In this document: piece by piece, positions 1 to 64,000 of the stretch
Layout of the letters: each line of letters begins with the position of its first letter
Numbering within the stretch: position 1 is the stretch's first letter
Assembly: GCA_041556855.1 (NCBI GenBank)
Contig: JBFFHS010000001.1
Location: forward strand, 9,423-73,422
Direction of reading: 5' to 3'
Source of the DNA: Gammaproteobacteria bacterium
Lineage (GTDB): Bacteria; Pseudomonadota; Gammaproteobacteria; Steroidobacterales; JBFFHS01
DNA length: 64,000 bases
Translations under genes and position numbers: made by a program
Notes under the pieces: generated by a model
The model's input: only the letters and a program-made list of their open reading frames with translations
What the model was told of the DNA's origin: nothing
Database searches by the model: none

Positions 1-1
1 C

Positions 2-145
2 GATCTGGACGCGTATCTCGCGGATAACAGCCAGGCCTGGGAGCTCCAAGCCGAGGGAGCTTATCAGCCGGTCAGTCCTGAGGATGGCGAGGACCGCGTG
101 GCCGCTCAGCAAACCCTGCTGCAGCAGCTTGCCGAAGTATCCTAG
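2..145 (+). CDS. 3' end of a gene running into the window, possibly polyphosphate kinase (PPK1) C-terminus
   Basis: Open frame from position 2 to TAG at 143-145 (..DLDAYLADNSQAWELQAEGAYQPVSPEDGEDRVAAQQTLLQQLAEVS*). It is convergent with and abuts ppx, as ppk/ppx are arranged in pseudomonads. The assignment rests on context and weak recollection of the PPK C-terminus. Confidence 0.4.
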   Translation, partial: DLDAYLADNSQAWELQAEGAYQPVSPEDGEDRVAAQQTLLQQLAEVS

Positions 146-1669
146 CTAGTCCGATCGCGTCGTGAGCTCAAAGCCGACTGCGGCGAGGTACGCTTGCTCC
201 TCGGAGAGATCGGCCAGGGTCAGAGGATTAGCACCCAGCCACTGGGCGGGAAAGGCTATGTCCAGAGAGCTGCCCCCGGGCCGGAGCTTCAGCTGCGGCA
301 ACCGAGCCGTGGTCCGACTGCGGTGCAGGAGCACCGCCAACCGCAGCAGCACCAGCAATTTGAAGGCCCCATCCCGCAGGCTGTCACTCAAGCCGTCAAA
401 CGTCAGGCCGATCAGCCTGCGCCTATGCCCGCCCAACAGGGTTGCCAGCAGCAGCTGCTCCTGACGGACGAAACCCGGCAGATCAGCATTTTTCAGCAGA
501 TAGGCCCCGTGCTCGTGGTATTTGCTGTGGGCAATGTCCAGGCCGATCTCGTGCAACTGGGCGGCCCAGTCCAACGCCTCATGGTAGCGGGTGTCCGTCA
601 GGTTCCATGCCTGTTGCACCTGCAGCAGCATCTGCCGCGCCGTTGCCGCCACGCGTTCGGCCTGAGCCCCATCCACCGAGTAGCGGGCACGCATGGCCCG
701 CACGGTGCGCTCCCGGGGATCTTCATGGCGCAGCCGACCCAACATGTCATACAACAGCCCCTCGCGCAGGGCGCCATCGGAGACATCCAGCTTTTCGATG
801 CCCAGGGTCTGCAGGATCTCCACCAGTATGGCGATGCCGCCGGGGAAAACGGGCGCCCGTTCCCTGGACAAGCCGGGCAAGTTCAATTGGCTGAGATTCC
901 CAGCCGCGATCAACTGCGTGACGATGACATCCAGGGCGCGAGCGTCCAGTCCGCCATCGCCGACGCCCGCTGCCTGGGCGACCCGGTCGGCGGCGAGAAT
1001 CGTACCGGAAGACCCGACCGCTCGCTCCCAACCCCAACCGCGAAACAGGTTTTTCACCGGCCTGAGTTCCAGCCGGGCGGCTAACCGGGCTTGCTCGAAA
1101 CGCCTCATGGACAATTCGCCGTCCGCGAAGAAGCGCTGACTCAGGCCCACGCAGCCCATGAAAAGACTCTCCAGGCGCTCCGGTTGGTAGCCGCGACCAA
1201 CGATCAACTCGGTGCTGCCACCACCAATGTCCAGCACCAGCGTTCCGCCCGGTTCCGCGGGCATGCTATGGACCACGCCCTGGTAGATCAGCCGCGCTTC
1301 CTCAATGCCTGCGATCACCTCGACCGGCTGCCCGAGGGCGGCTTCCGCGGCTTTCAAAAATACCCCGCCGTCCTTAACCCGACGCAACGTGTTGGTGCCA
1401 ACCACGCGTACCCGTTCGGCGTGCATGGCGCGGATACGCTGACCGAACCGCCGCAGGCAACGCAGCGCCCGCTTCTGACTCACCCTGTCCAGACTGCCGT
1501 CGGCCTGCAGCCCCGATGCCAATCGAACCATCTCCCGCAGGCGATCCACAATGACAAGCTGGCCGTGGCGCAAGCGGGCGACGACCATATGGAAGCTGTT
1601 GGAACCCAAGTCCACGGCCGCCATGATGTCGGCGGTGTCGCTTGCGTCGACGGAGTCCTCAGCCTGCAT
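146..1669 (-). CDS. ppx: Ppx/GppA family exopolyphosphatase
   Basis: 507-aa ORF. The N-terminal AAVDLGSNSFHMVVARL motif and the DIGGGSTE motif are typical of the Ppx/GppA ASKHA fold. Confidence 0.85.
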   Translation of the reverse strand: MQAEDSVDASDTADIMAAVDLGSNSFHMVVARLRHGQLVIVDRLREMVRLASGLQADGSLDRVSQKRALRCLRRFGQRIRAMHAERVRVVGTNTLRRVKDGGVFLKAAEAALGQPVEVIAGIEEARLIYQGVVHSMPAEPGGTLVLDIGGGSTELIVGRGYQPERLESLFMGCVGLSQRFFADGELSMRRFEQARLAARLELRPVKNLFRGWGWERAVGSSGTILAADRVAQAAGVGDGGLDARALDVIVTQLIAAGNLSQLNLPGLSRERAPVFPGGIAILVEILQTLGIEKLDVSDGALREGLLYDMLGRLRHEDPRERTVRAMRARYSVDGAQAERVAATARQMLLQVQQAWNLTDTRYHEALDWAAQLHEIGLDIAHSKYHEHGAYLLKNADLPGFVRQEQLLLATLLGGHRRRLIGLTFDGLSDSLRDGAFKLLVLLRLAVLLHRSRTTARLPQLKLRPGGSSLDIAFPAQWLGANPLTLADLSEEQAYLAAVGFELTTRSD

Positions 1670-1710
1670 ACCTCACCAGGGATCGCTGCTCCCGTGAGGC
1701 AGCAAGATGC

Positions 1711-2067
1711 TCAAACGGAGAACGAAGACCCGCAGCCGCAGGTGGTGGTCGCGTTGGGGTTGCGAATAATGAACTGAGCGCCGCTCAGGTCTTCCTGGTA
1801 ATCGATCTCGGCCCCGGTGAGGTATTGCACGCTCATGGGGTCGATGAGCAGCACGACGCCGCACTTCTCAACTTCCGTGTCACCCTCCTGGATATCTTCA
1901 TCGAAGGTAAAGCCGTACTGGAAACCGGAGCAGCCACCGCCGGAGATATACACGCGGAGCTTGAGATCCGGGTTACCCTCATCGTCGATCAGCTGACCGA
2001 CCTTCTGGGCAGCAGCTTCCGTAAACACCAGGGGCGGCGCCTCATCAGCCCAACGTGGCTCACTCAT
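1711..2067 (-). CDS. erpA: Iron-sulfur cluster insertion protein ErpA (IscA/HesB family)
   Basis: Contains [20 protein letters not shown] and the C-terminal CGCGSSFSV motif. Start trimmed to the internal ATG at 2067 (MSEPRW..), 1 nt after the upstream stop. Confidence 0.9.
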
Positions 2068-2068
2068 A

Positions 2069-2497
2069 TCACTCTCCAGCAACCTTGAAGGGCACCGTGC
2101 CAAGTGCCACAGGCTCTTTGACCTCATCCTTGACGAGAGTTCCCTCACTCTCGTGAACCAGCTTACCGTTAACCTCGGCGCCAATGGCCATTTCAATCAG
2201 CTTATATTGGACGTTGCCAATCACCCGCGCCGTCTGCCCCAACTCGACTCGCTCGCTGACAACCACGTCGCCCTTGACCGTCCCGTTGAGCAGCAGATGG
2301 GTCACCGTGACGCCCCCCTCCACGGTGCCCGTCTCGCTGATGCTGAGCACCGCATTGGCATCGTTCAGCGCCCTGACGTTGCCTTTCACGAAGCCGTCCA
2401 CGTGGGCGCCCCCCGTGAATTGAATGTCACCGTGGACGCAGGTGTCGCTGCCGACCAGCGTGTTGATCGCCGCATGGGCATGTCGTCTCTTTCTCAT
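2069..2497 (-). CDS. Bactofilin (CcmA) family polymer-forming cytoskeletal protein
   Basis: 142 aa with repetitive beta-helix-like G-x-V/I-x-G segments ([17 protein letters not shown].. VEGGVTV.. [11 protein letters not shown].. RVIGNVQY) typical of DUF583/bactofilin. Confidence 0.8.
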
Positions 2498-2518
2498 CGG
2501 TTACGCCGGCCTCCCGCG

Positions 2519-3238
2519 TCAACCCGTCGTCACGGCCCAGGCAAAGCTCTGGGACACCCGTTTGGCGCCGCGACTTTTGGGCATGATCTCCAAGTCGACC
2601 CGATCAGGCGCAAAACCCTCGGGCAGCACCAGTTGGCGCTCCAAATCCTGAAAATAGCGGAACGAATAAGCCAACTCGCCGCTCTCGCCCTCCGCCACCA
2701 GTTCCGGCAAAGCCAGGCTCAGGTCCTGACCCGCCTGCTCACCATGTACGTTTAATTTTACAACACCGGACACACGTCGATCTTGCTTAATCGCCTGTAC
2801 CAGCACCAGGCGCATGACAATCGGCCCTGCGTTGGTGGAGATCAGCTCAAATTCTTGAATTTTCAGGCCTGCCACGCCGTCCGCCGGCGATACGATGCCC
2901 CGATAAAAGGCCAGTTCTTCTTCCTGGCTCTGAATGCTGGCCTGGAGCTCCGCCAGATTGGCCTCCACCTGGGCATAAGCCTCCCGGTCCACCTCCCGGG
3001 AGGTCTCCAGAACCGCGATCTGGCGCCGCAGCGCCTCATTGCTGCCTTCCAAGCTCTCCAGCTGCTGCGCCAGAGCGCGCTGCTCAGCCTCCGCATCCAG
3101 GCGTGAATAGCCCGCCTGATAACGCCCCAGTTCGTACAGCAAGAAGCCGACGCCGCCCAGGAACACCAGGGCAGACAGCGCCAACAGGAGCCGTTGCCAG
3201 GGCGCGGCAGGGGTGACGATTAATGGAGCGTTACCCAT
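2519..3238 (-). CDS. Membrane-anchored coiled-coil protein, function unknown
   Basis: 239 aa. It has an N-terminal TM helix (LLLALSALVFLGGVGFLLY) followed by a heptad-like A/E/L/Q-rich region. It lies directly upstream of the bactofilin on the same strand. Confidence 0.6.
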   Translation of the reverse strand: MGNAPLIVTPAAPWQRLLLALSALVFLGGVGFLLYELGRYQAGYSRLDAEAEQRALAQQLESLEGSNEALRRQIAVLETSREVDREAYAQVEANLAELQASIQSQEEELAFYRGIVSPADGVAGLKIQEFELISTNAGPIVMRLVLVQAIKQDRRVSGVVKLNVHGEQAGQDLSLALPELVAEGESGELAYSFRYFQDLERQLVLPEGFAPDRVDLEIMPKSRGAKRVSQSFAWAVTTG

Positions 3239-3326
3239 CGTGGCTGGAGCTTTCCGTTAGGGGCGGGCACCACGCATTTAAGTGAAAACCGGCCAAGGCG
3301 GCAAGGGTCCCGTTCACAACCGCGGT

Positions 3327-3890
3327 TCAGCTGGCGGCCTCTCGCGGCAGCGCCCGCTGCCAGCGTCGCGGCCACCATTCCGGTGGCGGTGGCGGCCCGT
3401 CCGCCGGAAAAGCCAGCGGTCCCAGCTCAAACAGCGCTTGCACGTAAACCTGCCGCTTGAAGTAGATGACCTCTTTGACCGGCCGCCAGTAGTCCACCCA
3501 CCGCCAGCGGTCGAATTCCGGCTCTGTTGTGGTATCCAGACGCACCCGCTCAGGATCCGCCAGCAGTTGCAGCAGGAACCAGCGCTGTTTCTGGCCAATA
3601 CATAACGGGCTTGAGTCCCGGCGCACGAAGCGCCTGGGCAGGCGATAGCGCAACCAGTCCTGAGTCTGCCCCATCACCTCAACGTCGCCGCTGGTGAGAC
3701 CGATCTCCTCCTCCAGTTCGCGAAACATGGCGGCCTCTATGGGCTCATTGGGCTGGACACCGCCCTGGGGGAATTGCCAGCCGGGCCGCCCGGCCCGACC
3801 CGCCAGCAGAACCCGTCCCATCCCGTTGGTCAGGATGATCCCGACGTTGGCGCGGTACCCCTCGCTGTCAATAAAATCCGCCATGGGCAT
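3327..3890 (-). CDS. rppH: RNA pyrophosphohydrolase RppH (NUDIX)
   Basis: IDSEGYRANVGIIL N-terminus and Nudix box (GGVQPNEPIEAAMFRELEEEIGL). The start could instead be the second ATG at 3884. Confidence 0.9.
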   Translation of the reverse strand: MPMADFIDSEGYRANVGIILTNGMGRVLLAGRAGRPGWQFPQGGVQPNEPIEAAMFRELEEEIGLTSGDVEVMGQTQDWLRYRLPRRFVRRDSSPLCIGQKQRWFLLQLLADPERVRLDTTTEPEFDRWRWVDYWRPVKEVIYFKRQVYVQALFELGPLAFPADGPPPPPEWWPRRWQRALPREAAS

Positions 3891-4180
3891 TCCCTGCTCG
3901 TTGCCCGCATTCTTTCATATCCCGGCAAAGCCGGGCAAAGCAGCCGATCCCGGCGCAGCGCACTCGCGCGGGCCAGTCAAGCTGGCCGGTTGAACCGTAT
4001 GCCGGGAAGCGGGTTCGAAGACCCCGTACCAGCCGTTCCAGCAGAGGCGGCACGTTCCCGTCTGCAGCAGCGTCAGTTCCCGCTGCTCGACGCGCTTGAG
4101 AGCGTGCTCGTTACGGGCAGCCTCGTCAGCCATGTCGGGGCGGCGCGGGTAAGGCGGGCTCACACCCGCGGCACGATCGC

Positions 4181-5269
4181 TCAACGCCGGCTTTCCATGT
4201 ATTGCCGACCCGCTTCCATGAGAGCGACGAAGCCATCCTCATCTCCCCGCTCAACCAGATCCCGAATCCGTTCCGAAGCCTCACACAGCGCTGTCAGCGC
4301 AGCCCCGCCAAAGTCATTCAAGGCCTGGATTTCGAAATACAGACTGGGATTATCGTGAGCCACGAGGTCTGCCACTTTAAGCTGGGCATCAAAAGTCGTG
4401 CTGGACATTTCCTTGAGCCGGGGCACCAGCTCACCGCTTTCCGCCAGCGCGGTGAAAAAAGCGATGTTAAGGGCATGGGACAGCCCCAGCACGTAGGCGA
4501 TAAGGCGGTCGTGATCGTCCAGGCTCATCTCAATCTGCTGGACCATGGTGGAGGCGAACAGGCGTCGAGCCGCACGGGTGGCATCTGGCACACCCAGATC
4601 CACAAACACCACGTGTCGATCCGATAACAACCGCGTGTCCGGCCCGAACATGGGATGGATAGACGTGACCTGACAGCCCGCCGCGACCAGCTTGTCCAGG
4701 CTGGCGCGTAACGGGCTTTTCAGTGAACCGATATCCAGGATCAGCCCTCTGGGCTTGCGCTCGGCAAGCTCGGCAAGGATGTCCGCGGTGATGCCAATGG
4801 GCGCCGCCACCACGATGACGTCGGCAGCCAGATCGTCGGCGCGCCAATCGTCGATGTGGGCATAGCCGGGCGGTGCCCCTGCGGGATCCGCCACGGTCAC
4901 GGCGAAACCCTGGGAGGCCAGGTAATCGCTGAACCAACGACCCATCTGACCCGCGCCGCCGATCACCAATGCGCTGCGACCGGAGCCCTGCCCCTCCGCC
5001 ACGACCCGGGCCTGCTCCTGACTCGTCAGAGAGGACTGGATCAACAGCTTCAGGATCTGCTCCGCCAGGTCCGGATTCAGTCCGAAAGCGGCGGCCCGTT
5101 CCCGGGCACCGTCCAGCACGCGCTTTTCACGCTGATAGTCGCGGGTGGCGATGCCCTCTTGCAGCTTGTGGTGGCTGATATCCCCCACGATGCGCTGGCG
5201 CTGAGCCACCAATTCGACCAGTTGTGCGTCCACCTCCGAGAGACGCCGCCTCAGGCTCTCCAGGTCCAC
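4181..5269 (-). CDS. tyrA: Bifunctional chorismate mutase / prephenate dehydrogenase (T-protein)
   Basis: N-terminal CM type-2 helix (LRRRLSEVDAQLVELVAQR), then a GxGxxG Rossmann motif (VIGGAGQMGRWF) and a prephenate dehydrogenase C-terminal region. Confidence 0.85.
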   Translation of the reverse strand: MDLESLRRRLSEVDAQLVELVAQRQRIVGDISHHKLQEGIATRDYQREKRVLDGARERAAAFGLNPDLAEQILKLLIQSSLTSQEQARVVAEGQGSGRSALVIGGAGQMGRWFSDYLASQGFAVTVADPAGAPPGYAHIDDWRADDLAADVIVVAAPIGITADILAELAERKPRGLILDIGSLKSPLRASLDKLVAAGCQVTSIHPMFGPDTRLLSDRHVVFVDLGVPDATRAARRLFASTMVQQIEMSLDDHDRLIAYVLGLSHALNIAFFTALAESGELVPRLKEMSSTTFDAQLKVADLVAHDNPSLYFEIQALNDFGGAALTALCEASERIRDLVERGDEDGFVALMEAGRQYMESRR

Positions 5270-5359
5270 GATTCACCTGCCACTGAAAAAAGAATGATGC
5301 GGCTGCCAATAGCCAACCGCCAAGGGAATCCCGTAAGATTCTCGAGCAAACCACAATAA

Positions 5360-6490
<1,131 letters not shown>

Positions 6491-6498
6491 GGCGCCGC

Positions 6499-7338
6499 AT
6501 GTCGCAACTCGAGCTTATCAGCGAGGCCTGCTGCTTCGCCGGCTGGCAGCGCACGTATCAGCACGCCTCCGAGGCCTGTGGCTGCCCCATGCGATTTGCG
6601 GTATTTCTCCCGCCCCAGGCTGACAACGACCCCGTCCCAGCGCTGTACTGGCTATCGGGGCTGACCTGCACCGAAGACAACTTCAGTATCAAGGCAGGCG
6701 CTCAGCAGCACGCCGCCGCCCTGGGCCTGGCGCTTATCGTTCCGGACACCAGCCCGCGCGGCCTGGGGCTTAAGGGCGAAGATGAGCGCATGGAACTGGG
6801 CACCGGCGCGGGTTTCTACGTCAATGCCACTGAAGAGCCCTGGTGCCACCACTACCGCATGTATGACTACGTCGCTCACGAGCTGCCGGAACTGGTGCCC
6901 GTTCAGCTGCCCGTCGACCCGGCGCGCAAGTCCATCAGCGGACACTCCATGGGCGGCCATGGTGCGCTGACCGTGGGCTTGAAGAACCCAGCCGCCTACC
7001 GGTCAATCTCGGCGTTCGCGCCGATCTGCGCGGCGAGCCGTTCCGGCTGGGGCCGCACCGCCCTGAGTCACTATCTGGGAGCCGATGAACGCAACTGGCA
7101 ACCCTACGATGCCTGCTACCTGGCCGAGCATCAGCCCTGCCAGCATGAGCTGCTGATCGATCAGGGTTCGGCTGACCCCTATCTGGACGAGCTGCGCCCG
7201 GATGATCTCAAAAAAGCCTGCGCCCGGTCGGGCCAACCGCTGACATTTCGCGACCGGCCCGGCTACGAGCACGGCTACTACTTCGTGAGCACGTTCATCG
7301 GCGACCATTTGAAATTTCACGCCGCTCACTTGAGCTGA
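6499..7338 (+). CDS. fghA: S-formylglutathione hydrolase (esterase D)
   Basis: 279 aa with the GHSMGGHGAL serine-hydrolase motif and a YWLSGLTCTEDNF segment. It follows frmA by 8 nt. Confidence 0.9.
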   Translation: MSQLELISEACCFAGWQRTYQHASEACGCPMRFAVFLPPQADNDPVPALYWLSGLTCTEDNFSIKAGAQQHAAALGLALIVPDTSPRGLGLKGEDERMELGTGAGFYVNATEEPWCHHYRMYDYVAHELPELVPVQLPVDPARKSISGHSMGGHGALTVGLKNPAAYRSISAFAPICAASRSGWGRTALSHYLGADERNWQPYDACYLAEHQPCQHELLIDQGSADPYLDELRPDDLKKACARSGQPLTFRDRPGYEHGYYFVSTFIGDHLKFHAAHLS

Positions 7339-8867
7339 TGTCACGCCAGGTCGCCGTCGCCTCCACTTCGCAGCTGGCGGCGGATGCGGGCGCCAGCGTG
7401 ATCGAGCTCGGTGGCAACGCTGTGGATGCGGCCCTGGCTGCCGCTTTGGTGTCCATCAACAGCGAGCCTGGCGTGTGCTCCCTGGGCTGCGGCGGCTATG
7501 TCACGGTCTGGGCGCCGGGCATGGATCCCGTGACCATCGACGGCTACGTGACGACGCCAGGGCGAGGGCTGCCGGACACGGCGCTGGGCGGAGGCGGCAT
7601 GGAAATCAGCATGCCCTACGGCGGGGGCGTGACCACGGTCATCGGTCCGGGCTCGGTCGCCGTCCCAGGCGGCGTCGCCGCCCTGGGCCTGGCAGCGGAG
7701 CGCTACGGTGCGCTGGATTTTGCCGCGGCGGTGGCGCCGTCCGTGGCGATCGCCGAGGCCGGCTTCCCCCTCTCCCAGGCGTCATACAACTATCTGATTC
7801 ACTCGGGGGACATTATTTTTGGCCAGGACCCCGACGGCTGGGCGGCCTTGCATGACGCCCACGGTCAACTGCTCAAGCCGGGCGACCCGGTGATCATTCC
7901 TCACCTTGCCGAGACCCTGGCACGGCTGGGCGAGGCGGGAGTCCATGATTTCTATCACGGCAACCTGGCTGCACGCATGGCCCATCACGTTCAGGCCGGC
8001 GGCGGCATGCTGACGACGGCGGATCTGGCCAGCTACGAGCCCCTCGTCCGGACAAGCCTGGTCAGCCAGGTGGGGCCATGGCAGGTCGCTACCAACCCGC
8101 CGCCGGCCATCGGGGGCGGCGTTCTCACCGCCATGCTCACAGCGCTCACCCAGGGCGAGCGCTTCTCGTGGCGGCCCGACGGCGTGGCGCGACTGATCCG
8201 CACTCAGCAGCGGGTGCTTAAGTTCAGGCGCAGCACGCTGGATGAGTCGAACCACCTGGCCGATGATGTCCAGGCGCTGCTGGACCTCGCCGGCAGCGGC
8301 GCCCTAAGCGGCCTGGAGGCGCCCTCCACTGTCCACACGTCAGCGGCGGATGATGAGGGCCTGGCCTGTGCCGTCACCATGTCGGCAGGCTACGGCTCGG
8401 GTGTCATGCCCTCGGGCACGGGTGTGTGGATGAATAACTGCCTGGGCGAGCTTGAGCTCAACAAAAAAGGACTCGTGCCCGGCCCACCCGGTACGCGCCT
8501 GCCGTCGAATATGGCGCCCACGGCAGCCCGGCGCGGTGACGGCGCGGTGCTGGCCATCGGCTCCCCCGGCGCGGACCGCATCACGACAGCGCTGACCCAG
8601 GTGCTGCTTAACCTGATGGTGCTCGAGATGTCTCTGGAGGAGGCTATCAGCCAGCCGCGCCTGCATGTGGAGTACGCTGACGGACGGTGGCAGGTGGCCC
8701 TTGAGCCGGGCATCCAGCTGACCGCTGAGGCCCTGCCCAGCCGCCTGTTCTCGGAGCTGTCCATGTTCTTCGGCGGCGTTAGCGCCGTGCTGCATACCCC
8801 TGGAGAGCCGCTGCGGGCCGCGGCTGACCCGCGCCGCACAGGAGGCGTGTTTATTACTGAGCACTGA
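7338..8867 (+). CDS. Gamma-glutamyltransferase family protein with no obvious signal peptide
   Basis: 509 aa. STVHTSAADDEGLACAVTMSAGYGSG aligns with the GGT autoprocessing site (TTHYSVVDKDGNAV..). The start overlaps the fghA stop (TGATG). Confidence 0.85.
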   Translation: MSRQVAVASTSQLAADAGASVIELGGNAVDAALAAALVSINSEPGVCSLGCGGYVTVWAPGMDPVTIDGYVTTPGRGLPDTALGGGGMEISMPYGGGVTTVIGPGSVAVPGGVAALGLAAERYGALDFAAAVAPSVAIAEAGFPLSQASYNYLIHSGDIIFGQDPDGWAALHDAHGQLLKPGDPVIIPHLAETLARLGEAGVHDFYHGNLAARMAHHVQAGGGMLTTADLASYEPLVRTSLVSQVGPWQVATNPPPAIGGGVLTAMLTALTQGERFSWRPDGVARLIRTQQRVLKFRRSTLDESNHLADDVQALLDLAGSGALSGLEAPSTVHTSAADDEGLACAVTMSAGYGSGVMPSGTGVWMNNCLGELELNKKGLVPGPPGTRLPSNMAPTAARRGDGAVLAIGSPGADRITTALTQVLLNLMVLEMSLEEAISQPRLHVEYADGRWQVALEPGIQLTAEALPSRLFSELSMFFGGVSAVLHTPGEPLRAAADPRRTGGVFITEH

Positions 8868-8931
8868 GACGGCTGGTCAACACGGTGCCCAGTCGCTAAT
8901 CTCCTCTGCATTCCCAGGTTCGAGCACAATC

Positions 8932-9588
8932 GTGACCGCACTGCCGTCACCGCCACCCGATGATCCGCTACCCCTCGTGGCCCGTTGGCTGAATGACGCC
9001 ATGGAGAATCAGGTACAACCCAATCCCAACGCCATGACCTTGGCCACCGCGACGCCCGCAGGTCAACCGTCAGCCCGCGTCGTCTTGATCAAGGATTTCA
9101 ACTCGGTTGAGGGCTTCCTCGTCTTCTACAGTCATTACACCTCCCGCAAGGGCCGGGAGCTGGAGCGTAATCCGCTCGCCGCGGCGGTCGTCCACTGGGA
9201 CACCCTGGGACGTCAGCTGCGCTTTGAAGGCCGGGTTGCGCGCTCGCCCCGCGCCGAAAGCGATGCCTACTTTCAGCACCGACCCTGGCTCAGCCAGCTG
9301 AACGCCTGGGCCAGCGATCAGAGTGAGCCCATCACTGGCCCGGGCGCCCTGCTGGCCCAGGCCCGGCAACGGGCGGCCGCGCTTGACCGGCCTGTTGACG
9401 CGGACCTTCAGCCCCTCTCGGATGGCGGGGAGCTGCCCCGACCGGAACATTGGGGCGGCTTCCGGTTAACCCTCAGCGCAGTTGAGTTCTGGGTCCATGG
9501 CGAAGGCCGCTTTCATGATCGTCTGGGGTATCGACGTGATCTGGAGCCGGCCGCGGGATCCTGGTCCAAGGCATGGCTGCAACCTTAA
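8932..9588 (+). CDS. pdxH: Pyridoxamine 5'-phosphate oxidase
   Basis: 218 aa with the typical PdxH end (FWGGFRL..VEFWVHGEGRFHDR..Y). GTG start as in the ORF track. Confidence 0.9.
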   Translation: MTALPSPPPDDPLPLVARWLNDAMENQVQPNPNAMTLATATPAGQPSARVVLIKDFNSVEGFLVFYSHYTSRKGRELERNPLAAAVVHWDTLGRQLRFEGRVARSPRAESDAYFQHRPWLSQLNAWASDQSEPITGPGALLAQARQRAAALDRPVDADLQPLSDGGELPRPEHWGGFRLTLSAVEFWVHGEGRFHDRLGYRRDLEPAAGSWSKAWLQP

Positions 9589-9593
9589 GGTTG

Positions 9594-9785
9594 ATGCAGT
9601 ATCTGGACGAGCAGAGCCTCACCTGCCCTTACTGCTGGGAGACGATCGGCGTACTGCTGGACCTCTCTCAGCCGGAGCAGGTCTATATCGAAGATTGCGC
9701 TGTGTGTTGCCATCCCATTGAAATCCGAGTCGCGGCCGAGGACGGGATACTGACCCGCCTGAGCGGCACGCGAATCGATGCCTGA
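9594..9785 (+). CDS. CPxCG-motif cysteine-rich small protein
   Basis: MQYLDEQSLTCPYCWE...EDCAVCCHPIE carries two Cys pairs, as a zinc-ribbon-like protein would. ATG at 9594 lies just after the pdxH stop and is preceded by aagg. Confidence 0.7.
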   Translation: MQYLDEQSLTCPYCWETIGVLLDLSQPEQVYIEDCAVCCHPIEIRVAAEDGILTRLSGTRIDA

Positions 9786-12700
9786 TGACGCTGCGCCTGA
9801 GCATCTGCGGTGCCGGGCTGGGCATGGTGTTGAGCCTCCCCCTTGCCGCCGCGCAACAAGTCATCACCCTGGACAGCGGGACCAACATGGCGCTGGCGGT
9901 CAGCCCCGACGGGCAACGCCTGGTGGTGGATCTGCTCGGACAACTGTGGCGATTACCCGTGGGCGGCGGCGGCGCCGAGCCCCTGACGCCCCCGGAGCAT
10001 GAGGCACGCAATCCTCGCTTCGCGCCGGATGGCGAACATGTGATCTATCAGAGCTATGCCGGCGGTCAGTGGGACATCTGGCAGCTCAGCCTGGCGACGG
10101 GCGAACGCCGACCGCTCACCAGCGGTCCCTTCGATGACCGGGAACCCGACGTGGCGCCCGACGGTGCCACGGTGGTGTTTGCATCGGATCGCGGCGGCAA
10201 CTACGGCATCTGGACACTGGATCTGGACACGGACGAGCTCAGCCAGCTCACCAGCGGGGCCGGCGAAGCGTCCTTTCCCAGCTATTCTGCGGATGGGGCC
10301 AGCATCGTTTTTGTCAACCGCAGGGGGCCGCGCTGGTCGCTGGAACTGCTGGAGAATGGCGCGACCCGTACCCTGGTCACCTCCAGCAACCGCCTGCGGG
10401 CACCCAGCTGGCGCCCGAGCGGCGCGGTGATCGCCTACGTTGAGCATGGCGCCGGCTGGGCGGCGCTCAAGCTCCTGCTGCTGGGCTCCGACCCGGTGAC
10501 CAAGACTCTGACTCAGGACGAAGACGTATTCGGCTTTCGCCCGGCCTGGTTGTCGGTCGCGGAACTGATGTATACCGCGGACGGCGGCTTGTGGCGACGC
10601 AGCATCGACGCCAAGAGGCGTCAGGCTGTCCCGCTGTTCGCCGCCATTACCGTGAACCGGCCCGAATACAACCGACGGGTCAGGGATTTCGATAGCGGCG
10701 ACCCACAACCTTTGCTCGGCATCCGCGGTCCCAGCGTGTCGCCGGACGGCGAGACACTTGCGTTCACCGCCCTGGGCGACTTGTGGCTCGCTGAGGGCAG
10801 CGGCGCAGCGCGTCGCCTGACCCAGGATCCATTCCTGGATATCGATCCGGTATTCACGCCCGACGGCAACAGCCTGGTGTTCGCCAGCGACCGCGGCGGC
10901 GGCATGGAGATCTGGCAGCTGAATCTGGAAACGGGCGCTGCTCGCCAGCTGACACGCGGCGAAGGTTCGGCCTATCTGCCCAGCGTGGCGCCCGGTGGCG
11001 ATCAGGTGGCCTATCTGCGCGCCGGCCGGCTCGGCCTGTGGGGCCGCAGCGACGTCTATGTGGGCACTTTGGATGGCCGGTCGCGACTGCTGAAAGGGGC
11101 GCTGCCCAGCCCCAGCCGACCCAGTTGGGATCCCCAGGGCCAGCGCCTGCTGCTTTCGTCCCTGGCGCCCTTCTCCAATCGCTTCCGGGAAGGGCGCAAT
11201 CAGCTGCTCAGCATTCGGCTGGCCGATGGCGAGGCGCGCTGGCAACCGACGCTCGCCGCTGCCCCCCTGGGGACTCGCGGCCATGACGGGCCGGCGATGA
11301 CCACCGACGGCCGGCAGATCACCACCATCGCCAACGGCAGGTTATTTGTGGGGCCGCGCGGCGCACCCGAGGCACTGCTGGAAAACCTCAAGCCCCTCGG
11401 TCGCGGGTTGGCCAGCAGTCCAAGCTTTAGCGCCGATGGTCAGGTGCTGGCCCACCGCCAGGTCGATGCTATGCGGCGGCTGGATCTGGCTACGGGCGAA
11501 AGCGAACCGTGGCCCCTTCAGCTCACCTGGCAGCGACCGGCGCGGTCCGAGAAATACGTCATTCAGGCGGGGCGGCTATTCGACGGGATCGGCAACCGCT
11601 ACCGACGGCACATGGACATTCATGTGGATGGCCGCCGCATCAGCGCCGTTGCGGCGCGGGGAACCCTGCCGAACCCCGGTCGCGTCATCGATGCCAGCGA
11701 CCTGACCGTCATCCCTGGCCTGATCGACAGTCATGCCCATCAATCTGCGCTGGCAGGCGAGCGCCAGGGCCGGCGCTGGCTGGCTTTTGGCGTCACCAGC
11801 GTGCGGGAACCCGGCGGCGATCCCTATGACGCGCTGGAGCGGAAAGAAGCCTGGGCCAGCGGCCAGCGCCTGGGACCGCGGCTGTTTTTAACCGGACATC
11901 TGCTGGACGGGCCACGCGTGTATTACGGTCAAGCAGCCTCCATCGCAGATCGCGACCGGCTGGTTCAGGAACTTGACCGCGCCAGGCGACTCGGTTTCGA
12001 CCTGGTCAAGACCTACGTGCGACTGCCGGACGAACTGCAACGGGAGGCCATTCGTCTAGCCCATGAGATCGGCATTCCCCTATCTTCCCATGAGGTCTAC
12101 CCGGCAGCCCTGTTTGGTGCCGACGCGGTCGAACATCTCGGCGCCACATCGCGGCGCAGCTTCAATCCCAAGGTCTCGCCGCTGCAGCGTTCATACTCTG
12201 ACCTGGATCAGATACTGGCGGCCGCCGGCATGGTGTTTACACCGACCCTGGCTCTGAACGGCGGCTTCAGCCTGACCGTGGCGGACCACCCGGAACTGCT
12301 GCAAGACCCGGCGTATTTGGCCCTGTTCTCGCCCGCTGAGCGGCGCGGCCTGACCGGTTTCCTGGGGTTCTTCGGCTCGGGTCCGCCGCTCAAGCAGCGC
12401 ATGAGCCAACTTGGCGCCACTGCGGCCCGGCTGGTGCGCAGCGGCGCTCGACTCACCGCCGGGACGGATGCTCCCTTTATCCCGTATGGACTGGGCCTCC
12501 ACGTGGAGTTGCAGGTGTTGCGGGCCAGCGGGCTGAGTGCCGACCAGGTGCTGCGCTTGGCCACCGCGGAAGCCGCCCTGGCGCTGGGCGCCCATGGCGA
12601 TCTGGGCACCGTTGAAGCTGGCCGCCTGGCTGATCTGGTGGTCCTGGATGGCGATCCGCTCCAGGATATCAACGACACGCTGCGTATCAGGGCCGTTGTC

Positions 12701-12805
12701 AGCGACGGGCGCTGGCTGAGCCGCGAAAGCCTGCTGGTGACACCTGACCTGGAGACGACCCGATATGCCCCGCCAGCGCGGGGAGCAACGGTTGCGCAAC
12801 GTTAA
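9785..12805 (+). CDS. Secreted TolB-like (PD40/WD40 beta-propeller repeats) protein fused to an amidohydrolase domain
   Basis: 1006 aa. It has a signal-like N-terminus, multiple PD40-type repeats (P.F.PDG..V.Y/F.S.R.GG...IW), and a C-terminal metal-dependent hydrolase motif (IPGLIDSHAH...GTDAP). The start overlaps the upstream stop (TGATG). Confidence 0.8.
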   Translation: MTLRLSICGAGLGMVLSLPLAAAQQVITLDSGTNMALAVSPDGQRLVVDLLGQLWRLPVGGGGAEPLTPPEHEARNPRFAPDGEHVIYQSYAGGQWDIWQLSLATGERRPLTSGPFDDREPDVAPDGATVVFASDRGGNYGIWTLDLDTDELSQLTSGAGEASFPSYSADGASIVFVNRRGPRWSLELLENGATRTLVTSSNRLRAPSWRPSGAVIAYVEHGAGWAALKLLLLGSDPVTKTLTQDEDVFGFRPAWLSVAELMYTADGGLWRRSIDAKRRQAVPLFAAITVNRPEYNRRVRDFDSGDPQPLLGIRGPSVSPDGETLAFTALGDLWLAEGSGAARRLTQDPFLDIDPVFTPDGNSLVFASDRGGGMEIWQLNLETGAARQLTRGEGSAYLPSVAPGGDQVAYLRAGRLGLWGRSDVYVGTLDGRSRLLKGALPSPSRPSWDPQGQRLLLSSLAPFSNRFREGRNQLLSIRLADGEARWQPTLAAAPLGTRGHDGPAMTTDGRQITTIANGRLFVGPRGAPEALLENLKPLGRGLASSPSFSADGQVLAHRQVDAMRRLDLATGESEPWPLQLTWQRPARSEKYVIQAGRLFDGIGNRYRRHMDIHVDGRRISAVAARGTLPNPGRVIDASDLTVIPGLIDSHAHQSALAGERQGRRWLAFGVTSVREPGGDPYDALERKEAWASGQRLGPRLFLTGHLLDGPRVYYGQAASIADRDRLVQELDRARRLGFDLVKTYVRLPDELQREAIRLAHEIGIPLSSHEVYPAALFGADAVEHLGATSRRSFNPKVSPLQRSYSDLDQILAAAGMVFTPTLALNGGFSLTVADHPELLQDPAYLALFSPAERRGLTGFLGFFGSGPPLKQRMSQLGATAARLVRSGARLTAGTDAPFIPYGLGLHVELQVLRASGLSADQVLRLATAEAALALGAHGDLGTVEAGRLADLVVLDGDPLQDINDTLRIRAVVSDGRWLSRESLLVTPDLETTRYAPPARGATVAQR

Positions 12806-12857
12806 GAAACAGTAAGTTATGTAGATATTATGACAAATGTTGTAATAAAACCCCGCT

Positions 12858-12879
12858 AACCGAAATGTCGGTTTTTTTT
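12858..12879 (+). terminator. Intrinsic terminator downstream of the amidohydrolase gene
   Basis: Hairpin aaccga-aatg-tcggtt followed by a T7 run, with an A-run upstream. Confidence 0.55.
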
Positions 12880-12956
12880 ACAAGACTGTGTCTAAATCTC
12901 GTCCAAGACCGGAGATAGCATTCTCAACGTATTGAAAAAAAAGAACTTAACTGTTT

Positions 12957-12972
12957 TGGCACGGGACTTGCT
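12957..12972 (+). promoter_or_regulatory. Sigma-54 (RpoN) -24/-12 promoter
   Basis: TGGCACGGGACTTGCT matches the consensus TGGCACG-N4-TTGCW with correct GG/GC spacing. It lies in an intergenic AT-rich region with no CDS downstream before a terminator. Confidence 0.6.
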
Positions 12973-12982
12973 TAGTAGTATC

Positions 12983-13265
12983 TACCCCTGAGTGGGTAGT
13001 TATTGAGTGCGCAAACTGCAGAAAGGTATGCTCATCGCAACACCTTTTTGTTAAATTAGAAAGACAAGAACAAGAATAAGAAATAACAACAAGAAGAAGA
13101 GACCAAGACCTAAGGCTGTTACAACAACAAAAATCGGTTGCGAGGATTGGACAAAAACAAAAACTGACAGCCTCAAGACCAGCAGCCAGGCCGCATACTT
13201 GAAACCGTAAACTCCGATAAGAAAAAAGACCTGACCCGACGCCCACCGCGTCGGGTTTTCTTTTT
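12983..13265 (+). ncRNA. Candidate sigma-54-dependent A-rich sRNA (CrcZ-like Hfq/Crc sponge architecture)
   Basis: The predicted TSS is about 12 nt after the -12 GC. There is a 5' hairpin (ctaccc/gggtag, 12982-12999). Four AAN-triplet clusters follow: 13066-13099 reads AAG AAC AAG AAT AAG AAA t AAC AAC AAG AAG AAG; the others are 13123-13134, 13153-13164 and 13219-13227. The unit ends in a 9-bp GC hairpin plus U-tract. No credible ORF is present. Confidence 0.45.
13234..13265 (+). terminator. Strong intrinsic terminator
   Basis: acccgacgc-ccacc-gcgtcgggt (9-bp stem) followed directly by TTTTCTTTTT. Confidence 0.75.
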
Positions 13266-13360
13266 CTGGCAACCGTTCCCGCAACTGTGACTTGCTTCCG
13301 GCCATTGGCTGCCGCTAGCTGTTTGACTACAGCAGGGCCATTAAATTCCGTGAAGCTGTT

Positions 13361-14161
13361 GTGTTGCGCCGTCTGAGAATGCTGCTGCTGCTCTATGTGC
13401 TCTTGTTCATCGCCGTCGGCAACTGGCTAGCGCGCGTTCGCGCGACTGACTGGGATGAACCTTTATGGGTGGATATCTACCCCATCAACGGCGACGGCAG
13501 TGCTGCTGCCCAACGACACATTGAGCGGCTGCGCGACCAGGACTTCGATGCGGTAGAACAGTTTCTGAAACGTCAGGCCGCCGGCTACAGTGTCATGGTG
13601 AATCCACCCGCCGAGCTGAAGCTGGCACCGGCAGTGCACGAATTGCCACCCAGCTTGACCGCTACCGCGGGCATCTGGGAATCGCTGGTGTGGAGTCTGA
13701 AGCTGCGCTGGTGGGCCAAACTGGTCGAGTGGAATCTCGATCGGCCCAGTCCGGATATCCAGGTGTTCGCGATCTACTACGATGACGAGACTCACGTCAG
13801 CCTGGATCGTTCCGCGGCGCTGGAAAAGGGACGCGTGGCCGTCGCCCACCTGTTCGCCGATCGGCGCATGCGAGGCCCGAACCAGGTCGTGTTGACCCAT
13901 GAGCTGCTGCACACTCTCGGCGCCACGGACAAGTATCAACCGGGTACCAACCTGCCGCTGTTCCCGGAGGGCTACGGCGAGCCCAACGCGCAGCCGCTGT
14001 ATCCGCAGCGACGGGCCGAGCTCATGGGGGGGCGCATCGCTGTAACGGCGGACTATGCGGAAATTCCGCCTGACCTGGGGCAGGTCGTCGTCGGGCCACT
14101 GACGGCTGCCGAGATCGGTTGGCTCACACGCGACAAACTACGGTCCGTCGCTCAACCCTGA
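13361..14161 (+). CDS. Membrane-anchored hypothetical protein with an HExxH motif (putative metallopeptidase-like)
   Basis: 266 aa with an N-terminal TM helix (LLLLYVLLFIAVGNWL) and the motif HELLHTLGATDKY. GTG start at 13361; an alternative ATG is at 13379. Confidence 0.6.
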   Translation: MLRRLRMLLLLYVLLFIAVGNWLARVRATDWDEPLWVDIYPINGDGSAAAQRHIERLRDQDFDAVEQFLKRQAAGYSVMVNPPAELKLAPAVHELPPSLTATAGIWESLVWSLKLRWWAKLVEWNLDRPSPDIQVFAIYYDDETHVSLDRSAALEKGRVAVAHLFADRRMRGPNQVVLTHELLHTLGATDKYQPGTNLPLFPEGYGEPNAQPLYPQRRAELMGGRIAVTADYAEIPPDLGQVVVGPLTAAEIGWLTRDKLRSVAQP

Positions 14162-14204
14162 CGCCCTACTGCCAGGAACCCGGCGATGTGGGAAGATATC
14201 GGTC

Positions 14205-14756
14205 ATGGGTAAACGGCTTACCAAGATCTACACCCGTACCGGCGACGGGGGAACCACCGGCTTGGGTGACGGCACGCGAGTAGCAAAAGACAGTGTGCGG
14301 GTCGAGGCTTACGGGACCGTGGACGAGACCAACAGCGCTATTGGCACGGTGCTTGCGGTAGATGGGATTCCCACTGAGATTCGCGATAGCCTGGTCACCA
14401 TCCAGCACGATCTGTTCGACCTGGGCGGCGAGTTGTGCATGCCGGGCCATCGCGCCATTGAGCCAGGCTGGGTTGAACGTCTTGAAACTCAGCTGGATCA
14501 GCTCAACGCGAATCTCCCGCCGCTGGACAACTTTATTCTGCCGGGCGGCGGGCCGGCGGCGGCCGCCTGTCACGTGGCGCGAACGATCTGCCGGCGTGCG
14601 GAGCGCCGGGTATTGACCCTGATGCAGGCCGAGGATGTCGATACAGAGGGTTTGCGCTACCTGAACCGACTCTCGGATCTACTGTTCGTCATGGCCCGGG
14701 TGCTTGCCCGCCATGAAGGTGGACAGGAGGTGATCTGGCAACCGAGGGAGCGCTAG
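14205..14756 (+). CDS. ATP:cob(I)alamin adenosyltransferase, PduO type
   Basis: The KIYTRTGDGGTTGL N-terminus is diagnostic of PduO/MMAB-type adenosyltransferases; 183 aa. Confidence 0.9.
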   Translation: MGKRLTKIYTRTGDGGTTGLGDGTRVAKDSVRVEAYGTVDETNSAIGTVLAVDGIPTEIRDSLVTIQHDLFDLGGELCMPGHRAIEPGWVERLETQLDQLNANLPPLDNFILPGGGPAAAACHVARTICRRAERRVLTLMQAEDVDTEGLRYLNRLSDLLFVMARVLARHEGGQEVIWQPRER

Positions 14757-14766
14757 CGCAACGCCG

Positions 14767-15645
14767 CTAGGGGGCCCAGCCAGGCAGGGTGATCAGCGCG
14801 ATCACCGTGGTCCACACGAAAATCGTCCGCGTCACCAGGCGCATGGCTTTGCGGGCACCGTGATCCGGGCTCTGCGTGTCCCCCGCGACCAGGTTCAGTG
14901 CGCCACAGCCCACGCAAGCCACAATCTCGTCGTTGATCCGATGCAACGGCGCACCGGCCGCGGCGGTATAGGTCCGCCAACCGGAGAACGCGTGGTCAAA
15001 GCTGCCGCTGATGGCGTAGCCCAACGCCGCAAGCCGCGCGGGAATGAAACCCAGCAGACCGTGGACGGCCTCAATATGCTCGCGGGCCTTAACCATGGTG
15101 GGCTCGCGCTCAGCTTCAACGACAGCCCGGCGTCGGAATAGATCGACGACGCGAAATAGCCACGCCCCTATGGGGCCCAGGACCATAAACCAGAAAACCA
15201 CGCCGAAGATCCGGTTGTTGGCCTGAACAAAGACCGCTCGAACGACCGTCTCGTCGTCATCGTCGGCGCCGTCCGCTTCGAGAAGCTCCCGAGCCACCTG
15301 ATCAGCCCGTTCGCCATCTTCCCGATCCACGGCGTCGCAATACTCATCAACCTCCTCGCCTAGGTCCCGCGGGCCAAGGGAGAACAGCAGCACAATGACC
15401 GCGAAAGCCAGATACGGCAGGTCCCACCACACATCTGTGAAGATCAGACTGACAAGCAGCACGGGCAACACCGGGACTGCCAGCAGCCCCAGCACACCCA
15501 GCATGGCCACCCAGCCCTCAAGCCGCGCGAGCTGGACCAGACCACTATCGAAGTAGCCATCCAACCAACGCAGCTGGCGCAGATGCAGTAGATGGGTGGC
15601 AAGGCGCTCGATAATCAGGCCCAGGATTAACGCGATCAAATGCAT
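14767..15645 (-). CDS. ampE: AmpE-like inner-membrane signalling modulator
   Basis: 292-aa polytopic membrane protein immediately downstream of ampD (6-nt gap), with an N-terminus (MHLIALILGLIIERL) like AmpE. Confidence 0.75.
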   Translation of the reverse strand: MHLIALILGLIIERLATHLLHLRQLRWLDGYFDSGLVQLARLEGWVAMLGVLGLLAVPVLPVLLVSLIFTDVWWDLPYLAFAVIVLLFSLGPRDLGEEVDEYCDAVDREDGERADQVARELLEADGADDDDETVVRAVFVQANNRIFGVVFWFMVLGPIGAWLFRVVDLFRRRAVVEAEREPTMVKAREHIEAVHGLLGFIPARLAALGYAISGSFDHAFSGWRTYTAAAGAPLHRINDEIVACVGCGALNLVAGDTQSPDHGARKAMRLVTRTIFVWTTVIALITLPGWAP

Positions 15646-15651
15646 GCTGGA

Positions 15652-16209
15652 TTACGCGCTCAACAATCTCGCCAGGTGCTGCCAGTCAAAGCCGGGCCCA
15701 GGGTCCGTCTTGCGGCCTGGCGCAATGTCCGAATGGCCAACAATGTCGCCGCCACGCAGAGAAGGATAGGCGGCCTCCAGAGCCCGCACAAGGTGGGCGA
15801 GCGTGGCGTACTGTGCATCTGTGAAGGGCCCATCATCCACCCCCTCCAGCTCGATACCCACGGAGAAATCGTTGCAGCGCTCGCGACCGCAGTATTCCGA
15901 CTCGCCCGCATGCCAGGCCCGGCGGGTAAAGGGAACGAACTGGGTCAGCTCGCCATCGCGCTTAATCAGGGCATGCGCGGAGACGTGCAGATGGGCAATT
16001 TCGGCGAAATATGGATGCTGGTGGGCGGCCAGAGTATTGGTAAAGAACGCATCGATGGCTGAGCCCCCGTACTCGCCGGGCGGCAAGCTGATGCTGTGGA
16101 CCACGATTAATTCGAGCTCAGCACCCCCGGGACGCTCGTCGCAGTTCGGGGATGGCACCTGGTTGACGTCTCGTAACCAGCCGCTGTCCGAATCAATAGC
16201 AAATCTCAT
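15652..16209 (-). CDS. ampD: 1,6-anhydro-N-acetylmuramyl-L-alanine amidase AmpD
   Basis: SPNCDERP..IVVHSISLPPGEYGG..AWHAGES..GHSDIAPGRKTDPG, the amidase_2 family signature. Confidence 0.9.
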   Translation of the reverse strand: MRFAIDSDSGWLRDVNQVPSPNCDERPGGAELELIVVHSISLPPGEYGGSAIDAFFTNTLAAHQHPYFAEIAHLHVSAHALIKRDGELTQFVPFTRRAWHAGESEYCGRERCNDFSVGIELEGVDDGPFTDAQYATLAHLVRALEAAYPSLRGGDIVGHSDIAPGRKTDPGPGFDWQHLARLLSA

Positions 16210-16263
16210 TGATCACATCCCATGGCTTGGCTCACTATACAGCTGCCCGAGCTGTGAAGGCCC

Positions 16264-17022
16264 GTGCCCGCCATGAAATCACACAGGCCGCCGCCCCGTC
16301 TGCTGCTGGATGAACCCATCAACGGCCGGCGGCAACTCAGCCTTTCAACCGCCCAGACGAACTATCTGCAACGCGCGCTGCGGTTGCGGGTAGCCGCGCC
16401 GCTGATCGTTTTCGATGGCTGTGGGGCCGAACACCAGGCGCGCATATTGCGCTATGACAAGGCCGGCGCAGTTATCGAGCTGGGTCTTGCGATTCCGGCC
16501 ATGGCGCCCCCTGATCTGCGCGTATTCCTGGTTCAGGGTATCGCCAAGGCCGAACGCATGGACTTTGCAATTCAGAAAGCCACTGAACTGGGCGTTGCAG
16601 AAATCTTTCCCGCCTACACTCAACACAGCGTCGTCAAGCTGGAGCCCGACCGGGCCCAACGGCGGCTTATTCACTGGCAGCGGGTCGCTGGCAGTGCGTG
16701 CGAGCAGTCTGGACGACACTTTCCACCGCGGATCCATGGGCCCGAGCCACTGGACGGGTGCATCCGGGCGCTTCCCGCCGGCTGCCTGCGCCTGGTGTTT
16801 GATCCGCGCGGTGCCAGACCATGGCCCGCGCCGGCGCAAAAGCCGGACAGCGTGGCGGCACTGGTCGGGCCTGAGGGCGGCTTCAGCGCCGCGGAACTTG
16901 ACGGGCTGACGCGTAGCGGTTTTCGGGCGATCAAACTGGGAGAGCAGATCCTGCGTACCGAAACGGCCGCAATGGTGGCCTGTGCACTGCTGCAGTCACG
17001 CTGGGGAAGTCTGCGCGGTTGA
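16264..17022 (+). CDS. rsmE: 16S rRNA (uracil1498-N3)-methyltransferase RsmE
   Basis: 252 aa with a C-terminal SPOUT knot (VGPEGGFSAAEL..LGEQILRTETAA). The start is GTG 16264 or ATG 16273. Confidence 0.85.
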   Translation: MPAMKSHRPPPRLLLDEPINGRRQLSLSTAQTNYLQRALRLRVAAPLIVFDGCGAEHQARILRYDKAGAVIELGLAIPAMAPPDLRVFLVQGIAKAERMDFAIQKATELGVAEIFPAYTQHSVVKLEPDRAQRRLIHWQRVAGSACEQSGRHFPPRIHGPEPLDGCIRALPAGCLRLVFDPRGARPWPAPAQKPDSVAALVGPEGGFSAAELDGLTRSGFRAIKLGEQILRTETAAMVACALLQSRWGSLRG

Positions 17023-17050
17023 AGAGCGGCAACGGCTTATCGCATCTCCG

Positions 17051-17524
17051 TCATGCCGCGCGGCGGAGCGCGCTCACCATGGCGGTGAGCTGTTCGAGAT
17101 CGGGGATCAGAGGGTACTCGTTGATCATCCGGATACGGCAGATGACCGGCTGCTGATCATCCCAGGTGCGGTCAGAATCCGGCGACAGGACGTCCGGATT
17201 GACTCGCACCAGTTGCGGGAAGCCCTGTGTGAGGATACCGAAATAGCCGTCAGCGCCCATGGCATGGAAGACCACGATGCGGGTCCGATGGCGCGACTCC
17301 GGCACCGCCTTACCGATGGTTGCTTCGAAGGACACCAGCGGCAATTCCCGGCCGTCCCAGTTCACGACCCCCAGGAACCACTCTGGCGCGCCCGTGGCCG
17401 CGGCCCTGGGTTCAGTGAACCCGACAACTTCCGCTACACAGACCCGCGGCACCAGCAGGCGTTCCTCGAATAAGGGAATCAATAGGCTGTAGAGCTCTGT
17501 CGGGGTGTCATTCACCGTCGTCAC
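17051..17524 (-). CDS. chpC: CheW-like coupling protein (ChpC position)
   Basis: 157-aa CheW-domain-like sequence. It overlaps the chpA 3' end by 17 nt. Confidence 0.75.
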   Translation of the reverse strand: MTTVNDTPTELYSLLIPLFEERLLVPRVCVAEVVGFTEPRAAATGAPEWFLGVVNWDGRELPLVSFEATIGKAVPESRHRTRIVVFHAMGADGYFGILTQGFPQLVRVNPDVLSPDSDRTWDDQQPVICRIRMINEYPLIPDLEQLTAMVSALRRAA

Positions 17525-20500
17525 CGATGAATGGCTGCAGCGCTCGGATCAGCTGATTTTCCTGATAAGGCTTGACCAGATAGTCGTTCACGCCGATCTC
17601 GATGGCGCGCGCACGATGCTTCTCACTGGAACGAGAAGTAATCATGACAATGGGAGTGTCCTTGACCCGCGGGTCGTTACGTACATGGGTGGCAAACTGA
17701 TACCCATCCATGCGCGGCATCTCGATATCCAGAAGAATGACGTCCGGCTCATGATCCTGGAGCACCGTTATGGCATCCAGGCCATCTTTGGCGGTGAGCA
17801 CCCGGATGCCATGACGTTCCAGAAGGCGCTCGGTTACGCGGCGCACGGTTATCGAATCATCCACCACCAGAGCCGTGGGCTGGGATTGGATCACCGGTGC
17901 TGCGGGCTCGGGTTTCGGACCGCTATCGGCGCGACGCTGGCGCACCAGGGCGCCCATGTCGAGAATTACGACAATGCGCCCATCGCCGAGAATGGTGGCA
18001 CCGGACACGCCGGGGATACCCGCGATCTGCGGTCCCAGGGTCTTGACCACGATTTCACGGCTACCCTCAACTTGATCGGTCAACAGGGCCGTTGAGCTGT
18101 CGCCAGCACGCACCAGCACCAGGGAGACGGAACTTTCATCCTCGGGCAGCGCTGAGGGTCCGGCATCCACAAAAGTGCCCAGATGCTGAATGCGATAGCT
18201 CACGTCGCCATATTCCAGACGCGGGTCGTCCTCCGTGAGCCGATCCAACAGCTGGTCTTTGGGCAACCGGGTAATGCCTTCCACCGTGGGCAGCGGCAGC
18301 GCAAAGGTCTCCTCGCCAACCTGGACAATCAGCGCCTGGGTGATCGCCAGCGTATAGGGCAAACGGATAGTAAAGCGGGTTCCCTGGCCGGGCTCTGAGG
18401 CAATCCGCAGCGAACCACCCAGCTTGGCCACCTGATCGTCCACCACGTCCAGCCCCACGCCGCGGCCGGCGGCCTGGGTTAACTCGCCGGCGGTGGTGAA
18501 GCCAGGCGCCAGAATCAACTCCATGGCATCCTCATCGGAGACCTGCTGGCCGGGCTCAAGCAAGCCGAGTTCCTGCGCCTTGGTCCGAATAGCGCGCAAA
18601 TCCAGACCTGCACCGTCATCGCTCACCTCGATCTGCACTTCGGAGCCCTCGCGCTGCAGGGCGATCACGATTCGGCCCCGGTCCGGCTTACCAGCCGCCT
18701 GGCGCTGCTCCGGCGACTCGATGCCGTGCACCACTGCGTTCCGCAGCAGATGCTCGAAGGGTGGCAACATCTTTTCCAGCACCTGGCGGTCCAACTCGCC
18801 AGCAGCTCCTTCGACCACCAGCTCCGCCTGCTTACCGCTCTCCTGGGCCGCTTGGCGCACAATCCGCTCCAGGCGCGAGACATGCCGCTTGAAGGGCACC
18901 ATGCGCGTCTGCATGAGCCCATCCTGCAGTTCAGTCGTCACGCGGCCCTGCTGCGTGAGCAGCGTTTCCGCGTCGGTGTTCAGCGTGCGCAGCAGATCAT
19001 TGATGCTGGCCACGTCGCTGACGGACTCCGCCAGCGCCCGGGACAACTGCTGAATGGTGGAATAACGGTCCAGCTCGAGAGGGTCGAAGTCCCGGTCGTC
19101 ACCCAGGTCATGCTGATGGCGATACAGAATCTGCGCCTCCGTCTCGGCCTCCAGCTTGCGCAGTTGCTCCTTCAAGCGGAGCACCGTCTGAGACAGTTCC
19201 ACGAGATTGAAGTCAATGGACTGAATCTGCTGCTTCAAGCGCGACTGAAAAATCGAAATCTCGCCAGCGCTGTTGAGAAGCCCGTCCAACAGCTCCGCAT
19301 CGACGCGGGCCACCTCGGCCCGCTCCAGCGCGGACGCCGGTGACGGCGGCGCGGGCACCGCTTCGTCGGCCGGTTCGACCTCCGGCACCGCGACGTTTAA
19401 AGGCTCGGCCGGCTCAGAATAGATCCCGGTGACTTCTTCCTCCTCTGGCCAACTCTCATCAGCTGCTTCTGGGCCGGCCCCCGCAAAGCTCTGCTCATCG
19501 CGCGCCCCAATGATGCTGTCCGATGGTGCCTCGCTGGAGGCTGTCGCGACAGGGATTAGATCCGGGCCAGTCGGTGGCGAGCCGGCCAGGCCACCAACCT
19601 CGGCCGCAGCCTCTTCCGGCTCCACGCCGGCTGCGCCCGCCTCAGCCAGCACATTGATGCGCCGAATCAAGTCGGTGGATTCCCGCAAACCGGCGCCACC
19701 CACCACGGCATCGCGCATGTGATGCAGCTCATCCAAGGCTGACTGGATCGTGACAATGGCCCCATCCCCAGGCTGCACCGAACCCTCGGCCCAACCCACC
19801 AGCAGATTCTCCAGTGCGTGGCTCAAATTGCCCATGGGGGTGAGCCCCGCCATGCGAGCGCCGCCCTTCAGCGTGTGGGTCAGGCGCTGCAACTCCACAA
19901 CCCGCTCCCGATTGCCATGGTCAGCCGCGAGGACGCGCAGAGCGTCCTCCGCCGCCTCCAGCAGCTCGGCTGCCTCAGCAGTAAAGATCGCCGCGATCTC
20001 AGAATCGAACTCAAAAAACTGTTCGGCCGCCGGCTCGCCGATGACAGGTTCGGCAGCGGACGGCACCACCAGTGCGCTGACCTCCGACACGGGCTCCACG
20101 GCTAAGCCGTCGCTGCTGACGGGTTCTTCGGCCTGAGCCAAAGGCTCCCCAGTCCCCGGCTGCGAGGACTCCGCCGCCACGGGTTGCTGCGCCGCCGCTA
20201 GCGTATCCAGTTCACCCAGCAGGGCGCGGTAGTCATCCTGGTAGGGCTGCCCGCTCTCCAGCGCATCCGCCATGTTTCCCAGTGCCTGAGCGATGGCCTG
20301 AATAACGCCGCGGGCGGTCCTATCCAGGCTGCCCCCCGCCTTGAAAAGTTGGCTAACGAAGCGGTTCAGGGGCGCCGCCAGCTCTATTGCGGGCTCGAAG
20401 GACGCCATATTGGCGCTGCCCGCCAGGGTGTGGCAAACCCGGTGCAGATCGTCGGTCACCCGCGTGCCTGCCTGATCCGGCGCGGCGTCGAGAAAATTCC

Positions 20501-22916
20501 GAATCGCGGCTACGTGGCCGCGGGTTTCCTTGATGAAAATTTCCTGCAGGACCGGATCCATGTCCGTGACCAGCCCCGGCGCGGGCGGCGCTGCGGCTGG
20601 TGTCTCCAGCGCCGGGACACGCAGGGAGCCGCTGGTCATGCTGGCGGCCTCGGGATCCCCCTCCGCGAAGGCCTCGGCCTGCTTCATCAGGAACTGCACG
20701 TCCAAACGCGGTGCTCGGCCGATCTCCAACTGCTCCAGCAACTCAGGCAACGCCTCTACGGCGCGCTGCAAGAAGTCTGCTATGGCATCGCTGCGCTCCA
20801 GAGTCTGGTTAATCAGCCGATTAAGCAGATTCTCGATGCTCCACGAAAACTCTCCGATGAGCTGAGCGCCGACCATCCTCCCGCTGCCTTTCAATGTGTG
20901 AAAGCTGCGGCGGACGGTGATGAGCGCCTCGGAGTCATCCGGATGCTGCAACCACTGGGGAAAGTGCTTGCGAATACTCGTCAACTCTTCCTGGGCTTCC
21001 TCGATGAACACCTCCACCAGCTCCGGATCAACCCGCTCGGCATGCTCAGACATGACTGCGGGCACTGGTGCGCTGACCGCCGCCTCGGGCTCCGTGGCGG
21101 GCTGGCCAAGCTCCGCCTCGACCACCGGCGCCGCGGTCTTTTCTCGTTCCGCGGCAGCCTCGACGGGTGCCTCGTCAGCCTCGGGTGCCGCCTCCGCTGC
21201 TGACTCAACAGCAGACGGCACCGCCACCGGCTGGGCTTCCAAGACCTGCAGACAGGTCTCGGCGTTGTCCAGCATGTACCAGGGATCGGCCCGGCCTGCT
21301 TTCAGGGTCTCCATGTAGTACTCAACGCTGACAATGGCGTCGGCAAGGCGGTCCAGCTTGTCCGGCTTGAGCGTCGGCTGCCCCGGCGCCAAGCGGGCAT
21401 GGATGACGGCGCCGATTCGCTCGATAACTTTGACAGCGCGAGTCTTACCCAGCATCAGCAAGCCCGCCGTCACGCCCCGCAGCTGAGGAGCGACTCGATC
21501 CAGTGCCTCAGAGTCACCGCGCTGGCTCACCAGCTGAGTGACCGCTTCCTTGATCCTGGCAAGATTGACGGCACACTCGCGCAATACGGCTTCGGCAACG
21601 TGGCGATATTCTGCGTCCGTCTCGGGGGCAGCTGCCTTTTCGCCCTCCAGCGGCATAATGACCCGCACCAGCTGCTGATCAAGCTCATCTTCGACGTTCA
21701 GCAGGGTGGCGGCCATCTTGATCAGAGTGCCCTCATCAGCGGCCTCTTGATCTGCAATGAAAGCGGCCAACTCTTTGATCTCGCCCTGAATGCGTTCCCG
21801 CAGGTCGCCCAGCCCCAAAACTCCCAGGGTGTCACTGATCTTCTTCAGCATGTCCAGCTGAGGCTTCAAATCTTCGGCATCGGACATGCCGGTGCGAACA
21901 AAGATATCCAGGGCATCCTTGACGTTACTGAGGTCTTCCTTGATGGCAGCGGCCACCGTGCGCATGAGCTTGACGCTGGGACCGGCCAACCCTTCCCGGG
22001 CCTCCGCCAGCTCGTGGTCGCCGGGCAACAGATTGACCAGCCCGAAGCTGTTGCGAATCTCCTTGATACGATCGGTCTCCACCTTGGAGCGTCCGACGTA
22101 GTACAACAGATGATTGAGTAGATCCCGCGGCGCCGCCTTAGCTGCATCAGCCTCACCCCGGTCTATGGTGATCTTGAGGAAACGGTCGGCCTGTCCAATC
22201 AAGCGCTGCAACGCCACGCTGGACTCCACCCCACCTTTCTGCAGCGCCTCCAGCACCCCAGAAAGCACGTACCACAGCTGATAGATGGCGTCGGCCGTGG
22301 CCACGCCCTCCAGCGCCCGGCTGACGGTATACAGCCGATTCCAATTGGCGTGCAGATCCCTGCCCTTGATCCAGCCAAGCAGAGCCATCTGAAAGCTGGG
22401 CCGAAGCTTGCTTGCCAGGGCGGTGAAGTTCTCTGCGGCAGGCCCGGCCGCCTCTGGCGCCGCTGGCCCGGCGCCCTGGCCGGGTCCAACGTTGAGCAGC
22501 AGCAACGTACCCTCTGACATCAGCGGCTCACCGCGGATGGCGCGCAGATCGTTCAATAGGGGCAACAGCACTAAGGCAATGTCGCGCCCCCCGCTGGCGA
22601 CCCGATCCAGGTACGCGGGCAACTGCACCATCGCCCTGCCAAGCGCCTCGACACTCTGCAGCACGACATCCTCATCCGTAAGCTCGGTAAGATAGTCGCA
22701 GGCCTGCTCCATTTCTTCGGCCAAGAGCGCAGCGCCGTGCACTTCGACGATCTTCAACGCGCCGCGAACCAGATGCAGTTGCCGGGCACAGTCCGCCAGC
22801 GCACCCTTGCCAACGCGCCCGTCAATATAGTTCTCAAGACCCTGGCGCGCCTGGTCCAGCGCAGTGGTCAGCTCCTTATTGACGAGCTCGAGAGAGTTTA
22901 CCGCCAGCTCGGTCAT
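17508..22916 (-). CDS. chpA: ChpA-type hybrid CheA histidine kinase (multiple Hpt domains, HATPase, CheW and C-terminal receiver)
   Basis: 1802 aa. There are three canonical Hpt motifs (HTLKGSGRMVGA, HTLAGSANMASF, HTLKGGARMAGL) plus degenerate N-terminal Hpt/FimL-like repeats. Also present are a G1/G2 ATPase region (DDGAGLD..GRGVGLDVV), a CheW-like region and a REC domain (VVDDSITVRR..DIEMPRMDG..KP). Confidence 0.9.
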   Translation of the reverse strand: MTELAVNSLELVNKELTTALDQARQGLENYIDGRVGKGALADCARQLHLVRGALKIVEVHGAALLAEEMEQACDYLTELTDEDVVLQSVEALGRAMVQLPAYLDRVASGGRDIALVLLPLLNDLRAIRGEPLMSEGTLLLLNVGPGQGAGPAAPEAAGPAAENFTALASKLRPSFQMALLGWIKGRDLHANWNRLYTVSRALEGVATADAIYQLWYVLSGVLEALQKGGVESSVALQRLIGQADRFLKITIDRGEADAAKAAPRDLLNHLLYYVGRSKVETDRIKEIRNSFGLVNLLPGDHELAEAREGLAGPSVKLMRTVAAAIKEDLSNVKDALDIFVRTGMSDAEDLKPQLDMLKKISDTLGVLGLGDLRERIQGEIKELAAFIADQEAADEGTLIKMAATLLNVEDELDQQLVRVIMPLEGEKAAAPETDAEYRHVAEAVLRECAVNLARIKEAVTQLVSQRGDSEALDRVAPQLRGVTAGLLMLGKTRAVKVIERIGAVIHARLAPGQPTLKPDKLDRLADAIVSVEYYMETLKAGRADPWYMLDNAETCLQVLEAQPVAVPSAVESAAEAAPEADEAPVEAAAEREKTAAPVVEAELGQPATEPEAAVSAPVPAVMSEHAERVDPELVEVFIEEAQEELTSIRKHFPQWLQHPDDSEALITVRRSFHTLKGSGRMVGAQLIGEFSWSIENLLNRLINQTLERSDAIADFLQRAVEALPELLEQLEIGRAPRLDVQFLMKQAEAFAEGDPEAASMTSGSLRVPALETPAAAPPAPGLVTDMDPVLQEIFIKETRGHVAAIRNFLDAAPDQAGTRVTDDLHRVCHTLAGSANMASFEPAIELAAPLNRFVSQLFKAGGSLDRTARGVIQAIAQALGNMADALESGQPYQDDYRALLGELDTLAAAQQPVAAESSQPGTGEPLAQAEEPVSSDGLAVEPVSEVSALVVPSAAEPVIGEPAAEQFFEFDSEIAAIFTAEAAELLEAAEDALRVLAADHGNRERVVELQRLTHTLKGGARMAGLTPMGNLSHALENLLVGWAEGSVQPGDGAIVTIQSALDELHHMRDAVVGGAGLRESTDLIRRINVLAEAGAAGVEPEEAAAEVGGLAGSPPTGPDLIPVATASSEAPSDSIIGARDEQSFAGAGPEAADESWPEEEEVTGIYSEPAEPLNVAVPEVEPADEAVPAPPSPASALERAEVARVDAELLDGLLNSAGEISIFQSRLKQQIQSIDFNLVELSQTVLRLKEQLRKLEAETEAQILYRHQHDLGDDRDFDPLELDRYSTIQQLSRALAESVSDVASINDLLRTLNTDAETLLTQQGRVTTELQDGLMQTRMVPFKRHVSRLERIVRQAAQESGKQAELVVEGAAGELDRQVLEKMLPPFEHLLRNAVVHGIESPEQRQAAGKPDRGRIVIALQREGSEVQIEVSDDGAGLDLRAIRTKAQELGLLEPGQQVSDEDAMELILAPGFTTAGELTQAAGRGVGLDVVDDQVAKLGGSLRIASEPGQGTRFTIRLPYTLAITQALIVQVGEETFALPLPTVEGITRLPKDQLLDRLTEDDPRLEYGDVSYRIQHLGTFVDAGPSALPEDESSVSLVLVRAGDSSTALLTDQVEGSREIVVKTLGPQIAGIPGVSGATILGDGRIVVILDMGALVRQRRADSGPKPEPAAPVIQSQPTALVVDDSITVRRVTERLLERHGIRVLTAKDGLDAITVLQDHEPDVILLDIEMPRMDGYQFATHVRNDPRVKDTPIVMITSRSSEKHRARAIEIGVNDYLVKPYQENQLIRALQPFIGDDGE

Positions 22917-22953
22917 GTCATGCCCGTTTCAACACCTGCCATGATGCGTGTTT

Positions 22954-25044
22954 TCAGCCTGTTTGACGTTGCTGCTGGTGCGGTTCCAGGGACGAGGAGA
23001 CGTCCGGCGTCGTCCTGGCCATCGCCGCCTGTGCATCTGCATCGCCCTCATCGGCAACGCCGCCGCTGCTTTCACCCGGCAACAGGAAACCACTCACCGA
23101 CTTACGCAGCTGGGAAGCGAGCTCCGACAGCTTGCTGATCGCGCTGGAGGTCGCGGTGGTGCTCTGGGCCGTTTTATTTCCGATTCCGCGCAGCACCTGC
23201 ATGTTGCGGGTAATGTCAGCGGCGGCTTCAGCCTGCTCCCGCGCCGATCCGGAGATGTTCTGTACTAAAGTAGCAAACTGATTCGAGACCTGATCGATCT
23301 CTTCCAAAGCTGCTCCGGCATTCTCGGCCAGCAGCGCTCCGCCCACCACATCCGTAGTGCTGCGCTCCATGGATACCACGGCTTCGTTAGTATCCGATTG
23401 AATTGTGCTGACCAGCACCTCGATCTGCTTGGTGGCATTAGCGGAGCGCTCAGCGAGCCGCTGCACCTCGTCGGCGACCACAGCAAATCCCCGGCCCGCC
23501 TCACCGGCCATGGACGCCTGAATCGAAGCATTCAGCGCCAGGATGTTGGTTTGTTCAGCAATATCATTAATAAGCTCGACGATATTACCAATCTCCTGGG
23601 AGCTCTCGCCGAGCCGCTTAATGCGCTTCGACGTCTCTTGAATAGTCTCGCGAATCGTATTCATGCCCTCGATGGTGCGCCGAACTGCTTCGCCACCCTT
23701 GCTGGCCACGTCCACCGAATGGCGCGCCACGTCCGCGCAACGCTCTGCGTTACCCGACACCTCCTCGATAGAGATGGCCATCTGGGCGATGGACTCCGAT
23801 GCGGCGGCCAGCTGCTTCAACTGCAGCTCGCTGGAACGCACCAGATGCTGGGATGTCGCCTCGGTCTGCTTGGAGGCCCCATCCAATAGAATGGAGGAGT
23901 CGTTGATGGTGGCAACCAGATCCCGCAGCGCGCCGATCGCGTAATTTATCGAGTCGGCAATAGCGCCGGTAATGTCCTCGGTGACCGTAGCCTCAACGGT
24001 GAGATCACCATCAGCCAGCGGCTGCAGCTCATCCAGCAGGCGCAGGATGGCCTGCTGATTACGCTCGTTTTGCGCAGCATGCTGTTCAGCCGCATGACGG
24101 TAATCGCGCGCCCGGTGATAGGCCAGCATCATCGTCAGCAAGACCAGCACGGCGCCGCCCAGCAGCGCCAGTCCCAGGGAAGAATCCAATCCGAAGGGTA
24201 ACGCTGACTGGCTCGGGCGCACCTCCTGTCGATAGCGGGCGAATATGCTGGCGGCGGCTTGATCCAGCTGGTCGCGAGCCCCAGCGGCGGCAACCAGGGC
24301 CCCTTCGGCGCGCGCGACCCGATCCAGAGCATCACGCAGCTGCACATGGATTTCACGGGCCCGCGCCAAGCCGCCGGCCCGAGCATCTTCATTCAACGGC
24401 GCAACGCCCAGCCCGGTCTGCTCGCCAGCCAGCGCCCGCAGGATCTGATCAATAAAGCCCTCAGCGTCCGCGGTCCGACGCGTCAAAAGCGCCGCATCGC
24501 TCGCCTGGGGAAGACCTCCCAGGTCCTGCTGGATCTGCTGAACACTGAGCTCAAAGCGATCCATAGCGTTCTGATTTCTGGCCAACGTGCCAGCGGGCAT
24601 GGCCGCAGCCAGGTTGGCGGCCGCCGCCAGCAGATCCGGAGCCAACCGCTGCGCCTCGGTGACCGCTGCATAGGCCTGTCCCAACGCGTCCCGCTGGCTG
24701 ACAAAGATTTGACGGGCTTCGGAGAGGCTCTGCCACGCCTGGCCATCAGCCAGGACCTGCCGAACCGATTCGGCGGCGGTTGCGTCCCGCAGGACGATGC
24801 GGCGCAGCTCGTTCGCTTCCTGTGCGGCGGCAACCAGCTCGTCCAGAGCCACCTGATCGCCCGCCGCAGCGGCCGCGCCGTTAGCACGCGCGGCCTGAGC
24901 CAGCGCCACAAGCCGACTGAGCTGCGCTTCGCCGCCGCCGGCGCCGCCGGTCGACCAGATCACCGCGCCCGCGACCAACAGCAAAGCCAGCAGCAATCCC
25001 GCCAAAGTGGGGATGACTTGCATCCAACGACTTGTCTTGAGCAT
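22954..25044 (-). CDS. pilJ: PilJ-type methyl-accepting chemotaxis protein
   Basis: 696 aa with an N-terminal TM helix, a large periplasmic region, HAMP, and a highly conserved MCP signalling hairpin (EQTNILALNASIQASMAGEAGRGFAVVADEVQRLAERS). Confidence 0.9.
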   Translation of the reverse strand: MLKTSRWMQVIPTLAGLLLALLLVAGAVIWSTGGAGGGEAQLSRLVALAQAARANGAAAAAGDQVALDELVAAAQEANELRRIVLRDATAAESVRQVLADGQAWQSLSEARQIFVSQRDALGQAYAAVTEAQRLAPDLLAAAANLAAAMPAGTLARNQNAMDRFELSVQQIQQDLGGLPQASDAALLTRRTADAEGFIDQILRALAGEQTGLGVAPLNEDARAGGLARAREIHVQLRDALDRVARAEGALVAAAGARDQLDQAAASIFARYRQEVRPSQSALPFGLDSSLGLALLGGAVLVLLTMMLAYHRARDYRHAAEQHAAQNERNQQAILRLLDELQPLADGDLTVEATVTEDITGAIADSINYAIGALRDLVATINDSSILLDGASKQTEATSQHLVRSSELQLKQLAAASESIAQMAISIEEVSGNAERCADVARHSVDVASKGGEAVRRTIEGMNTIRETIQETSKRIKRLGESSQEIGNIVELINDIAEQTNILALNASIQASMAGEAGRGFAVVADEVQRLAERSANATKQIEVLVSTIQSDTNEAVVSMERSTTDVVGGALLAENAGAALEEIDQVSNQFATLVQNISGSAREQAEAAADITRNMQVLRGIGNKTAQSTTATSSAISKLSELASQLRKSVSGFLLPGESSGGVADEGDADAQAAMARTTPDVSSSLEPHQQQRQTG

Positions 25045-25072
25045 GTTTGTCCGTCAGCCCCAAGCGCGCCGA

Positions 25073-25624
25073 TCACTCGGCGGCGCTTAAGAACTGCTCG
25101 TCCTCCAAAAGCTTAGTTAGGCGAAACAGCGGCCACTTCTCATCCCCGCGCTGATAGCTGCCGTCCAGATAATTCTCGCAGCGAATGATGGTTGCAGTGG
25201 CGTGCTGCGCGTAGTCCTGGGGCGCGAAGCGTCGAAAACCGACCACCTCATCTACCAGCAACCCGGCGGGCGTGTCACGCTCGGCGGCCACCACGATCCG
25301 GGCTCTGCGATCCGGCAGGGTGATCCCGCCGCCGAGAAACGCTTTCAAGTCAACCACGGGCAACAGATGGCCGCGCACGTTAGCGATTCCCTTCAGCCAC
25401 GGCTTGGCACCCGGTACCCGGGTCAGGTTGTCAGGCACGGGCAGCACTTCGCGGACCTCCTCGCGGGGCGCCACGAAGTTTTCGCCAGCGAGCCGGAAAC
25501 CCACGCCCACCCGTTCGTTGGTCTCATCCGTAACCCCCTGACGACCGGCCAGACTGACGCGGGCGCGCCGCTCCAACTCGGCCAGCAGCTCAAAGGGCCG
25601 ATCACTGAGGGCAGCCAGGCTCAA
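25073..25624 (-). CDS. pilI: PilI (CheW-like)
   Basis: 183-aa CheW domain. Its start overlaps the pilH stop by 4 nt. Confidence 0.85.
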   Translation of the reverse strand: MSLAALSDRPFELLAELERRARVSLAGRQGVTDETNERVGVGFRLAGENFVAPREEVREVLPVPDNLTRVPGAKPWLKGIANVRGHLLPVVDLKAFLGGGITLPDRRARIVVAAERDTPAGLLVDEVVGFRRFAPQDYAQHATATIIRCENYLDGSYQRGDEKWPLFRLTKLLEDEQFLSAAE

Positions 25625-26004
25625 GCGTGTTCCCCCTGTGTGTCGATAACCTCACGCGCCTTAGCAACCAGCGCCTTTTCGGTGACTGGTTTCACCAGGT
25701 AGTCTACGGCGCCCTGACGCATTCCCCAGATCCGATCGGTCTCCTGGTCCTTGGTCGTCACCATGACGACTGGAATCGATGCGGTATCCGGATCGCGGGA
25801 CAGCGTCCGCGTTGCTTGAAACCCGTTGACACCGGGCATGACCACATCCATAAGGATCAGGTCAGGCCGGACTTCCCGGGCCAGATTGATGCACTCAGAT
25901 CCATCCGCGGCAGACACGGTCTCAAAGCCATGTCGCTCCAGGGCCGTTTTCATCACGTGCACCTCGGTCGGCGAATCATCAACGATCATTACCAACGCCA
26001 TCAC
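25621..26004 (-). CDS. pilH: PilH single-domain response regulator
   Basis: 127-aa CheY-like protein (IVDDSPTE..LILMDVVMPGVNG..KP). Confidence 0.9.
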   Translation of the reverse strand: MMALVMIVDDSPTEVHVMKTALERHGFETVSAADGSECINLAREVRPDLILMDVVMPGVNGFQATRTLSRDPDTASIPVVMVTTKDQETDRIWGMRQGAVDYLVKPVTEKALVAKAREVIDTQGEHA

Positions 26005-26029
26005 CGCTCTCCCGAAAGTTCTCCGCGGG

Positions 26030-26452
26030 CTACTTGCCTGCGTGACTTTGAATAGCCGTCAACAACTCATCCTTCGTAAAAGGCTTGGTCAGGTATTGTT
26101 CGGAGCCCACCAGACGCCCGCGCGCCCGATCGAACAACCCATCCTTGCTCGACAGCATGATGACAGGCGTGTCTCTGAACGTCCGGTTGTGTTTGATCAA
26201 AGAGCAGGTCTGATAACCATCCAGGCGCGGCATCATGATGTCCACAAAGATAATGTCGGGATGATGATCAGCGATCTTGGCCAGCGCATCGAAGCCGTCC
26301 ACCGCCGTATGGACCTCGCATCCTTCCTTGGCCAGCAATGTCTCCGCCGTACGCCGGATCGTCTTGCTGTCGTCGATCACCAGTATTTTCAGGCCGCGCA
26401 GATCGTTGCCGCTTTCGCTGGACACAAAGCTCTCCTTGCCAGGCTCATGCAT
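26030..26452 (-). CDS. pilG: PilG single-domain response regulator
   Basis: CheY-like protein (KILVIDDSKTIRR..DIIFVDIMMPRLDG..LSSKDG..KPF). Start trimmed to ATG 26452 (MHEPGK..). Confidence 0.9.
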   Translation of the reverse strand: MHEPGKESFVSSESGNDLRGLKILVIDDSKTIRRTAETLLAKEGCEVHTAVDGFDALAKIADHHPDIIFVDIMMPRLDGYQTCSLIKHNRTFRDTPVIMLSSKDGLFDRARGRLVGSEQYLTKPFTKDELLTAIQSHAGK

Positions 26453-26704
26453 AGAGGCTGCAGCCAAATCCCGCCGTTGCCGACACACACCTACACAACG
26501 CGCCTTTTAACATATTGGGCGATCCGCTACCACGAAGCCGTTGCCAGTCTCTGAAACCAGCTGCAAGCCCGCCCGGGACGGGCGTTTCGGACCCAGCGCG
26601 AGGTCCTGTCAGGAGGCAAAAACGGGTATGGTAGCCGTGCCGAGGCGGGTGGACCTTGAAGCTCGCCCTTAAACTACCTGCAAGGATGGGGGAGGCTAGA
26701 CGAG

Positions 26705-27664
26705 ATGAGCCAGCATAAATGCCAGTTGGGCGTCGTCATGGACCCCTTGGAAGGAATCAAACCGGCCAAGGACTCCACCCTGGCCATGCTGCTGGCCGCC
26801 CAGGCTCGCGGTTGGGATCTGATCTATTTTCAGCAAAATGGCCTGGCCGTTCGGGACGGACAACCTGTAGGTCAGGGTTTGACCATCAGCGTGCAGGACG
26901 ACGAACGCGACTGGCATCGCACCGGCACACCCTGGCACGGCGCCCTGGATAACCTGGATGTAATCCTGATGCGCAAAGATCCACCCTTCGACATGGAGTA
27001 CATCTACACCACCTATATTCTGCAGCTGGCAGAGAAGCGGGGCAGCCTGGTGGTGAATCGGCCCTCTAGCCTGCGGGACATCAACGAGAAGATGTATACC
27101 GCCTGGTTCCCTGAGTGCACGCCGCCCAGCGTCATCACCCGCTCCCATAGCCTCATCAAGGAGTTTCTGGCTGCACAGGGTCACATTGTTCTCAAGCCCC
27201 TGGACGGCATGGGTGGTCGTTCGATCTTCGGGGTCAAGCAGGGGGACCCCAATACGAATGTCATCCTGGAGACCCTCACCGATCACGGTCAACGCTTTAC
27301 CCTGGCCCAACGCTTCTTGCCCGAAATTGCCGACGGCGACAAGCGCATTCTTATGCTGGACGGCGAGCCGGTGCCCTATGCCCTGGCACGTATACCCTCT
27401 CCCGAGGACAGCCGCGGCAACCTGGTTATGGGGGCAACCGGCGAGGGCCGCGAGCTCACCGACCGGGATCGCTGGCTCTGCGATCAAGTGGGTCCGACAC
27501 TCCGGGAAAAAGGCATCCTGTTTGCTGGTCTGGACGTTATCGGCGACTTCATTACGGAAATCAACGTCACCAGCCCGACGGGAATCCGTGAGCTGGACCG
27601 GCAATTCAGCCTCGACATCGCTGCTATGCTGATGGACGTGATTGACAGCAAGCTGACCGGGTGA
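26705..27664 (+). CDS. gshB: Glutathione synthetase
   Basis: 319 aa; LGVVMDPLEGIKPAKDSTLAMLLAAQARGW matches the GshB N-terminus, with an ATP-grasp C-terminal part. It is divergent from pilG, as in pseudomonads. Confidence 0.95.
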   Translation: MSQHKCQLGVVMDPLEGIKPAKDSTLAMLLAAQARGWDLIYFQQNGLAVRDGQPVGQGLTISVQDDERDWHRTGTPWHGALDNLDVILMRKDPPFDMEYIYTTYILQLAEKRGSLVVNRPSSLRDINEKMYTAWFPECTPPSVITRSHSLIKEFLAAQGHIVLKPLDGMGGRSIFGVKQGDPNTNVILETLTDHGQRFTLAQRFLPEIADGDKRILMLDGEPVPYALARIPSPEDSRGNLVMGATGEGRELTDRDRWLCDQVGPTLREKGILFAGLDVIGDFITEINVTSPTGIRELDRQFSLDIAAMLMDVIDSKLTG

Positions 27665-27725
27665 GCTTTAAACGAGTCTCGCGCAGCGCCGGCGGATATA
27701 ATGGCAAAACGCCAGGGGATGATCC

Positions 27726-28625
27726 GTGACCGCATCAGCTCTACATTCACAGGCGAACGATCGACTCAGCTCGACGCTGTTCTTAGCCCTGTTGTTGCAC
27801 GGGATCATCATCCTCGGCATCACCTTCTCGGCTGATCCGCTGCTTGACTCCGAGGAATTACCCACCCTGAAGGTGACCCTGCTGGTGGACACCAGCGATA
27901 TCGATCGGCAACCGGATGACTACGATTATCTGGCCCAACGCAATCAGCAGGGGGCAGGGCAATCTGAGGACTTGGGCAGAGCCGCCGCGGCACCGGCTAT
28001 GACCGATCCCCTCACGCTGTCGGGCTCGCCAGCCGGTGGCGACCTGAACGAGGCACGCCCGCGCAGCGAAGAGCAGGATGCCGAACGGCTCGTCACCCGT
28101 AATCCCTCCACCGACGCCATTCTCGCGTCACCCGACCCCAACGAGACTGAGGCAGCGGTGCCGATGCGGGCCATGGCGCTGATGAATAATCCAGCCACTA
28201 AGACCAGCGTCGCGGACCTGGACGATCACACCAGCGCGGCTGCTGACCACGGCCGGGAATTGGTGATCAGCCCGGCAACCAAGCAAGCCACTGTGGCCGG
28301 CTATCTCAACCAGTGGCGGCGACGCGTAGAGCGGATCGGCACCCTTAACTTCCCGCGCAGCGCCGGCCGCGAAGGGGGCGCTCACTGGCCCACCCTGGAA
28401 GTGGTGGTGGATCAGCAGGGTGATCTGGTTGAGATCGTGCTGCGCGACTCTTCCGGCGACGCTGCCCTGGATCAAGCCGCTCTCGCCATTCTCCGCATGG
28501 CCGCGCCCTTCGATCGCCTGCCCCCGGAAATCAGCGCCGATTACGATGTGCTCCGGTTCGCTTATGAGTGGCAGTTCGACGAGGGCTCCGCGCAGACCAG
28601 CCCCAACGTCGCCGCAGCCAACTAG
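27726..28625 (+). CDS. TonB-family energy transducer (TonB C-terminal domain)
   Basis: N-terminal TM helix, an acidic/Pro-rich linker, and a C-terminal TonB_C-like fold (GDLVEIVLRDSSGDAALDQAALAILRMAAPFDRLP). GTG start. Confidence 0.75.
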   Translation: MTASALHSQANDRLSSTLFLALLLHGIIILGITFSADPLLDSEELPTLKVTLLVDTSDIDRQPDDYDYLAQRNQQGAGQSEDLGRAAAAPAMTDPLTLSGSPAGGDLNEARPRSEEQDAERLVTRNPSTDAILASPDPNETEAAVPMRAMALMNNPATKTSVADLDDHTSAAADHGRELVISPATKQATVAGYLNQWRRRVERIGTLNFPRSAGREGGAHWPTLEVVVDQQGDLVEIVLRDSSGDAALDQAALAILRMAAPFDRLPPEISADYDVLRFAYEWQFDEGSAQTSPNVAAAN

Positions 28626-28743
28626 GCACCGGGGCGAGGCGCCAGCCGGCATGACAAGCGGGGACCGACCCCGGGGCGCCGGGCAAAACTGCTAGAATTA
28701 CACCACCTGACCAACTCAAAGGGGTCGCCGGGGACCGTCAAGT

Positions 28744-29298
28744 ATGAATTCACTGCAGGATCATTTCTTGATTGCCATGCCGTCCATGGGCGACCCGAAC
28801 TTCAACGAGACGGTCACCTACGTCTGCGAACACAATGAGCACGGCGCCTTGGGGATTATTATCAACCGCCCCATCGAAATGCAGGTACGGGACATCCTGG
28901 AGCAGTTGTCCTTCGAAGTGACGGATCAGGCAGCGGCAGATCAACCGGTTCTGGGTGGCGGCCCCGTGCATCGAGACCGCGGTTTCGTGTTGCATCAGTC
29001 GGATCAGGCCTACGAGTCCACGCTGGCCGCTGCAGACGAGATCAAGGTCACCATGTCTCAGGACATTCTGGATGCAGTCGCCCACGGGGAGGGCCCGGAG
29101 AAAGTCCTGGTGGCGCTAGGCTGCGCCGGCTGGGAGGCTGGCCAACTGGAGGACGAACTGGTCAACAACGCCTGGTTAAGCGTACCCGCCGATCCCAAGA
29201 TCATTTTCGATACCGCCTTCGAGCTACGCTGGTCCGCCGCCGCTGCGCTGTTGGGCGTGGATATCACACAAATCAGCACCTATGCCGGACACGCCTGA
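28744..29298 (+). CDS. algH: YqgE/AlgH family protein (UPF0301)
   Basis: LQDHFLIAMPSMGDPNF..TVTYVCEHNEHGALGIIINRP, the characteristic family N-terminus. Confidence 0.9.
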   Translation: MNSLQDHFLIAMPSMGDPNFNETVTYVCEHNEHGALGIIINRPIEMQVRDILEQLSFEVTDQAAADQPVLGGGPVHRDRGFVLHQSDQAYESTLAAADEIKVTMSQDILDAVAHGEGPEKVLVALGCAGWEAGQLEDELVNNAWLSVPADPKIIFDTAFELRWSAAAALLGVDITQISTYAGHA

Positions 29299-29734
29299 CG
29301 GTTCCCAACAGCGGTCCGGCGGCATTATTCTGGCTTTCGACTATGGTGTGCGGCGCATCGGTGTTGCCGCCGGTAATGGCATTACCCAGTCGGCTACGGC
29401 CCTAATGACGCTTACACTGAGCAGTGGCAGGCCACCCTGGGATGCGATCGACCGACTGGTGGCGGAGTGGTCACCGGAGCAGCTTGTCGTCGGCGATCCT
29501 GGTGCCGGCGGCAGCACGTCCATCGCCGAGCAGGCCGGGGCTTTCTCGACCGCGCTGGAGCAGCGCTACGGCTTGCCGGTGGCGCGGGTCGATGAGGCGC
29601 TGACCTCAGCTGCCGCTGCCTCTCAGTTGGCCGAAGCACGCCGCACGGGGGCACGCAGCCGACGCATCAAGAAAGAAATGATCGACAGCCAAGCGGCTCG
29701 ACTGATCGCTGAGCAATACCTGAATTCCGGCTGA
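29282..29734 (+). CDS. ruvX: Holliday junction resolvase-like protein RuvX (YqgF)
   Basis: ILAFDYGVRRIGVAAG motif, 150 aa. It overlaps the algH end. Confidence 0.9.
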   Translation: MPDTPDGSQQRSGGIILAFDYGVRRIGVAAGNGITQSATALMTLTLSSGRPPWDAIDRLVAEWSPEQLVVGDPGAGGSTSIAEQAGAFSTALEQRYGLPVARVDEALTSAAAASQLAEARRTGARSRRIKKEMIDSQAARLIAEQYLNSG

Positions 29735-29738
29735 GGCA

Positions 29739-30617
29739 TTGATGGAACACCCAGCAAAACGGGGCACGATCTTCCTGGAGGACGCGCGCGTAGTCAGCCA
29801 CGAGGCGCACCCGGCACAGCAGTTCATTCTGCGGCTGGCAGCGCCGAAATGCGCGGCACGGGCACGGCCCGGTTGCTTTGCCCATTTGACCTGCGATGCC
29901 ACTCTTCCCATGCGGCGGCCGCTTTCCATCATGCGCGTCCATGCCGACGAGGGTTGGGTCGAATTCCTTTATAAAATTGTGGGAGAAGGCTTGCGGGCTT
30001 TGGCTCAGCATCAACCCGGCGACACGGTCAGCCTGTTGGGCCCCATCGGCCAGCCGTTCCAGATTGATCCATCGCGACCCAGGGTGCTGGCCATTGGCGG
30101 CGGCGTAGGCATTCCCCCCATGGTATTCCTGGCCGAGACGCTGCGTGACGATCACCGGTTCCGGCCGCTGGTGTTGATGGGTTCCGAGATTCCGTTCCCT
30201 TTCCGGCTAACCCGCGCTAACGCGGCCATTCCCGGCATGCCTGCCAACGCCGATGGCGCGCTGACCCTGCTGAATGACTGGGGCGTGGCGTCGCGTCTTG
30301 CCAGTCAGCAGGGCTACCCCGGATGTTTCCATGGCCTGGTGACCGAGCTCGCCGATGCCTGGTTGGCCAGCTTGTCGCCAGACGAGCGCGACACCTGCCA
30401 GATCGTCGCCTGCGGCCCGACTCCCATGCTCAAGGCTACCGCTCGACTTGCCGCCCGCTACGAGTTGCCTTGTCAGGTCGCGTTGGAGGAATACATGGCC
30501 TGCGGCGTGGGCGGCTGCGCCGGTTGCACCGTCGCCGTGAAGACGCCCCAGGGCATGGCGATGAAACGAGTCTGCGTGGACGGCCCGGTCTTCGACGCCT
30601 ACCAGGTGTTTTTCTAG
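29739..30617 (+). CDS. PyrK-like ferredoxin-reductase-type protein (FAD/NAD-binding plus C-terminal 2Fe-2S)
   Basis: RRPLSIM (FAD-binding RxYS-like), GGGVGIPP (NAD-binding), and a C-terminal Cys cluster MACGVGGCAGCTV like the dihydroorotate dehydrogenase B electron-transfer subunit. Confidence 0.7.
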   Translation: MMEHPAKRGTIFLEDARVVSHEAHPAQQFILRLAAPKCAARARPGCFAHLTCDATLPMRRPLSIMRVHADEGWVEFLYKIVGEGLRALAQHQPGDTVSLLGPIGQPFQIDPSRPRVLAIGGGVGIPPMVFLAETLRDDHRFRPLVLMGSEIPFPFRLTRANAAIPGMPANADGALTLLNDWGVASRLASQQGYPGCFHGLVTELADAWLASLSPDERDTCQIVACGPTPMLKATARLAARYELPCQVALEEYMACGVGGCAGCTVAVKTPQGMAMKRVCVDGPVFDAYQVFF

Positions 30618-30630
30618 ACGGGCTCCGCCG

Positions 30631-31686
30631 CTAGCCGAAGTTGATCTTGGCCTCCAGGTTGGTTCTCGAATCGGCATTGGAAAGCGCCTCCTCCATGCCG
30701 ATGTGGCCGCCCCGATAGAGCTCGAACAGAGCATCGTCGAAAGTCTGCACCCCGGGCTCCTTGGTGTCCTTGAAGGCTTCTTTAAGGGCACTGATGTCAC
30801 CCTTTAGAATCAGCTCGGAGATATAAGGTGTATTCAGCATCACCTCGACGGCGGCCACCCGCTTACCGTCCCTACCCCGCACCAGCCGCTGAGAAATCAC
30901 GGCCCGCAGATACTGGGACATATCCATGAAAACCTGCGGGTGCTGCTCGGTTGGATACATGTTGATGACCCGATCCAGAGTCTCGGGCGCATTATTAGCG
31001 TGCAGCGTGGCGACGGCCAGATGGCCCGTGCCTGCAAGATCGATGGCGGCCTGCATGGAGTCCGCATCCCGAATCTCACCGATCAAAATGACATCCGGCG
31101 CCTCGCGCATACTGCTGCGGAGCGCTCTTGCGTAGGATTTAGTGTCCAACCCCACCTCACGCTGATTGATGATGCACTTCTTGTTGGTGTGCAGGAACTC
31201 GATGGGATCCTCGATGGTGAGTATATGGCTTGAAGAATGCTCATTGCGATAGTCGATCATCGCCGCCTGAGTGGTTGACTTGCCGCTGCCCGTGGCGCCC
31301 ACCATCAGGATCAGACCGCGGCGCAGCATGATCAGATCGTTAAGAATCTCCGGCATGCCCAGCTCTTCCAGACTCGGAATCTGGGTAGAGATGTAGCGGA
31401 GCACCATGGCAACATTGCCGCGCTGATGAAAGATATTGACGCGAAACCGACCAAGCCCTGGTTCCGAAATGGCGAAATCAATTTCCAACTCCCGGGTAAA
31501 GGTTTCCAGTTGGTCCTCATTCATGAGTTCAAGCGCTGCCTGACGGACCATTTTGGGCGTCAGCTGAAGCTTGTTGACGGGCATGATCTTGCCGTCGATC
31601 TTTATCATCACCGGGGCTTGAGTGGTGAAGAAGAGGTCAGACGCCCCCTTATCCACCATCAGTTTGAATAGTGGTCTGACGTTCAT
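30631..31686 (-). CDS. PilT/PilU-family type IV pilus ATPase, third paralog (PilU-like)
   Basis: 351 aa with Walker A GATGSGKST, Walker B DVILIGEIRD and His box GHLAVATLHAN. It lacks the PilT AIRNLIRE motif (it has YISELILKG instead). Confidence 0.85.
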   Translation of the reverse strand: MNVRPLFKLMVDKGASDLFFTTQAPVMIKIDGKIMPVNKLQLTPKMVRQAALELMNEDQLETFTRELEIDFAISEPGLGRFRVNIFHQRGNVAMVLRYISTQIPSLEELGMPEILNDLIMLRRGLILMVGATGSGKSTTQAAMIDYRNEHSSSHILTIEDPIEFLHTNKKCIINQREVGLDTKSYARALRSSMREAPDVILIGEIRDADSMQAAIDLAGTGHLAVATLHANNAPETLDRVINMYPTEQHPQVFMDMSQYLRAVISQRLVRGRDGKRVAAVEVMLNTPYISELILKGDISALKEAFKDTKEPGVQTFDDALFELYRGGHIGMEEALSNADSRTNLEAKINFG

Positions 31687-31706
31687 GGCTTGCCACTCAC
31701 TACTGG

Positions 31707-32870
31707 TTAGTAGTTGAGTGCTCCGTCCCTCTCCTCGTCCATAAGATGAAGGCTTTCCGCGTGGCTCGCGGCAGCCTTTTCCTCGCGCTTGCTCTCGAGT
31801 TTGATCCGCAGCCGCAGCTCGTTCTTGGAGTCCGCATTCCGTAGCGCCTCCTCATAGCAAATCACACCGTCTTCGTAGAGCTTGAATAGAGCCTGGTCAA
31901 ACGTCTGCATGCCGAGCCGGGTCGACTTGGCCATGATTTCTTTGATCTGCGCCACCTCACCGCGAAAGATGAGATCGGAGATCAGAGGGGATGCCAACAG
32001 TATCTCCATGGCAGCAACTCGACCAAGCTGGTTCTCCCGGGGCAGCAGTCGTTGAGAAATCATTCCCTTGATGTTGAGAGACAGGTCCATCAGCAGCTGC
32101 TGGCGGCGTTCCTCCGGGAAGAAGTTGATGATCCGATCCAGGGCCTGGTTAGCGCTGTTGGCGTGCAGGGTAGCCAGGCACAGATGACCTGTCTCGGCAA
32201 ACTGGATGCCATATTCCATGGTATCCCGATCGCGAATCTCACCGATCATGATGACGTCCGGCGCCTGGCGCAAAGTATTTTTCAATGCGTTATGCCAGGA
32301 CTCGGTGTCAACGCCTACTTCGCGCTGGGTGATCACGCAGCCGCGATGAGGATGCACGAATTCCACCGGATCCTCGATAGTGATGATATGGCCGTGAGTC
32401 TGCTCGTTCCGATAACCGATCATCGCTGCCAGCGTGGTCGACTTACCCGAGCCTGTGCCACCTACCACCAGCACCAGGCCGCGCTTAGTCATGACCACTT
32501 CCTGCAGCACTGGCGGCAGCTCCAACTCGTCCACGGTGGGGATCTTGGTGACGATAGTTCGCAGCACCGCGCCCATATTGCCCTGAGCAATAAATGCGCT
32601 GACACGAAACCGACCAATACCCTGAGGCGCAATTGCGAAATTGCACTCCTTGGTCGCGTCAAATTCCTTGGTCTGTTTGTCGTTCATGATGGAACGAACG
32701 ATGAGTGAGCTCTGCTCCGGCGTCAGCGGTCGATCCGCGTAGGGCTTGATCTCACCATCGATCTTGATAGCTGGCGGATAGCCCGAGGTGATGAACAGGT
32801 CGGAACCCTTGTTCTCCACCATCTTCTTCAACAGGCTCTGAACGAGCCGGACTGCCTGATCGCGTTCCAT
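31707..32870 (-). CDS. pilU: Type IV pilus ATPase PilU
   Basis: 387 aa. MVENKGSDLFITSG..GGTGSGKST..AETGHLCLATLHANSANQALDRIINFFP closely resembles Pseudomonas PilU. Confidence 0.85.
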   Translation of the reverse strand: MERDQAVRLVQSLLKKMVENKGSDLFITSGYPPAIKIDGEIKPYADRPLTPEQSSLIVRSIMNDKQTKEFDATKECNFAIAPQGIGRFRVSAFIAQGNMGAVLRTIVTKIPTVDELELPPVLQEVVMTKRGLVLVVGGTGSGKSTTLAAMIGYRNEQTHGHIITIEDPVEFVHPHRGCVITQREVGVDTESWHNALKNTLRQAPDVIMIGEIRDRDTMEYGIQFAETGHLCLATLHANSANQALDRIINFFPEERRQQLLMDLSLNIKGMISQRLLPRENQLGRVAAMEILLASPLISDLIFRGEVAQIKEIMAKSTRLGMQTFDQALFKLYEDGVICYEEALRNADSKNELRLRIKLESKREEKAAASHAESLHLMDEERDGALNY

Positions 32871-32898
32871 GAGCTAAGCCTCCAACATCAAGCGCGGG

Positions 32899-33942
32899 CT
32901 AGAAGTTCTCCTTGTTGACGGCTTTAAACCGTGCCTCTTCCTTGGTAATCAATCCACGCGTCATGAGTTCCTGGAGATTTTGATCCAGCGTTTGCATGCC
33001 CTGTGCCTGACCGGTTTGGATCGCCGAATACATTTGAGCGATTTTGCCCTCACGAATCAGGTTGCGGATAGCCGGCGTGCCCATCATGATCTCATGAGCA
33101 GCAATTCGCCCGCCCCCCGTTTTCTTCAGAAGGGTCTGAGAAATAACGGCGCGCAGGGATTCAGACAGCATGCTGCGAACCATCTCCTTTTCCGCCGCTG
33201 GGAACACGTCCACTACCCGGTCGATGGTCTTGGCGGCAGAACTGGTATGCAGCGTGCCGAACACCAGATGACCAGTCTCGGCAGCTGTCAGCGCCAGCCG
33301 AATGGTCTCCAGATCACGCATCTCGCCAACCAGCACTACATCCGGGTCCTCGCGCAACGCCGACCGCAATGCCTCCGCGAAACCCAGCGTGTCGCGATGC
33401 ACTTCACGCTGATTAATCAACGAGCGCTTGCTTTCGTGAACGAACTCGATGGGATCCTCAATCGTAATGATGTGATCGGGCTTGTTGTCGTTGACGTAGT
33501 CAACCATGGCGGCAAGAGTAGTGGACTTCCCCGAACCGGTGGGGCCAGTAACCAGAACAAGCCCACGCGGATGCATGGAAATATCCTTGAAGATTCGCGG
33601 CGCACCCAAGTCATCAAGCGTCAAAATCTCTGACGGAATTGTGCGAAACACGGCTGCGCTACCGCGATTCTGATTAAAGGCATTGACACGAAAACGAGCC
33701 AGCTTGGGAATCTCGAAAGAGAAATCCGTTTCCAGGTACTCTTCGAAATCCTTGCGCTGTTTGTCGTTCATGATGTCGTATACCATACTGTGCACGTCCT
33801 TGTGCTTCAGTGCTGGCATGTTGATTCGTTTGACGTCGCCATCGACTCGGATCATCGGCGGGACCCCCGCCGACAGATGCAAATCGGATGCGTTGTTTTT
33901 GACGGCGAAAGCCAGTAATTGGGCGATGTCCACTGCAGCCAT
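32899..33942 (-). CDS. pilT: Twitching motility retraction ATPase PilT
   Basis: 347 aa with NNASDLHLSAGVPPMIRVDGD, GPTGSGKST and the AIRNLIREGK motif. Confidence 0.95.
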   Translation of the reverse strand: MAAVDIAQLLAFAVKNNASDLHLSAGVPPMIRVDGDVKRINMPALKHKDVHSMVYDIMNDKQRKDFEEYLETDFSFEIPKLARFRVNAFNQNRGSAAVFRTIPSEILTLDDLGAPRIFKDISMHPRGLVLVTGPTGSGKSTTLAAMVDYVNDNKPDHIITIEDPIEFVHESKRSLINQREVHRDTLGFAEALRSALREDPDVVLVGEMRDLETIRLALTAAETGHLVFGTLHTSSAAKTIDRVVDVFPAAEKEMVRSMLSESLRAVISQTLLKKTGGGRIAAHEIMMGTPAIRNLIREGKIAQMYSAIQTGQAQGMQTLDQNLQELMTRGLITKEEARFKAVNKENF

Positions 33943-34010
33943 AACCGACTCCGAAAACCTTCCAATTGCCGCGCGGCCCAGGGGCGCTGAATGGCATTTA
34001 CCATAAGGCC

Positions 34011-34739
34011 ATGCCTAGTATAGCGAAGGACTCCCGGCAAAGCGTGATTCGCATCACGGAACACCTGGCGCGAGTGCAGAAGCGGGTGCAATTAGCGGCC
34101 TGCAAGGCCGGTCGCAGCGCCGAATCGGTCCGCATACTGGCGGTCAGCAAGCAGCAACCTGCCGCTGCGATCAGCGCCGCAGTTGAGGCCGGCCAGCACG
34201 ACTTCGGCGAGAACTATCTCCAGGAGGCGATTCCGAAGGTCGCCGCTCTGGTCGATGCCCATCTCAAGTGGCACTTCATCGGCAAATTACAGAGTAACAA
34301 GACACGCGCCGTAGCGGAGCACTTCGACTGGGTGCATACCGTAGACCGCAAGCGCATCGCCATGCGTTTGAACGCGCAACGTCCTGATTCTCTGGGGCCC
34401 CTGAACGTGTGCATCCAGGTCATGCTCGCTCCAGAAGCCACCAAGTCGGGCACCGCACCCGGTGAACTGCTTGAGCTGGCGGCAAGTGTTGCCGAGTTGC
34501 CCCACCTGAGGCTGCGCGGCCTGATGTGTATCCCGCCAGCGACAGAACAGCCCGAGGGCGCCCGACCCTACTTCCGCCGGCTGCGCCACCTGTACGAGGA
34601 GTTGCAAGCCGCAGGCTATGAACTTGATACCCTGTCCATGGGTATGTCCAATGATCTGGAGGTCGCCATAAGTGAAGGCGCAACGCTGGTCCGGATCGGT
34701 ACCGCGATTTTTGGCCCGCGACCACCACGCGCCACTTAG
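34011..34739 (+). CDS. yggS: YggS-family pyridoxal-phosphate homeostasis protein
   Basis: VRILAVSKQQP (PLP lysine), HFIGKLQSNK, LSMGMSNDLEVAI. Start trimmed to ATG 34011. Confidence 0.9.
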   Translation: MPSIAKDSRQSVIRITEHLARVQKRVQLAACKAGRSAESVRILAVSKQQPAAAISAAVEAGQHDFGENYLQEAIPKVAALVDAHLKWHFIGKLQSNKTRAVAEHFDWVHTVDRKRIAMRLNAQRPDSLGPLNVCIQVMLAPEATKSGTAPGELLELAASVAELPHLRLRGLMCIPPATEQPEGARPYFRRLRHLYEELQAAGYELDTLSMGMSNDLEVAISEGATLVRIGTAIFGPRPPRAT

Positions 34740-34751
34740 AGGGTTGCATTA

Positions 34752-35297
34752 ATGGAAAGAGCATTGCTGTTCCTGATCCGCACGTTGTTTGATCTGTATC
34801 TGCTGACCTATCTGCTGCGTTTCATTCTGCAGTGGATTCGCGCTGACTTTTACAACCCGTTCTCTCAGTTCGTATTGCGCGTCACCAACCCACTGGTTAT
34901 TCCGGCGCGCCGCGTAATCCCAGCCGCAGGCGGGATAGATCTGGCGACTCTGGCGGTGATGTTTCTGCTGCAACTCGTGGCGACCTATATCCTGCTGCTC
35001 ATCGCAGGTATCCGCCCTGGGGCGCTTGATCTGGTCAGTATCGCCGCACTGCGGCTGGTGTCGTTGGTACTCTGGCTGTACTTTGCGGCCATACTCCTCT
35101 ATGTCATCCTGAGTTGGGTCGCCCCGGGCCGGCACAACCCAATCAGCGCCATGTTATATTCGCTGACCGCGCCGTTGCTTCGACCAGTGCAAAGGGTGAT
35201 TCCGCCAATCGGCGGCTTGGACCTATCACCCCTGATCGTGCTGATCCTGCTGCAGGCTCTGATGATTGCGCTGCCTCTGCCTGGCTACCTGCGGTGA
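34752..35297 (+). CDS. yggT: YggT family membrane protein
   Basis: 181 aa with two YGGT repeats (NPFSQFVLRVTNPLVIPARRVIP / NPISAMLYSLTAPLLRPVQRVIPP). Confidence 0.85.
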   Translation: MERALLFLIRTLFDLYLLTYLLRFILQWIRADFYNPFSQFVLRVTNPLVIPARRVIPAAGGIDLATLAVMFLLQLVATYILLLIAGIRPGALDLVSIAALRLVSLVLWLYFAAILLYVILSWVAPGRHNPISAMLYSLTAPLLRPVQRVIPPIGGLDLSPLIVLILLQALMIALPLPGYLR

Positions 35298-35531
35298 CCG
35301 CGCACAACGCCCCGAGCGCTCGCCAGGACAGAGCCTGCGGCGCTGCTCGCCAAGACCAGCGACGTTCTTACACGGCACGTTGAGCAACCAAGTGGTTGCC
35401 CCTATCGCCGGCCCTATCGCCGGAAGGGGCACAAGATCCGCTGCCGGCGAGAGCTACCTCCAGATATCCGGGCCATGTTCGGTGAGCGCAGATGGTTTAT
35501 AATTGTGCGGCGGTTTGGGGGAACAAAAACA

Positions 35532-36026
35532 ATGACAGTGAAGACGCTTTCCGGCCCGATTCTGGTTACCCTCGCCTTGCTGGCCGGCTGCCAGCCCGGC
35601 CCCAGCGACGCTCCTGCAAGCAGTGCCCCTCGGGCGGCGCCAAGCACTGAGACATCCAAGGATTTCGGCGACTACGTTGTGCATTTCAACGCTCTCAGTA
35701 CAGATCAGCTTACCGCTGAAGTGGCCAGGAGCTACGGCATCGTCCGCAGCCCGAACCGCGCGATGCTGACCATCAGCATCATCAAGAAGGCCCCTGGCAC
35801 CACGGGCTCGTCGGTGGCAGGCACCGTAACCGCCTCGGCAAGCAATCTCACCGGCCAGCTCAAACAGATCAACGTCCGCGAGATCCGGGAGGGCGACGCC
35901 ATCTACTATATTGGCGAGGTGACTGTCAGCAACGAGGAAACCCTGACCTTCAATGCGGACATCGCGCCAGAGAGCAGCGCAGAAAGCTTCGCGGTAGAGT
36001 TCAGAAAGCAGTTTTTTACGGACTAG
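35532..36026 (+). CDS. Lipoprotein-like hypothetical protein (DUF4426-like by position after yggT)
   Basis: Lipobox LLAGC after a signal peptide. The family call rests on synteny recollection only. Start trimmed to ATG 35532. Confidence 0.55.
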   Translation: MTVKTLSGPILVTLALLAGCQPGPSDAPASSAPRAAPSTETSKDFGDYVVHFNALSTDQLTAEVARSYGIVRSPNRAMLTISIIKKAPGTTGSSVAGTVTASASNLTGQLKQINVREIREGDAIYYIGEVTVSNEETLTFNADIAPESSAESFAVEFRKQFFTD

Positions 36027-36051
36027 CTCGTCAGAACCTATTATCATCCGG

Positions 36052-36084
36052 GCCGGCAGCTCCACTGGGGCTGCCGTCTTTTTT
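36052..36084 (+). terminator. Intrinsic terminator
   Basis: ccggcagc-loop-gctgccg followed by TCTTTTTTT. Confidence 0.65.
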
Positions 36085-36112
36085 TAGCCAAACCACTTAG
36101 GGAGTTTATTGA

Positions 36113-36436
36113 ATGGCCAAGACTGCAGCCGCCAAGGCAATGACCAAATCACAAATTTACGCAACGATTGCGGAAGACACCGGTCTATCTCGAAAGGACG
36201 TCGCGGCTGTTTTCGACTCCATGTCGGGTCTGATGAAAAAGAACCTGAAAGGTCGCGCTGCACCGGGCGTCTTTACGGTTCCTGGCCTGATGAAGATAAA
36301 AACCGTTAAAAAACCGGCGCGTCCAGCGCGTAAGGGCATTAATCCATTCACCGGCGAGGAAACAGTTTTCAAGGCCAAGCCCGCATCCAAGGCCGTGAAG
36401 ATTCTCGCCCTCAAGGCACTGAAGGACATGGTCTGA
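36113..36436 (+). CDS. HU/IHF-family DNA-binding protein with an Ala/Lys-rich N-terminal extension
   Basis: 107 aa. KSQIYATIAE..LSRKDVAAVFDS.. and GINPFTGEETVFKAKPASK..KALKD match the HU fold pattern. Confidence 0.75.
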   Translation: MAKTAAAKAMTKSQIYATIAEDTGLSRKDVAAVFDSMSGLMKKNLKGRAAPGVFTVPGLMKIKTVKKPARPARKGINPFTGEETVFKAKPASKAVKILALKALKDMV

Positions 36437-36446
36437 GCCCCGGCTC

Positions 36447-36472
36447 CGCGGGCACAGGCAACTGTGCCCGCG
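36447..36472. terminator. GC-rich hairpin between convergent genes
   Basis: cgcgggcacag-gcaa-ctgtgcccgcg (11-bp stem). The U-tract is weak, so function as a terminator is uncertain. Confidence 0.4.
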
Positions 36473-36473
36473 T

Positions 36474-36926
36474 TTACCCGGCGCGCACCCGATTGCGAAC
36501 GCGGATCATGTCCCTGTGGGGGATGTACAAAAGCTCTGCGACACGCCGAATGAGGTGATCCTCATGCCTGTCCAGATGCTCATCGGCGAGAGCCACCTGC
36601 CACAGCATCTCCAGCACCCTCAGCTTCTCGACCTCGCTCAAGTTGTCGTGCAGCAGGCGAGTAAAGCCCTGCAGCGATACCGCATGATCCACCTCTTCAG
36701 TCGCCTGATTTAAGAGCGCCTCGGCCTCCTCCGGCGACAGGTCAAAGTGGTTCTTCAACAGCTCAAAAATCAGCTCGTTTTCGACGACTTCCTCGCGGTA
36801 ATCAGCCCGAGCGATCTCCACCAGCAGCGCGGCGGTAGACAGCGCCAAAGCGTGCTCCCGGTCGACAGTTTCCTCCGCCTGATCCGTCAGCGCTTGCTCA
36901 AGTAGGTCCTTCAATAGCTTGATCAA
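36474..36926 (-). CDS. TerB-like (tellurite-resistance TerB family) protein
   Basis: 150-aa all-helical acidic protein. ALLVEIARADY..E..L and LWQVALADEHLDRHEDHLIRRVAELL resemble the TerB/DjlA-N repeat. Confidence 0.6.
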   Translation of the reverse strand: MIKLLKDLLEQALTDQAEETVDREHALALSTAALLVEIARADYREEVVENELIFELLKNHFDLSPEEAEALLNQATEEVDHAVSLQGFTRLLHDNLSEVEKLRVLEMLWQVALADEHLDRHEDHLIRRVAELLYIPHRDMIRVRNRVRAG

Positions 36927-36943
36927 AATCTTAATCCACCGAT

Positions 36944-37588
36944 CTAGGGTTCAGCATCCAGCGGTGCCTGAACACGCAGGAAGGAGCTGACTATATCTCG
37001 AAGCTCAAGCAGGCGGCCATGAAAAAAATGATCGACTCCGCTGAGCACAGCTACCTCGGGTCCGGGCTCCAGAGTATTGACCCAACGCAACACCTCCTCA
37101 CAGTCCACCAGCTCGTCGGCATCGCCCTGAACGATCAACCAGGGAACAGCCGGCACCGCGATCTCCCGGTCGATCAAGCGCCCGACCGGGGGCGCGACCG
37201 TCACCAGGGCGCAAGGCCTTTCCCGGGTAGCAGCAGCCAGCGCCACCGCCGCACCGAAGGAGAAGCCAGCCAAGGCCAGAGGCAAATCGGGAAACTGCTC
37301 ACGCGCCCAGCGGCAAACCGCCAAAGCATCCTCCAACTCGCCCAGACCATCAGCGAATGCGCCCTCGCTCTGCCCCACGCCGCGAAAGTTGAAGCGCACC
37401 GTGACACAGTCAAGTCCCTGCAGCGCCCGAGCCAGCGTATGCACCACCTTATTGTGCATGGTGCCACCATGCAGTGGATGGGGATGGCAGATCACTGCCA
37501 CCGCCCGGGGCGCGGCTGGCGGCCCCTCGACCAACGCTTCCAGGCTGCCGGCCGGCCCGTCCAGGCGCAGCTTTCGTATGTCTGCCAT
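36944..37588 (-). CDS. Alpha/beta hydrolase (COG2945-like)
   Basis: VICHPHPLHGGTMHNKVV and the nucleophile elbow GFSFGA. Start trimmed to ATG 37588, which overlaps the upstream stop (TGATG). Confidence 0.8.
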   Translation of the reverse strand: MADIRKLRLDGPAGSLEALVEGPPAAPRAVAVICHPHPLHGGTMHNKVVHTLARALQGLDCVTVRFNFRGVGQSEGAFADGLGELEDALAVCRWAREQFPDLPLALAGFSFGAAVALAAATRERPCALVTVAPPVGRLIDREIAVPAVPWLIVQGDADELVDCEEVLRWVNTLEPGPEVAVLSGVDHFFHGRLLELRDIVSSFLRVQAPLDAEP

Positions 37589-37914
37589 CAGGCCGACCGC
37601 CCGACCGGTCCCACGCTGCGCCCCGGCAAGCAATAGATCCAGATGTCGTCGGGCACAGGCGCCAGCGGCCCATCAGGAGCACTGAAGCGGAGCCGACCGT
37701 CCTTGGCGATCAGCATGAGGCCCAGGGCACGGGCCGGGCAGGCGCTGCGAAAATCGCTGCAGGCGCCGTCCTCACTGAAAGTAGTGCGACAGAGCTTTAA
37801 ATCGCGCACGTCAACTCGCGGCAGAGACTCCAATTGCACCTCATCGGCGAACAACAACTTACCTCGGGCCGGACAACCCAGTGCTCGGGGATGCCGCTGG
37901 AAGCCAGCGCCCAT
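37588..37914 (-). CDS. Hypothetical Cys-containing protein (possible Fe-S/ferredoxin-like)
   Basis: 108-aa ORF translationally coupled to the hydrolase. It has several Cys, including ..ACPARALG.. No family recognised. Confidence 0.35.
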   Translation of the reverse strand: MGAGFQRHPRALGCPARGKLLFADEVQLESLPRVDVRDLKLCRTTFSEDGACSDFRSACPARALGLMLIAKDGRLRFSAPDGPLAPVPDDIWIYCLPGRSVGPVGRSA

Positions 37915-38000
37915 GGCGGGTTACCAGCCATTGGCCTGGCCGATCATTCGCCAGCAGCAGGATCTGAGCCGCATCCAGGCTACTCATGCGAAGGGCGTGC

Positions 38001-38456
38001 TCATGGCGCAGCCTCCGGGGCGTTCATTCGGAATTCAACAATCTCCAGCCGCCGCCCGGACACGGGGCGGCCAGCAACGACATCGGGTGAATAGCGACGC
38101 TGCCGAACCACGTCGATGGCGCGCTGGTGATAGCTCGGCGGTAACGTTGATGCCAGCACACGCGCATCCCTGACCTGGCCGCTGGCCTCAACGGACACCT
38201 CCAGCTGCACGAAACCCTGGATGCTGCGGCGGAACTGAAGGGGCGGAATCTCCGCCAGGGGGGGCAAGGCGCCCGGTCTCGGCGTCAGACCCAGCTCATC
38301 GCCGAACTTGCGCTGCTCGGCACCTGACAGGAGATCCACCTCATGAAACACCAACCCCACGGTCTCGGGCTCGAACATGCCGAACAGCCGCACGCCCACG
38401 GACAGGAGCAGACCCACGACCACCAGCGCACCCAGAAAGGAACCTACAAAGCGCAT
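38001..38456 (-). CDS. Small TonB C-terminal-domain-like membrane protein
   Basis: N-terminal TM helix. The C-terminal pattern GFVQLEVSVEASGQVRDARVLAS..YHQRAIDVVRQRRYSP resembles TonB_C. Confidence 0.5.
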   Translation of the reverse strand: MRFVGSFLGALVVVGLLLSVGVRLFGMFEPETVGLVFHEVDLLSGAEQRKFGDELGLTPRPGALPPLAEIPPLQFRRSIQGFVQLEVSVEASGQVRDARVLASTLPPSYHQRAIDVVRQRRYSPDVVAGRPVSGRRLEIVEFRMNAPEAAP

Positions 38457-38572
38457 GGTTATTCAGCAGCGCAAGGTGCCTTGATCACCTCGCCACCCTG
38501 CGCACCAGCACGCTCCCGGCTTCGGATTCCACGGCCGTTCGCGAGCCCATAGCCATCAGGCCTGGCGGCGGC

Positions 38573-38983
38573 TCACTGCTCTGCCTCATCGGCGGGCTCG
38601 AAGTCCAGCGAGGCCGAGTTGATGCAGTAACGCAAACCCGTGGGCCGGGGGCCATCGGGGAACACGTGGCCCAGATGAGCACCGCACTCGGCGCACACCA
38701 CTTCTTCCCGGATCATGCCATGGCTGGTATCGCGGTGAGTGGTGACCTTGTCGCCCGCCATGGGCAGCCAGAAACTGGGCCAGCCGGAACCGGAATCGTA
38801 TTTCTCGGCGGAGCGGAACAACTCGTTGCCGCAGCATACGCAGACGTAGGTACCGTCCGCCTTATGGGCGCAGTACTCGCCACTGAACGGGGCCTCCGTG
38901 CCCTGCTCCTGGGTGATATGGTACTGCTCGGGTGAAAGACGCTCGCGCAGCGCAGTATCGGTGGTATCGCGTTTGGCACTCAT
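38573..38983 (-). CDS. msrB: Peptide-methionine (R)-S-oxide reductase MsrB
   Basis: [45 protein letters not shown], the full MsrB signature with both CxxC pairs. Start trimmed to ATG 38983. Confidence 0.95.
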
Positions 38984-39062
38984 AGGCTGTCCGTGGCAGA
39001 TGGGTAAGGCAAAATTGTAGCGCATGGCCCGCATCGCTCGACGCCATGCCCGGTTCCTTACG

Positions 39063-39794
39063 ATGACCCCAATCGTCGAATTCAACAACATCGCGCACCG
39101 CTTCGGCACACAACAGGTCCTCGGCGGGCTCAACCTTGCGCTGCCCCGGGGCGAAACGACGGCCGTCGTAGGCACCAGCGGCAGCGGCAAATCGACTCTG
39201 CTGGGGTTGATCAACGGACTGCTCTACCCGAGCGAGGGCCAGATGCGGGTGTTTGGCGCGCCCGTGCCGTATACGACCCTGACCGAGTTCCGGCGCCGCA
39301 TTGGCTATGCCGTTCAGGGCACCGGCCTGTTTCCCCACCTGAGCGTGGCCGACAACATCAGCCTGATGGCCCGCCTCACGGGTTGGTCGCGCACGGCCAC
39401 AGTCTCGCGAGTGGCAGAGCTCATGGACCTGATGGCCCTGGAGGAGACCCTGGCCAGCCGCTTCCCCCATGAGCTGTCCGGCGGCCAGCAGCAGCGGGCC
39501 GGTATCTGCCGCGCCGTCATGCTCAAGCCCGAGCTGTTGCTGCTGGACGAGCCATTTTCCGGCGTCGACCCCCTCACCCGTGCCGACATCCACGCCCGCT
39601 TCCAGGAGTTGTCCGGGCGCGCCGTCAGCAGCGCGGTGCTGGTGACCCACGACATGGCAGAGGCCGTGGCGCTGGCGTCTTACCTGGTGGTACTGCAGGA
39701 AGGGCAGGTCGCCCAAGCGGGACGCAGCGATTTGGTGCTGGCGCAACCGGCCAATGACTACGTCGCCCAGCTCATGGCCAGCGCCCGTGTTTAG
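39063..39794 (+). CDS. ABC transporter ATP-binding protein (osmoprotectant/quaternary-amine type)
   Basis: Walker [10 protein letters not shown], signature LSGGQQQR, Walker B LLLLDEP. Confidence 0.9.
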
Positions 39795-41277
39795 AGCGCT
39801 TGCCATCGGCACGCTGGTCTGGGTCGCCGGCTGCGGCGCAGCCGCTACCGCGCAGCCCATTGTGGTGGGCAGCAAGTCGTTCACCGAAAGCTACCTGCTG
39901 GGCGAGATCATGGCGCAGCTGTTGGAGGCCCGCGGCTTTGCGGTAGAACGCCGCTTCGGGTTCGGCGGCACGCTGATCTGCTTCCAGGCCCTGACGGCCG
40001 GCGAAATCGACGTCTATCCCGAATACACCGGCACGATCAGCGAAGCCATTCTGAAAACCGGCGCGCCCCTCGCCCGGCGGGAGCTTGTGGAGCGGCTCGC
40101 GGAACTCAGCCTGACTCCACTATCCGAGCTTGGCTTCAACAACACCTACGCGATGACCGTACGCAGCGCCACGGCCAGGCAGCTGAAGCTGCGCACCATC
40201 ACCGACCTGGTCAACCATCCCGAGCTGAAATTGGGTCTCAGCCACGAGTTCCGCGACCGCGCCGACGGCTGGCCCGCGCTCAAACGAGCCTACGGTTTAC
40301 CTCAGCAAGCCGCCGGCATCGAACACGGGCTCGCCTACCAGGCCCTGGCCGAGGGCAAGATCGATCTGACCGATGCTTACTCCACGGACGGCGAGCTGCT
40401 CCGTTATCCGGTCACGGTGCTGCAGGACGATCGCGGCTACTTCCCCGTCTACCGGGCTTTGCCCCTGGCGCGCAGCGATCTACCGACGGCGGCGGCGGCG
40501 GCCCTGGATGAGCTGGCGGATCGGTTAGACGATGACGCCATGCGCGCCCTCAACGCGCGGGTGGTGCTAGGGCAAAACAGTTTTGCCGCAGTGGCGGCGG
40601 ACTTTCTTGCCGCCGCCGGGCTCACTGCCGGCCCGGCCGTGAACGAATCCGGCCTGTGGCCAACGCTGAGCCGCAACATCGTTGCGCACATCCAGCTCAC
40701 CCTGATCGCTTTGTCTCTGGCGTGCCTGGCCGGGCTTACCCTGGCCGTGCTCGTCTACCGCTCCGAGGCACTCTCCCGGGTCGTGCTGTACGTCGCCGGC
40801 CTGCTCCAGACCATCCCCTCCATCGCCCTGCTGGCGCTGCTGATCCCCCTGGCAGGCGTGGGTCAAAAACCGGCCATCATCGCCCTGTTTCTCTATTCCC
40901 TGTTGCCCATTGTGCGCAACGCCATCACGGCGCTGATCACTATTGACCCCTTGCTGCGCCGGGTGGCCGCCGCCCTGGGGATGACCCAATGGCAACAGCT
41001 GCGACATGTGTTCTTCCCCCTGGCCCTGCCCCATGTGCTCGCTGGTGTGCGGATTGCGGCGGTGGTCAGCATCGGCACCGCAACCCTGGCGGCCTTCATC
41101 GGCGCCGGCGGCCTGGGAGAACCTATTGTCACGGGCCTGGCATTAAACGACACCAGCCTGATCCTGCAGGGCGCCATCCCGGCCGCGCTGCTGGCCTTGG
41201 CCACGGAGCTCATGTTCGAAATCATCGAGCGTTGGCTGATTCCGGCTCATTTGACTGCGGGACGCGCGACCCTTTGA
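39754..41277 (+). CDS. Fused substrate-binding / permease ABC transporter component (glycine betaine/choline-type SBP at the N-terminus, permease at the C-terminus)
   Basis: The signal/lipobox-like region (WVAGCGAA) and an OpuBC-type SBP (IVVGSKSFTESYLLGEI..YPEYTGT) are followed by 5-6 TM helices. The true start may be the GTG near 39787, overlapping the ATPase stop. Confidence 0.85.
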   Translation: MTTSPSSWPAPVFRALAIGTLVWVAGCGAAATAQPIVVGSKSFTESYLLGEIMAQLLEARGFAVERRFGFGGTLICFQALTAGEIDVYPEYTGTISEAILKTGAPLARRELVERLAELSLTPLSELGFNNTYAMTVRSATARQLKLRTITDLVNHPELKLGLSHEFRDRADGWPALKRAYGLPQQAAGIEHGLAYQALAEGKIDLTDAYSTDGELLRYPVTVLQDDRGYFPVYRALPLARSDLPTAAAAALDELADRLDDDAMRALNARVVLGQNSFAAVAADFLAAAGLTAGPAVNESGLWPTLSRNIVAHIQLTLIALSLACLAGLTLAVLVYRSEALSRVVLYVAGLLQTIPSIALLALLIPLAGVGQKPAIIALFLYSLLPIVRNAITALITIDPLLRRVAAALGMTQWQQLRHVFFPLALPHVLAGVRIAAVVSIGTATLAAFIGAGGLGEPIVTGLALNDTSLILQGAIPAALLALATELMFEIIERWLIPAHLTAGRATL

Positions 41278-41332
41278 TGGACCCTGCCGTGTTGCTATCT
41301 GGGCAAGGTGCGCCGCGCCCCCAACTGGAAGT

Positions 41333-43246
41333 TCACTCATCGGGCGCATCAAGATCCAGCAAGAGCTTGTTCAGCCGGCGCACGAACGCGCCCGGGTCCC
41401 CCAGCTGGCGGCCGTCTGCCAGGGTTGCCTGCTCCAGCAGGAGGCGAGCGAGCTCATCGAACTGGTCACCCTCCCGGGCCGCGAGCCGGCCAATCAGGGG
41501 ATGACCCTGGTTAATCTCCAGGGTGGGCTTACTCTCCGGAACGGTCTGCCCGCTGGCCTCGAGCATCTCCCGCAGGCCGGGGCCCAGATCATCCTCGCCC
41601 AGCACCAGACACGCCGGTGAATCCTTCAGCCGGGCGGAAACACGCACCTCGTCCACATCCTCGCGCAGGGCGCGCTTGATACGTTTCAGAAGTTGCTTGG
41701 TGTCCTTATCCGGCTCCGCACCCTCAATGGACGTATCCCCAGCAGCGGGTTGATCGCCGACCTTGAGCTCGCCCCGGGCCACGTCGCGCAGCTTCTTGCC
41801 CTTGTACTCAGGTAAGAACTGCAACGCCCAGGCATCGATGCGGTCCGACAGCAGCAACACCTCCTCGCCCTGCTCCCCAAGAACTTCCAGGTGGGGGCTG
41901 GAACGCACAGCCTGAGGCGTTTCCCCAATGAGATAGAGAATGTCATCGCGGCCTTCCGCCAATCCGGCAATGTAGTCATCCAGGGACCGATCCTGCTCCT
42001 GCCCCTCCGAATGGGTGCTGTTGAAGCGCAACAGGCCTGCGATCTTCTCCTGATTGCCCTGGTCTTCCGCCAGCCCTTCTTTGAGCACGTTACCGAAGGC
42101 GCCCCAGAACTTGCCGTACTTCTCGGCATCGTCTTTGGCCAGTTTCGTCAGCATGTCCAGCACTCGCTTGGTGAGCGCGCTGCGAATTGCCATGACGTTT
42201 GCATCCTGCTGCAAGATTTCCCGGGAGACGTTCAGGGACAGATCATTGGAGTCCACCACGCCACGCACGAAGCGCAGGTACAGCGGCAGAAACTGCTCAG
42301 CATCGTCCATGATGAACACCCGCTGGACATACAGCTTCACGCCCCGGGCAGCATGGCGATCCCACAGATCAAAGGGCGCGGTAGCCGGCAGATACAGCAG
42401 GCTTGTGTACTCGCGCTTACCCTCCACCTTGTTATGCGACCAGGTCAGAGGCTCGGCGAAATCGTGAGCCACGTGCCGATAAAACTCCACGTACTCCTCG
42501 TCGCTGATATCGGTACGCGGCCTGGTCCACAGGGCCTGGCCCTGGTTCACGGCCTCGGGCTCACCTTCCCCGTCCGCCTGGGCCATCAACACCGGGAAGG
42601 CAATGTGGTCGGAATATTTGTTAATGAGGGCCCGCAACCGGTACTGATCGGCAAACTCCTCCGCATCCGACTTCAAATGCAAACGCACCCTAGTGCCGCG
42701 AGGCTCCACCGTCTCCGTAGCCACGGTGAACTCGCCCTGCCCGTCCGATGACCAGTGGACACCTTCCTCGGGAGCGGCCCCGGCCCGGCGGGTCATCACG
42801 TCGACGCGATCCGCCACCATAAAGGCCGAGTAGAAACCGACACCGAACTGGCCGATCAGCTGGCTGTCCTTCTGCTGCTCACCCGTCAGCTGGCTGAGAA
42901 ATTCGCCGGTCCCGGAACGGGCAATGGTACCCAGCTGGGCGACGACCTCATCGCGAGTCATGCCGATACCGTCATCGACAACGCTGATCGTTTTCTGCTC
43001 CGGATCCAGCTCCACGCGGATGTTCAAATCCGGCTCGGACTCCAGCAGCTGGGGGTCGTTCAGGGCCGCAAAGCGCAGCTTATCGTTGGCGTCCGAGGCG
43101 TTGGAGATCAGCTCGCGCAGGAAAATCTCACGGTGGCTATAGAGGGAGTGGATCATCAGCTGCAGCAGCTGCTTGACCTCGGTTTGAAATCCCAGGGTCG
43201 CCTGATCCGACGCGCCGGCGGCGGGCTTATCAACGGTTTCGGTCAT
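41333..43246 (-). CDS. htpG: Molecular chaperone HtpG (Hsp90)
   Basis: 637 aa with [34 protein letters not shown], the canonical Hsp90 N-terminus. Confidence 0.97.
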
Positions 43247-43280
43247 GACAAAGACATCCAGCGGGCAACCAATGACCGCT

Positions 43281-43308
43281 AAATGGGGTCGGACGGCGGG
43301 TTTTCAAG
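43281..43308 (-). promoter_or_regulatory. Sigma-32 heat-shock promoter of htpG
   Basis: The minus strand reads CTTGAAA-N13-CCCCATTT, an exact match to the sigma-32 consensus (CTTGAAA/CCCCATnT), about 35 nt upstream of the htpG ATG. Confidence 0.75.
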
Positions 43309-43330
43309 CGCCGGCGAACCGGCCGAGGAA

Positions 43331-43558
43331 TCAGACGCGCTGCCGGCGGAAGCGATGGTCCGGGGCCGCCACCACGACTGTCAGCGCAAGCAGAGCAAGA
43401 CCTGTTGCCCAGCTGGAGACCAAAAGCCCTGACAAGGATACGCCGAATGCGGCTGTCAGCCCGATGTTTGCGAGCACCCGCTGGGCGCGCTGCCACAGGA
43501 ATGGCAGGGCGCAGAGAAGATCTTCGAGATCGTCCAGAAGCTGCGCGACGATCTCCAC
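43331..43558 (-). CDS. Possible small membrane protein
   Basis: 75-aa ORF with a GTG start, an acidic N-terminus and two hydrophobic segments. No family recognised. Confidence 0.3.
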   Translation of the reverse strand: MEIVAQLLDDLEDLLCALPFLWQRAQRVLANIGLTAAFGVSLSGLLVSSWATGLALLALTVVVAAPDHRFRRQRV

Positions 43559-43567
43559 TGCTCGTTG

Positions 43568-43726
43568 CTACTCCTCTTCTTCCATCAGGCCCACATCTGG
43601 GGTCGGTAGGTCACCCGGATGGGCCTCGGCGTAGCGCTTGGCAGCTTCCATGGCATCGGCCACCCAGCGCAATCGACAGATTGCGCTTTCGTCCAGTTTT
43701 TCTGAGTTGTTGTGTTCTTTCGACAT
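43568..43726 (-). CDS. Possible small acidic protein
   Basis: 52 aa from the internal ATG (MSKEHNNSEKLDES..MEEEE). No clear SD; the longer 81-aa version to 43813 is also possible. Confidence 0.25.
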   Translation of the reverse strand: MSKEHNNSEKLDESAICRLRWVADAMEAAKRYAEAHPGDLPTPDVGLMEEEE

Positions 43727-44380
43727 GGGTCGTAGGCATCGCGGCTTGAGCGGGACAGCACTATAGGCGGAGAGATGCTTTAAGGCTGTGAGGGAACTCT
43801 CAAAAGCGGACACTCAATTCGTCTTTAACTTATTGTCTTAAAAAGAAAATTCACATAAGCGGGCGACTTCCAGGCAGGCATCCCGGCACAGTCCTAGCAG
43901 GTGGCGATCGACAAGGCCGCGGCAACCGGACCGCCGCAGCCGGCTGGGCCGGGCCGGCAAGCCGCGCCATGCCGGTGTGGGAGAGATGCTATTGGCCATA
44001 GATAGCCCGCGCCGCGCGATGTCCTTCGGATCTGCTGGTGCTGGCCAAGATTTTCCGGAGCGCCCGCATGGCCGATCGCGTGCGGCCCGACACCATCCTG
44101 CTGAGTGCCGGGCTTCCCGTTCCCAAGACGCCAGGCCATCCCGCTGATCGCAACACTAGGGGATTGCCAGCGCGATACGCAGGAAGACGAAGACGTGCTG
44201 AGATTAACGAATTGCAGGGCTGACGCGGCGCCAAATCCGTGCGGTAACGGCAAGCGGCCCGGAATCAGATGAGGGCGCGCGTGTCTCTCGAGCGCAACCC
44301 AGCCTCTTAGCAGTTGGCAGGATGCGGTGTCATCAGCCGGGAGGGACTTCGAACAGGATCAAGCATGCGGAGTCTGACAG

Positions 44381-44650
44381 CTACTCCGGCTCCCATTCCT
44401 GTCTGATCTTTTCTGCCCAGCTGTGATACCCCTTCCAACTGTAGACTGAGGCGTCCAGTGGGGAACGGCGGGTGGACTGTCCGCCGACCCGGGACAGCCA
44501 TCTGCGGTAGGCGTCCCAACCCTCACGGTTGTTCGCGTCCTCGTTAGAGCCATTGGTCTCAGCGCGCGCCCTGCGGTGCGCCTCCGAGCTATTGGCCTGT
44601 CCCTGATGGTACAAGGGCGGCCTGAACCTGTACGGTTTGCGATCGCTCAT
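44381..44650 (-). CDS. Hypothetical small basic protein
   Basis: 89 aa with a Trp/Tyr-rich C-terminus (YSWKGYHSWAEKIRQEW) that looks like a real conserved protein. Family not recognised. Confidence 0.45.
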   Translation of the reverse strand: MSDRKPYRFRPPLYHQGQANSSEAHRRARAETNGSNEDANNREGWDAYRRWLSRVGGQSTRRSPLDASVYSWKGYHSWAEKIRQEWEPE

Positions 44651-44864
44651 CCCTAAGCCACTCGCCTGTTGATAACGGTCGCCTATCTTAGGTGCCGCAA
44701 CCGCCCGTGACGAGGAACTGAGTCACAATCAAACGCCCATAAAAATTCATAAAAAACATATCATTATGCGCGTTTTTACGTAATCAAGGGCTGTGCCCGA
44801 GAAATTCCTTACCCGGGCGCTGAAACTGGGTCGACCGACAGCGGGATGCTCAGCCGACTTGAGC

Positions 44865-46247
44865 TCAGCGGCCCACAATTCGGTAACAGGGTTGATAGCC
44901 CGCGCTGGACAGCTTCATGCGCCCCTGGGCAACGAATGCTTTCAAGACTCGGTCGAGGGCTGCCAGGATGGAGGCTTCCCCCGTTAGCTCGAACGGGCCA
45001 TGGTCCGCGACTCGCCGAATCCCGTCCTCTCGCACGTTGCCGCTGACAATACCCGAGAAGGCCCGGCGCAAATTGGCGGCCAGCAGGTGCACCGATTGAT
45101 CGCGGTGCAACTCTAGGCCAGCCATGGCTGCGTGAGTCGCCGCAAAGGGCTGCTGGAAAACGTGCTCGATCTTAAGGCTCCAGTTGAAGTAGTAGGCATC
45201 CTTACGTTCGGTCCGGTGCTCGCATACTGCGTCCATGCCCGCCGCCATCACACGCCCCACCGCAGCGGGATTGTCGAGAATGATCTGGTAACGGCCCTGG
45301 GCAGCGGCACCCAGGGTGGAACCGATGAACTCGTCCAGCATGTTGAAGTAGGGCTCGGACACAGCGGGTCCGGAAAAGACCAGGGGCAGCGGCAGATCCT
45401 CGTTCTCCGGGCTGAGCAGCACGCCCAGCAGATAAAGAATCTCCTCCGCCGTGCCTACCCCGCCGGGAAACACCACAATGCCATGGGCCAACCGAACGAA
45501 GGCCTCCAGGCGTTTCTCCATATCCGGCATGATCACCAGTTCATTGACGATGGGATTGGGCGCCTCGGCAGCGATGATGCCGGGCTCGGTGATGCCCAGA
45601 TAGCGGCCGGTCTTGATGCGCTGCTTGGCGTGGCCGATGGTGGCACCCTTCATAGGTCCCTTCATGGCGCCCGCACCGCAGCCGGTGCAGGCGTGCAGTC
45701 CCCGCAGGCCCAACTCGTAACCGACCTGTTTACTGTAGTCGTATTCGATGCGGCCGATAGCGTGACCGCCCCAGCAAACCACCATGGCCGGGGCCGCGTT
45801 GGCGTGCATCACGCGGGCATTGCGCAGAATGTGGAATACGGCGTTGGTGAGACCGCTGGAGCTGCCCAGATCGAAGCGTTCGGGATCGCGGATTTCATTG
45901 TGCACGTAGACCAGATCCCGCAACACGGCAAACAGGTGCTCGCGGATACCCTTGATCATCTTGCCGTCCACGAATGCCGTCGCCGGGGCGTTCTTCAAGG
46001 CGAGTTTCAAGCCCCGGTCCTGTTGCACAATCTCCACGGCGAAATCCTGGTGGCGACGCAGAATCTCGGTGGTATCGTCCTCCTCGATCCCCGAATTCAG
46101 CACGGCCAGCGAGCAGTTGCGCCACAGATCGTACAGACCAGCCTGGCCTGTGGTGCGCAACTGGCTCACCTCCCCCTGGGAGAGGATTTCCAGGCTGCCC
46201 TCGGGGGTAATCCTGGCGTCTATTTTGCCGGCCCCACCGTTAGCCAT
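44865..46247 (-). CDS. ppnN: Nucleotide 5'-monophosphate nucleosidase PpnN (YgdH, LOG-family)
   Basis: 460 aa. The central LOG-type motif (FPGGVGTAEEI) and overall length match the YgdH/PpnN architecture. Confidence 0.8.
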   Translation of the reverse strand: MANGGAGKIDARITPEGSLEILSQGEVSQLRTTGQAGLYDLWRNCSLAVLNSGIEEDDTTEILRRHQDFAVEIVQQDRGLKLALKNAPATAFVDGKMIKGIREHLFAVLRDLVYVHNEIRDPERFDLGSSSGLTNAVFHILRNARVMHANAAPAMVVCWGGHAIGRIEYDYSKQVGYELGLRGLHACTGCGAGAMKGPMKGATIGHAKQRIKTGRYLGITEPGIIAAEAPNPIVNELVIMPDMEKRLEAFVRLAHGIVVFPGGVGTAEEILYLLGVLLSPENEDLPLPLVFSGPAVSEPYFNMLDEFIGSTLGAAAQGRYQIILDNPAAVGRVMAAGMDAVCEHRTERKDAYYFNWSLKIEHVFQQPFAATHAAMAGLELHRDQSVHLLAANLRRAFSGIVSGNVREDGIRRVADHGPFELTGEASILAALDRVLKAFVAQGRMKLSSAGYQPCYRIVGR

Positions 46248-46315
46248 TGCTCATCGCCACCTCGCTGTGGCCCGCCAGGGCGCAAGGCAAGGGTCATTGG
46301 ATGAAGGTGTGCTGC

Positions 46316-46837
46316 TCAGGGCCTGATTTCGATGGGCGTATCGGTTTCCGTCATCAGCCAAATGTCGACCATGTCCGAGTTGGAAACGGCGATACAGCCA
46401 TCTGTCCAATCCCGGCCCCGATAGTAACTGAGGGGATATTTAGGTTCGTTGGGGTGCCCGTGAATCATGATCTGGCCGCCCGGTTCCACTCCCATCTGGC
46501 GCGCCTTGCGGCGGTCCGCCTCGCTTGGGTAGGAGATCTTGATAGACAGAAAGTAATGGCTATTGGGGTTCTTCATCTCCAGATGATAGAGACCCTCAGG
46601 CGTACGGAAGTCCCCCTCCATCCGCTTCGCGCCGGCCGGGCTCAGACCGAGAACAATGTCAAAACTCCGCAGAATTTCGCCGTTGCGCAACAAGTGCAGC
46701 TTCCGTTCGGATTTCTCCACCAGGACATAATCAGCCATACCGAGCCCGGTTTTCATGGCCGAATCCGCCGGAACCGCCGGCGCTGCCAACACCAGCAGCA
46801 CGCTCAGCGGTCTCAGCATGTGGCTCGTCCAGGTCAT
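46316..46837 (-). CDS. L,D-transpeptidase (YkuD) family protein
   Basis: Catalytic motif IMIHG....DWTDGCIAVSN and a signal peptide (MLRPLSVLLVLAAPA). The start is uncertain: 46837, 46819 or 46912. Confidence 0.8.
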   Translation of the reverse strand: MTWTSHMLRPLSVLLVLAAPAVPADSAMKTGLGMADYVLVEKSERKLHLLRNGEILRSFDIVLGLSPAGAKRMEGDFRTPEGLYHLEMKNPNSHYFLSIKISYPSEADRRKARQMGVEPGGQIMIHGHPNEPKYPLSYYRGRDWTDGCIAVSNSDMVDIWLMTETDTPIEIRP

Positions 46838-46908
46838 GTTCGCGGGGGCTCTCCGATTCCAGGGCACCGACTCTAATGCAGCGACTCCCACCCGATCAAC
46901 GGCCCAGC

Positions 46909-47637
46909 TCACAAGAATCGACTGCGATCAGCTAGAACCAGGCGCGTAGCGCCGGCCACCGCCGCAGGCATCACCGTGAAATTCACCACCGGAATCAGCG
47001 TGAGCAGAAATACCGCACTGCCGAAACCCAGCACCGCCCAGCGGTTCTGCGCCGCCACGGTGCGCTGCTGGGGAAAGGTCAGGCCGTGGTTTCCCAGCGG
47101 ATAATCCAGGTACTCCAGCCCCAGCATCCATATGGTGAAAAGCATCAGCGCTGCCGAGGCGGGCACGCCAATGGCCGGTATCAGGCTGAGCAGCAGCAGC
47201 GGCAGCGCCCGCAGCAGGTAATAGCGCAGCTTTATCAACTCCCCCACCAAGGCCATGCCGATCTCCCGATACCAGGGTCGCGTTGCGGTTGGCGTCGAGC
47301 CCGCGAGGCGCTGCTCACACCGCTCTGCTAACAATCCGTTGAAAGGTGCACTGATCAGGTTCGCCATGAAGGTAAAGCCGAACAGCAGCAACGCGATGAC
47401 GAACAGACCAAACAGCGGCACCAGCAGCCACTGCAACCAGTCGAGCCACTCAGGCAGCCGCGCCTCCAGCCAGGTCATGCCAGCAGACAGTGTCTGCAAG
47501 CTATAGATGATGGCTGCCGTGAACAGCAGGATGTTCACCAGCAGGGGCACATAGACGAAGCGCCGCAATCGCGGCCGCATCACCAGAGCGTAGCCGTCGA
47601 ACAGGCATCCCGCGCCGCGCATGAACTGGTCGATCAC
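46909..47637 (-). CDS. cysZ: Sulfate transporter CysZ
   Basis: 242-aa polytopic protein. The N-terminus GAGCLFDGYALVMRPRLRRFVYVPLLVN and the FNGLLAE motif are typical of CysZ. Confidence 0.85.
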   Translation of the reverse strand: MIDQFMRGAGCLFDGYALVMRPRLRRFVYVPLLVNILLFTAAIIYSLQTLSAGMTWLEARLPEWLDWLQWLLVPLFGLFVIALLLFGFTFMANLISAPFNGLLAERCEQRLAGSTPTATRPWYREIGMALVGELIKLRYYLLRALPLLLLSLIPAIGVPASAALMLFTIWMLGLEYLDYPLGNHGLTFPQQRTVAAQNRWAVLGFGSAVFLLTLIPVVNFTVMPAAVAGATRLVLADRSRFL

Positions 47638-47885
47638 CGCTGGTGGACTCCCGGGGAATACCCGACAGATACCCCGGACAGGTCCAGGTGCTGCGAACTG
47701 CCGTAGCAGCGGGCGGTCAAGCTAACAGGGCGGACAAGCCGGTGGACGGTTGGGACAGCGGTGCAAAATTCAGTCATCAGACCCACTCCGCTTCAGTTAC
47801 ATAGCCAGTTGTAGAATTTTTCTATGGCGATTTCACGCAAAACGCCTGTAAGCTATCGTAATATAAACGATCTTGCCAACGGGGA

Positions 47886-49160
47886 ATGGTGATTTGTATG
47901 GGCTGGACGCTGCGTTCGAGGCTTGTCGTGGGCGCCCTGCTGGCTTTGGGTGCCCTGGGTATCAACCGCGCATCAGCCACGGAATCGGAGCAACCGGAGC
48001 CTGCGGACTGGTTGAGCGAGGTCACGGTCCTGGTCAGCAAGCGAGCCGAGCCATCCGCAGCACAACCCGCCCCCGGACGCGGCATGACGCTGCTGGGGAT
48101 GGAGATCCCCGCCGGTTCCGCGCGCCGCCTGTCCTGGAGCGCCAGCGAGATTTTCGAGGGGATCTCGGAAACCACGCCGGTACTGGCCGTGAACGGCGCT
48201 GAACCGGGACCCGTGCTGTGCCTGACCGGCGCCATCCACGGAGACGAATTGAACGGTATCGAAATCGTGCGCCGGGTGATTCACAACCTGGATGTCGCGA
48301 AACTGCGAGGCGCGGTCATCGGCGTGCCGATCGTGAATCTCCACGGCTTTCGGCGCGCCTCCCGCTATCTGCCTGATCGGCGCGATTTGAACCGCTATTT
48401 TCCGGGCAATCCCCGGGGTAGCTCGGCGGCGCGCATTGCCTATTCGTTCTTTAACGAAGTCATCGTCAACTGCGATGCCCTGGTGGACCTGCACACCGGA
48501 TCCTTCCACCGCACCAATTTGCCCCAGGTGCGCGCCGACGTGCGCCATCCCGCCGTTGTCGAACTCACCCACGGGTTTGACTCCATGGTGGTGCTACACA
48601 GCCCGCCCGCCGAGGGCACACTGCGGCGCGCTGCGACGGAGTACGGCATCCCCGCCGTCACGATGGAAGTGGGCGAGCCCATGCGGCTGCAGCCCGAGGA
48701 GGTGCGGCGCGGCGAGGAGGGTATCGAGTCGCTTCTCAATAGCCTGGGGATGGTTCGCAAGCTGCGCTTCTGGAGCGAACCTGAGCCGGTTTACTATGAG
48801 TCCACCTGGGTACGCAGTGACCATGGTGGCCTGCTGATTACATCTGTCCAGTTGGGCCAGCAAGTGAGCGCTGGCCAGTCACTGGCCACTGTGACCGACC
48901 CCATCACCAACCAGAGCCGGGACATTCGCGCGCCCGGCGACGGCCGCGTGCTGGGCATGGCGCTCAATCAGGTGGTGATGCCCGGCTTTGCCGCGATCCG
49001 CCTCGGCTTACCCACCTCGGAAGCTCAGGTGATTCGCAGCGCCCAACAAACGGGTCTCGCTTCCGAAACCCGCCGGGCCAACCTGGATGGCATCCTGTAC
49101 GCCATCCGCGGTCAGTCCAGCGGCAACGTGGCACCGGTGACCGAGGACGGCGCGGACTAG
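47886..49160 (+). CDS. Succinylglutamate desuccinylase/aspartoacylase (M14-like) family protein, secreted
   Basis: Zn-ligand motif [19 protein letters not shown] and DLHTG, plus a signal peptide. Confidence 0.85.
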
Positions 49161-50038
49161 CTCGACTTCAAGGCGGCAATGCGCTCGCTGATGGGCGGGT
49201 GGGACATGAAGAGCTTCTTCAAGCCCTGGGGCGTGCCCCCGGCAATCCCGAATGCCGCCAGCGACTCGGGCAACGCCGAGGGCTGATGAATCCGCGCCAG
49301 CCGTTCTAGAGCCGCCACCATGTTGCCGCGGCCGGCCAGCTTCGCCGCGCCCGCATCGGCGCGAAACTCCCGCTGCCGTGAGAACCACATGACGATGGTG
49401 CTGGCCAGAATGCCCAGCACGATCTGGGCCACCAGACTCGAAACGAAGAAACCAATGCCCATGCCCCGCTCGTTGCGCAACAGAACCCGGTCCACGAAAA
49501 AGCCGATGACCCGCGACAGGAAAATAACAAAGGTGTTCAACACGCCTTGAATCAAGGTCATGGTCACCATGTCGCCATTGGCAACGTGGCTGACCTCGTG
49601 GGCCAGGACCGCCTCCACTTCACTCTGCTGCATGCCCTGCAGCAAGCCCGTGCTGACCGCCACCAGGGCATTATTGCGGGTTGGCCCGGTGGCGAAAGCG
49701 TTGATTTCAGGGGAGTCGTATATGGCCACCTCCGGCATCTTGATTCCGGCCTGCTGAGCCTGGCGCTGCACGGTATTCACGAGCCAAGATTCGGCCGCGT
49801 TACGAGGGGTGGTAATGACCTTTGCGCCGGTCTGCATTTTTGCAGCGAACTTGGAAATGGCCAGCGAGATAAAGGAACCGCTGAAGCCAATCACCGCAGA
49901 AAAAATCAACAGCGCCTGGAGATCCAGCTGTGTGCCGTTTTGGGCGAGGATGGACTCGATGCCCAGCACCCGCATGGCAAAGGACAGCACCACCAGCACG
50001 GCAACGTTGGTACCCAGAAACAGTAGCACTCGCTTCAT
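49157..50038 (-). CDS. htpX: Protease HtpX (M48)
   Basis: [17 protein letters not shown].. with [11 protein letters not shown] (HExxH) and TM helices; 293 aa. Confidence 0.95.
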
Positions 50039-50073
50039 AGTCCTTTTGGTCTCCGCTGACTCTGAATTTTAGA

Positions 50074-50102
50074 AACTGGGGGCAGGTCCGACCGTTTTCA
50101 AG
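50074..50102 (-). promoter_or_regulatory. Sigma-32-type promoter of htpX
   Basis: The minus strand reads CTTGAAA-N14-CCCCAGTT about 35 nt upstream of the htpX ATG. Confidence 0.6.
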
Positions 50103-50162
50103 ACCCCGCGCGGCCCCCTGCTCTCTTTGTAATTCGTTGCGAGGCTGTGTTGAGATGCAGCC

Positions 50163-51107
50163 GTGGAAAAGACTGCTCAACCAGCGCCCTGGGCCCTGCT
50201 GGCACCCCGCTACTGGGGGTTATGGCTGCTACTCGGTCTGATGCGGGTCAGCGTTTGGCTGCCCTATCGCTGGCAGCTGGCGACAGGCCGCGGCATCGGC
50301 CGCATCCTGTTCCGTCTGGCGCGCCGCCGGCGCCACTACGCCCGCTGCAACCTTAAGGTGTGCTTCCCGGAGCTGTCCGCCGCGGCCATCGATGAGCTGC
50401 TGCGGGCCCACTTTGAAGCCCTCGGCGCATCCCTGGCGGAGATGGCGTTGGGCTGGTTCGGAGCCCCGGCCAAGTTGAAGACGTTGGTGCATATTCAGGG
50501 CGGTGAGCACCTGGAGCAGGCCTTGGCGGGCGGCAAGGGCGTGATTCTGTATACCGCCCACTTCACCACCCTGGAGGTATGCGGCCCGCTCCTGAAAGAA
50601 CTGTGCCCGGAGCTATGCGCCATGTACCGGCCCCATCGCAACCGGATGCTGGACGAGATATTTCGCCGCGGTCGGCTGCGCTCGGCGACGACGGTTATTG
50701 CCAAGGACAACGCGCGCGGCATGATTCGCTGTCTGCGGCGCAACGGTGTGGTCTGGTATGCGCCGGATCAGAGTTATCGCGGTAAGGCCAGCGAGCTGGT
50801 GGAGTTTTTCGGCGAGCCGGCCATGACCAACGTGGCTACGAGCCAGCTGGCTCGGCTCACGGGTGCCGTGGTCGTACCCTATTTCCCGCGGCGCCTGAAA
50901 GACGGCTCCGGATACGTCCTGGTTTTTGGCGCCCCGCTCCAGGATTTCCCCGGCCCCGACCCGGTGGCAGATACCCGGCGTCTCAACCGGCTCCTTGAAG
51001 CGCATATTCGCACCTGCCCGGAGCAGTACTATTGGGTGCACCGGAAATTCAAGGACCGGCCGAGCCCATACCCGGACATTTATCAAGCCGCCGCCGAGCC
51101 ACTGTGA
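50163..51107 (+). CDS. lpxL: Lipid A biosynthesis lauroyl/myristoyl acyltransferase (LpxL/HtrB family)
   Basis: 314 aa with an N-terminal anchor, the HFTTLE (HX4E-like) acyltransferase motif, and YAPDQ. GTG start. Confidence 0.85.
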   Translation: MEKTAQPAPWALLAPRYWGLWLLLGLMRVSVWLPYRWQLATGRGIGRILFRLARRRRHYARCNLKVCFPELSAAAIDELLRAHFEALGASLAEMALGWFGAPAKLKTLVHIQGGEHLEQALAGGKGVILYTAHFTTLEVCGPLLKELCPELCAMYRPHRNRMLDEIFRRGRLRSATTVIAKDNARGMIRCLRRNGVVWYAPDQSYRGKASELVEFFGEPAMTNVATSQLARLTGAVVVPYFPRRLKDGSGYVLVFGAPLQDFPGPDPVADTRRLNRLLEAHIRTCPEQYYWVHRKFKDRPSPYPDIYQAAAEPL

Positions 51108-51811
51108 TATCCGTCCATGAGGGCCTGCCAACCCGCGCTATCGAACGCGGCACCGGTGTGCCGGCAGATTTTATGAATTGACCGTTCCAGGCGGCTGAGA
51201 TTCTGGGCGGCCCATGGACCGGGCGGGCGCAGGTCACCGCGGTCGAAGTCCAACACGAACACCTCGCCGTCCGCTCTCACCAGTATGTTGCGGATATTGA
51301 GATCCGCATGGTAGACGCCCTCGTCATGGAAGCGCCGTAATACCCGGCCGACACGTTGCCAGCCCGCGCTGCTCAACCGCTGCTCCAACATCAGTGTTTG
51401 CAGTGACGGCGCGTCCACAAAACCGGTGATCAAATCGGCGCGATAAAAAGGCCCCCAGCGTTGATAGCGGGCGGCCACGGGCGGTGGCACCGGTAATTCT
51501 CGACTGCTCATTTCGGCCAGCAGGCGCCATTCCCGAAATGAACGGGTGCGCGCTTCGCCCAACCACAAGTACTGATCGTCAATCAGGCGCGACACGATGC
51601 CGCCGCGTCGATAATGGCGCAGTGCCCAGACGCCGTCAGGGCTTTGCACGAACCAGACGTTACCGCGGCCGGCGCCAGCTTCACCGACGATGGCATTCGC
51701 CTGCCGCCAGGTCGCTTCCTCGAACCAGGATGCTCCGGGTACGCCGGCCAGTGCGCCATCGTAGAGCATGGCGCCATCTCCGAGGGGTTGGTATGCCGCT
51801 TGCACCATCAT
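51083..51811 (-). CDS. kdkA: 3-deoxy-D-manno-octulosonic acid kinase
   Basis: LRHYRRGG, VYHADLNIRNILV and LDFDRG motifs. Start trimmed to ATG 51811, which overlaps the waaF stop (ATGA). Confidence 0.85.
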   Translation of the reverse strand: MMVQAAYQPLGDGAMLYDGALAGVPGASWFEEATWRQANAIVGEAGAGRGNVWFVQSPDGVWALRHYRRGGIVSRLIDDQYLWLGEARTRSFREWRLLAEMSSRELPVPPPVAARYQRWGPFYRADLITGFVDAPSLQTLMLEQRLSSAGWQRVGRVLRRFHDEGVYHADLNIRNILVRADGEVFVLDFDRGDLRPPGPWAAQNLSRLERSIHKICRHTGAAFDSAGWQALMDGYHSGSAAA

Positions 51812-52842
51812 GGCCGGGCCGCCAGCGCCCGCTTCACCGCGCCGACTATCTGATCCACCGTAATCTCCGTCAAGCAGCGGGTGTGACCGAGAGGGCACTC
51901 CCGGGCGAAGCATGGACTGCAGCTCAGCCCCAGACTGATGATGTCGCACGCATCCGTCAGCGGCGGTGTAAAAACGCTACTGGATGAGCCGTAGATCGCC
52001 ACCACATGAGTATCCACGGCGGCGGCCATATGCATCAGTCCGGAGTCGTTGGTCACCGCCACCCGGGCCAGCGCCAGCAGATCCACCGCATCGGCCAGCG
52101 ACGTTTGTCCACACAGATGATGCAGGTCGCCCTGGCTGGCCAGCTCGTCCAGCGGGGCAGTGAACTCCCGATCCCGGGCGGAACCCAGCACCAGCACCGT
52201 CAGGCCATCGCTCAGCAGCCGGCGAACCAATCCGCTGACCTTGTCAACGGGCCAGCGTTTCGCCGGCCCATACTCGGCACCAGGCATTAACGCCACCACG
52301 GTCCCGCCAGGCGCCAGGCCAAGCGCCCTCATGAGCCGCGTCTGGTTCGCCGCATCCACCCGCAGCGTCGGGCGCGGCAAATTTTCCAGCAACGCCGCGC
52401 CAGCGGGACGACCCAGGGCAACGAAGCGCTTCACGGTTTGATCCAGCTCGCCACCCATGGGACGCATGTCGTTCACCAGACCGAACCGGGCCTCGGCGCG
52501 GAACCCCGTGCGCACCGGCACCCGCGCAAAGAATGGCACTAGCGCAGACTTGAAAGAGCGGGGCAGAACGATCGCCCGCCCATAGCCCTCGCGGCGCAGC
52601 TTGCGGCCCAGCCTGCGACGCAGACCGAGCTTCAGCTCGCCATGACCAACCGGTAACTCAATCGCCCGGCGAACCTGGGGCATTCGGTCCAGGACTGGCA
52701 GCGACCAGGCGGGGGAAACCACATCGATAACGGTGTCCGGCCGGGCCGCCACAAGATCTTTGTACAGCGACTGGGCCATGATGGTGTCGCCCACCCAGGC
52801 GGGTCCGATCACCAGAATCTTCTCGGCCAACCCGGCGCTCAC
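51808..52842 (-). CDS. waaF: ADP-heptose:LPS heptosyltransferase II
   Basis: [19 protein letters not shown].., [11 protein letters not shown], 344 aa (GT9). Confidence 0.9.
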
Positions 52843-53786
52843 GGCGACGGGGCGAGCGCATCCAGATATGCCTTCACACCCTCTTCGACCGTCCGAAACG
52901 ATTGCTCGCAGCCGGCCTGACGAAGCTTGGCCATATCCGCCTCGGTAAAGCTCTGATAGCGGCCCGCCAGTTCTGCTGGAAAGTCAATGTACTCAATCTC
53001 GCCACGCTGGTGCCAGTCGATGACCGCCTGAGCCAGGGCATTAAAGGTACTTGCTCGGCCCGTACCCACGTTAAAGATTCCGGAATTCTCGGGATGATCA
53101 AGAAACCAGAGATTAACGGCGACCACGTCGCCCACATAAACGAAGTCCCGGCGCTGCTCGCCAGGACCATAACCATCACTGCCGGTGAACAAACGTGCCC
53201 GGCCCTGCTCGATGATCTGCTGATTGAAGTGAAACGCGACACTGGCCATAGGTCCCTTGTGGGATTCCCCTGGACCATAAACGTTGAAATATCTTAAGCC
53301 CACGATCTGACTGGAGGTGAGTCCGAGCCGAGCGCGAACCCATTGGTCGAACAGATGTTTGGAGTAACCATAAACGTTCAGCGGCCGTTCGGTACCGGCG
53401 GCCTCGCTGAATACCGGTCCGGCGCCGTAGACGGAGGCCGAGGACGCGTAGATGAAAGGCACTTCCGAGCCCATGCAGTACGCCATGAGTACCTTCGAGT
53501 ACTCGTAGTTGGTGTCCATCATGTAGCGGCCATCCCACTCGGTGGTGGTGGCGCAAGCGCCCTGGTGGAGGATGGCCCGTGGTGTAAAACCCAGTTCGTC
53601 AGCTGCCAACCGTTTAAGCAGCATGTCCTTGTCCCAATAGTCGGCAATCTGGCAGTCCGCCAGGTTGCGGAACTTGCGGCCATCGGTCAGGTCGTCCACG
53701 GCGAGAATGTCACGCTCGCCGCGCTCATTGAGGCCTTTCACCAGGTTGCTGCCGATGAATCCGGCTGCGCCGGTGACAATGATCAT
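52839..53786 (-). CDS. hldD: ADP-L-glycero-D-manno-heptose 6-epimerase
   Basis: [21 protein letters not shown].., 315 aa. Confidence 0.95.
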
Positions 53787-53804
53787 AGCCGGCTCACACA
53801 GGTG

Positions 53805-54011
53805 TCAGGGGTGCACGACTTCCGCCAACAGTTCGTAGCTGGCGCCGCAGTAGGGGCACTTGGCTTCCCCAGTCGCCTCAATGGGCAGGAAAACTTTGGG
53901 ATGAGAGTTCCATAGATACATTCCCGGCATGGGGCAGTGCAGCGGCAGGTCGTCGCGGGACACCTGATAACGGTTCTGGGCGTTCGGCGCGATCAGATCC
54001 TCATCGGCCAT
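53805..54011 (-). CDS. Zinc-finger (zf-CHCC type) small protein
   Basis: LHCPMP...AKCPYCGASYEL is a C-terminal CHCC zinc knuckle. Start trimmed to ATG 54011 (MADEDLI..). Confidence 0.65.
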   Translation of the reverse strand: MADEDLIAPNAQNRYQVSRDDLPLHCPMPGMYLWNSHPKVFLPIEATGEAKCPYCGASYELLAEVVHP

Positions 54012-54085
54012 GCCCGCTCTTCGACGCATTGCATACTCCCCAGGGCAATGGCGGAAGATTATACCGCGCCGGCGCGGCAGCTTTG

Positions 54086-56965
54086 CTACTCGCCCAGCAC
54101 CCGTTCCCAAACGGCGCGCACCCGATCCCGCTCAACACGAAACTCGCTCGCCTCGACCACCCGACCGCCGCCCGCCAGCGCCAGCTCGTGCAGCCGTCGC
54201 CGAAAAGCTAAGTAAATCGCCCGCAGCTCGCTGGCCAGCGCCGACGTGATCAGCCCGACCCGCTCCAGGGCTTCCAGCTGGCGGACGTTGTCCGGGTAGG
54301 TCACCAGCTCCGGCCAATCCCCAGCCGACCGCAGCACCCAGTAGTCCACCAGAAACTCCAGATCGGCAAGACCGCCGGCATCCTGCTTGATGTCGAAACG
54401 GTCCGCACCGCCCTTGGACAGCTCCCGGCGCATGCGCGCGCGCATGGCGCGCACATCTTCCGCCAGCTGCTCCCGTTTCACGTGGTGGCACAGCACTTCC
54501 CGACGCTCCTGCTCAAACAGCGCTCGCAGCCCCGCATCGCCAGCCACCGAGCGGCTGCGCAACAGGGCCTGGTGCTCCCAGGTCCAAGCATCTCGTCGTT
54601 GATAGACGGCAAACGCATCCAGGCTCGCGACCATCAGGCCCGACCGACCGCTGGGCCGCAGCCGAGTATCCACCTCGTAGAGCCGGCCGGAGCGGGTCTG
54701 GATGGTCAGGAAATGCAGCAGCCGCTGGGTCAGGCGGGCAAAGAAACGCTGATTGTCCAGCGGCTGGGCGCCGTCGGTCTCGCTCAAGGTGCCAGTGCCG
54801 TGGTGCAGAAACACCAGATCCAGATCGGACCCGTAACCCAGCTCCAGGCCCGCCAGCTTGCCATAGGCGATAATGCAAAACTCGGCGGCTACCGGGGCCG
54901 CCGGGTCGCCGCACAAGGGAGTGCCGTAACGCTCGGTCAGCTCCCGTCGTGCCGTCGCCAGGGCAAACTCCAAGACCAGCTCGGCGGTATCCGTGAGGCG
55001 ATCGCTCACCTTCATCAGCGGCAGCGCGCCGGCCAGGTCGGCGACTGCGATACGAAACACCGCCATCCGCTGGAACCGCTGCATCGCCTCCAGCAGGCGC
55101 TCCGTATCCCCGGCGGGCTCGCCCGCAAGCAGCTGCGCAAAGTCGCCCTCCAGGGACGCCCGGGAAGGCGGCTGCTCGAAGATGCGCGGATCGAGTAGCT
55201 CGTCCAGCAACATGGGTGACTCGACGATCTGGGCCGGCAGGAAATCACTGCGCTCGGCGAGATTCACCAGGCGCTGCAGGGCAGCAGGATTCTCGATCAG
55301 TAAGGCCAGATAGGCGCTGCGCCGCCCCACCGCCTCGATCAGGGGCAGCAAGCGGGCCAACGTGACCTCGGGCGCCGACTGGCCCACCAGCTGCTGCACC
55401 AGGCGCGGAATAAAATGGTCCAGCCGGGCGCGGCTGGGCTCATCCATACGTTGATAAAGCCCGCCGTGGCGCAGGCGTCGCAGCTGTTCGACGACTGCCT
55501 GCCCATGGGCGATCCCGAGCGCCGCCAAAAGCGGGCCGGGGTCGGCTTCCAGGCCTGATTCCCAGAGGGCTCGCAGCGGATTGTCCGCCGCCGCGGCATC
55601 GCCAGCCGGCTGGGCACCTTTAAACACCAATTCGGCGAAATGTCCCTCGACCAGGGTGCGCCAGCGACCCAGCTGTGCCGCCAGGTCCGACCAGTCGTCA
55701 CAGCCCATGGCCATGGCGAGCCGGGCACGCGGCTCCGGGTCATCCGGCAGCTCGTGGGTCTGCTGGTCATCCAAAGCCTGCAGTCGATTTTCCACGGTGC
55801 GCAGGAAGCGATAGGCATCAGCGAGCTCATTCGCCGCCGCTGGGCTCAGGCACCCGCGATTGGCCAGCCGGGACAGAACATCCAGCAGCTGCCGGCCCCG
55901 CAGGGTCACGTCCTGGCCACCGCGCACCAGCTGGAACGATTGCACGATGAACTCGATTTCCCGAATTCCGCCGGGCCCAAGCTTGATGTTCTCCGACATA
56001 TCCTTGCGGGCCACTTCCTGAGCAATGAGCCCCTTCATATCCCGCAGCGAAGCGAACACGCCGTAGTCCAAGTAGCGCCGATATACAAAGGGGGCGAGGA
56101 TCTGCTCGAAAAGCTCCGTTTGGTAAGTGCGGGCGGCAGAGACGGGTTTTGCCTTGATATAGGCGTAGCGTTCCCAGTCGCGGCCGTGCTGGATGAGATA
56201 GGCCTCCAGGGCAGGAAAGCTCACCGCCAGCGGGCCCGCGCTGCCAAAGGGTCGCAGCCGCGTATCGACGCGGTATACCGTGCCATCCGGGGTGGTGGCG
56301 TCCAACAACCGAATAACGCGCTGGCCCAGCTTGATAAAAAAGTTGCCGTTATCCAAGGGACGGTCGCCATTGGTCGTTCCCGGCGCTTCGTAAAGAAAAA
56401 TCAGATCCACATCCGAGGAAAAATTGAGCTCGCCGCCACCCAGCTTGCCCATCCCCAGAACTACAGGGTTCACGAACTCCCCCTGTTGGTCGCTCGGCTG
56501 GCCGTAGCGGACCGTCAACAATTCCATGGCGTAACGCATCGCCGCCTCGATACAGCACTCAGCGACCGCGGACAGATCCGCCAGAGACTCAGCCAGGTCC
56601 GCATCACCCGTTAAATCGCGCCAGGCAATCCGCGCCAGTTCCAGCTGGCGCGCCATGCGCAGCGCTCTGAGCACCTGCGCCTCCGACTCCGCAGCACTGA
56701 ACGTCAAACGGTCCCGCAGCGCGTCCGGATCCAGTGGGGCGAACCACTCGTTTTGTTCCAGGCGGCGAACAAACTGCTCCGGATAGCGCAGCAGGGTGCG
56801 CAGCACGAACTCGCTTACGATAAGCACTCGAGCCGCGCTGTCGGCCGCGCCCGCATGGCCGCTGAGCGCGGCAAGCAGCGCCGGCGCCGCGCTCAAGCGA
56901 TCATTGACGTTCCCCCAGCGCGCGCTGAGGACGTCGGGCAGGTCGTTAGGGCGGGGCAATGCCAT
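54086..56965 (-). CDS. glnE: Bifunctional glutamine synthetase adenylyltransferase/adenylyl-removing enzyme
   Basis: 959 aa with two nucleotidyltransferase repeats (GKLGGGELNFSSDVDLIF and GKLAGLELGYGSDLDLVF). Confidence 0.95.
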   Translation of the reverse strand: MALPRPNDLPDVLSARWGNVNDRLSAAPALLAALSGHAGAADSAARVLIVSEFVLRTLLRYPEQFVRRLEQNEWFAPLDPDALRDRLTFSAAESEAQVLRALRMARQLELARIAWRDLTGDADLAESLADLSAVAECCIEAAMRYAMELLTVRYGQPSDQQGEFVNPVVLGMGKLGGGELNFSSDVDLIFLYEAPGTTNGDRPLDNGNFFIKLGQRVIRLLDATTPDGTVYRVDTRLRPFGSAGPLAVSFPALEAYLIQHGRDWERYAYIKAKPVSAARTYQTELFEQILAPFVYRRYLDYGVFASLRDMKGLIAQEVARKDMSENIKLGPGGIREIEFIVQSFQLVRGGQDVTLRGRQLLDVLSRLANRGCLSPAAANELADAYRFLRTVENRLQALDDQQTHELPDDPEPRARLAMAMGCDDWSDLAAQLGRWRTLVEGHFAELVFKGAQPAGDAAAADNPLRALWESGLEADPGPLLAALGIAHGQAVVEQLRRLRHGGLYQRMDEPSRARLDHFIPRLVQQLVGQSAPEVTLARLLPLIEAVGRRSAYLALLIENPAALQRLVNLAERSDFLPAQIVESPMLLDELLDPRIFEQPPSRASLEGDFAQLLAGEPAGDTERLLEAMQRFQRMAVFRIAVADLAGALPLMKVSDRLTDTAELVLEFALATARRELTERYGTPLCGDPAAPVAAEFCIIAYGKLAGLELGYGSDLDLVFLHHGTGTLSETDGAQPLDNQRFFARLTQRLLHFLTIQTRSGRLYEVDTRLRPSGRSGLMVASLDAFAVYQRRDAWTWEHQALLRSRSVAGDAGLRALFEQERREVLCHHVKREQLAEDVRAMRARMRRELSKGGADRFDIKQDAGGLADLEFLVDYWVLRSAGDWPELVTYPDNVRQLEALERVGLITSALASELRAIYLAFRRRLHELALAGGGRVVEASEFRVERDRVRAVWERVLGE

Positions 56966-57077
56966 CGACGGCCAGGGAATCTCAAGGGGAGGGAGCCTAC
57001 GACTTTACTGCAAGTTGCGCTGCTGGTGATCAAGTCTGCTCGATGGCCTGAGCTGATTCCAGCCTGAACTCCCCGCC

Positions 57078-57109
57078 AAAAAAAAGCCCCGCACCAGGCG
57101 GGGCTTTTT
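57078..57109. terminator. Bidirectional intrinsic terminator downstream of groEL
   Basis: A8-gccccgc-accag-gcggggc-T5: a GC stem flanked by an A-run and a T-run. Confidence 0.8.
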
Positions 57110-57132
57110 CACGGCTTGGCGAAAGCCTGTCT

Positions 57133-58791
<1,659 letters not shown>

Positions 58792-58812
58792 TTAATAACT
58801 TGCGGGACAGGC

Positions 58813-59103
58813 TTAGCCTTCGATCACGGCCATGACGTCTTCTTCGCGCATGACCAACAGCTCTTCGCCTTCCACCTTCACTTCGGTACCGGAATACTTG
58901 CCGAACAGCACTTTGTCGCCGGCCTTCAGCTCCAAAGCGCGGACATCGCCGTTCTCCAGCACTTTGCCCTGGCCCACAGCCACGACTTCACCCTTGATGG
59001 GTTTTTCGGCTGCCGAGTCCGGAATCACGATGCCACCGGGTGAAGTGCGCTCTTCTTCCATACGCTTGATGATGACGCGATCATGAAGCGGACGAATATT
59101 CAT
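58813..59103 (-). CDS. groES: Co-chaperonin GroES
   Basis: [14 protein letters not shown].., 96 aa. Confidence 0.99.
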
Positions 59104-59170
59104 GGATGAATCTCCTTTTAACGCCCTGTTTTATATATGAATTTTCACTAATCGGGAGCACTCACGAACG

Positions 59171-59197
59171 TTAGCACTCACCGCTTGGGAGTGCTAA
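59171..59197. promoter_or_regulatory. CIRCE operator (HrcA binding site) in the groES leader
   Basis: TTAGCACTC-N9-GAGTGCTAA is a perfect match to the CIRCE consensus, 68-94 nt upstream of the groES ATG. Confidence 0.85.
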
Positions 59198-59225
59198 TGA
59201 TAGTGTCCGATTTAGGGATTTCAAG
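59197..59225 (-). promoter_or_regulatory. Putative groESL promoter abutting CIRCE
   Basis: The minus strand reads CTTGAAA-tccctaaatcgga-CACTATCAT. The -35 is sigma-32/sigma-70-like, and the -10 is TATCAT-like rather than CCCCAT. Confidence 0.4.
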
Positions 59226-59301
59226 GCTTTGGGATAGAAGTCCATGACAAGGCTGAGCCCGCTGGCTATCCTTCGGCTCCCCCCCTTGAGATGAAGCGGA
59301 C

Positions 59302-59640
59302 ATGCCTGGTCGGAAGGATGCGCTTGTGGTGCTGACCACCTGCCCGAACCCGGAAGCCGCTGGGCTTCTGGCCACCCGGCTGGTGGAGTCCCGGCTGGCG
59401 GCCTGCGTGAACGTGATTGGCGGGGTGCGGTCCGTTTACCGCTGGCAGGGCAGGGTTGAGCAGGATGACGAAGTGCTGCTCCTGATCAAGAGCTCCGAGA
59501 AGGTCCTGGCAGCGGTCCGGCGGCTTATCCAGGAGCTGTCCGACTATGAACTCCCGGAGGTCCTGGCGGTCCCTGTAAAAGACGGCTCCAGCGCTTATCT
59601 GGACTGGCTGCTCGAGTCCGTGGACGGTGAGGACCTGTGA
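59302..59640 (+). CDS. cutA: Divalent-cation tolerance protein CutA
   Basis: 112 aa with VVLTTCPN..A..LA..LVE.RLAACVN....SVYRWQG, the CutA1 signature. Confidence 0.9.
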   Translation: MPGRKDALVVLTTCPNPEAAGLLATRLVESRLAACVNVIGGVRSVYRWQGRVEQDDEVLLLIKSSEKVLAAVRRLIQELSDYELPEVLAVPVKDGSSAYLDWLLESVDGEDL

Positions 59641-61843
59641 CGTGCGAAGCCTGAGCCTGACATTACTTCTGCTGGCGCCCACGCTGCTACCGGCCGCGGA
59701 TCCGGACATTCTGCCCCCCGAAGAGGCCTTCCCCTACGTCGCCCAGGCCGGGGCGGAAACGATCACGCTGTCCTTCTCTGTGCCTGAAGGGTACTACCTG
59801 TATCGGGAACGCTTCGCGTTTGAGAGCGGCACCCCAGGCGTCACACTCCAGCAAGCCCGGTTTCCCAAGGGCAAGATCTATCAGGACGAATTCTTCGGCG
59901 AGATGGAGATCTATCGCGGCGATTTCGCCATCAGCATCCCCTATGGCACCGCTGGCGCGCCCGAGCTGGCCCTTAATCTTCGCCTCCAGGGCTGTGCCGA
60001 CATCGGCATCTGTTATCCGCCCCAGCGATGGAGCCGCACAGTCGCCCTGCCTGGCGGCAGCCAGCCGACCAATCCGCTCAGCACCCTGCTGAGCGGTGGG
60101 ACGGGCGGCGGCAACCCGCTGCCCGCGGCATCTGCCTTCAGTGTTGATCTGCGGGTGGATAACGCCAATCAGATCGCAGTGAGCTGGCAGATCGCGCCCG
60201 GCTACTACATGTATCGGGACAAGTTCTCTTTCAGCGTCGACGGCCAGACCATCCAGCTCGGCACCCCGCGCCTGCCAGCCGGCGTTCCAAAATATGACGA
60301 GCATTTCGGCGACACCGAAGTCTTCTACGACTACGTGGAGGCGGAAGTGCCCTTCAGCCGGGCATCGCCGGCCGCCGCAAGCATCACCCTGACAGCCTTT
60401 TTCCAGGGCTGCCAGGAAGACGGCATTTGCTATCCGCCGCTGCAAGAACAGATTGCTTTCCTGCTTCCGGCCAGCGCCAGCTTTGCCGCCAGCGCCGGCC
60501 TTGGAACGGACAGCAGCGGCGGCATGATTTCCGAGCAAGACCGGCTGGCCGGGCTGATCGTCGGCGGATCCTGGGTCCTGATGCTGGCCACCTTTTACGG
60601 CTTGGGCCTGCTGCTCGCCTTTACACCCTGCGTGCTGCCCATGGTCCCCATTCTCTCGGGGATCATCGCAGGCCAAGGTGGCCACGTCACCGCGGGTCGA
60701 GGTTTCGCCCTGTCCTTGACTTACGTCATGGGCATGGCCCTGACCTACACGGCCGCGGGCGCGCTGGCCGCGGTGGCAGGTGCCCAGGTTCAAGCGCTGT
60801 TCCAGGCACCCTGGGTCATCACGCTGTTCGCCGGCTTGTTCGTGCTGCTGGCTCTGGCGATGTTCGGCATCTACGGGTTGCAGATGCCCGCCTTCATTCA
60901 AACCCGGCTGGCGGACATGGCCAACCGCCAACGGGCGGGCACGTTTGTGGGTACTGCAATCATGGGGGCACTGTCGGCGCTGATTGTCACCACCTGCGTC
61001 GCGCCACCACTGGTGGCCACTCTGGCGGTAATCGGTCAGACCGGTGACGCGCTGCGCGGGGCCCTGGCGCTGTTTGTGCTCAGCCTGGGCATGGGCTCGC
61101 CGCTGCTGGTGGTGGGCGCATCCGCCGGCAAGCTGTTGCCCAAGGCAGGACCCTGGATGAACACCGTCAAAGCGGGCTTCGGCGTCATGCTGCTGGGCCT
61201 GGCCATCTGGATGATGGAGCGGGTGCTGCCGGGTGCTGTCACGCTGTCTCTGTGGGCGGCGCTGCTGTTCCTCACCGGTGTCTTCATGGGTGCCCTGGAA
61301 CCACTGGCTGAAGGCGCCACCAACAGCCGCCGTCTGGGCAAGGGCTTGGGCTTGATGGCCTGCCTCTACGGCGCCCTGATGCTGGTGGGCGCAACCCTGG
61401 GTGGGGACAATCCATTGCGGCCGTTGCCGCGCAATCTTCTGGTGGCTGGCGGGGCCGGTAGCAGCGAAACCGCCGAGCTGAACTTTCGGCCTATCCAGAC
61501 GGTGGCGGCGCTGGAAGATCACCTGGCTGCCGCACGGGCAGCGGGTCAACCGGTCATGGTGGATTTCACCGCCGACTGGTGCGTCTCCTGCAAAGAAATG
61601 GAGGAGTACACCTTCACCGATGCGAACGTCCACGCCGCCCTTGAGCCCTATCGGCTGCTGCGCGCCGACGTCACGCAAAACAACGCGGATCACCAGGCGC
61701 TGCTGCGGTACTTCGGCATTTTCGGTCCGCCCACGATAGCGTTCTTCAACCCGCAGGGTGAGGAGCTGCGCGGGTACCGGCTGGTGGGCTACGTCCCGGC
61801 CACCGAGTTCGCGGCTCACGTCAATCGCGCCGCAAATCTGTAG
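59627..61843 (+). CDS. dsbD: Thiol:disulfide interchange protein DsbD with a duplicated N-terminal (alpha) domain
   Basis: 738 aa. There are two alpha-like modules, each ending in a GC-x5-CYPP motif (GCADIGICYPP, GCQEDGICYPP). A central TM domain with Cys (FTPCVLPM.., TTCVAPPL) and a C-terminal thioredoxin motif WCVSC follow. The start is GTG 59627 or GTG 59642. Confidence 0.9.
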   Translation: MRTCDVRSLSLTLLLLAPTLLPAADPDILPPEEAFPYVAQAGAETITLSFSVPEGYYLYRERFAFESGTPGVTLQQARFPKGKIYQDEFFGEMEIYRGDFAISIPYGTAGAPELALNLRLQGCADIGICYPPQRWSRTVALPGGSQPTNPLSTLLSGGTGGGNPLPAASAFSVDLRVDNANQIAVSWQIAPGYYMYRDKFSFSVDGQTIQLGTPRLPAGVPKYDEHFGDTEVFYDYVEAEVPFSRASPAAASITLTAFFQGCQEDGICYPPLQEQIAFLLPASASFAASAGLGTDSSGGMISEQDRLAGLIVGGSWVLMLATFYGLGLLLAFTPCVLPMVPILSGIIAGQGGHVTAGRGFALSLTYVMGMALTYTAAGALAAVAGAQVQALFQAPWVITLFAGLFVLLALAMFGIYGLQMPAFIQTRLADMANRQRAGTFVGTAIMGALSALIVTTCVAPPLVATLAVIGQTGDALRGALALFVLSLGMGSPLLVVGASAGKLLPKAGPWMNTVKAGFGVMLLGLAIWMMERVLPGAVTLSLWAALLFLTGVFMGALEPLAEGATNSRRLGKGLGLMACLYGALMLVGATLGGDNPLRPLPRNLLVAGGAGSSETAELNFRPIQTVAALEDHLAAARAAGQPVMVDFTADWCVSCKEMEEYTFTDANVHAALEPYRLLRADVTQNNADHQALLRYFGIFGPPTIAFFNPQGEELRGYRLVGYVPATEFAAHVNRAANL

Positions 61844-61855
61844 AATTCCGGCGGC

Positions 61856-62443
61856 ATGAGTCCGGTAACCAAAATACTCATCATCGTCCTGGCGCTGACC
61901 GCTGCTGCGGTGGGCGGGTTCTTGACCTATTCCGCCCTCACCCCACGGCCGCTGCAGCCTGCCACGGTGCTTGAACTGCCCGATGTCAGCCTGCCTGATC
62001 TGTCCGGTACGCCACGCGCCATCCGCGACTGGGCCGGAGATCGAGGTTTGATCATCAATTTCTGGGCCACATGGTGCGCGCCCTGCCTGCGGGAAATCCC
62101 GCTCCTGACGGCCTTTCAGTCAGCCCAGGGCGCCAGAGCCCAAGTGCTGGGTATCGCGGTGGACCGACTGGATGACGTCACCGCATTTGCACCGGAGATG
62201 AATTTCAACTATCCGATCCTGGTGGGTGAGGCGGATGCCATGGCAGCGGCGGAAGCCTTTGGTGCGGATTTTCTTGCCCTGCCCTTCACCGTATTCACCG
62301 CATCCGGCGGCCAGATTCTCGCCGTGCATACGGGCGAGATCACTGCCGGGGATTTGGACAATTACGCCAAAGTGCTCGTGGATATCGCCGCCGGAACCCT
62401 GGGCCTGGAACAGGCGCGGCGGCGCATGGCGGGTCGCCTCTAA
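61856..62443 (+). CDS. TlpA-family membrane-anchored thioredoxin-like disulfide reductase
   Basis: N-terminal TM helix and the FWATWCAPC active site. Confidence 0.8.
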   Translation: MSPVTKILIIVLALTAAAVGGFLTYSALTPRPLQPATVLELPDVSLPDLSGTPRAIRDWAGDRGLIINFWATWCAPCLREIPLLTAFQSAQGARAQVLGIAVDRLDDVTAFAPEMNFNYPILVGEADAMAAAEAFGADFLALPFTVFTASGGQILAVHTGEITAGDLDNYAKVLVDIAAGTLGLEQARRRMAGRL

Positions 62444-62536
62444 GGGCTCGACGAACCACCGGAATTCTGTAAAATAGCGCAAACACGCGCTTAAAAGCGC
62501 CGATCTCGCAGCTATTTCTCAGGAAATCCCATTTTC

Positions 62537-62974
62537 ATGAGTTCCCTTCTGCTATTAAACGGACCGAATCTCAATTTGCTGGGGTCCCGGGAACCGGGCG
62601 TTTACGGTCAGGTGTCCCTGGCGGAAATCGAGAAGCGTCTGACGGCTCTTGCCGACAACAAAGGCATGCGGCTGGCGGCCTTCCAGAGCGACGCGGAACA
62701 CGAGCTGGTGCGGCGGATCCACCAGGCCAAGGATGACCAGGTCGATTTCATCCTGTTCAACCCGGCCGCATTTACCCATACCAGCATAGCCTTGCGGGAC
62801 GCGTTATTGGCAGTGGCGATCCCCTTCATCGAGATTCATCTGAGCAACGTGGCCGCCCGCGAGGCGTTCCGGCAGCAATCGTTTTTTGCGGATATCGCGG
62901 TGGGCACGATCTCGGGGTTCGGCGCCGACAGCTATGAGCTGGCGCTGGCGGCCGCAATCCGGCATCTCAAATAG
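62537..62974 (+). CDS. aroQ: Type II 3-dehydroquinate dehydratase
   Basis: [40 protein letters not shown]. Confidence 0.95.
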
Positions 62975-62999
62975 ATCAGGTTCGACGGGGGATTCGAGC

Positions 63000-63455
63000 G
63001 TGGACATTCGCAAGGTCAAGAAACTTATCGAGCTGCTGGAAGAGTCGGGCATCGCCGAGATCGAAATCAGCGAGGGGGACGACTCTGTCCGCATCAGCCG
63101 TTATCCCCAGGGCGGCATGGCGGCACCCGTGGCCATGCCGATACCAGCGGCGGCGCCACCCAACCCCGATGCCGCGAGCATCCCGGAAGCGCAGCCAGCG
63201 GTCGCACCGGCACCGGCAGCAGGCCACGAGGTCACCGCACCCATGGTGGGCACCTTTTATGCTTCGCCGACGCCGGGTGCCCGACCCTTTGTTGAAATCG
63301 GGTCTCAGGTTGAGGCGGGTGACACGCTGTGCATCATCGAGGCCATGAAGATGATGAACCAGATTGAAACCGACGTCGCCGGCCGGGTGGTGAGCGTTCA
63401 GGTGGAGAACGGTGAGCCTGTGGAATACGGTCAGGTATTGTTCATTATCGAGTGA
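63000..63455 (+). CDS. accB: Acetyl-CoA carboxylase biotin carboxyl carrier protein
   Basis: GTG start gives (M)[22 protein letters not shown]. An Ala/Pro linker follows, then the biotinylation motif [10 protein letters not shown]. Confidence 0.9.
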
Positions 63456-63473
63456 GCCGCTGCTATCGCTGCC

Positions 63474-64000
63474 ATGATTGACAAGCTGCTCATTGCCAAC
63501 CGCGGCGAGATCGCTTTGCGAGTCCTGCGCGCCTGCCGCGAGCTGGGCATCAAAACCGTGGCAGCCCACTCCACCGCCGATACCACCTTGAAACACGTTT
63601 TGCTGGCAGACGAAACGGTATGCATCGGACCGCCGCCGTCCACAGAAAGCTACCTGAACATGCCGGCCATCATCGCCGCCGCCGAGGTCACGGATACCAT
63701 GGCCATTCATCCCGGCTACGGCTTTCTATCCGAGAATGCCGACTTTGCCGAACGGGTCGAAGAGAGCGGTTTCATTTTTGTCGGCCCAACGGCTGCAACC
63801 ATTCGTTTGATGGGTGACAAAGTCTCCGCCATCCGCGCCATGAAAGCCGCTGGCGTACCAACGGTACCCGGCTCCGACGGACCCCTGGGCGACAGCCCGG
63901 AGGAAAACCTGCGGCTAGCCAGGGACATCGGCTATCCGGTCATTATCAAAGCCGCCGGCGGCGGCGGTGGTCGTGGCATGCGGGTAGTCCATGCCGAAGG
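63474..64000 (+). CDS. accC: Acetyl-CoA carboxylase biotin carboxylase, 5' part (runs off the window)
   Basis: My own translation from ATG 63474 gives [36 protein letters not shown]...[20 protein letters not shown]. This ORF is not in the track because it has no stop inside the window. Confidence 0.95.

Follow-up and report, generated by a model that had tools for sequence, protein, structure and literature searches.

What is encoded by an AT-rich interval of about 0.55 kb that separates two protein-coding genes in an otherwise GC-rich stretch of gammaproteobacterial DNA? The whole stretch analyzed, 64,000 nucleotides in length, is referred to here as the window, and all positions are given in its coordinates. 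The intergenic interval (12806-13360) extends from the end of one coding sequence at 12805 to the start of the next at 13361, and its G+C content (0.38-0.40 at 12800-13200, versus 0.60-0.72 on either side) agrees with a preliminary description of the locus, made from the sequence alone, as an AT-rich island encoding a regulatory RNA. Comparison with related loci makes it very probable that the island contains a real and widely conserved small RNA (sRNA) gene of a new family, normally dependent on sigma-54 (RpoN). The flanking genes are:

9785-12805, + strand: upstream coding sequence (PD40 plus amidohydrolase)
13361-14161, + strand: downstream coding sequence (266 aa, HExxH-like, without a Pfam family)

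Both coding sequences, like the RNA, lie on the + strand and therefore are not convergent, contrary to the preliminary description, which was correct in recognizing a context other than that of crcZ (the neighbors are the PD40 plus amidohydrolase gene and the gene for the 266-aa protein, not cbrB and pcnB). Genes for hfq, rpoN, or a GAFTGA-type enhancer-binding protein were found neither in the 64-kb window nor in the fetched related loci. Pfam annotation of 40 window ORFs revealed housekeeping genes only and no EEP/Crc-like protein, and a blastn search of the AT-rich island against a plasmid collection returned no match. Two ORFs antisense to the RNA (12947-13246 and 13051-13305) had been dismissed as artifacts; they are present, and neither their frame nor their sequence is conserved in relatives. 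A conserved small-protein ORF was also considered and rejected, as the relatives share no ORF with a common frame, start, and stop, and their frames differ.

Distribution and unity of the family

Homologous loci were fetched via the downstream 266-aa protein, with one genome per species, yielding 80 loci. In 37 of these, a body rich in A-R-N (ARN) triplets lies within 320 nt downstream of a sigma-54 box, and four more contained the RNA but no box. Overall, about 120 distinct copies came from 41 of the 80 species-level genomes and from 105 metagenome contigs. Relatives whose neighboring protein is 72-75% identical keep the element from end to end. The copies fall into three sequence clades: clade A, the type found in the window, occurs in uncultured Gammaproteobacteria of sediments and soils; clade B occurs in Woeseiaceae metagenome-assembled genomes; and clade C includes the cultured Lentisalinibacter sediminis C23 of the order Woeseiales (locus L006). 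For clade A, 119 instances were reduced to 92 distinct full-length sequences, which were aligned.

Regardless of clade, the element occupies the same strand and a common slot, downstream of the PD40-amidohydrolase gene and upstream of the 266-aa gene, in some cases with an extra gene inserted. Profile similarity between clades is weak but colinear (nhmmer E-values down to 8e-7). Judged by slot, strand, sigma-54 box, upstream motif, IHF-like sites, and profile similarity, clades A, B, and C form one family, and the predicted RNA gene recurs in more than 100 uncultured and cultured Woeseiaceae-type gammaproteobacteria. Searches against Rfam 15 (4227 families) gave no gathering-level match in the window and no match in four related loci, a sub-threshold hit to CrcZ being the only one when an E-value cutoff was applied, and a search of the accessible literature found no paper on Woeseia sRNAs, on such a CrcZ-like RNA, or on the motif sequences; the suggestion that the family may be undescribed is thus upheld.

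Promoter and upstream control region

Four DNA elements precede the predicted RNA:

12792-12819, + strand: distal upstream element TTGCGCA..AAACAG..GTTA, overlapping the last codons of the upstream coding sequence
12867-12882, no strand assigned: candidate enhancer (UAS) motif GTCGG-N6-TTACA, ending 74 nt upstream of the -24/-12 box
12922-12934, no strand assigned: IHF-like site TCTCAACGTATTG (WATCAANNNNTTR, 1 mismatch), in the interval from the candidate UAS to the promoter
12957-12972, + strand: sigma-54 (RpoN) -24/-12 promoter TGGCACGGGACTTGCT, with a predicted transcription start near 12983

The match to the RpoN consensus at 12957-12972, at first described as almost perfect, proves to be perfect and unique: TGGCACGGGACTTGCT is the sole TGGCAC-N5-TTGCW match on either strand of the 64 kb, where 0.07 would be expected from shuffles. 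Conservation of the promoter in related genomes had been proposed as a check, and the box is found at the same distance in 78 of the 92 distinct clade A copies and in all 30 clade B/C copies. Conversely, 37 of the 39 sigma-54 boxes in the 80 species-level loci belong to the RNA element, and the other two are weaker. Since about 12 of the 92 clade A copies (~13%) lack the sigma-54 box together with the upstream motif and keep the RNA, RpoN control appears to be the rule in this RNA family without being obligatory.

Upstream of the box, the pattern GTCG[GA]-N5-9-T[TA]ACA is present in 70 of 71 clade A and 25 of 30 clade B/C upstream regions (background 2% per 230 nt), and it ends 73-76 nt before the box in 69 of 71 and 24 of 30, respectively; in total, 95 of 101 copies have the motif, 93 of these 95 at that distance. 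IHF-like sites (at most 1 mismatch) occur in the interval between UAS and promoter in 21 of 71 clade A and 21 of 30 clade B/C copies (42/101), compared with a background of 1.8%. The candidate upstream site, the IHF-like site, and the -24/-12 box together have the layout of a classical enhancer-dependent sigma-54 promoter. The distal element at 12792-12819 has columns at least 95% conserved in 71 distinct sigma-54-type upstream regions, and it is also retained in family members without the sigma-54 promoter. In the window, the candidate UAS overlaps a terminator-like hairpin of the upstream gene. A reading of the upstream motif as a CbrB site was rejected: the CbrB subsites at crcZ are TGTTAC/GTAACA (PMC6296734), both of which are absent from 12785-12956, and the conserved motif is GTCGG-N6-TTACA.

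Extent and structure of the predicted RNA

Promoter and terminator delimit a predicted RNA with the following parts:

12983-13266, + strand: predicted sRNA, ~284 nt, 38% A, bounded by promoter and terminator
12983-12998, + strand: SL1, 5'-terminal hairpin UACCC-CUGAGU-GGGUA
13018-13051, + strand: SL2, two-tier hairpin, followed by the nearly invariant UUCUGUUAAAUU
13114-13187, + strand: SL3 domain, with basal helix GGCUG (13114-13118)/CAGCC (13183-13187)
13185-13220, + strand: invariant 36-nt segment GCCAGGCCGCAUACUUGAAACCGUAAACUCCGAUAA, a candidate seed or partner-binding site, partly unpaired
13233-13266, + strand: intrinsic terminator, a G+C-rich stem followed by UUUUCUUUUUC

The 284-nt transcript folds with a predicted energy of -70.4 kcal/mol (z = -4.06), lower than that of all 200 shuffles. 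The small hairpin anticipated at the predicted start, near 12983, is present at 12983-12998, and five of the six pairs of its helix (helix 1) show changes on both sides within the family. Helix 2, in SL2, comprises 12 pairs with 88.5% of cells paired and both-side changes at 4 pairs. The SL3 basal helix, whose pairs are invariant (92/92), encloses ARN block 3, a variable inner stem, and ARN block 4; all five pairs of the inner stem (helix 5) change on both sides. The GC-rich terminator hairpin of the preliminary description was likewise recovered, with a stem at 13233-13257 (10 pairs, 7 of them G-C) directly followed by TTCTTTTTCT; 99.9% of its cells are paired, and a G-C to A-U compensatory change is seen in the window's subclade.

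Across the 92-sequence alignment, 86.7% of cells are paired in the four-helix structure (SL1, SL2, SL3, and terminator), compared with 32-45% in slid controls, and 135 cells show double changes versus 57 +/- 8 in shuffles, with a concentration in SL1, SL2, and the inner SL3 stem. These counts used the structure of one family member, and so are biased towards that member, because RNAalifold on MAFFT alignments mis-drew the variable stems.

The 36-nt segment is identical at 35 of 36 positions in 14 copies found by synteny. A pattern scan gave 105 exact matches in metagenomes, among which the invariance of the 36-mer is circular because it was the criterion of their selection; this circularity does not extend to the statistics on promoter, ARN triplets, and structure. 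The segment shows no covariation and is absent from clades B and C, in which (Woeseiaceae) an invariant 5'-terminal GCCCAAGCGAA is single-stranded and lies outside any local helix.

ARN blocks

The purine-rich part of the RNA consists of five blocks:

13066-13083 and 13085-13102, + strand: ARN blocks 1 and 2, 6 + 6 A-R-N triplets with one U between them
13123-13134, + strand: ARN block 3, inside SL3
13153-13164, + strand: ARN block 4, inside SL3
13219-13227, + strand: ARN block 5 (AAGAAAAAA), just 5' of the terminator

The AAN-triplet blocks were found where the preliminary description had placed them, including the 6+5 triplets at 13066-13099, although five AAN/ARN blocks are counted here; 13066-13083 holds 6 triplets, and 13085-13099 holds 5 AAN triplets, which become 6 ARN triplets when the block is continued to 13102. 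The window RNA thereby has four (ARN)n>=4 runs and one with n=3, two of the runs being of full-hexamer size, and in every clade of the family the median is 3 runs of (ARN)>=4, with 16-19 triplets per RNA. The RNA contains 22 AAN triplets in runs of at least 3, compared with 3.2 +/- 2.8 in dinucleotide shuffles, a number reached in 0 of 2000 shuffles and not approached elsewhere in the window, on either strand, by any stretch of 284 nt. Predicted mean unpaired probabilities are 0.5-0.8 for ARN blocks 1 and 2 and 0.8-0.9 for the ARN loops of SL3.

Conservation of the AAN blocks, a further check that had been suggested, takes a specific form: the two A's of each triplet in the main blocks are invariant in 92 of 92 sequences and N varies, giving a three-nucleotide periodicity. 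The two main blocks are separated by a 1-nt indel across the family and are mutually out of frame. The AAnAAnAA pattern at the position of block 5 is also conserved across the family. The Hfq distal face discriminates at its A and R sites and shows no specificity at the third (PMC4063720), and ARN repeats are reported to be the Hfq motif in vivo (PMC4104026). Invariance of A-A with variation of N is exactly the selection pattern expected for A-R-N binding to the Hfq distal face, and the RNA probably binds Hfq through these blocks. A separate observation is that G is nearly fixed at three N positions (13074, 13080, and 13096; 84-90 of 92 sequences), for which Hfq alone gives no reason.

Comparison with known small RNAs

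The closest parallel is provided by CrcZ/CrcY/CrcX of Pseudomonas and Azotobacter (Rfam RF01675 CrcZ), which are sigma-54/CbrB-dependent sRNAs acting as decoys for Hfq (and Crc). Like CrcZ, the new element has (here at the level of sequence) a -24/-12 promoter of the sigma-54 type preceded by an activator motif and an IHF-like site, and it encodes a non-coding RNA of a few hundred nucleotides that ends at an intrinsic terminator. CrcZ itself is 407 nt in length and titrates Hfq by means of six (A-R-N)n>=4 repeats that bind the distal face of the protein (PMC4063720); the window RNA has four such blocks, predicted to be single-stranded, and the ARN positions are the most conserved feature across the new family. 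The differences are equally clear. The new RNA is shorter (184-286 nt versus 407 nt), lies between PD40-amidohydrolase and HExxH-like genes whereas CrcZ lies between cbrB and pcnB, has no enhancer-binding protein gene nearby, carries GTCGG-N6-TTACA upstream in place of the CbrB subsites TGTTAC/GTAACA, occurs in Woeseiales-type hosts, and contains invariant segments that are not A-rich. Membership of the CrcZ family (RF01675) was rejected: the search with the Rfam CrcZ model that had been suggested as a check scored 17.2 bits in the window (E = 0.09, gathering threshold 95), in the low-complexity stretch 13064-13120 only, where ARN blocks 1 and 2 produce the weak match, and found nothing in four related loci. 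The predicted RNA has the architecture of CrcZ, yet genomic context, activator motif, and covariance model all place it outside the CrcZ family.

The Class II Hfq-dependent sRNAs of enterobacteria (e.g., ChiX and MgrR) offer a second comparison, ChiX being built of an ARN motif, a U-tail, and a highly conserved short segment. The combination of an ARN motif for the distal face with a terminator U-tail for the proximal face (PMC6239178) is shared by the new RNA, as is the presence of a short, strongly conserved segment, a possible seed. Unlike ChiX and MgrR, however, the new RNA has far more ARN triplets than one hexamer holds, is about three times longer, is predicted to be sigma-54-dependent, and has a conserved segment that differs between clades. 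Other sigma-54-dependent sRNAs include Qrr1-5 (Vibrio), GlmY/GlmZ (enterobacteria), and NrsZ (Pseudomonas), whose -24/-12 promoters are accompanied by an IHF site and, upstream, by a site at which a dedicated two-component enhancer-binding protein acts, and none of which, to our knowledge, is built from ARN repeats. Their models, so far as they are among the 4227 Rfam 15 families, gave no match in the window or its relatives.

Proposed function and alternative explanations

The ARN blocks are predicted to be unpaired, obey the A-R-N rule, and form several runs as in CrcZ, so the architecture fits an Hfq decoy. In the mechanism proposed, RNA polymerase with sigma-54 would initiate near 12983 when an enhancer-binding protein activates from GTCGG-N6-TTACA ~100 nt upstream, probably helped by IHF bending, and transcription would end at the intrinsic terminator (13233-13266). 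At the level of sequence, four to five (A-R-N)n blocks lie in predicted single-stranded regions framed by the 5' hairpin and two further helices, and a U-rich 3' tail comes after the terminator stem; the blocks would bind Hfq by its distal face, each RNA being long enough in ARN sequence for roughly three hexamers, and the tail could bind the proximal face. Because its ARN blocks would bind Hfq, the RNA would compete with ARN-containing mRNAs for Hfq once the activator is switched on, and Hfq-dependent translational repression would be relieved, as it is by CrcZ in Pseudomonas. The lineage-specific invariant segments (here 13185-13220) probably add a second, specific interaction, with either a base-pairing target or a partner protein. 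A sigma-54-activated, Hfq-binding, trans-acting sRNA that works mainly by Hfq titration, as in CrcZ, is the reading we tentatively prefer, with somewhat less than even confidence. The invariant segments, the absence of the sigma-54 promoter from about 12 of 92 clade A copies, and an upstream motif unlike that of CbrB count against a pure "sponge" reading.

We know of no experimental demonstration of Hfq sequestration by an ARN-repeat RNA outside Pseudomonas and Azotobacter, in which the mechanism is linked to CbrAB and Crc. Woeseiaceae are among the most abundant marine-sediment bacteria. If the decoy reading were confirmed, the new RNA would represent a second, unrelated family with CrcZ-like architecture, and the principle of Hfq sequestration would be more general; the family is widespread in sediment and soil Woeseiaceae-type bacteria and would open a way into the global post-transcriptional control of organisms known mostly from metagenomes. 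CbrAB has been reported as exclusive to Pseudomonadaceae (PMC6296734). A more far-reaching and somewhat unlikely extension is that Woeseiaceae and their soil relatives possess an Hfq-titration switch analogous to that of Pseudomonas catabolite repression, assembled from unrelated parts (another sigma-54 activator, working via GTCGG-N6-TTACA, and a decoy RNA with no relation to CrcZ), in which the 36-nt module and the fixed G's at exposed N positions would dock a Crc-like partner or a specific target, so that the CrcZ principle would have arisen convergently outside Pseudomonadaceae, possibly in a decoy-plus-seed form. The decoy hypothesis is directly testable because there is at least one cultured carrier (Lentisalinibacter sediminis) and the parts of the element (promoter, upstream motif, ARN blocks, and invariant segment) are sharply defined; a new Rfam family can be started from the alignment.

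The main rival to titration, which we consider somewhat unlikely, is that the RNA acts by base pairing as a Class II Hfq-dependent sRNA like ChiX or MgrR, in which ARN repeats and U-tail are only Hfq anchors and the invariant segment (13185-13220 in clade A, which includes an anti-SD-like ACUCC; the 5' GCCCAAGCGAA in clades B and C) pairs with specific mRNAs, perhaps at their ribosome-binding sites. Such segments, not being A-rich, are typical of seeds and are not needed by the decoy model: the 36 nt do not vary among copies that were found independently and are partly accessible, clades B and C carry an invariant 5' end outside local helices, and Class II sRNAs have the same combination of an ARN motif with a terminator U-tail (PMC6239178). 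Yet one ARN site suffices for such an sRNA, whereas 3-6 runs with 16-19 triplets and two adjacent full-hexamer blocks are found here, and the putative seed is wholly different between clades that have the ARN blocks, the promoter, and the UAS in common. A duplex scan of the 36-nt segment against 226 candidate translation-start regions did no better than shuffled motifs (best duplex -36.3, versus -33.1 +/- 2.0 with a best of -36.7), although a 64-kb window makes this a very weak test. What the clades share is the ARN blocks, and decoy and Class II base-pairing modes could coexist in one RNA. Another RNA-binding protein, either instead of Hfq or in addition to it (e.g., a Crc-like co-factor), might read the 36-nt segment and the conserved G's, with the RNA as its decoy or scaffold. 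The near-fixed G's at 13074, 13080, and 13096, where Hfq should not discriminate, and a long invariant segment without covariation would suit such a partner, and in Pseudomonas Crc is reported to join Hfq on ARN RNA (PMC9890229 and PMC8266614). That explanation is nevertheless improbable, as the 36-nt segment is clade-specific and there is no candidate protein, none with RNA-binding function being encoded in the neighborhood of the RNA gene (the 64-kb window).

Readings in which the island acts in cis or encodes a protein fare worse than any trans-acting RNA. A leader or attenuator of the downstream 266-aa gene, with the sigma-54 promoter driving that gene and the terminator as a point of regulated read-through, would account for the position of the element on the strand of that gene and always upstream of its homologues, as well as for the gap of only ~95 nt between the terminator and the start codon. 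We regard this as very unlikely, however, as many Woeseiaceae have a gene between the RNA and the 266-aa gene (e.g., a 509-aa amidase in L007), the element is missing from about half of the loci with the 266-aa gene, the terminator is strong and nearly invariant, and the folds showed no alternative anti-terminator pairing. Even less credible is a reading of the island as a gene for a small protein rich in Lys and Asn, or as AT-rich spacer DNA that has no function and owes its motifs to chance. Variation at the third base could make AAN triplets resemble codons, and long stop-free frames exist on both strands, but the N changes exchange Lys and Asn freely, the main AAN blocks are out of frame with each other and have a 1-nt indel between them family-wide, and the + strand ORFs of relatives differ in frame, length, and sequence, while the RNA region of the window contains no + strand start-to-stop ORF of at least 25 aa. 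Chance is excluded because the element is conserved in ~120 copies.

Conservation upstream of the sRNA and loss of its promoter in one subclade

The DNA upstream of the predicted A-rich sRNA (12983-13266, + strand) contains a conserved element that lies apart from the sigma-54 promoter:

12792-12819, TTGCGCA..AAACAG..GTTA DNA element, conserved at the equivalent position in related loci

This element precedes the -24 box by ~165-195 nt. In the window, the final codons of the preceding coding sequence overlap it, and it is retained also by copies of the sRNA that have no sigma-54 promoter. Inspection of the region upstream of the sRNA demonstrated that such copies form one subclade of 12 loci (L001, L003, L009, L077, L102, L111, L112, L143, L169, L177, L184, and L187), in which both the -24/-12 box and the candidate activator motif GTCGG..TTACA are gone but the RNA body is retained, a pattern which suggests a promoter swap in this subclade. 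At two further loci (L178 and L188), TGGCAC is retained and the -12 element is weakened (TTAC). Within the window, a hairpin followed by a T-run (12858-12882) looks like the terminator of the preceding gene in a scan and overlaps GTCGG-N6-TTACA, a motif conserved family-wide; the terminator signal and the motif signal may be superimposed on the same stretch.

Near-fixed positions within the AAN triplets

Amongst the 92 distinct full-length homologues of the window's clade, three 'N' positions (13074, 13080, and 13096), which belong to alternate AAN triplets, are near-fixed as G (84-90 of the 92 sequences), and the remaining N positions vary freely. The A-R-N rule for binding to the Hfq distal face does not by itself explain these near-fixed G's.

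Genes downstream of the sRNA

Downstream of the sRNA there is consistently the following gene:

13361-14161, + strand, gene for a protein of 266 aa whose N-terminus is hydrophobic and which carries an HExxH-like motif (HELLHTLGATDKY)

A search of the protein collection recovered 4634 homologues of this protein, and no Pfam or NCBIfam family was found for it. In L007, an inserted ORF of 509 aa (2453-3982, + strand), whose product appears amidase-like from a reading of its translation, separates the 266-aa gene from the sRNA. Comparable Woeseiaceae loci show such an insertion too, and at all of these loci the sRNA therefore lies ~1.8 kb upstream of the 266-aa gene. In the window and its close relatives, the 266-aa gene is followed by a gene for a cob(I)alamin adenosyltransferase. 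A cobalamin riboswitch was detected in Lentisalinibacter sediminis (L006 6521-6766, + strand; 76.5 bits, E = 2.4e-17), ~1.8 kb downstream of the homologue of the 266-aa gene.

Elsewhere in the window, three tandem genes (30631-33942, - strand) encode T2SSE/PilT-type ATPases, and a 1802-aa ORF (17508-22916, - strand) adjoins a methyl-accepting chemotaxis protein gene (22954-25044).
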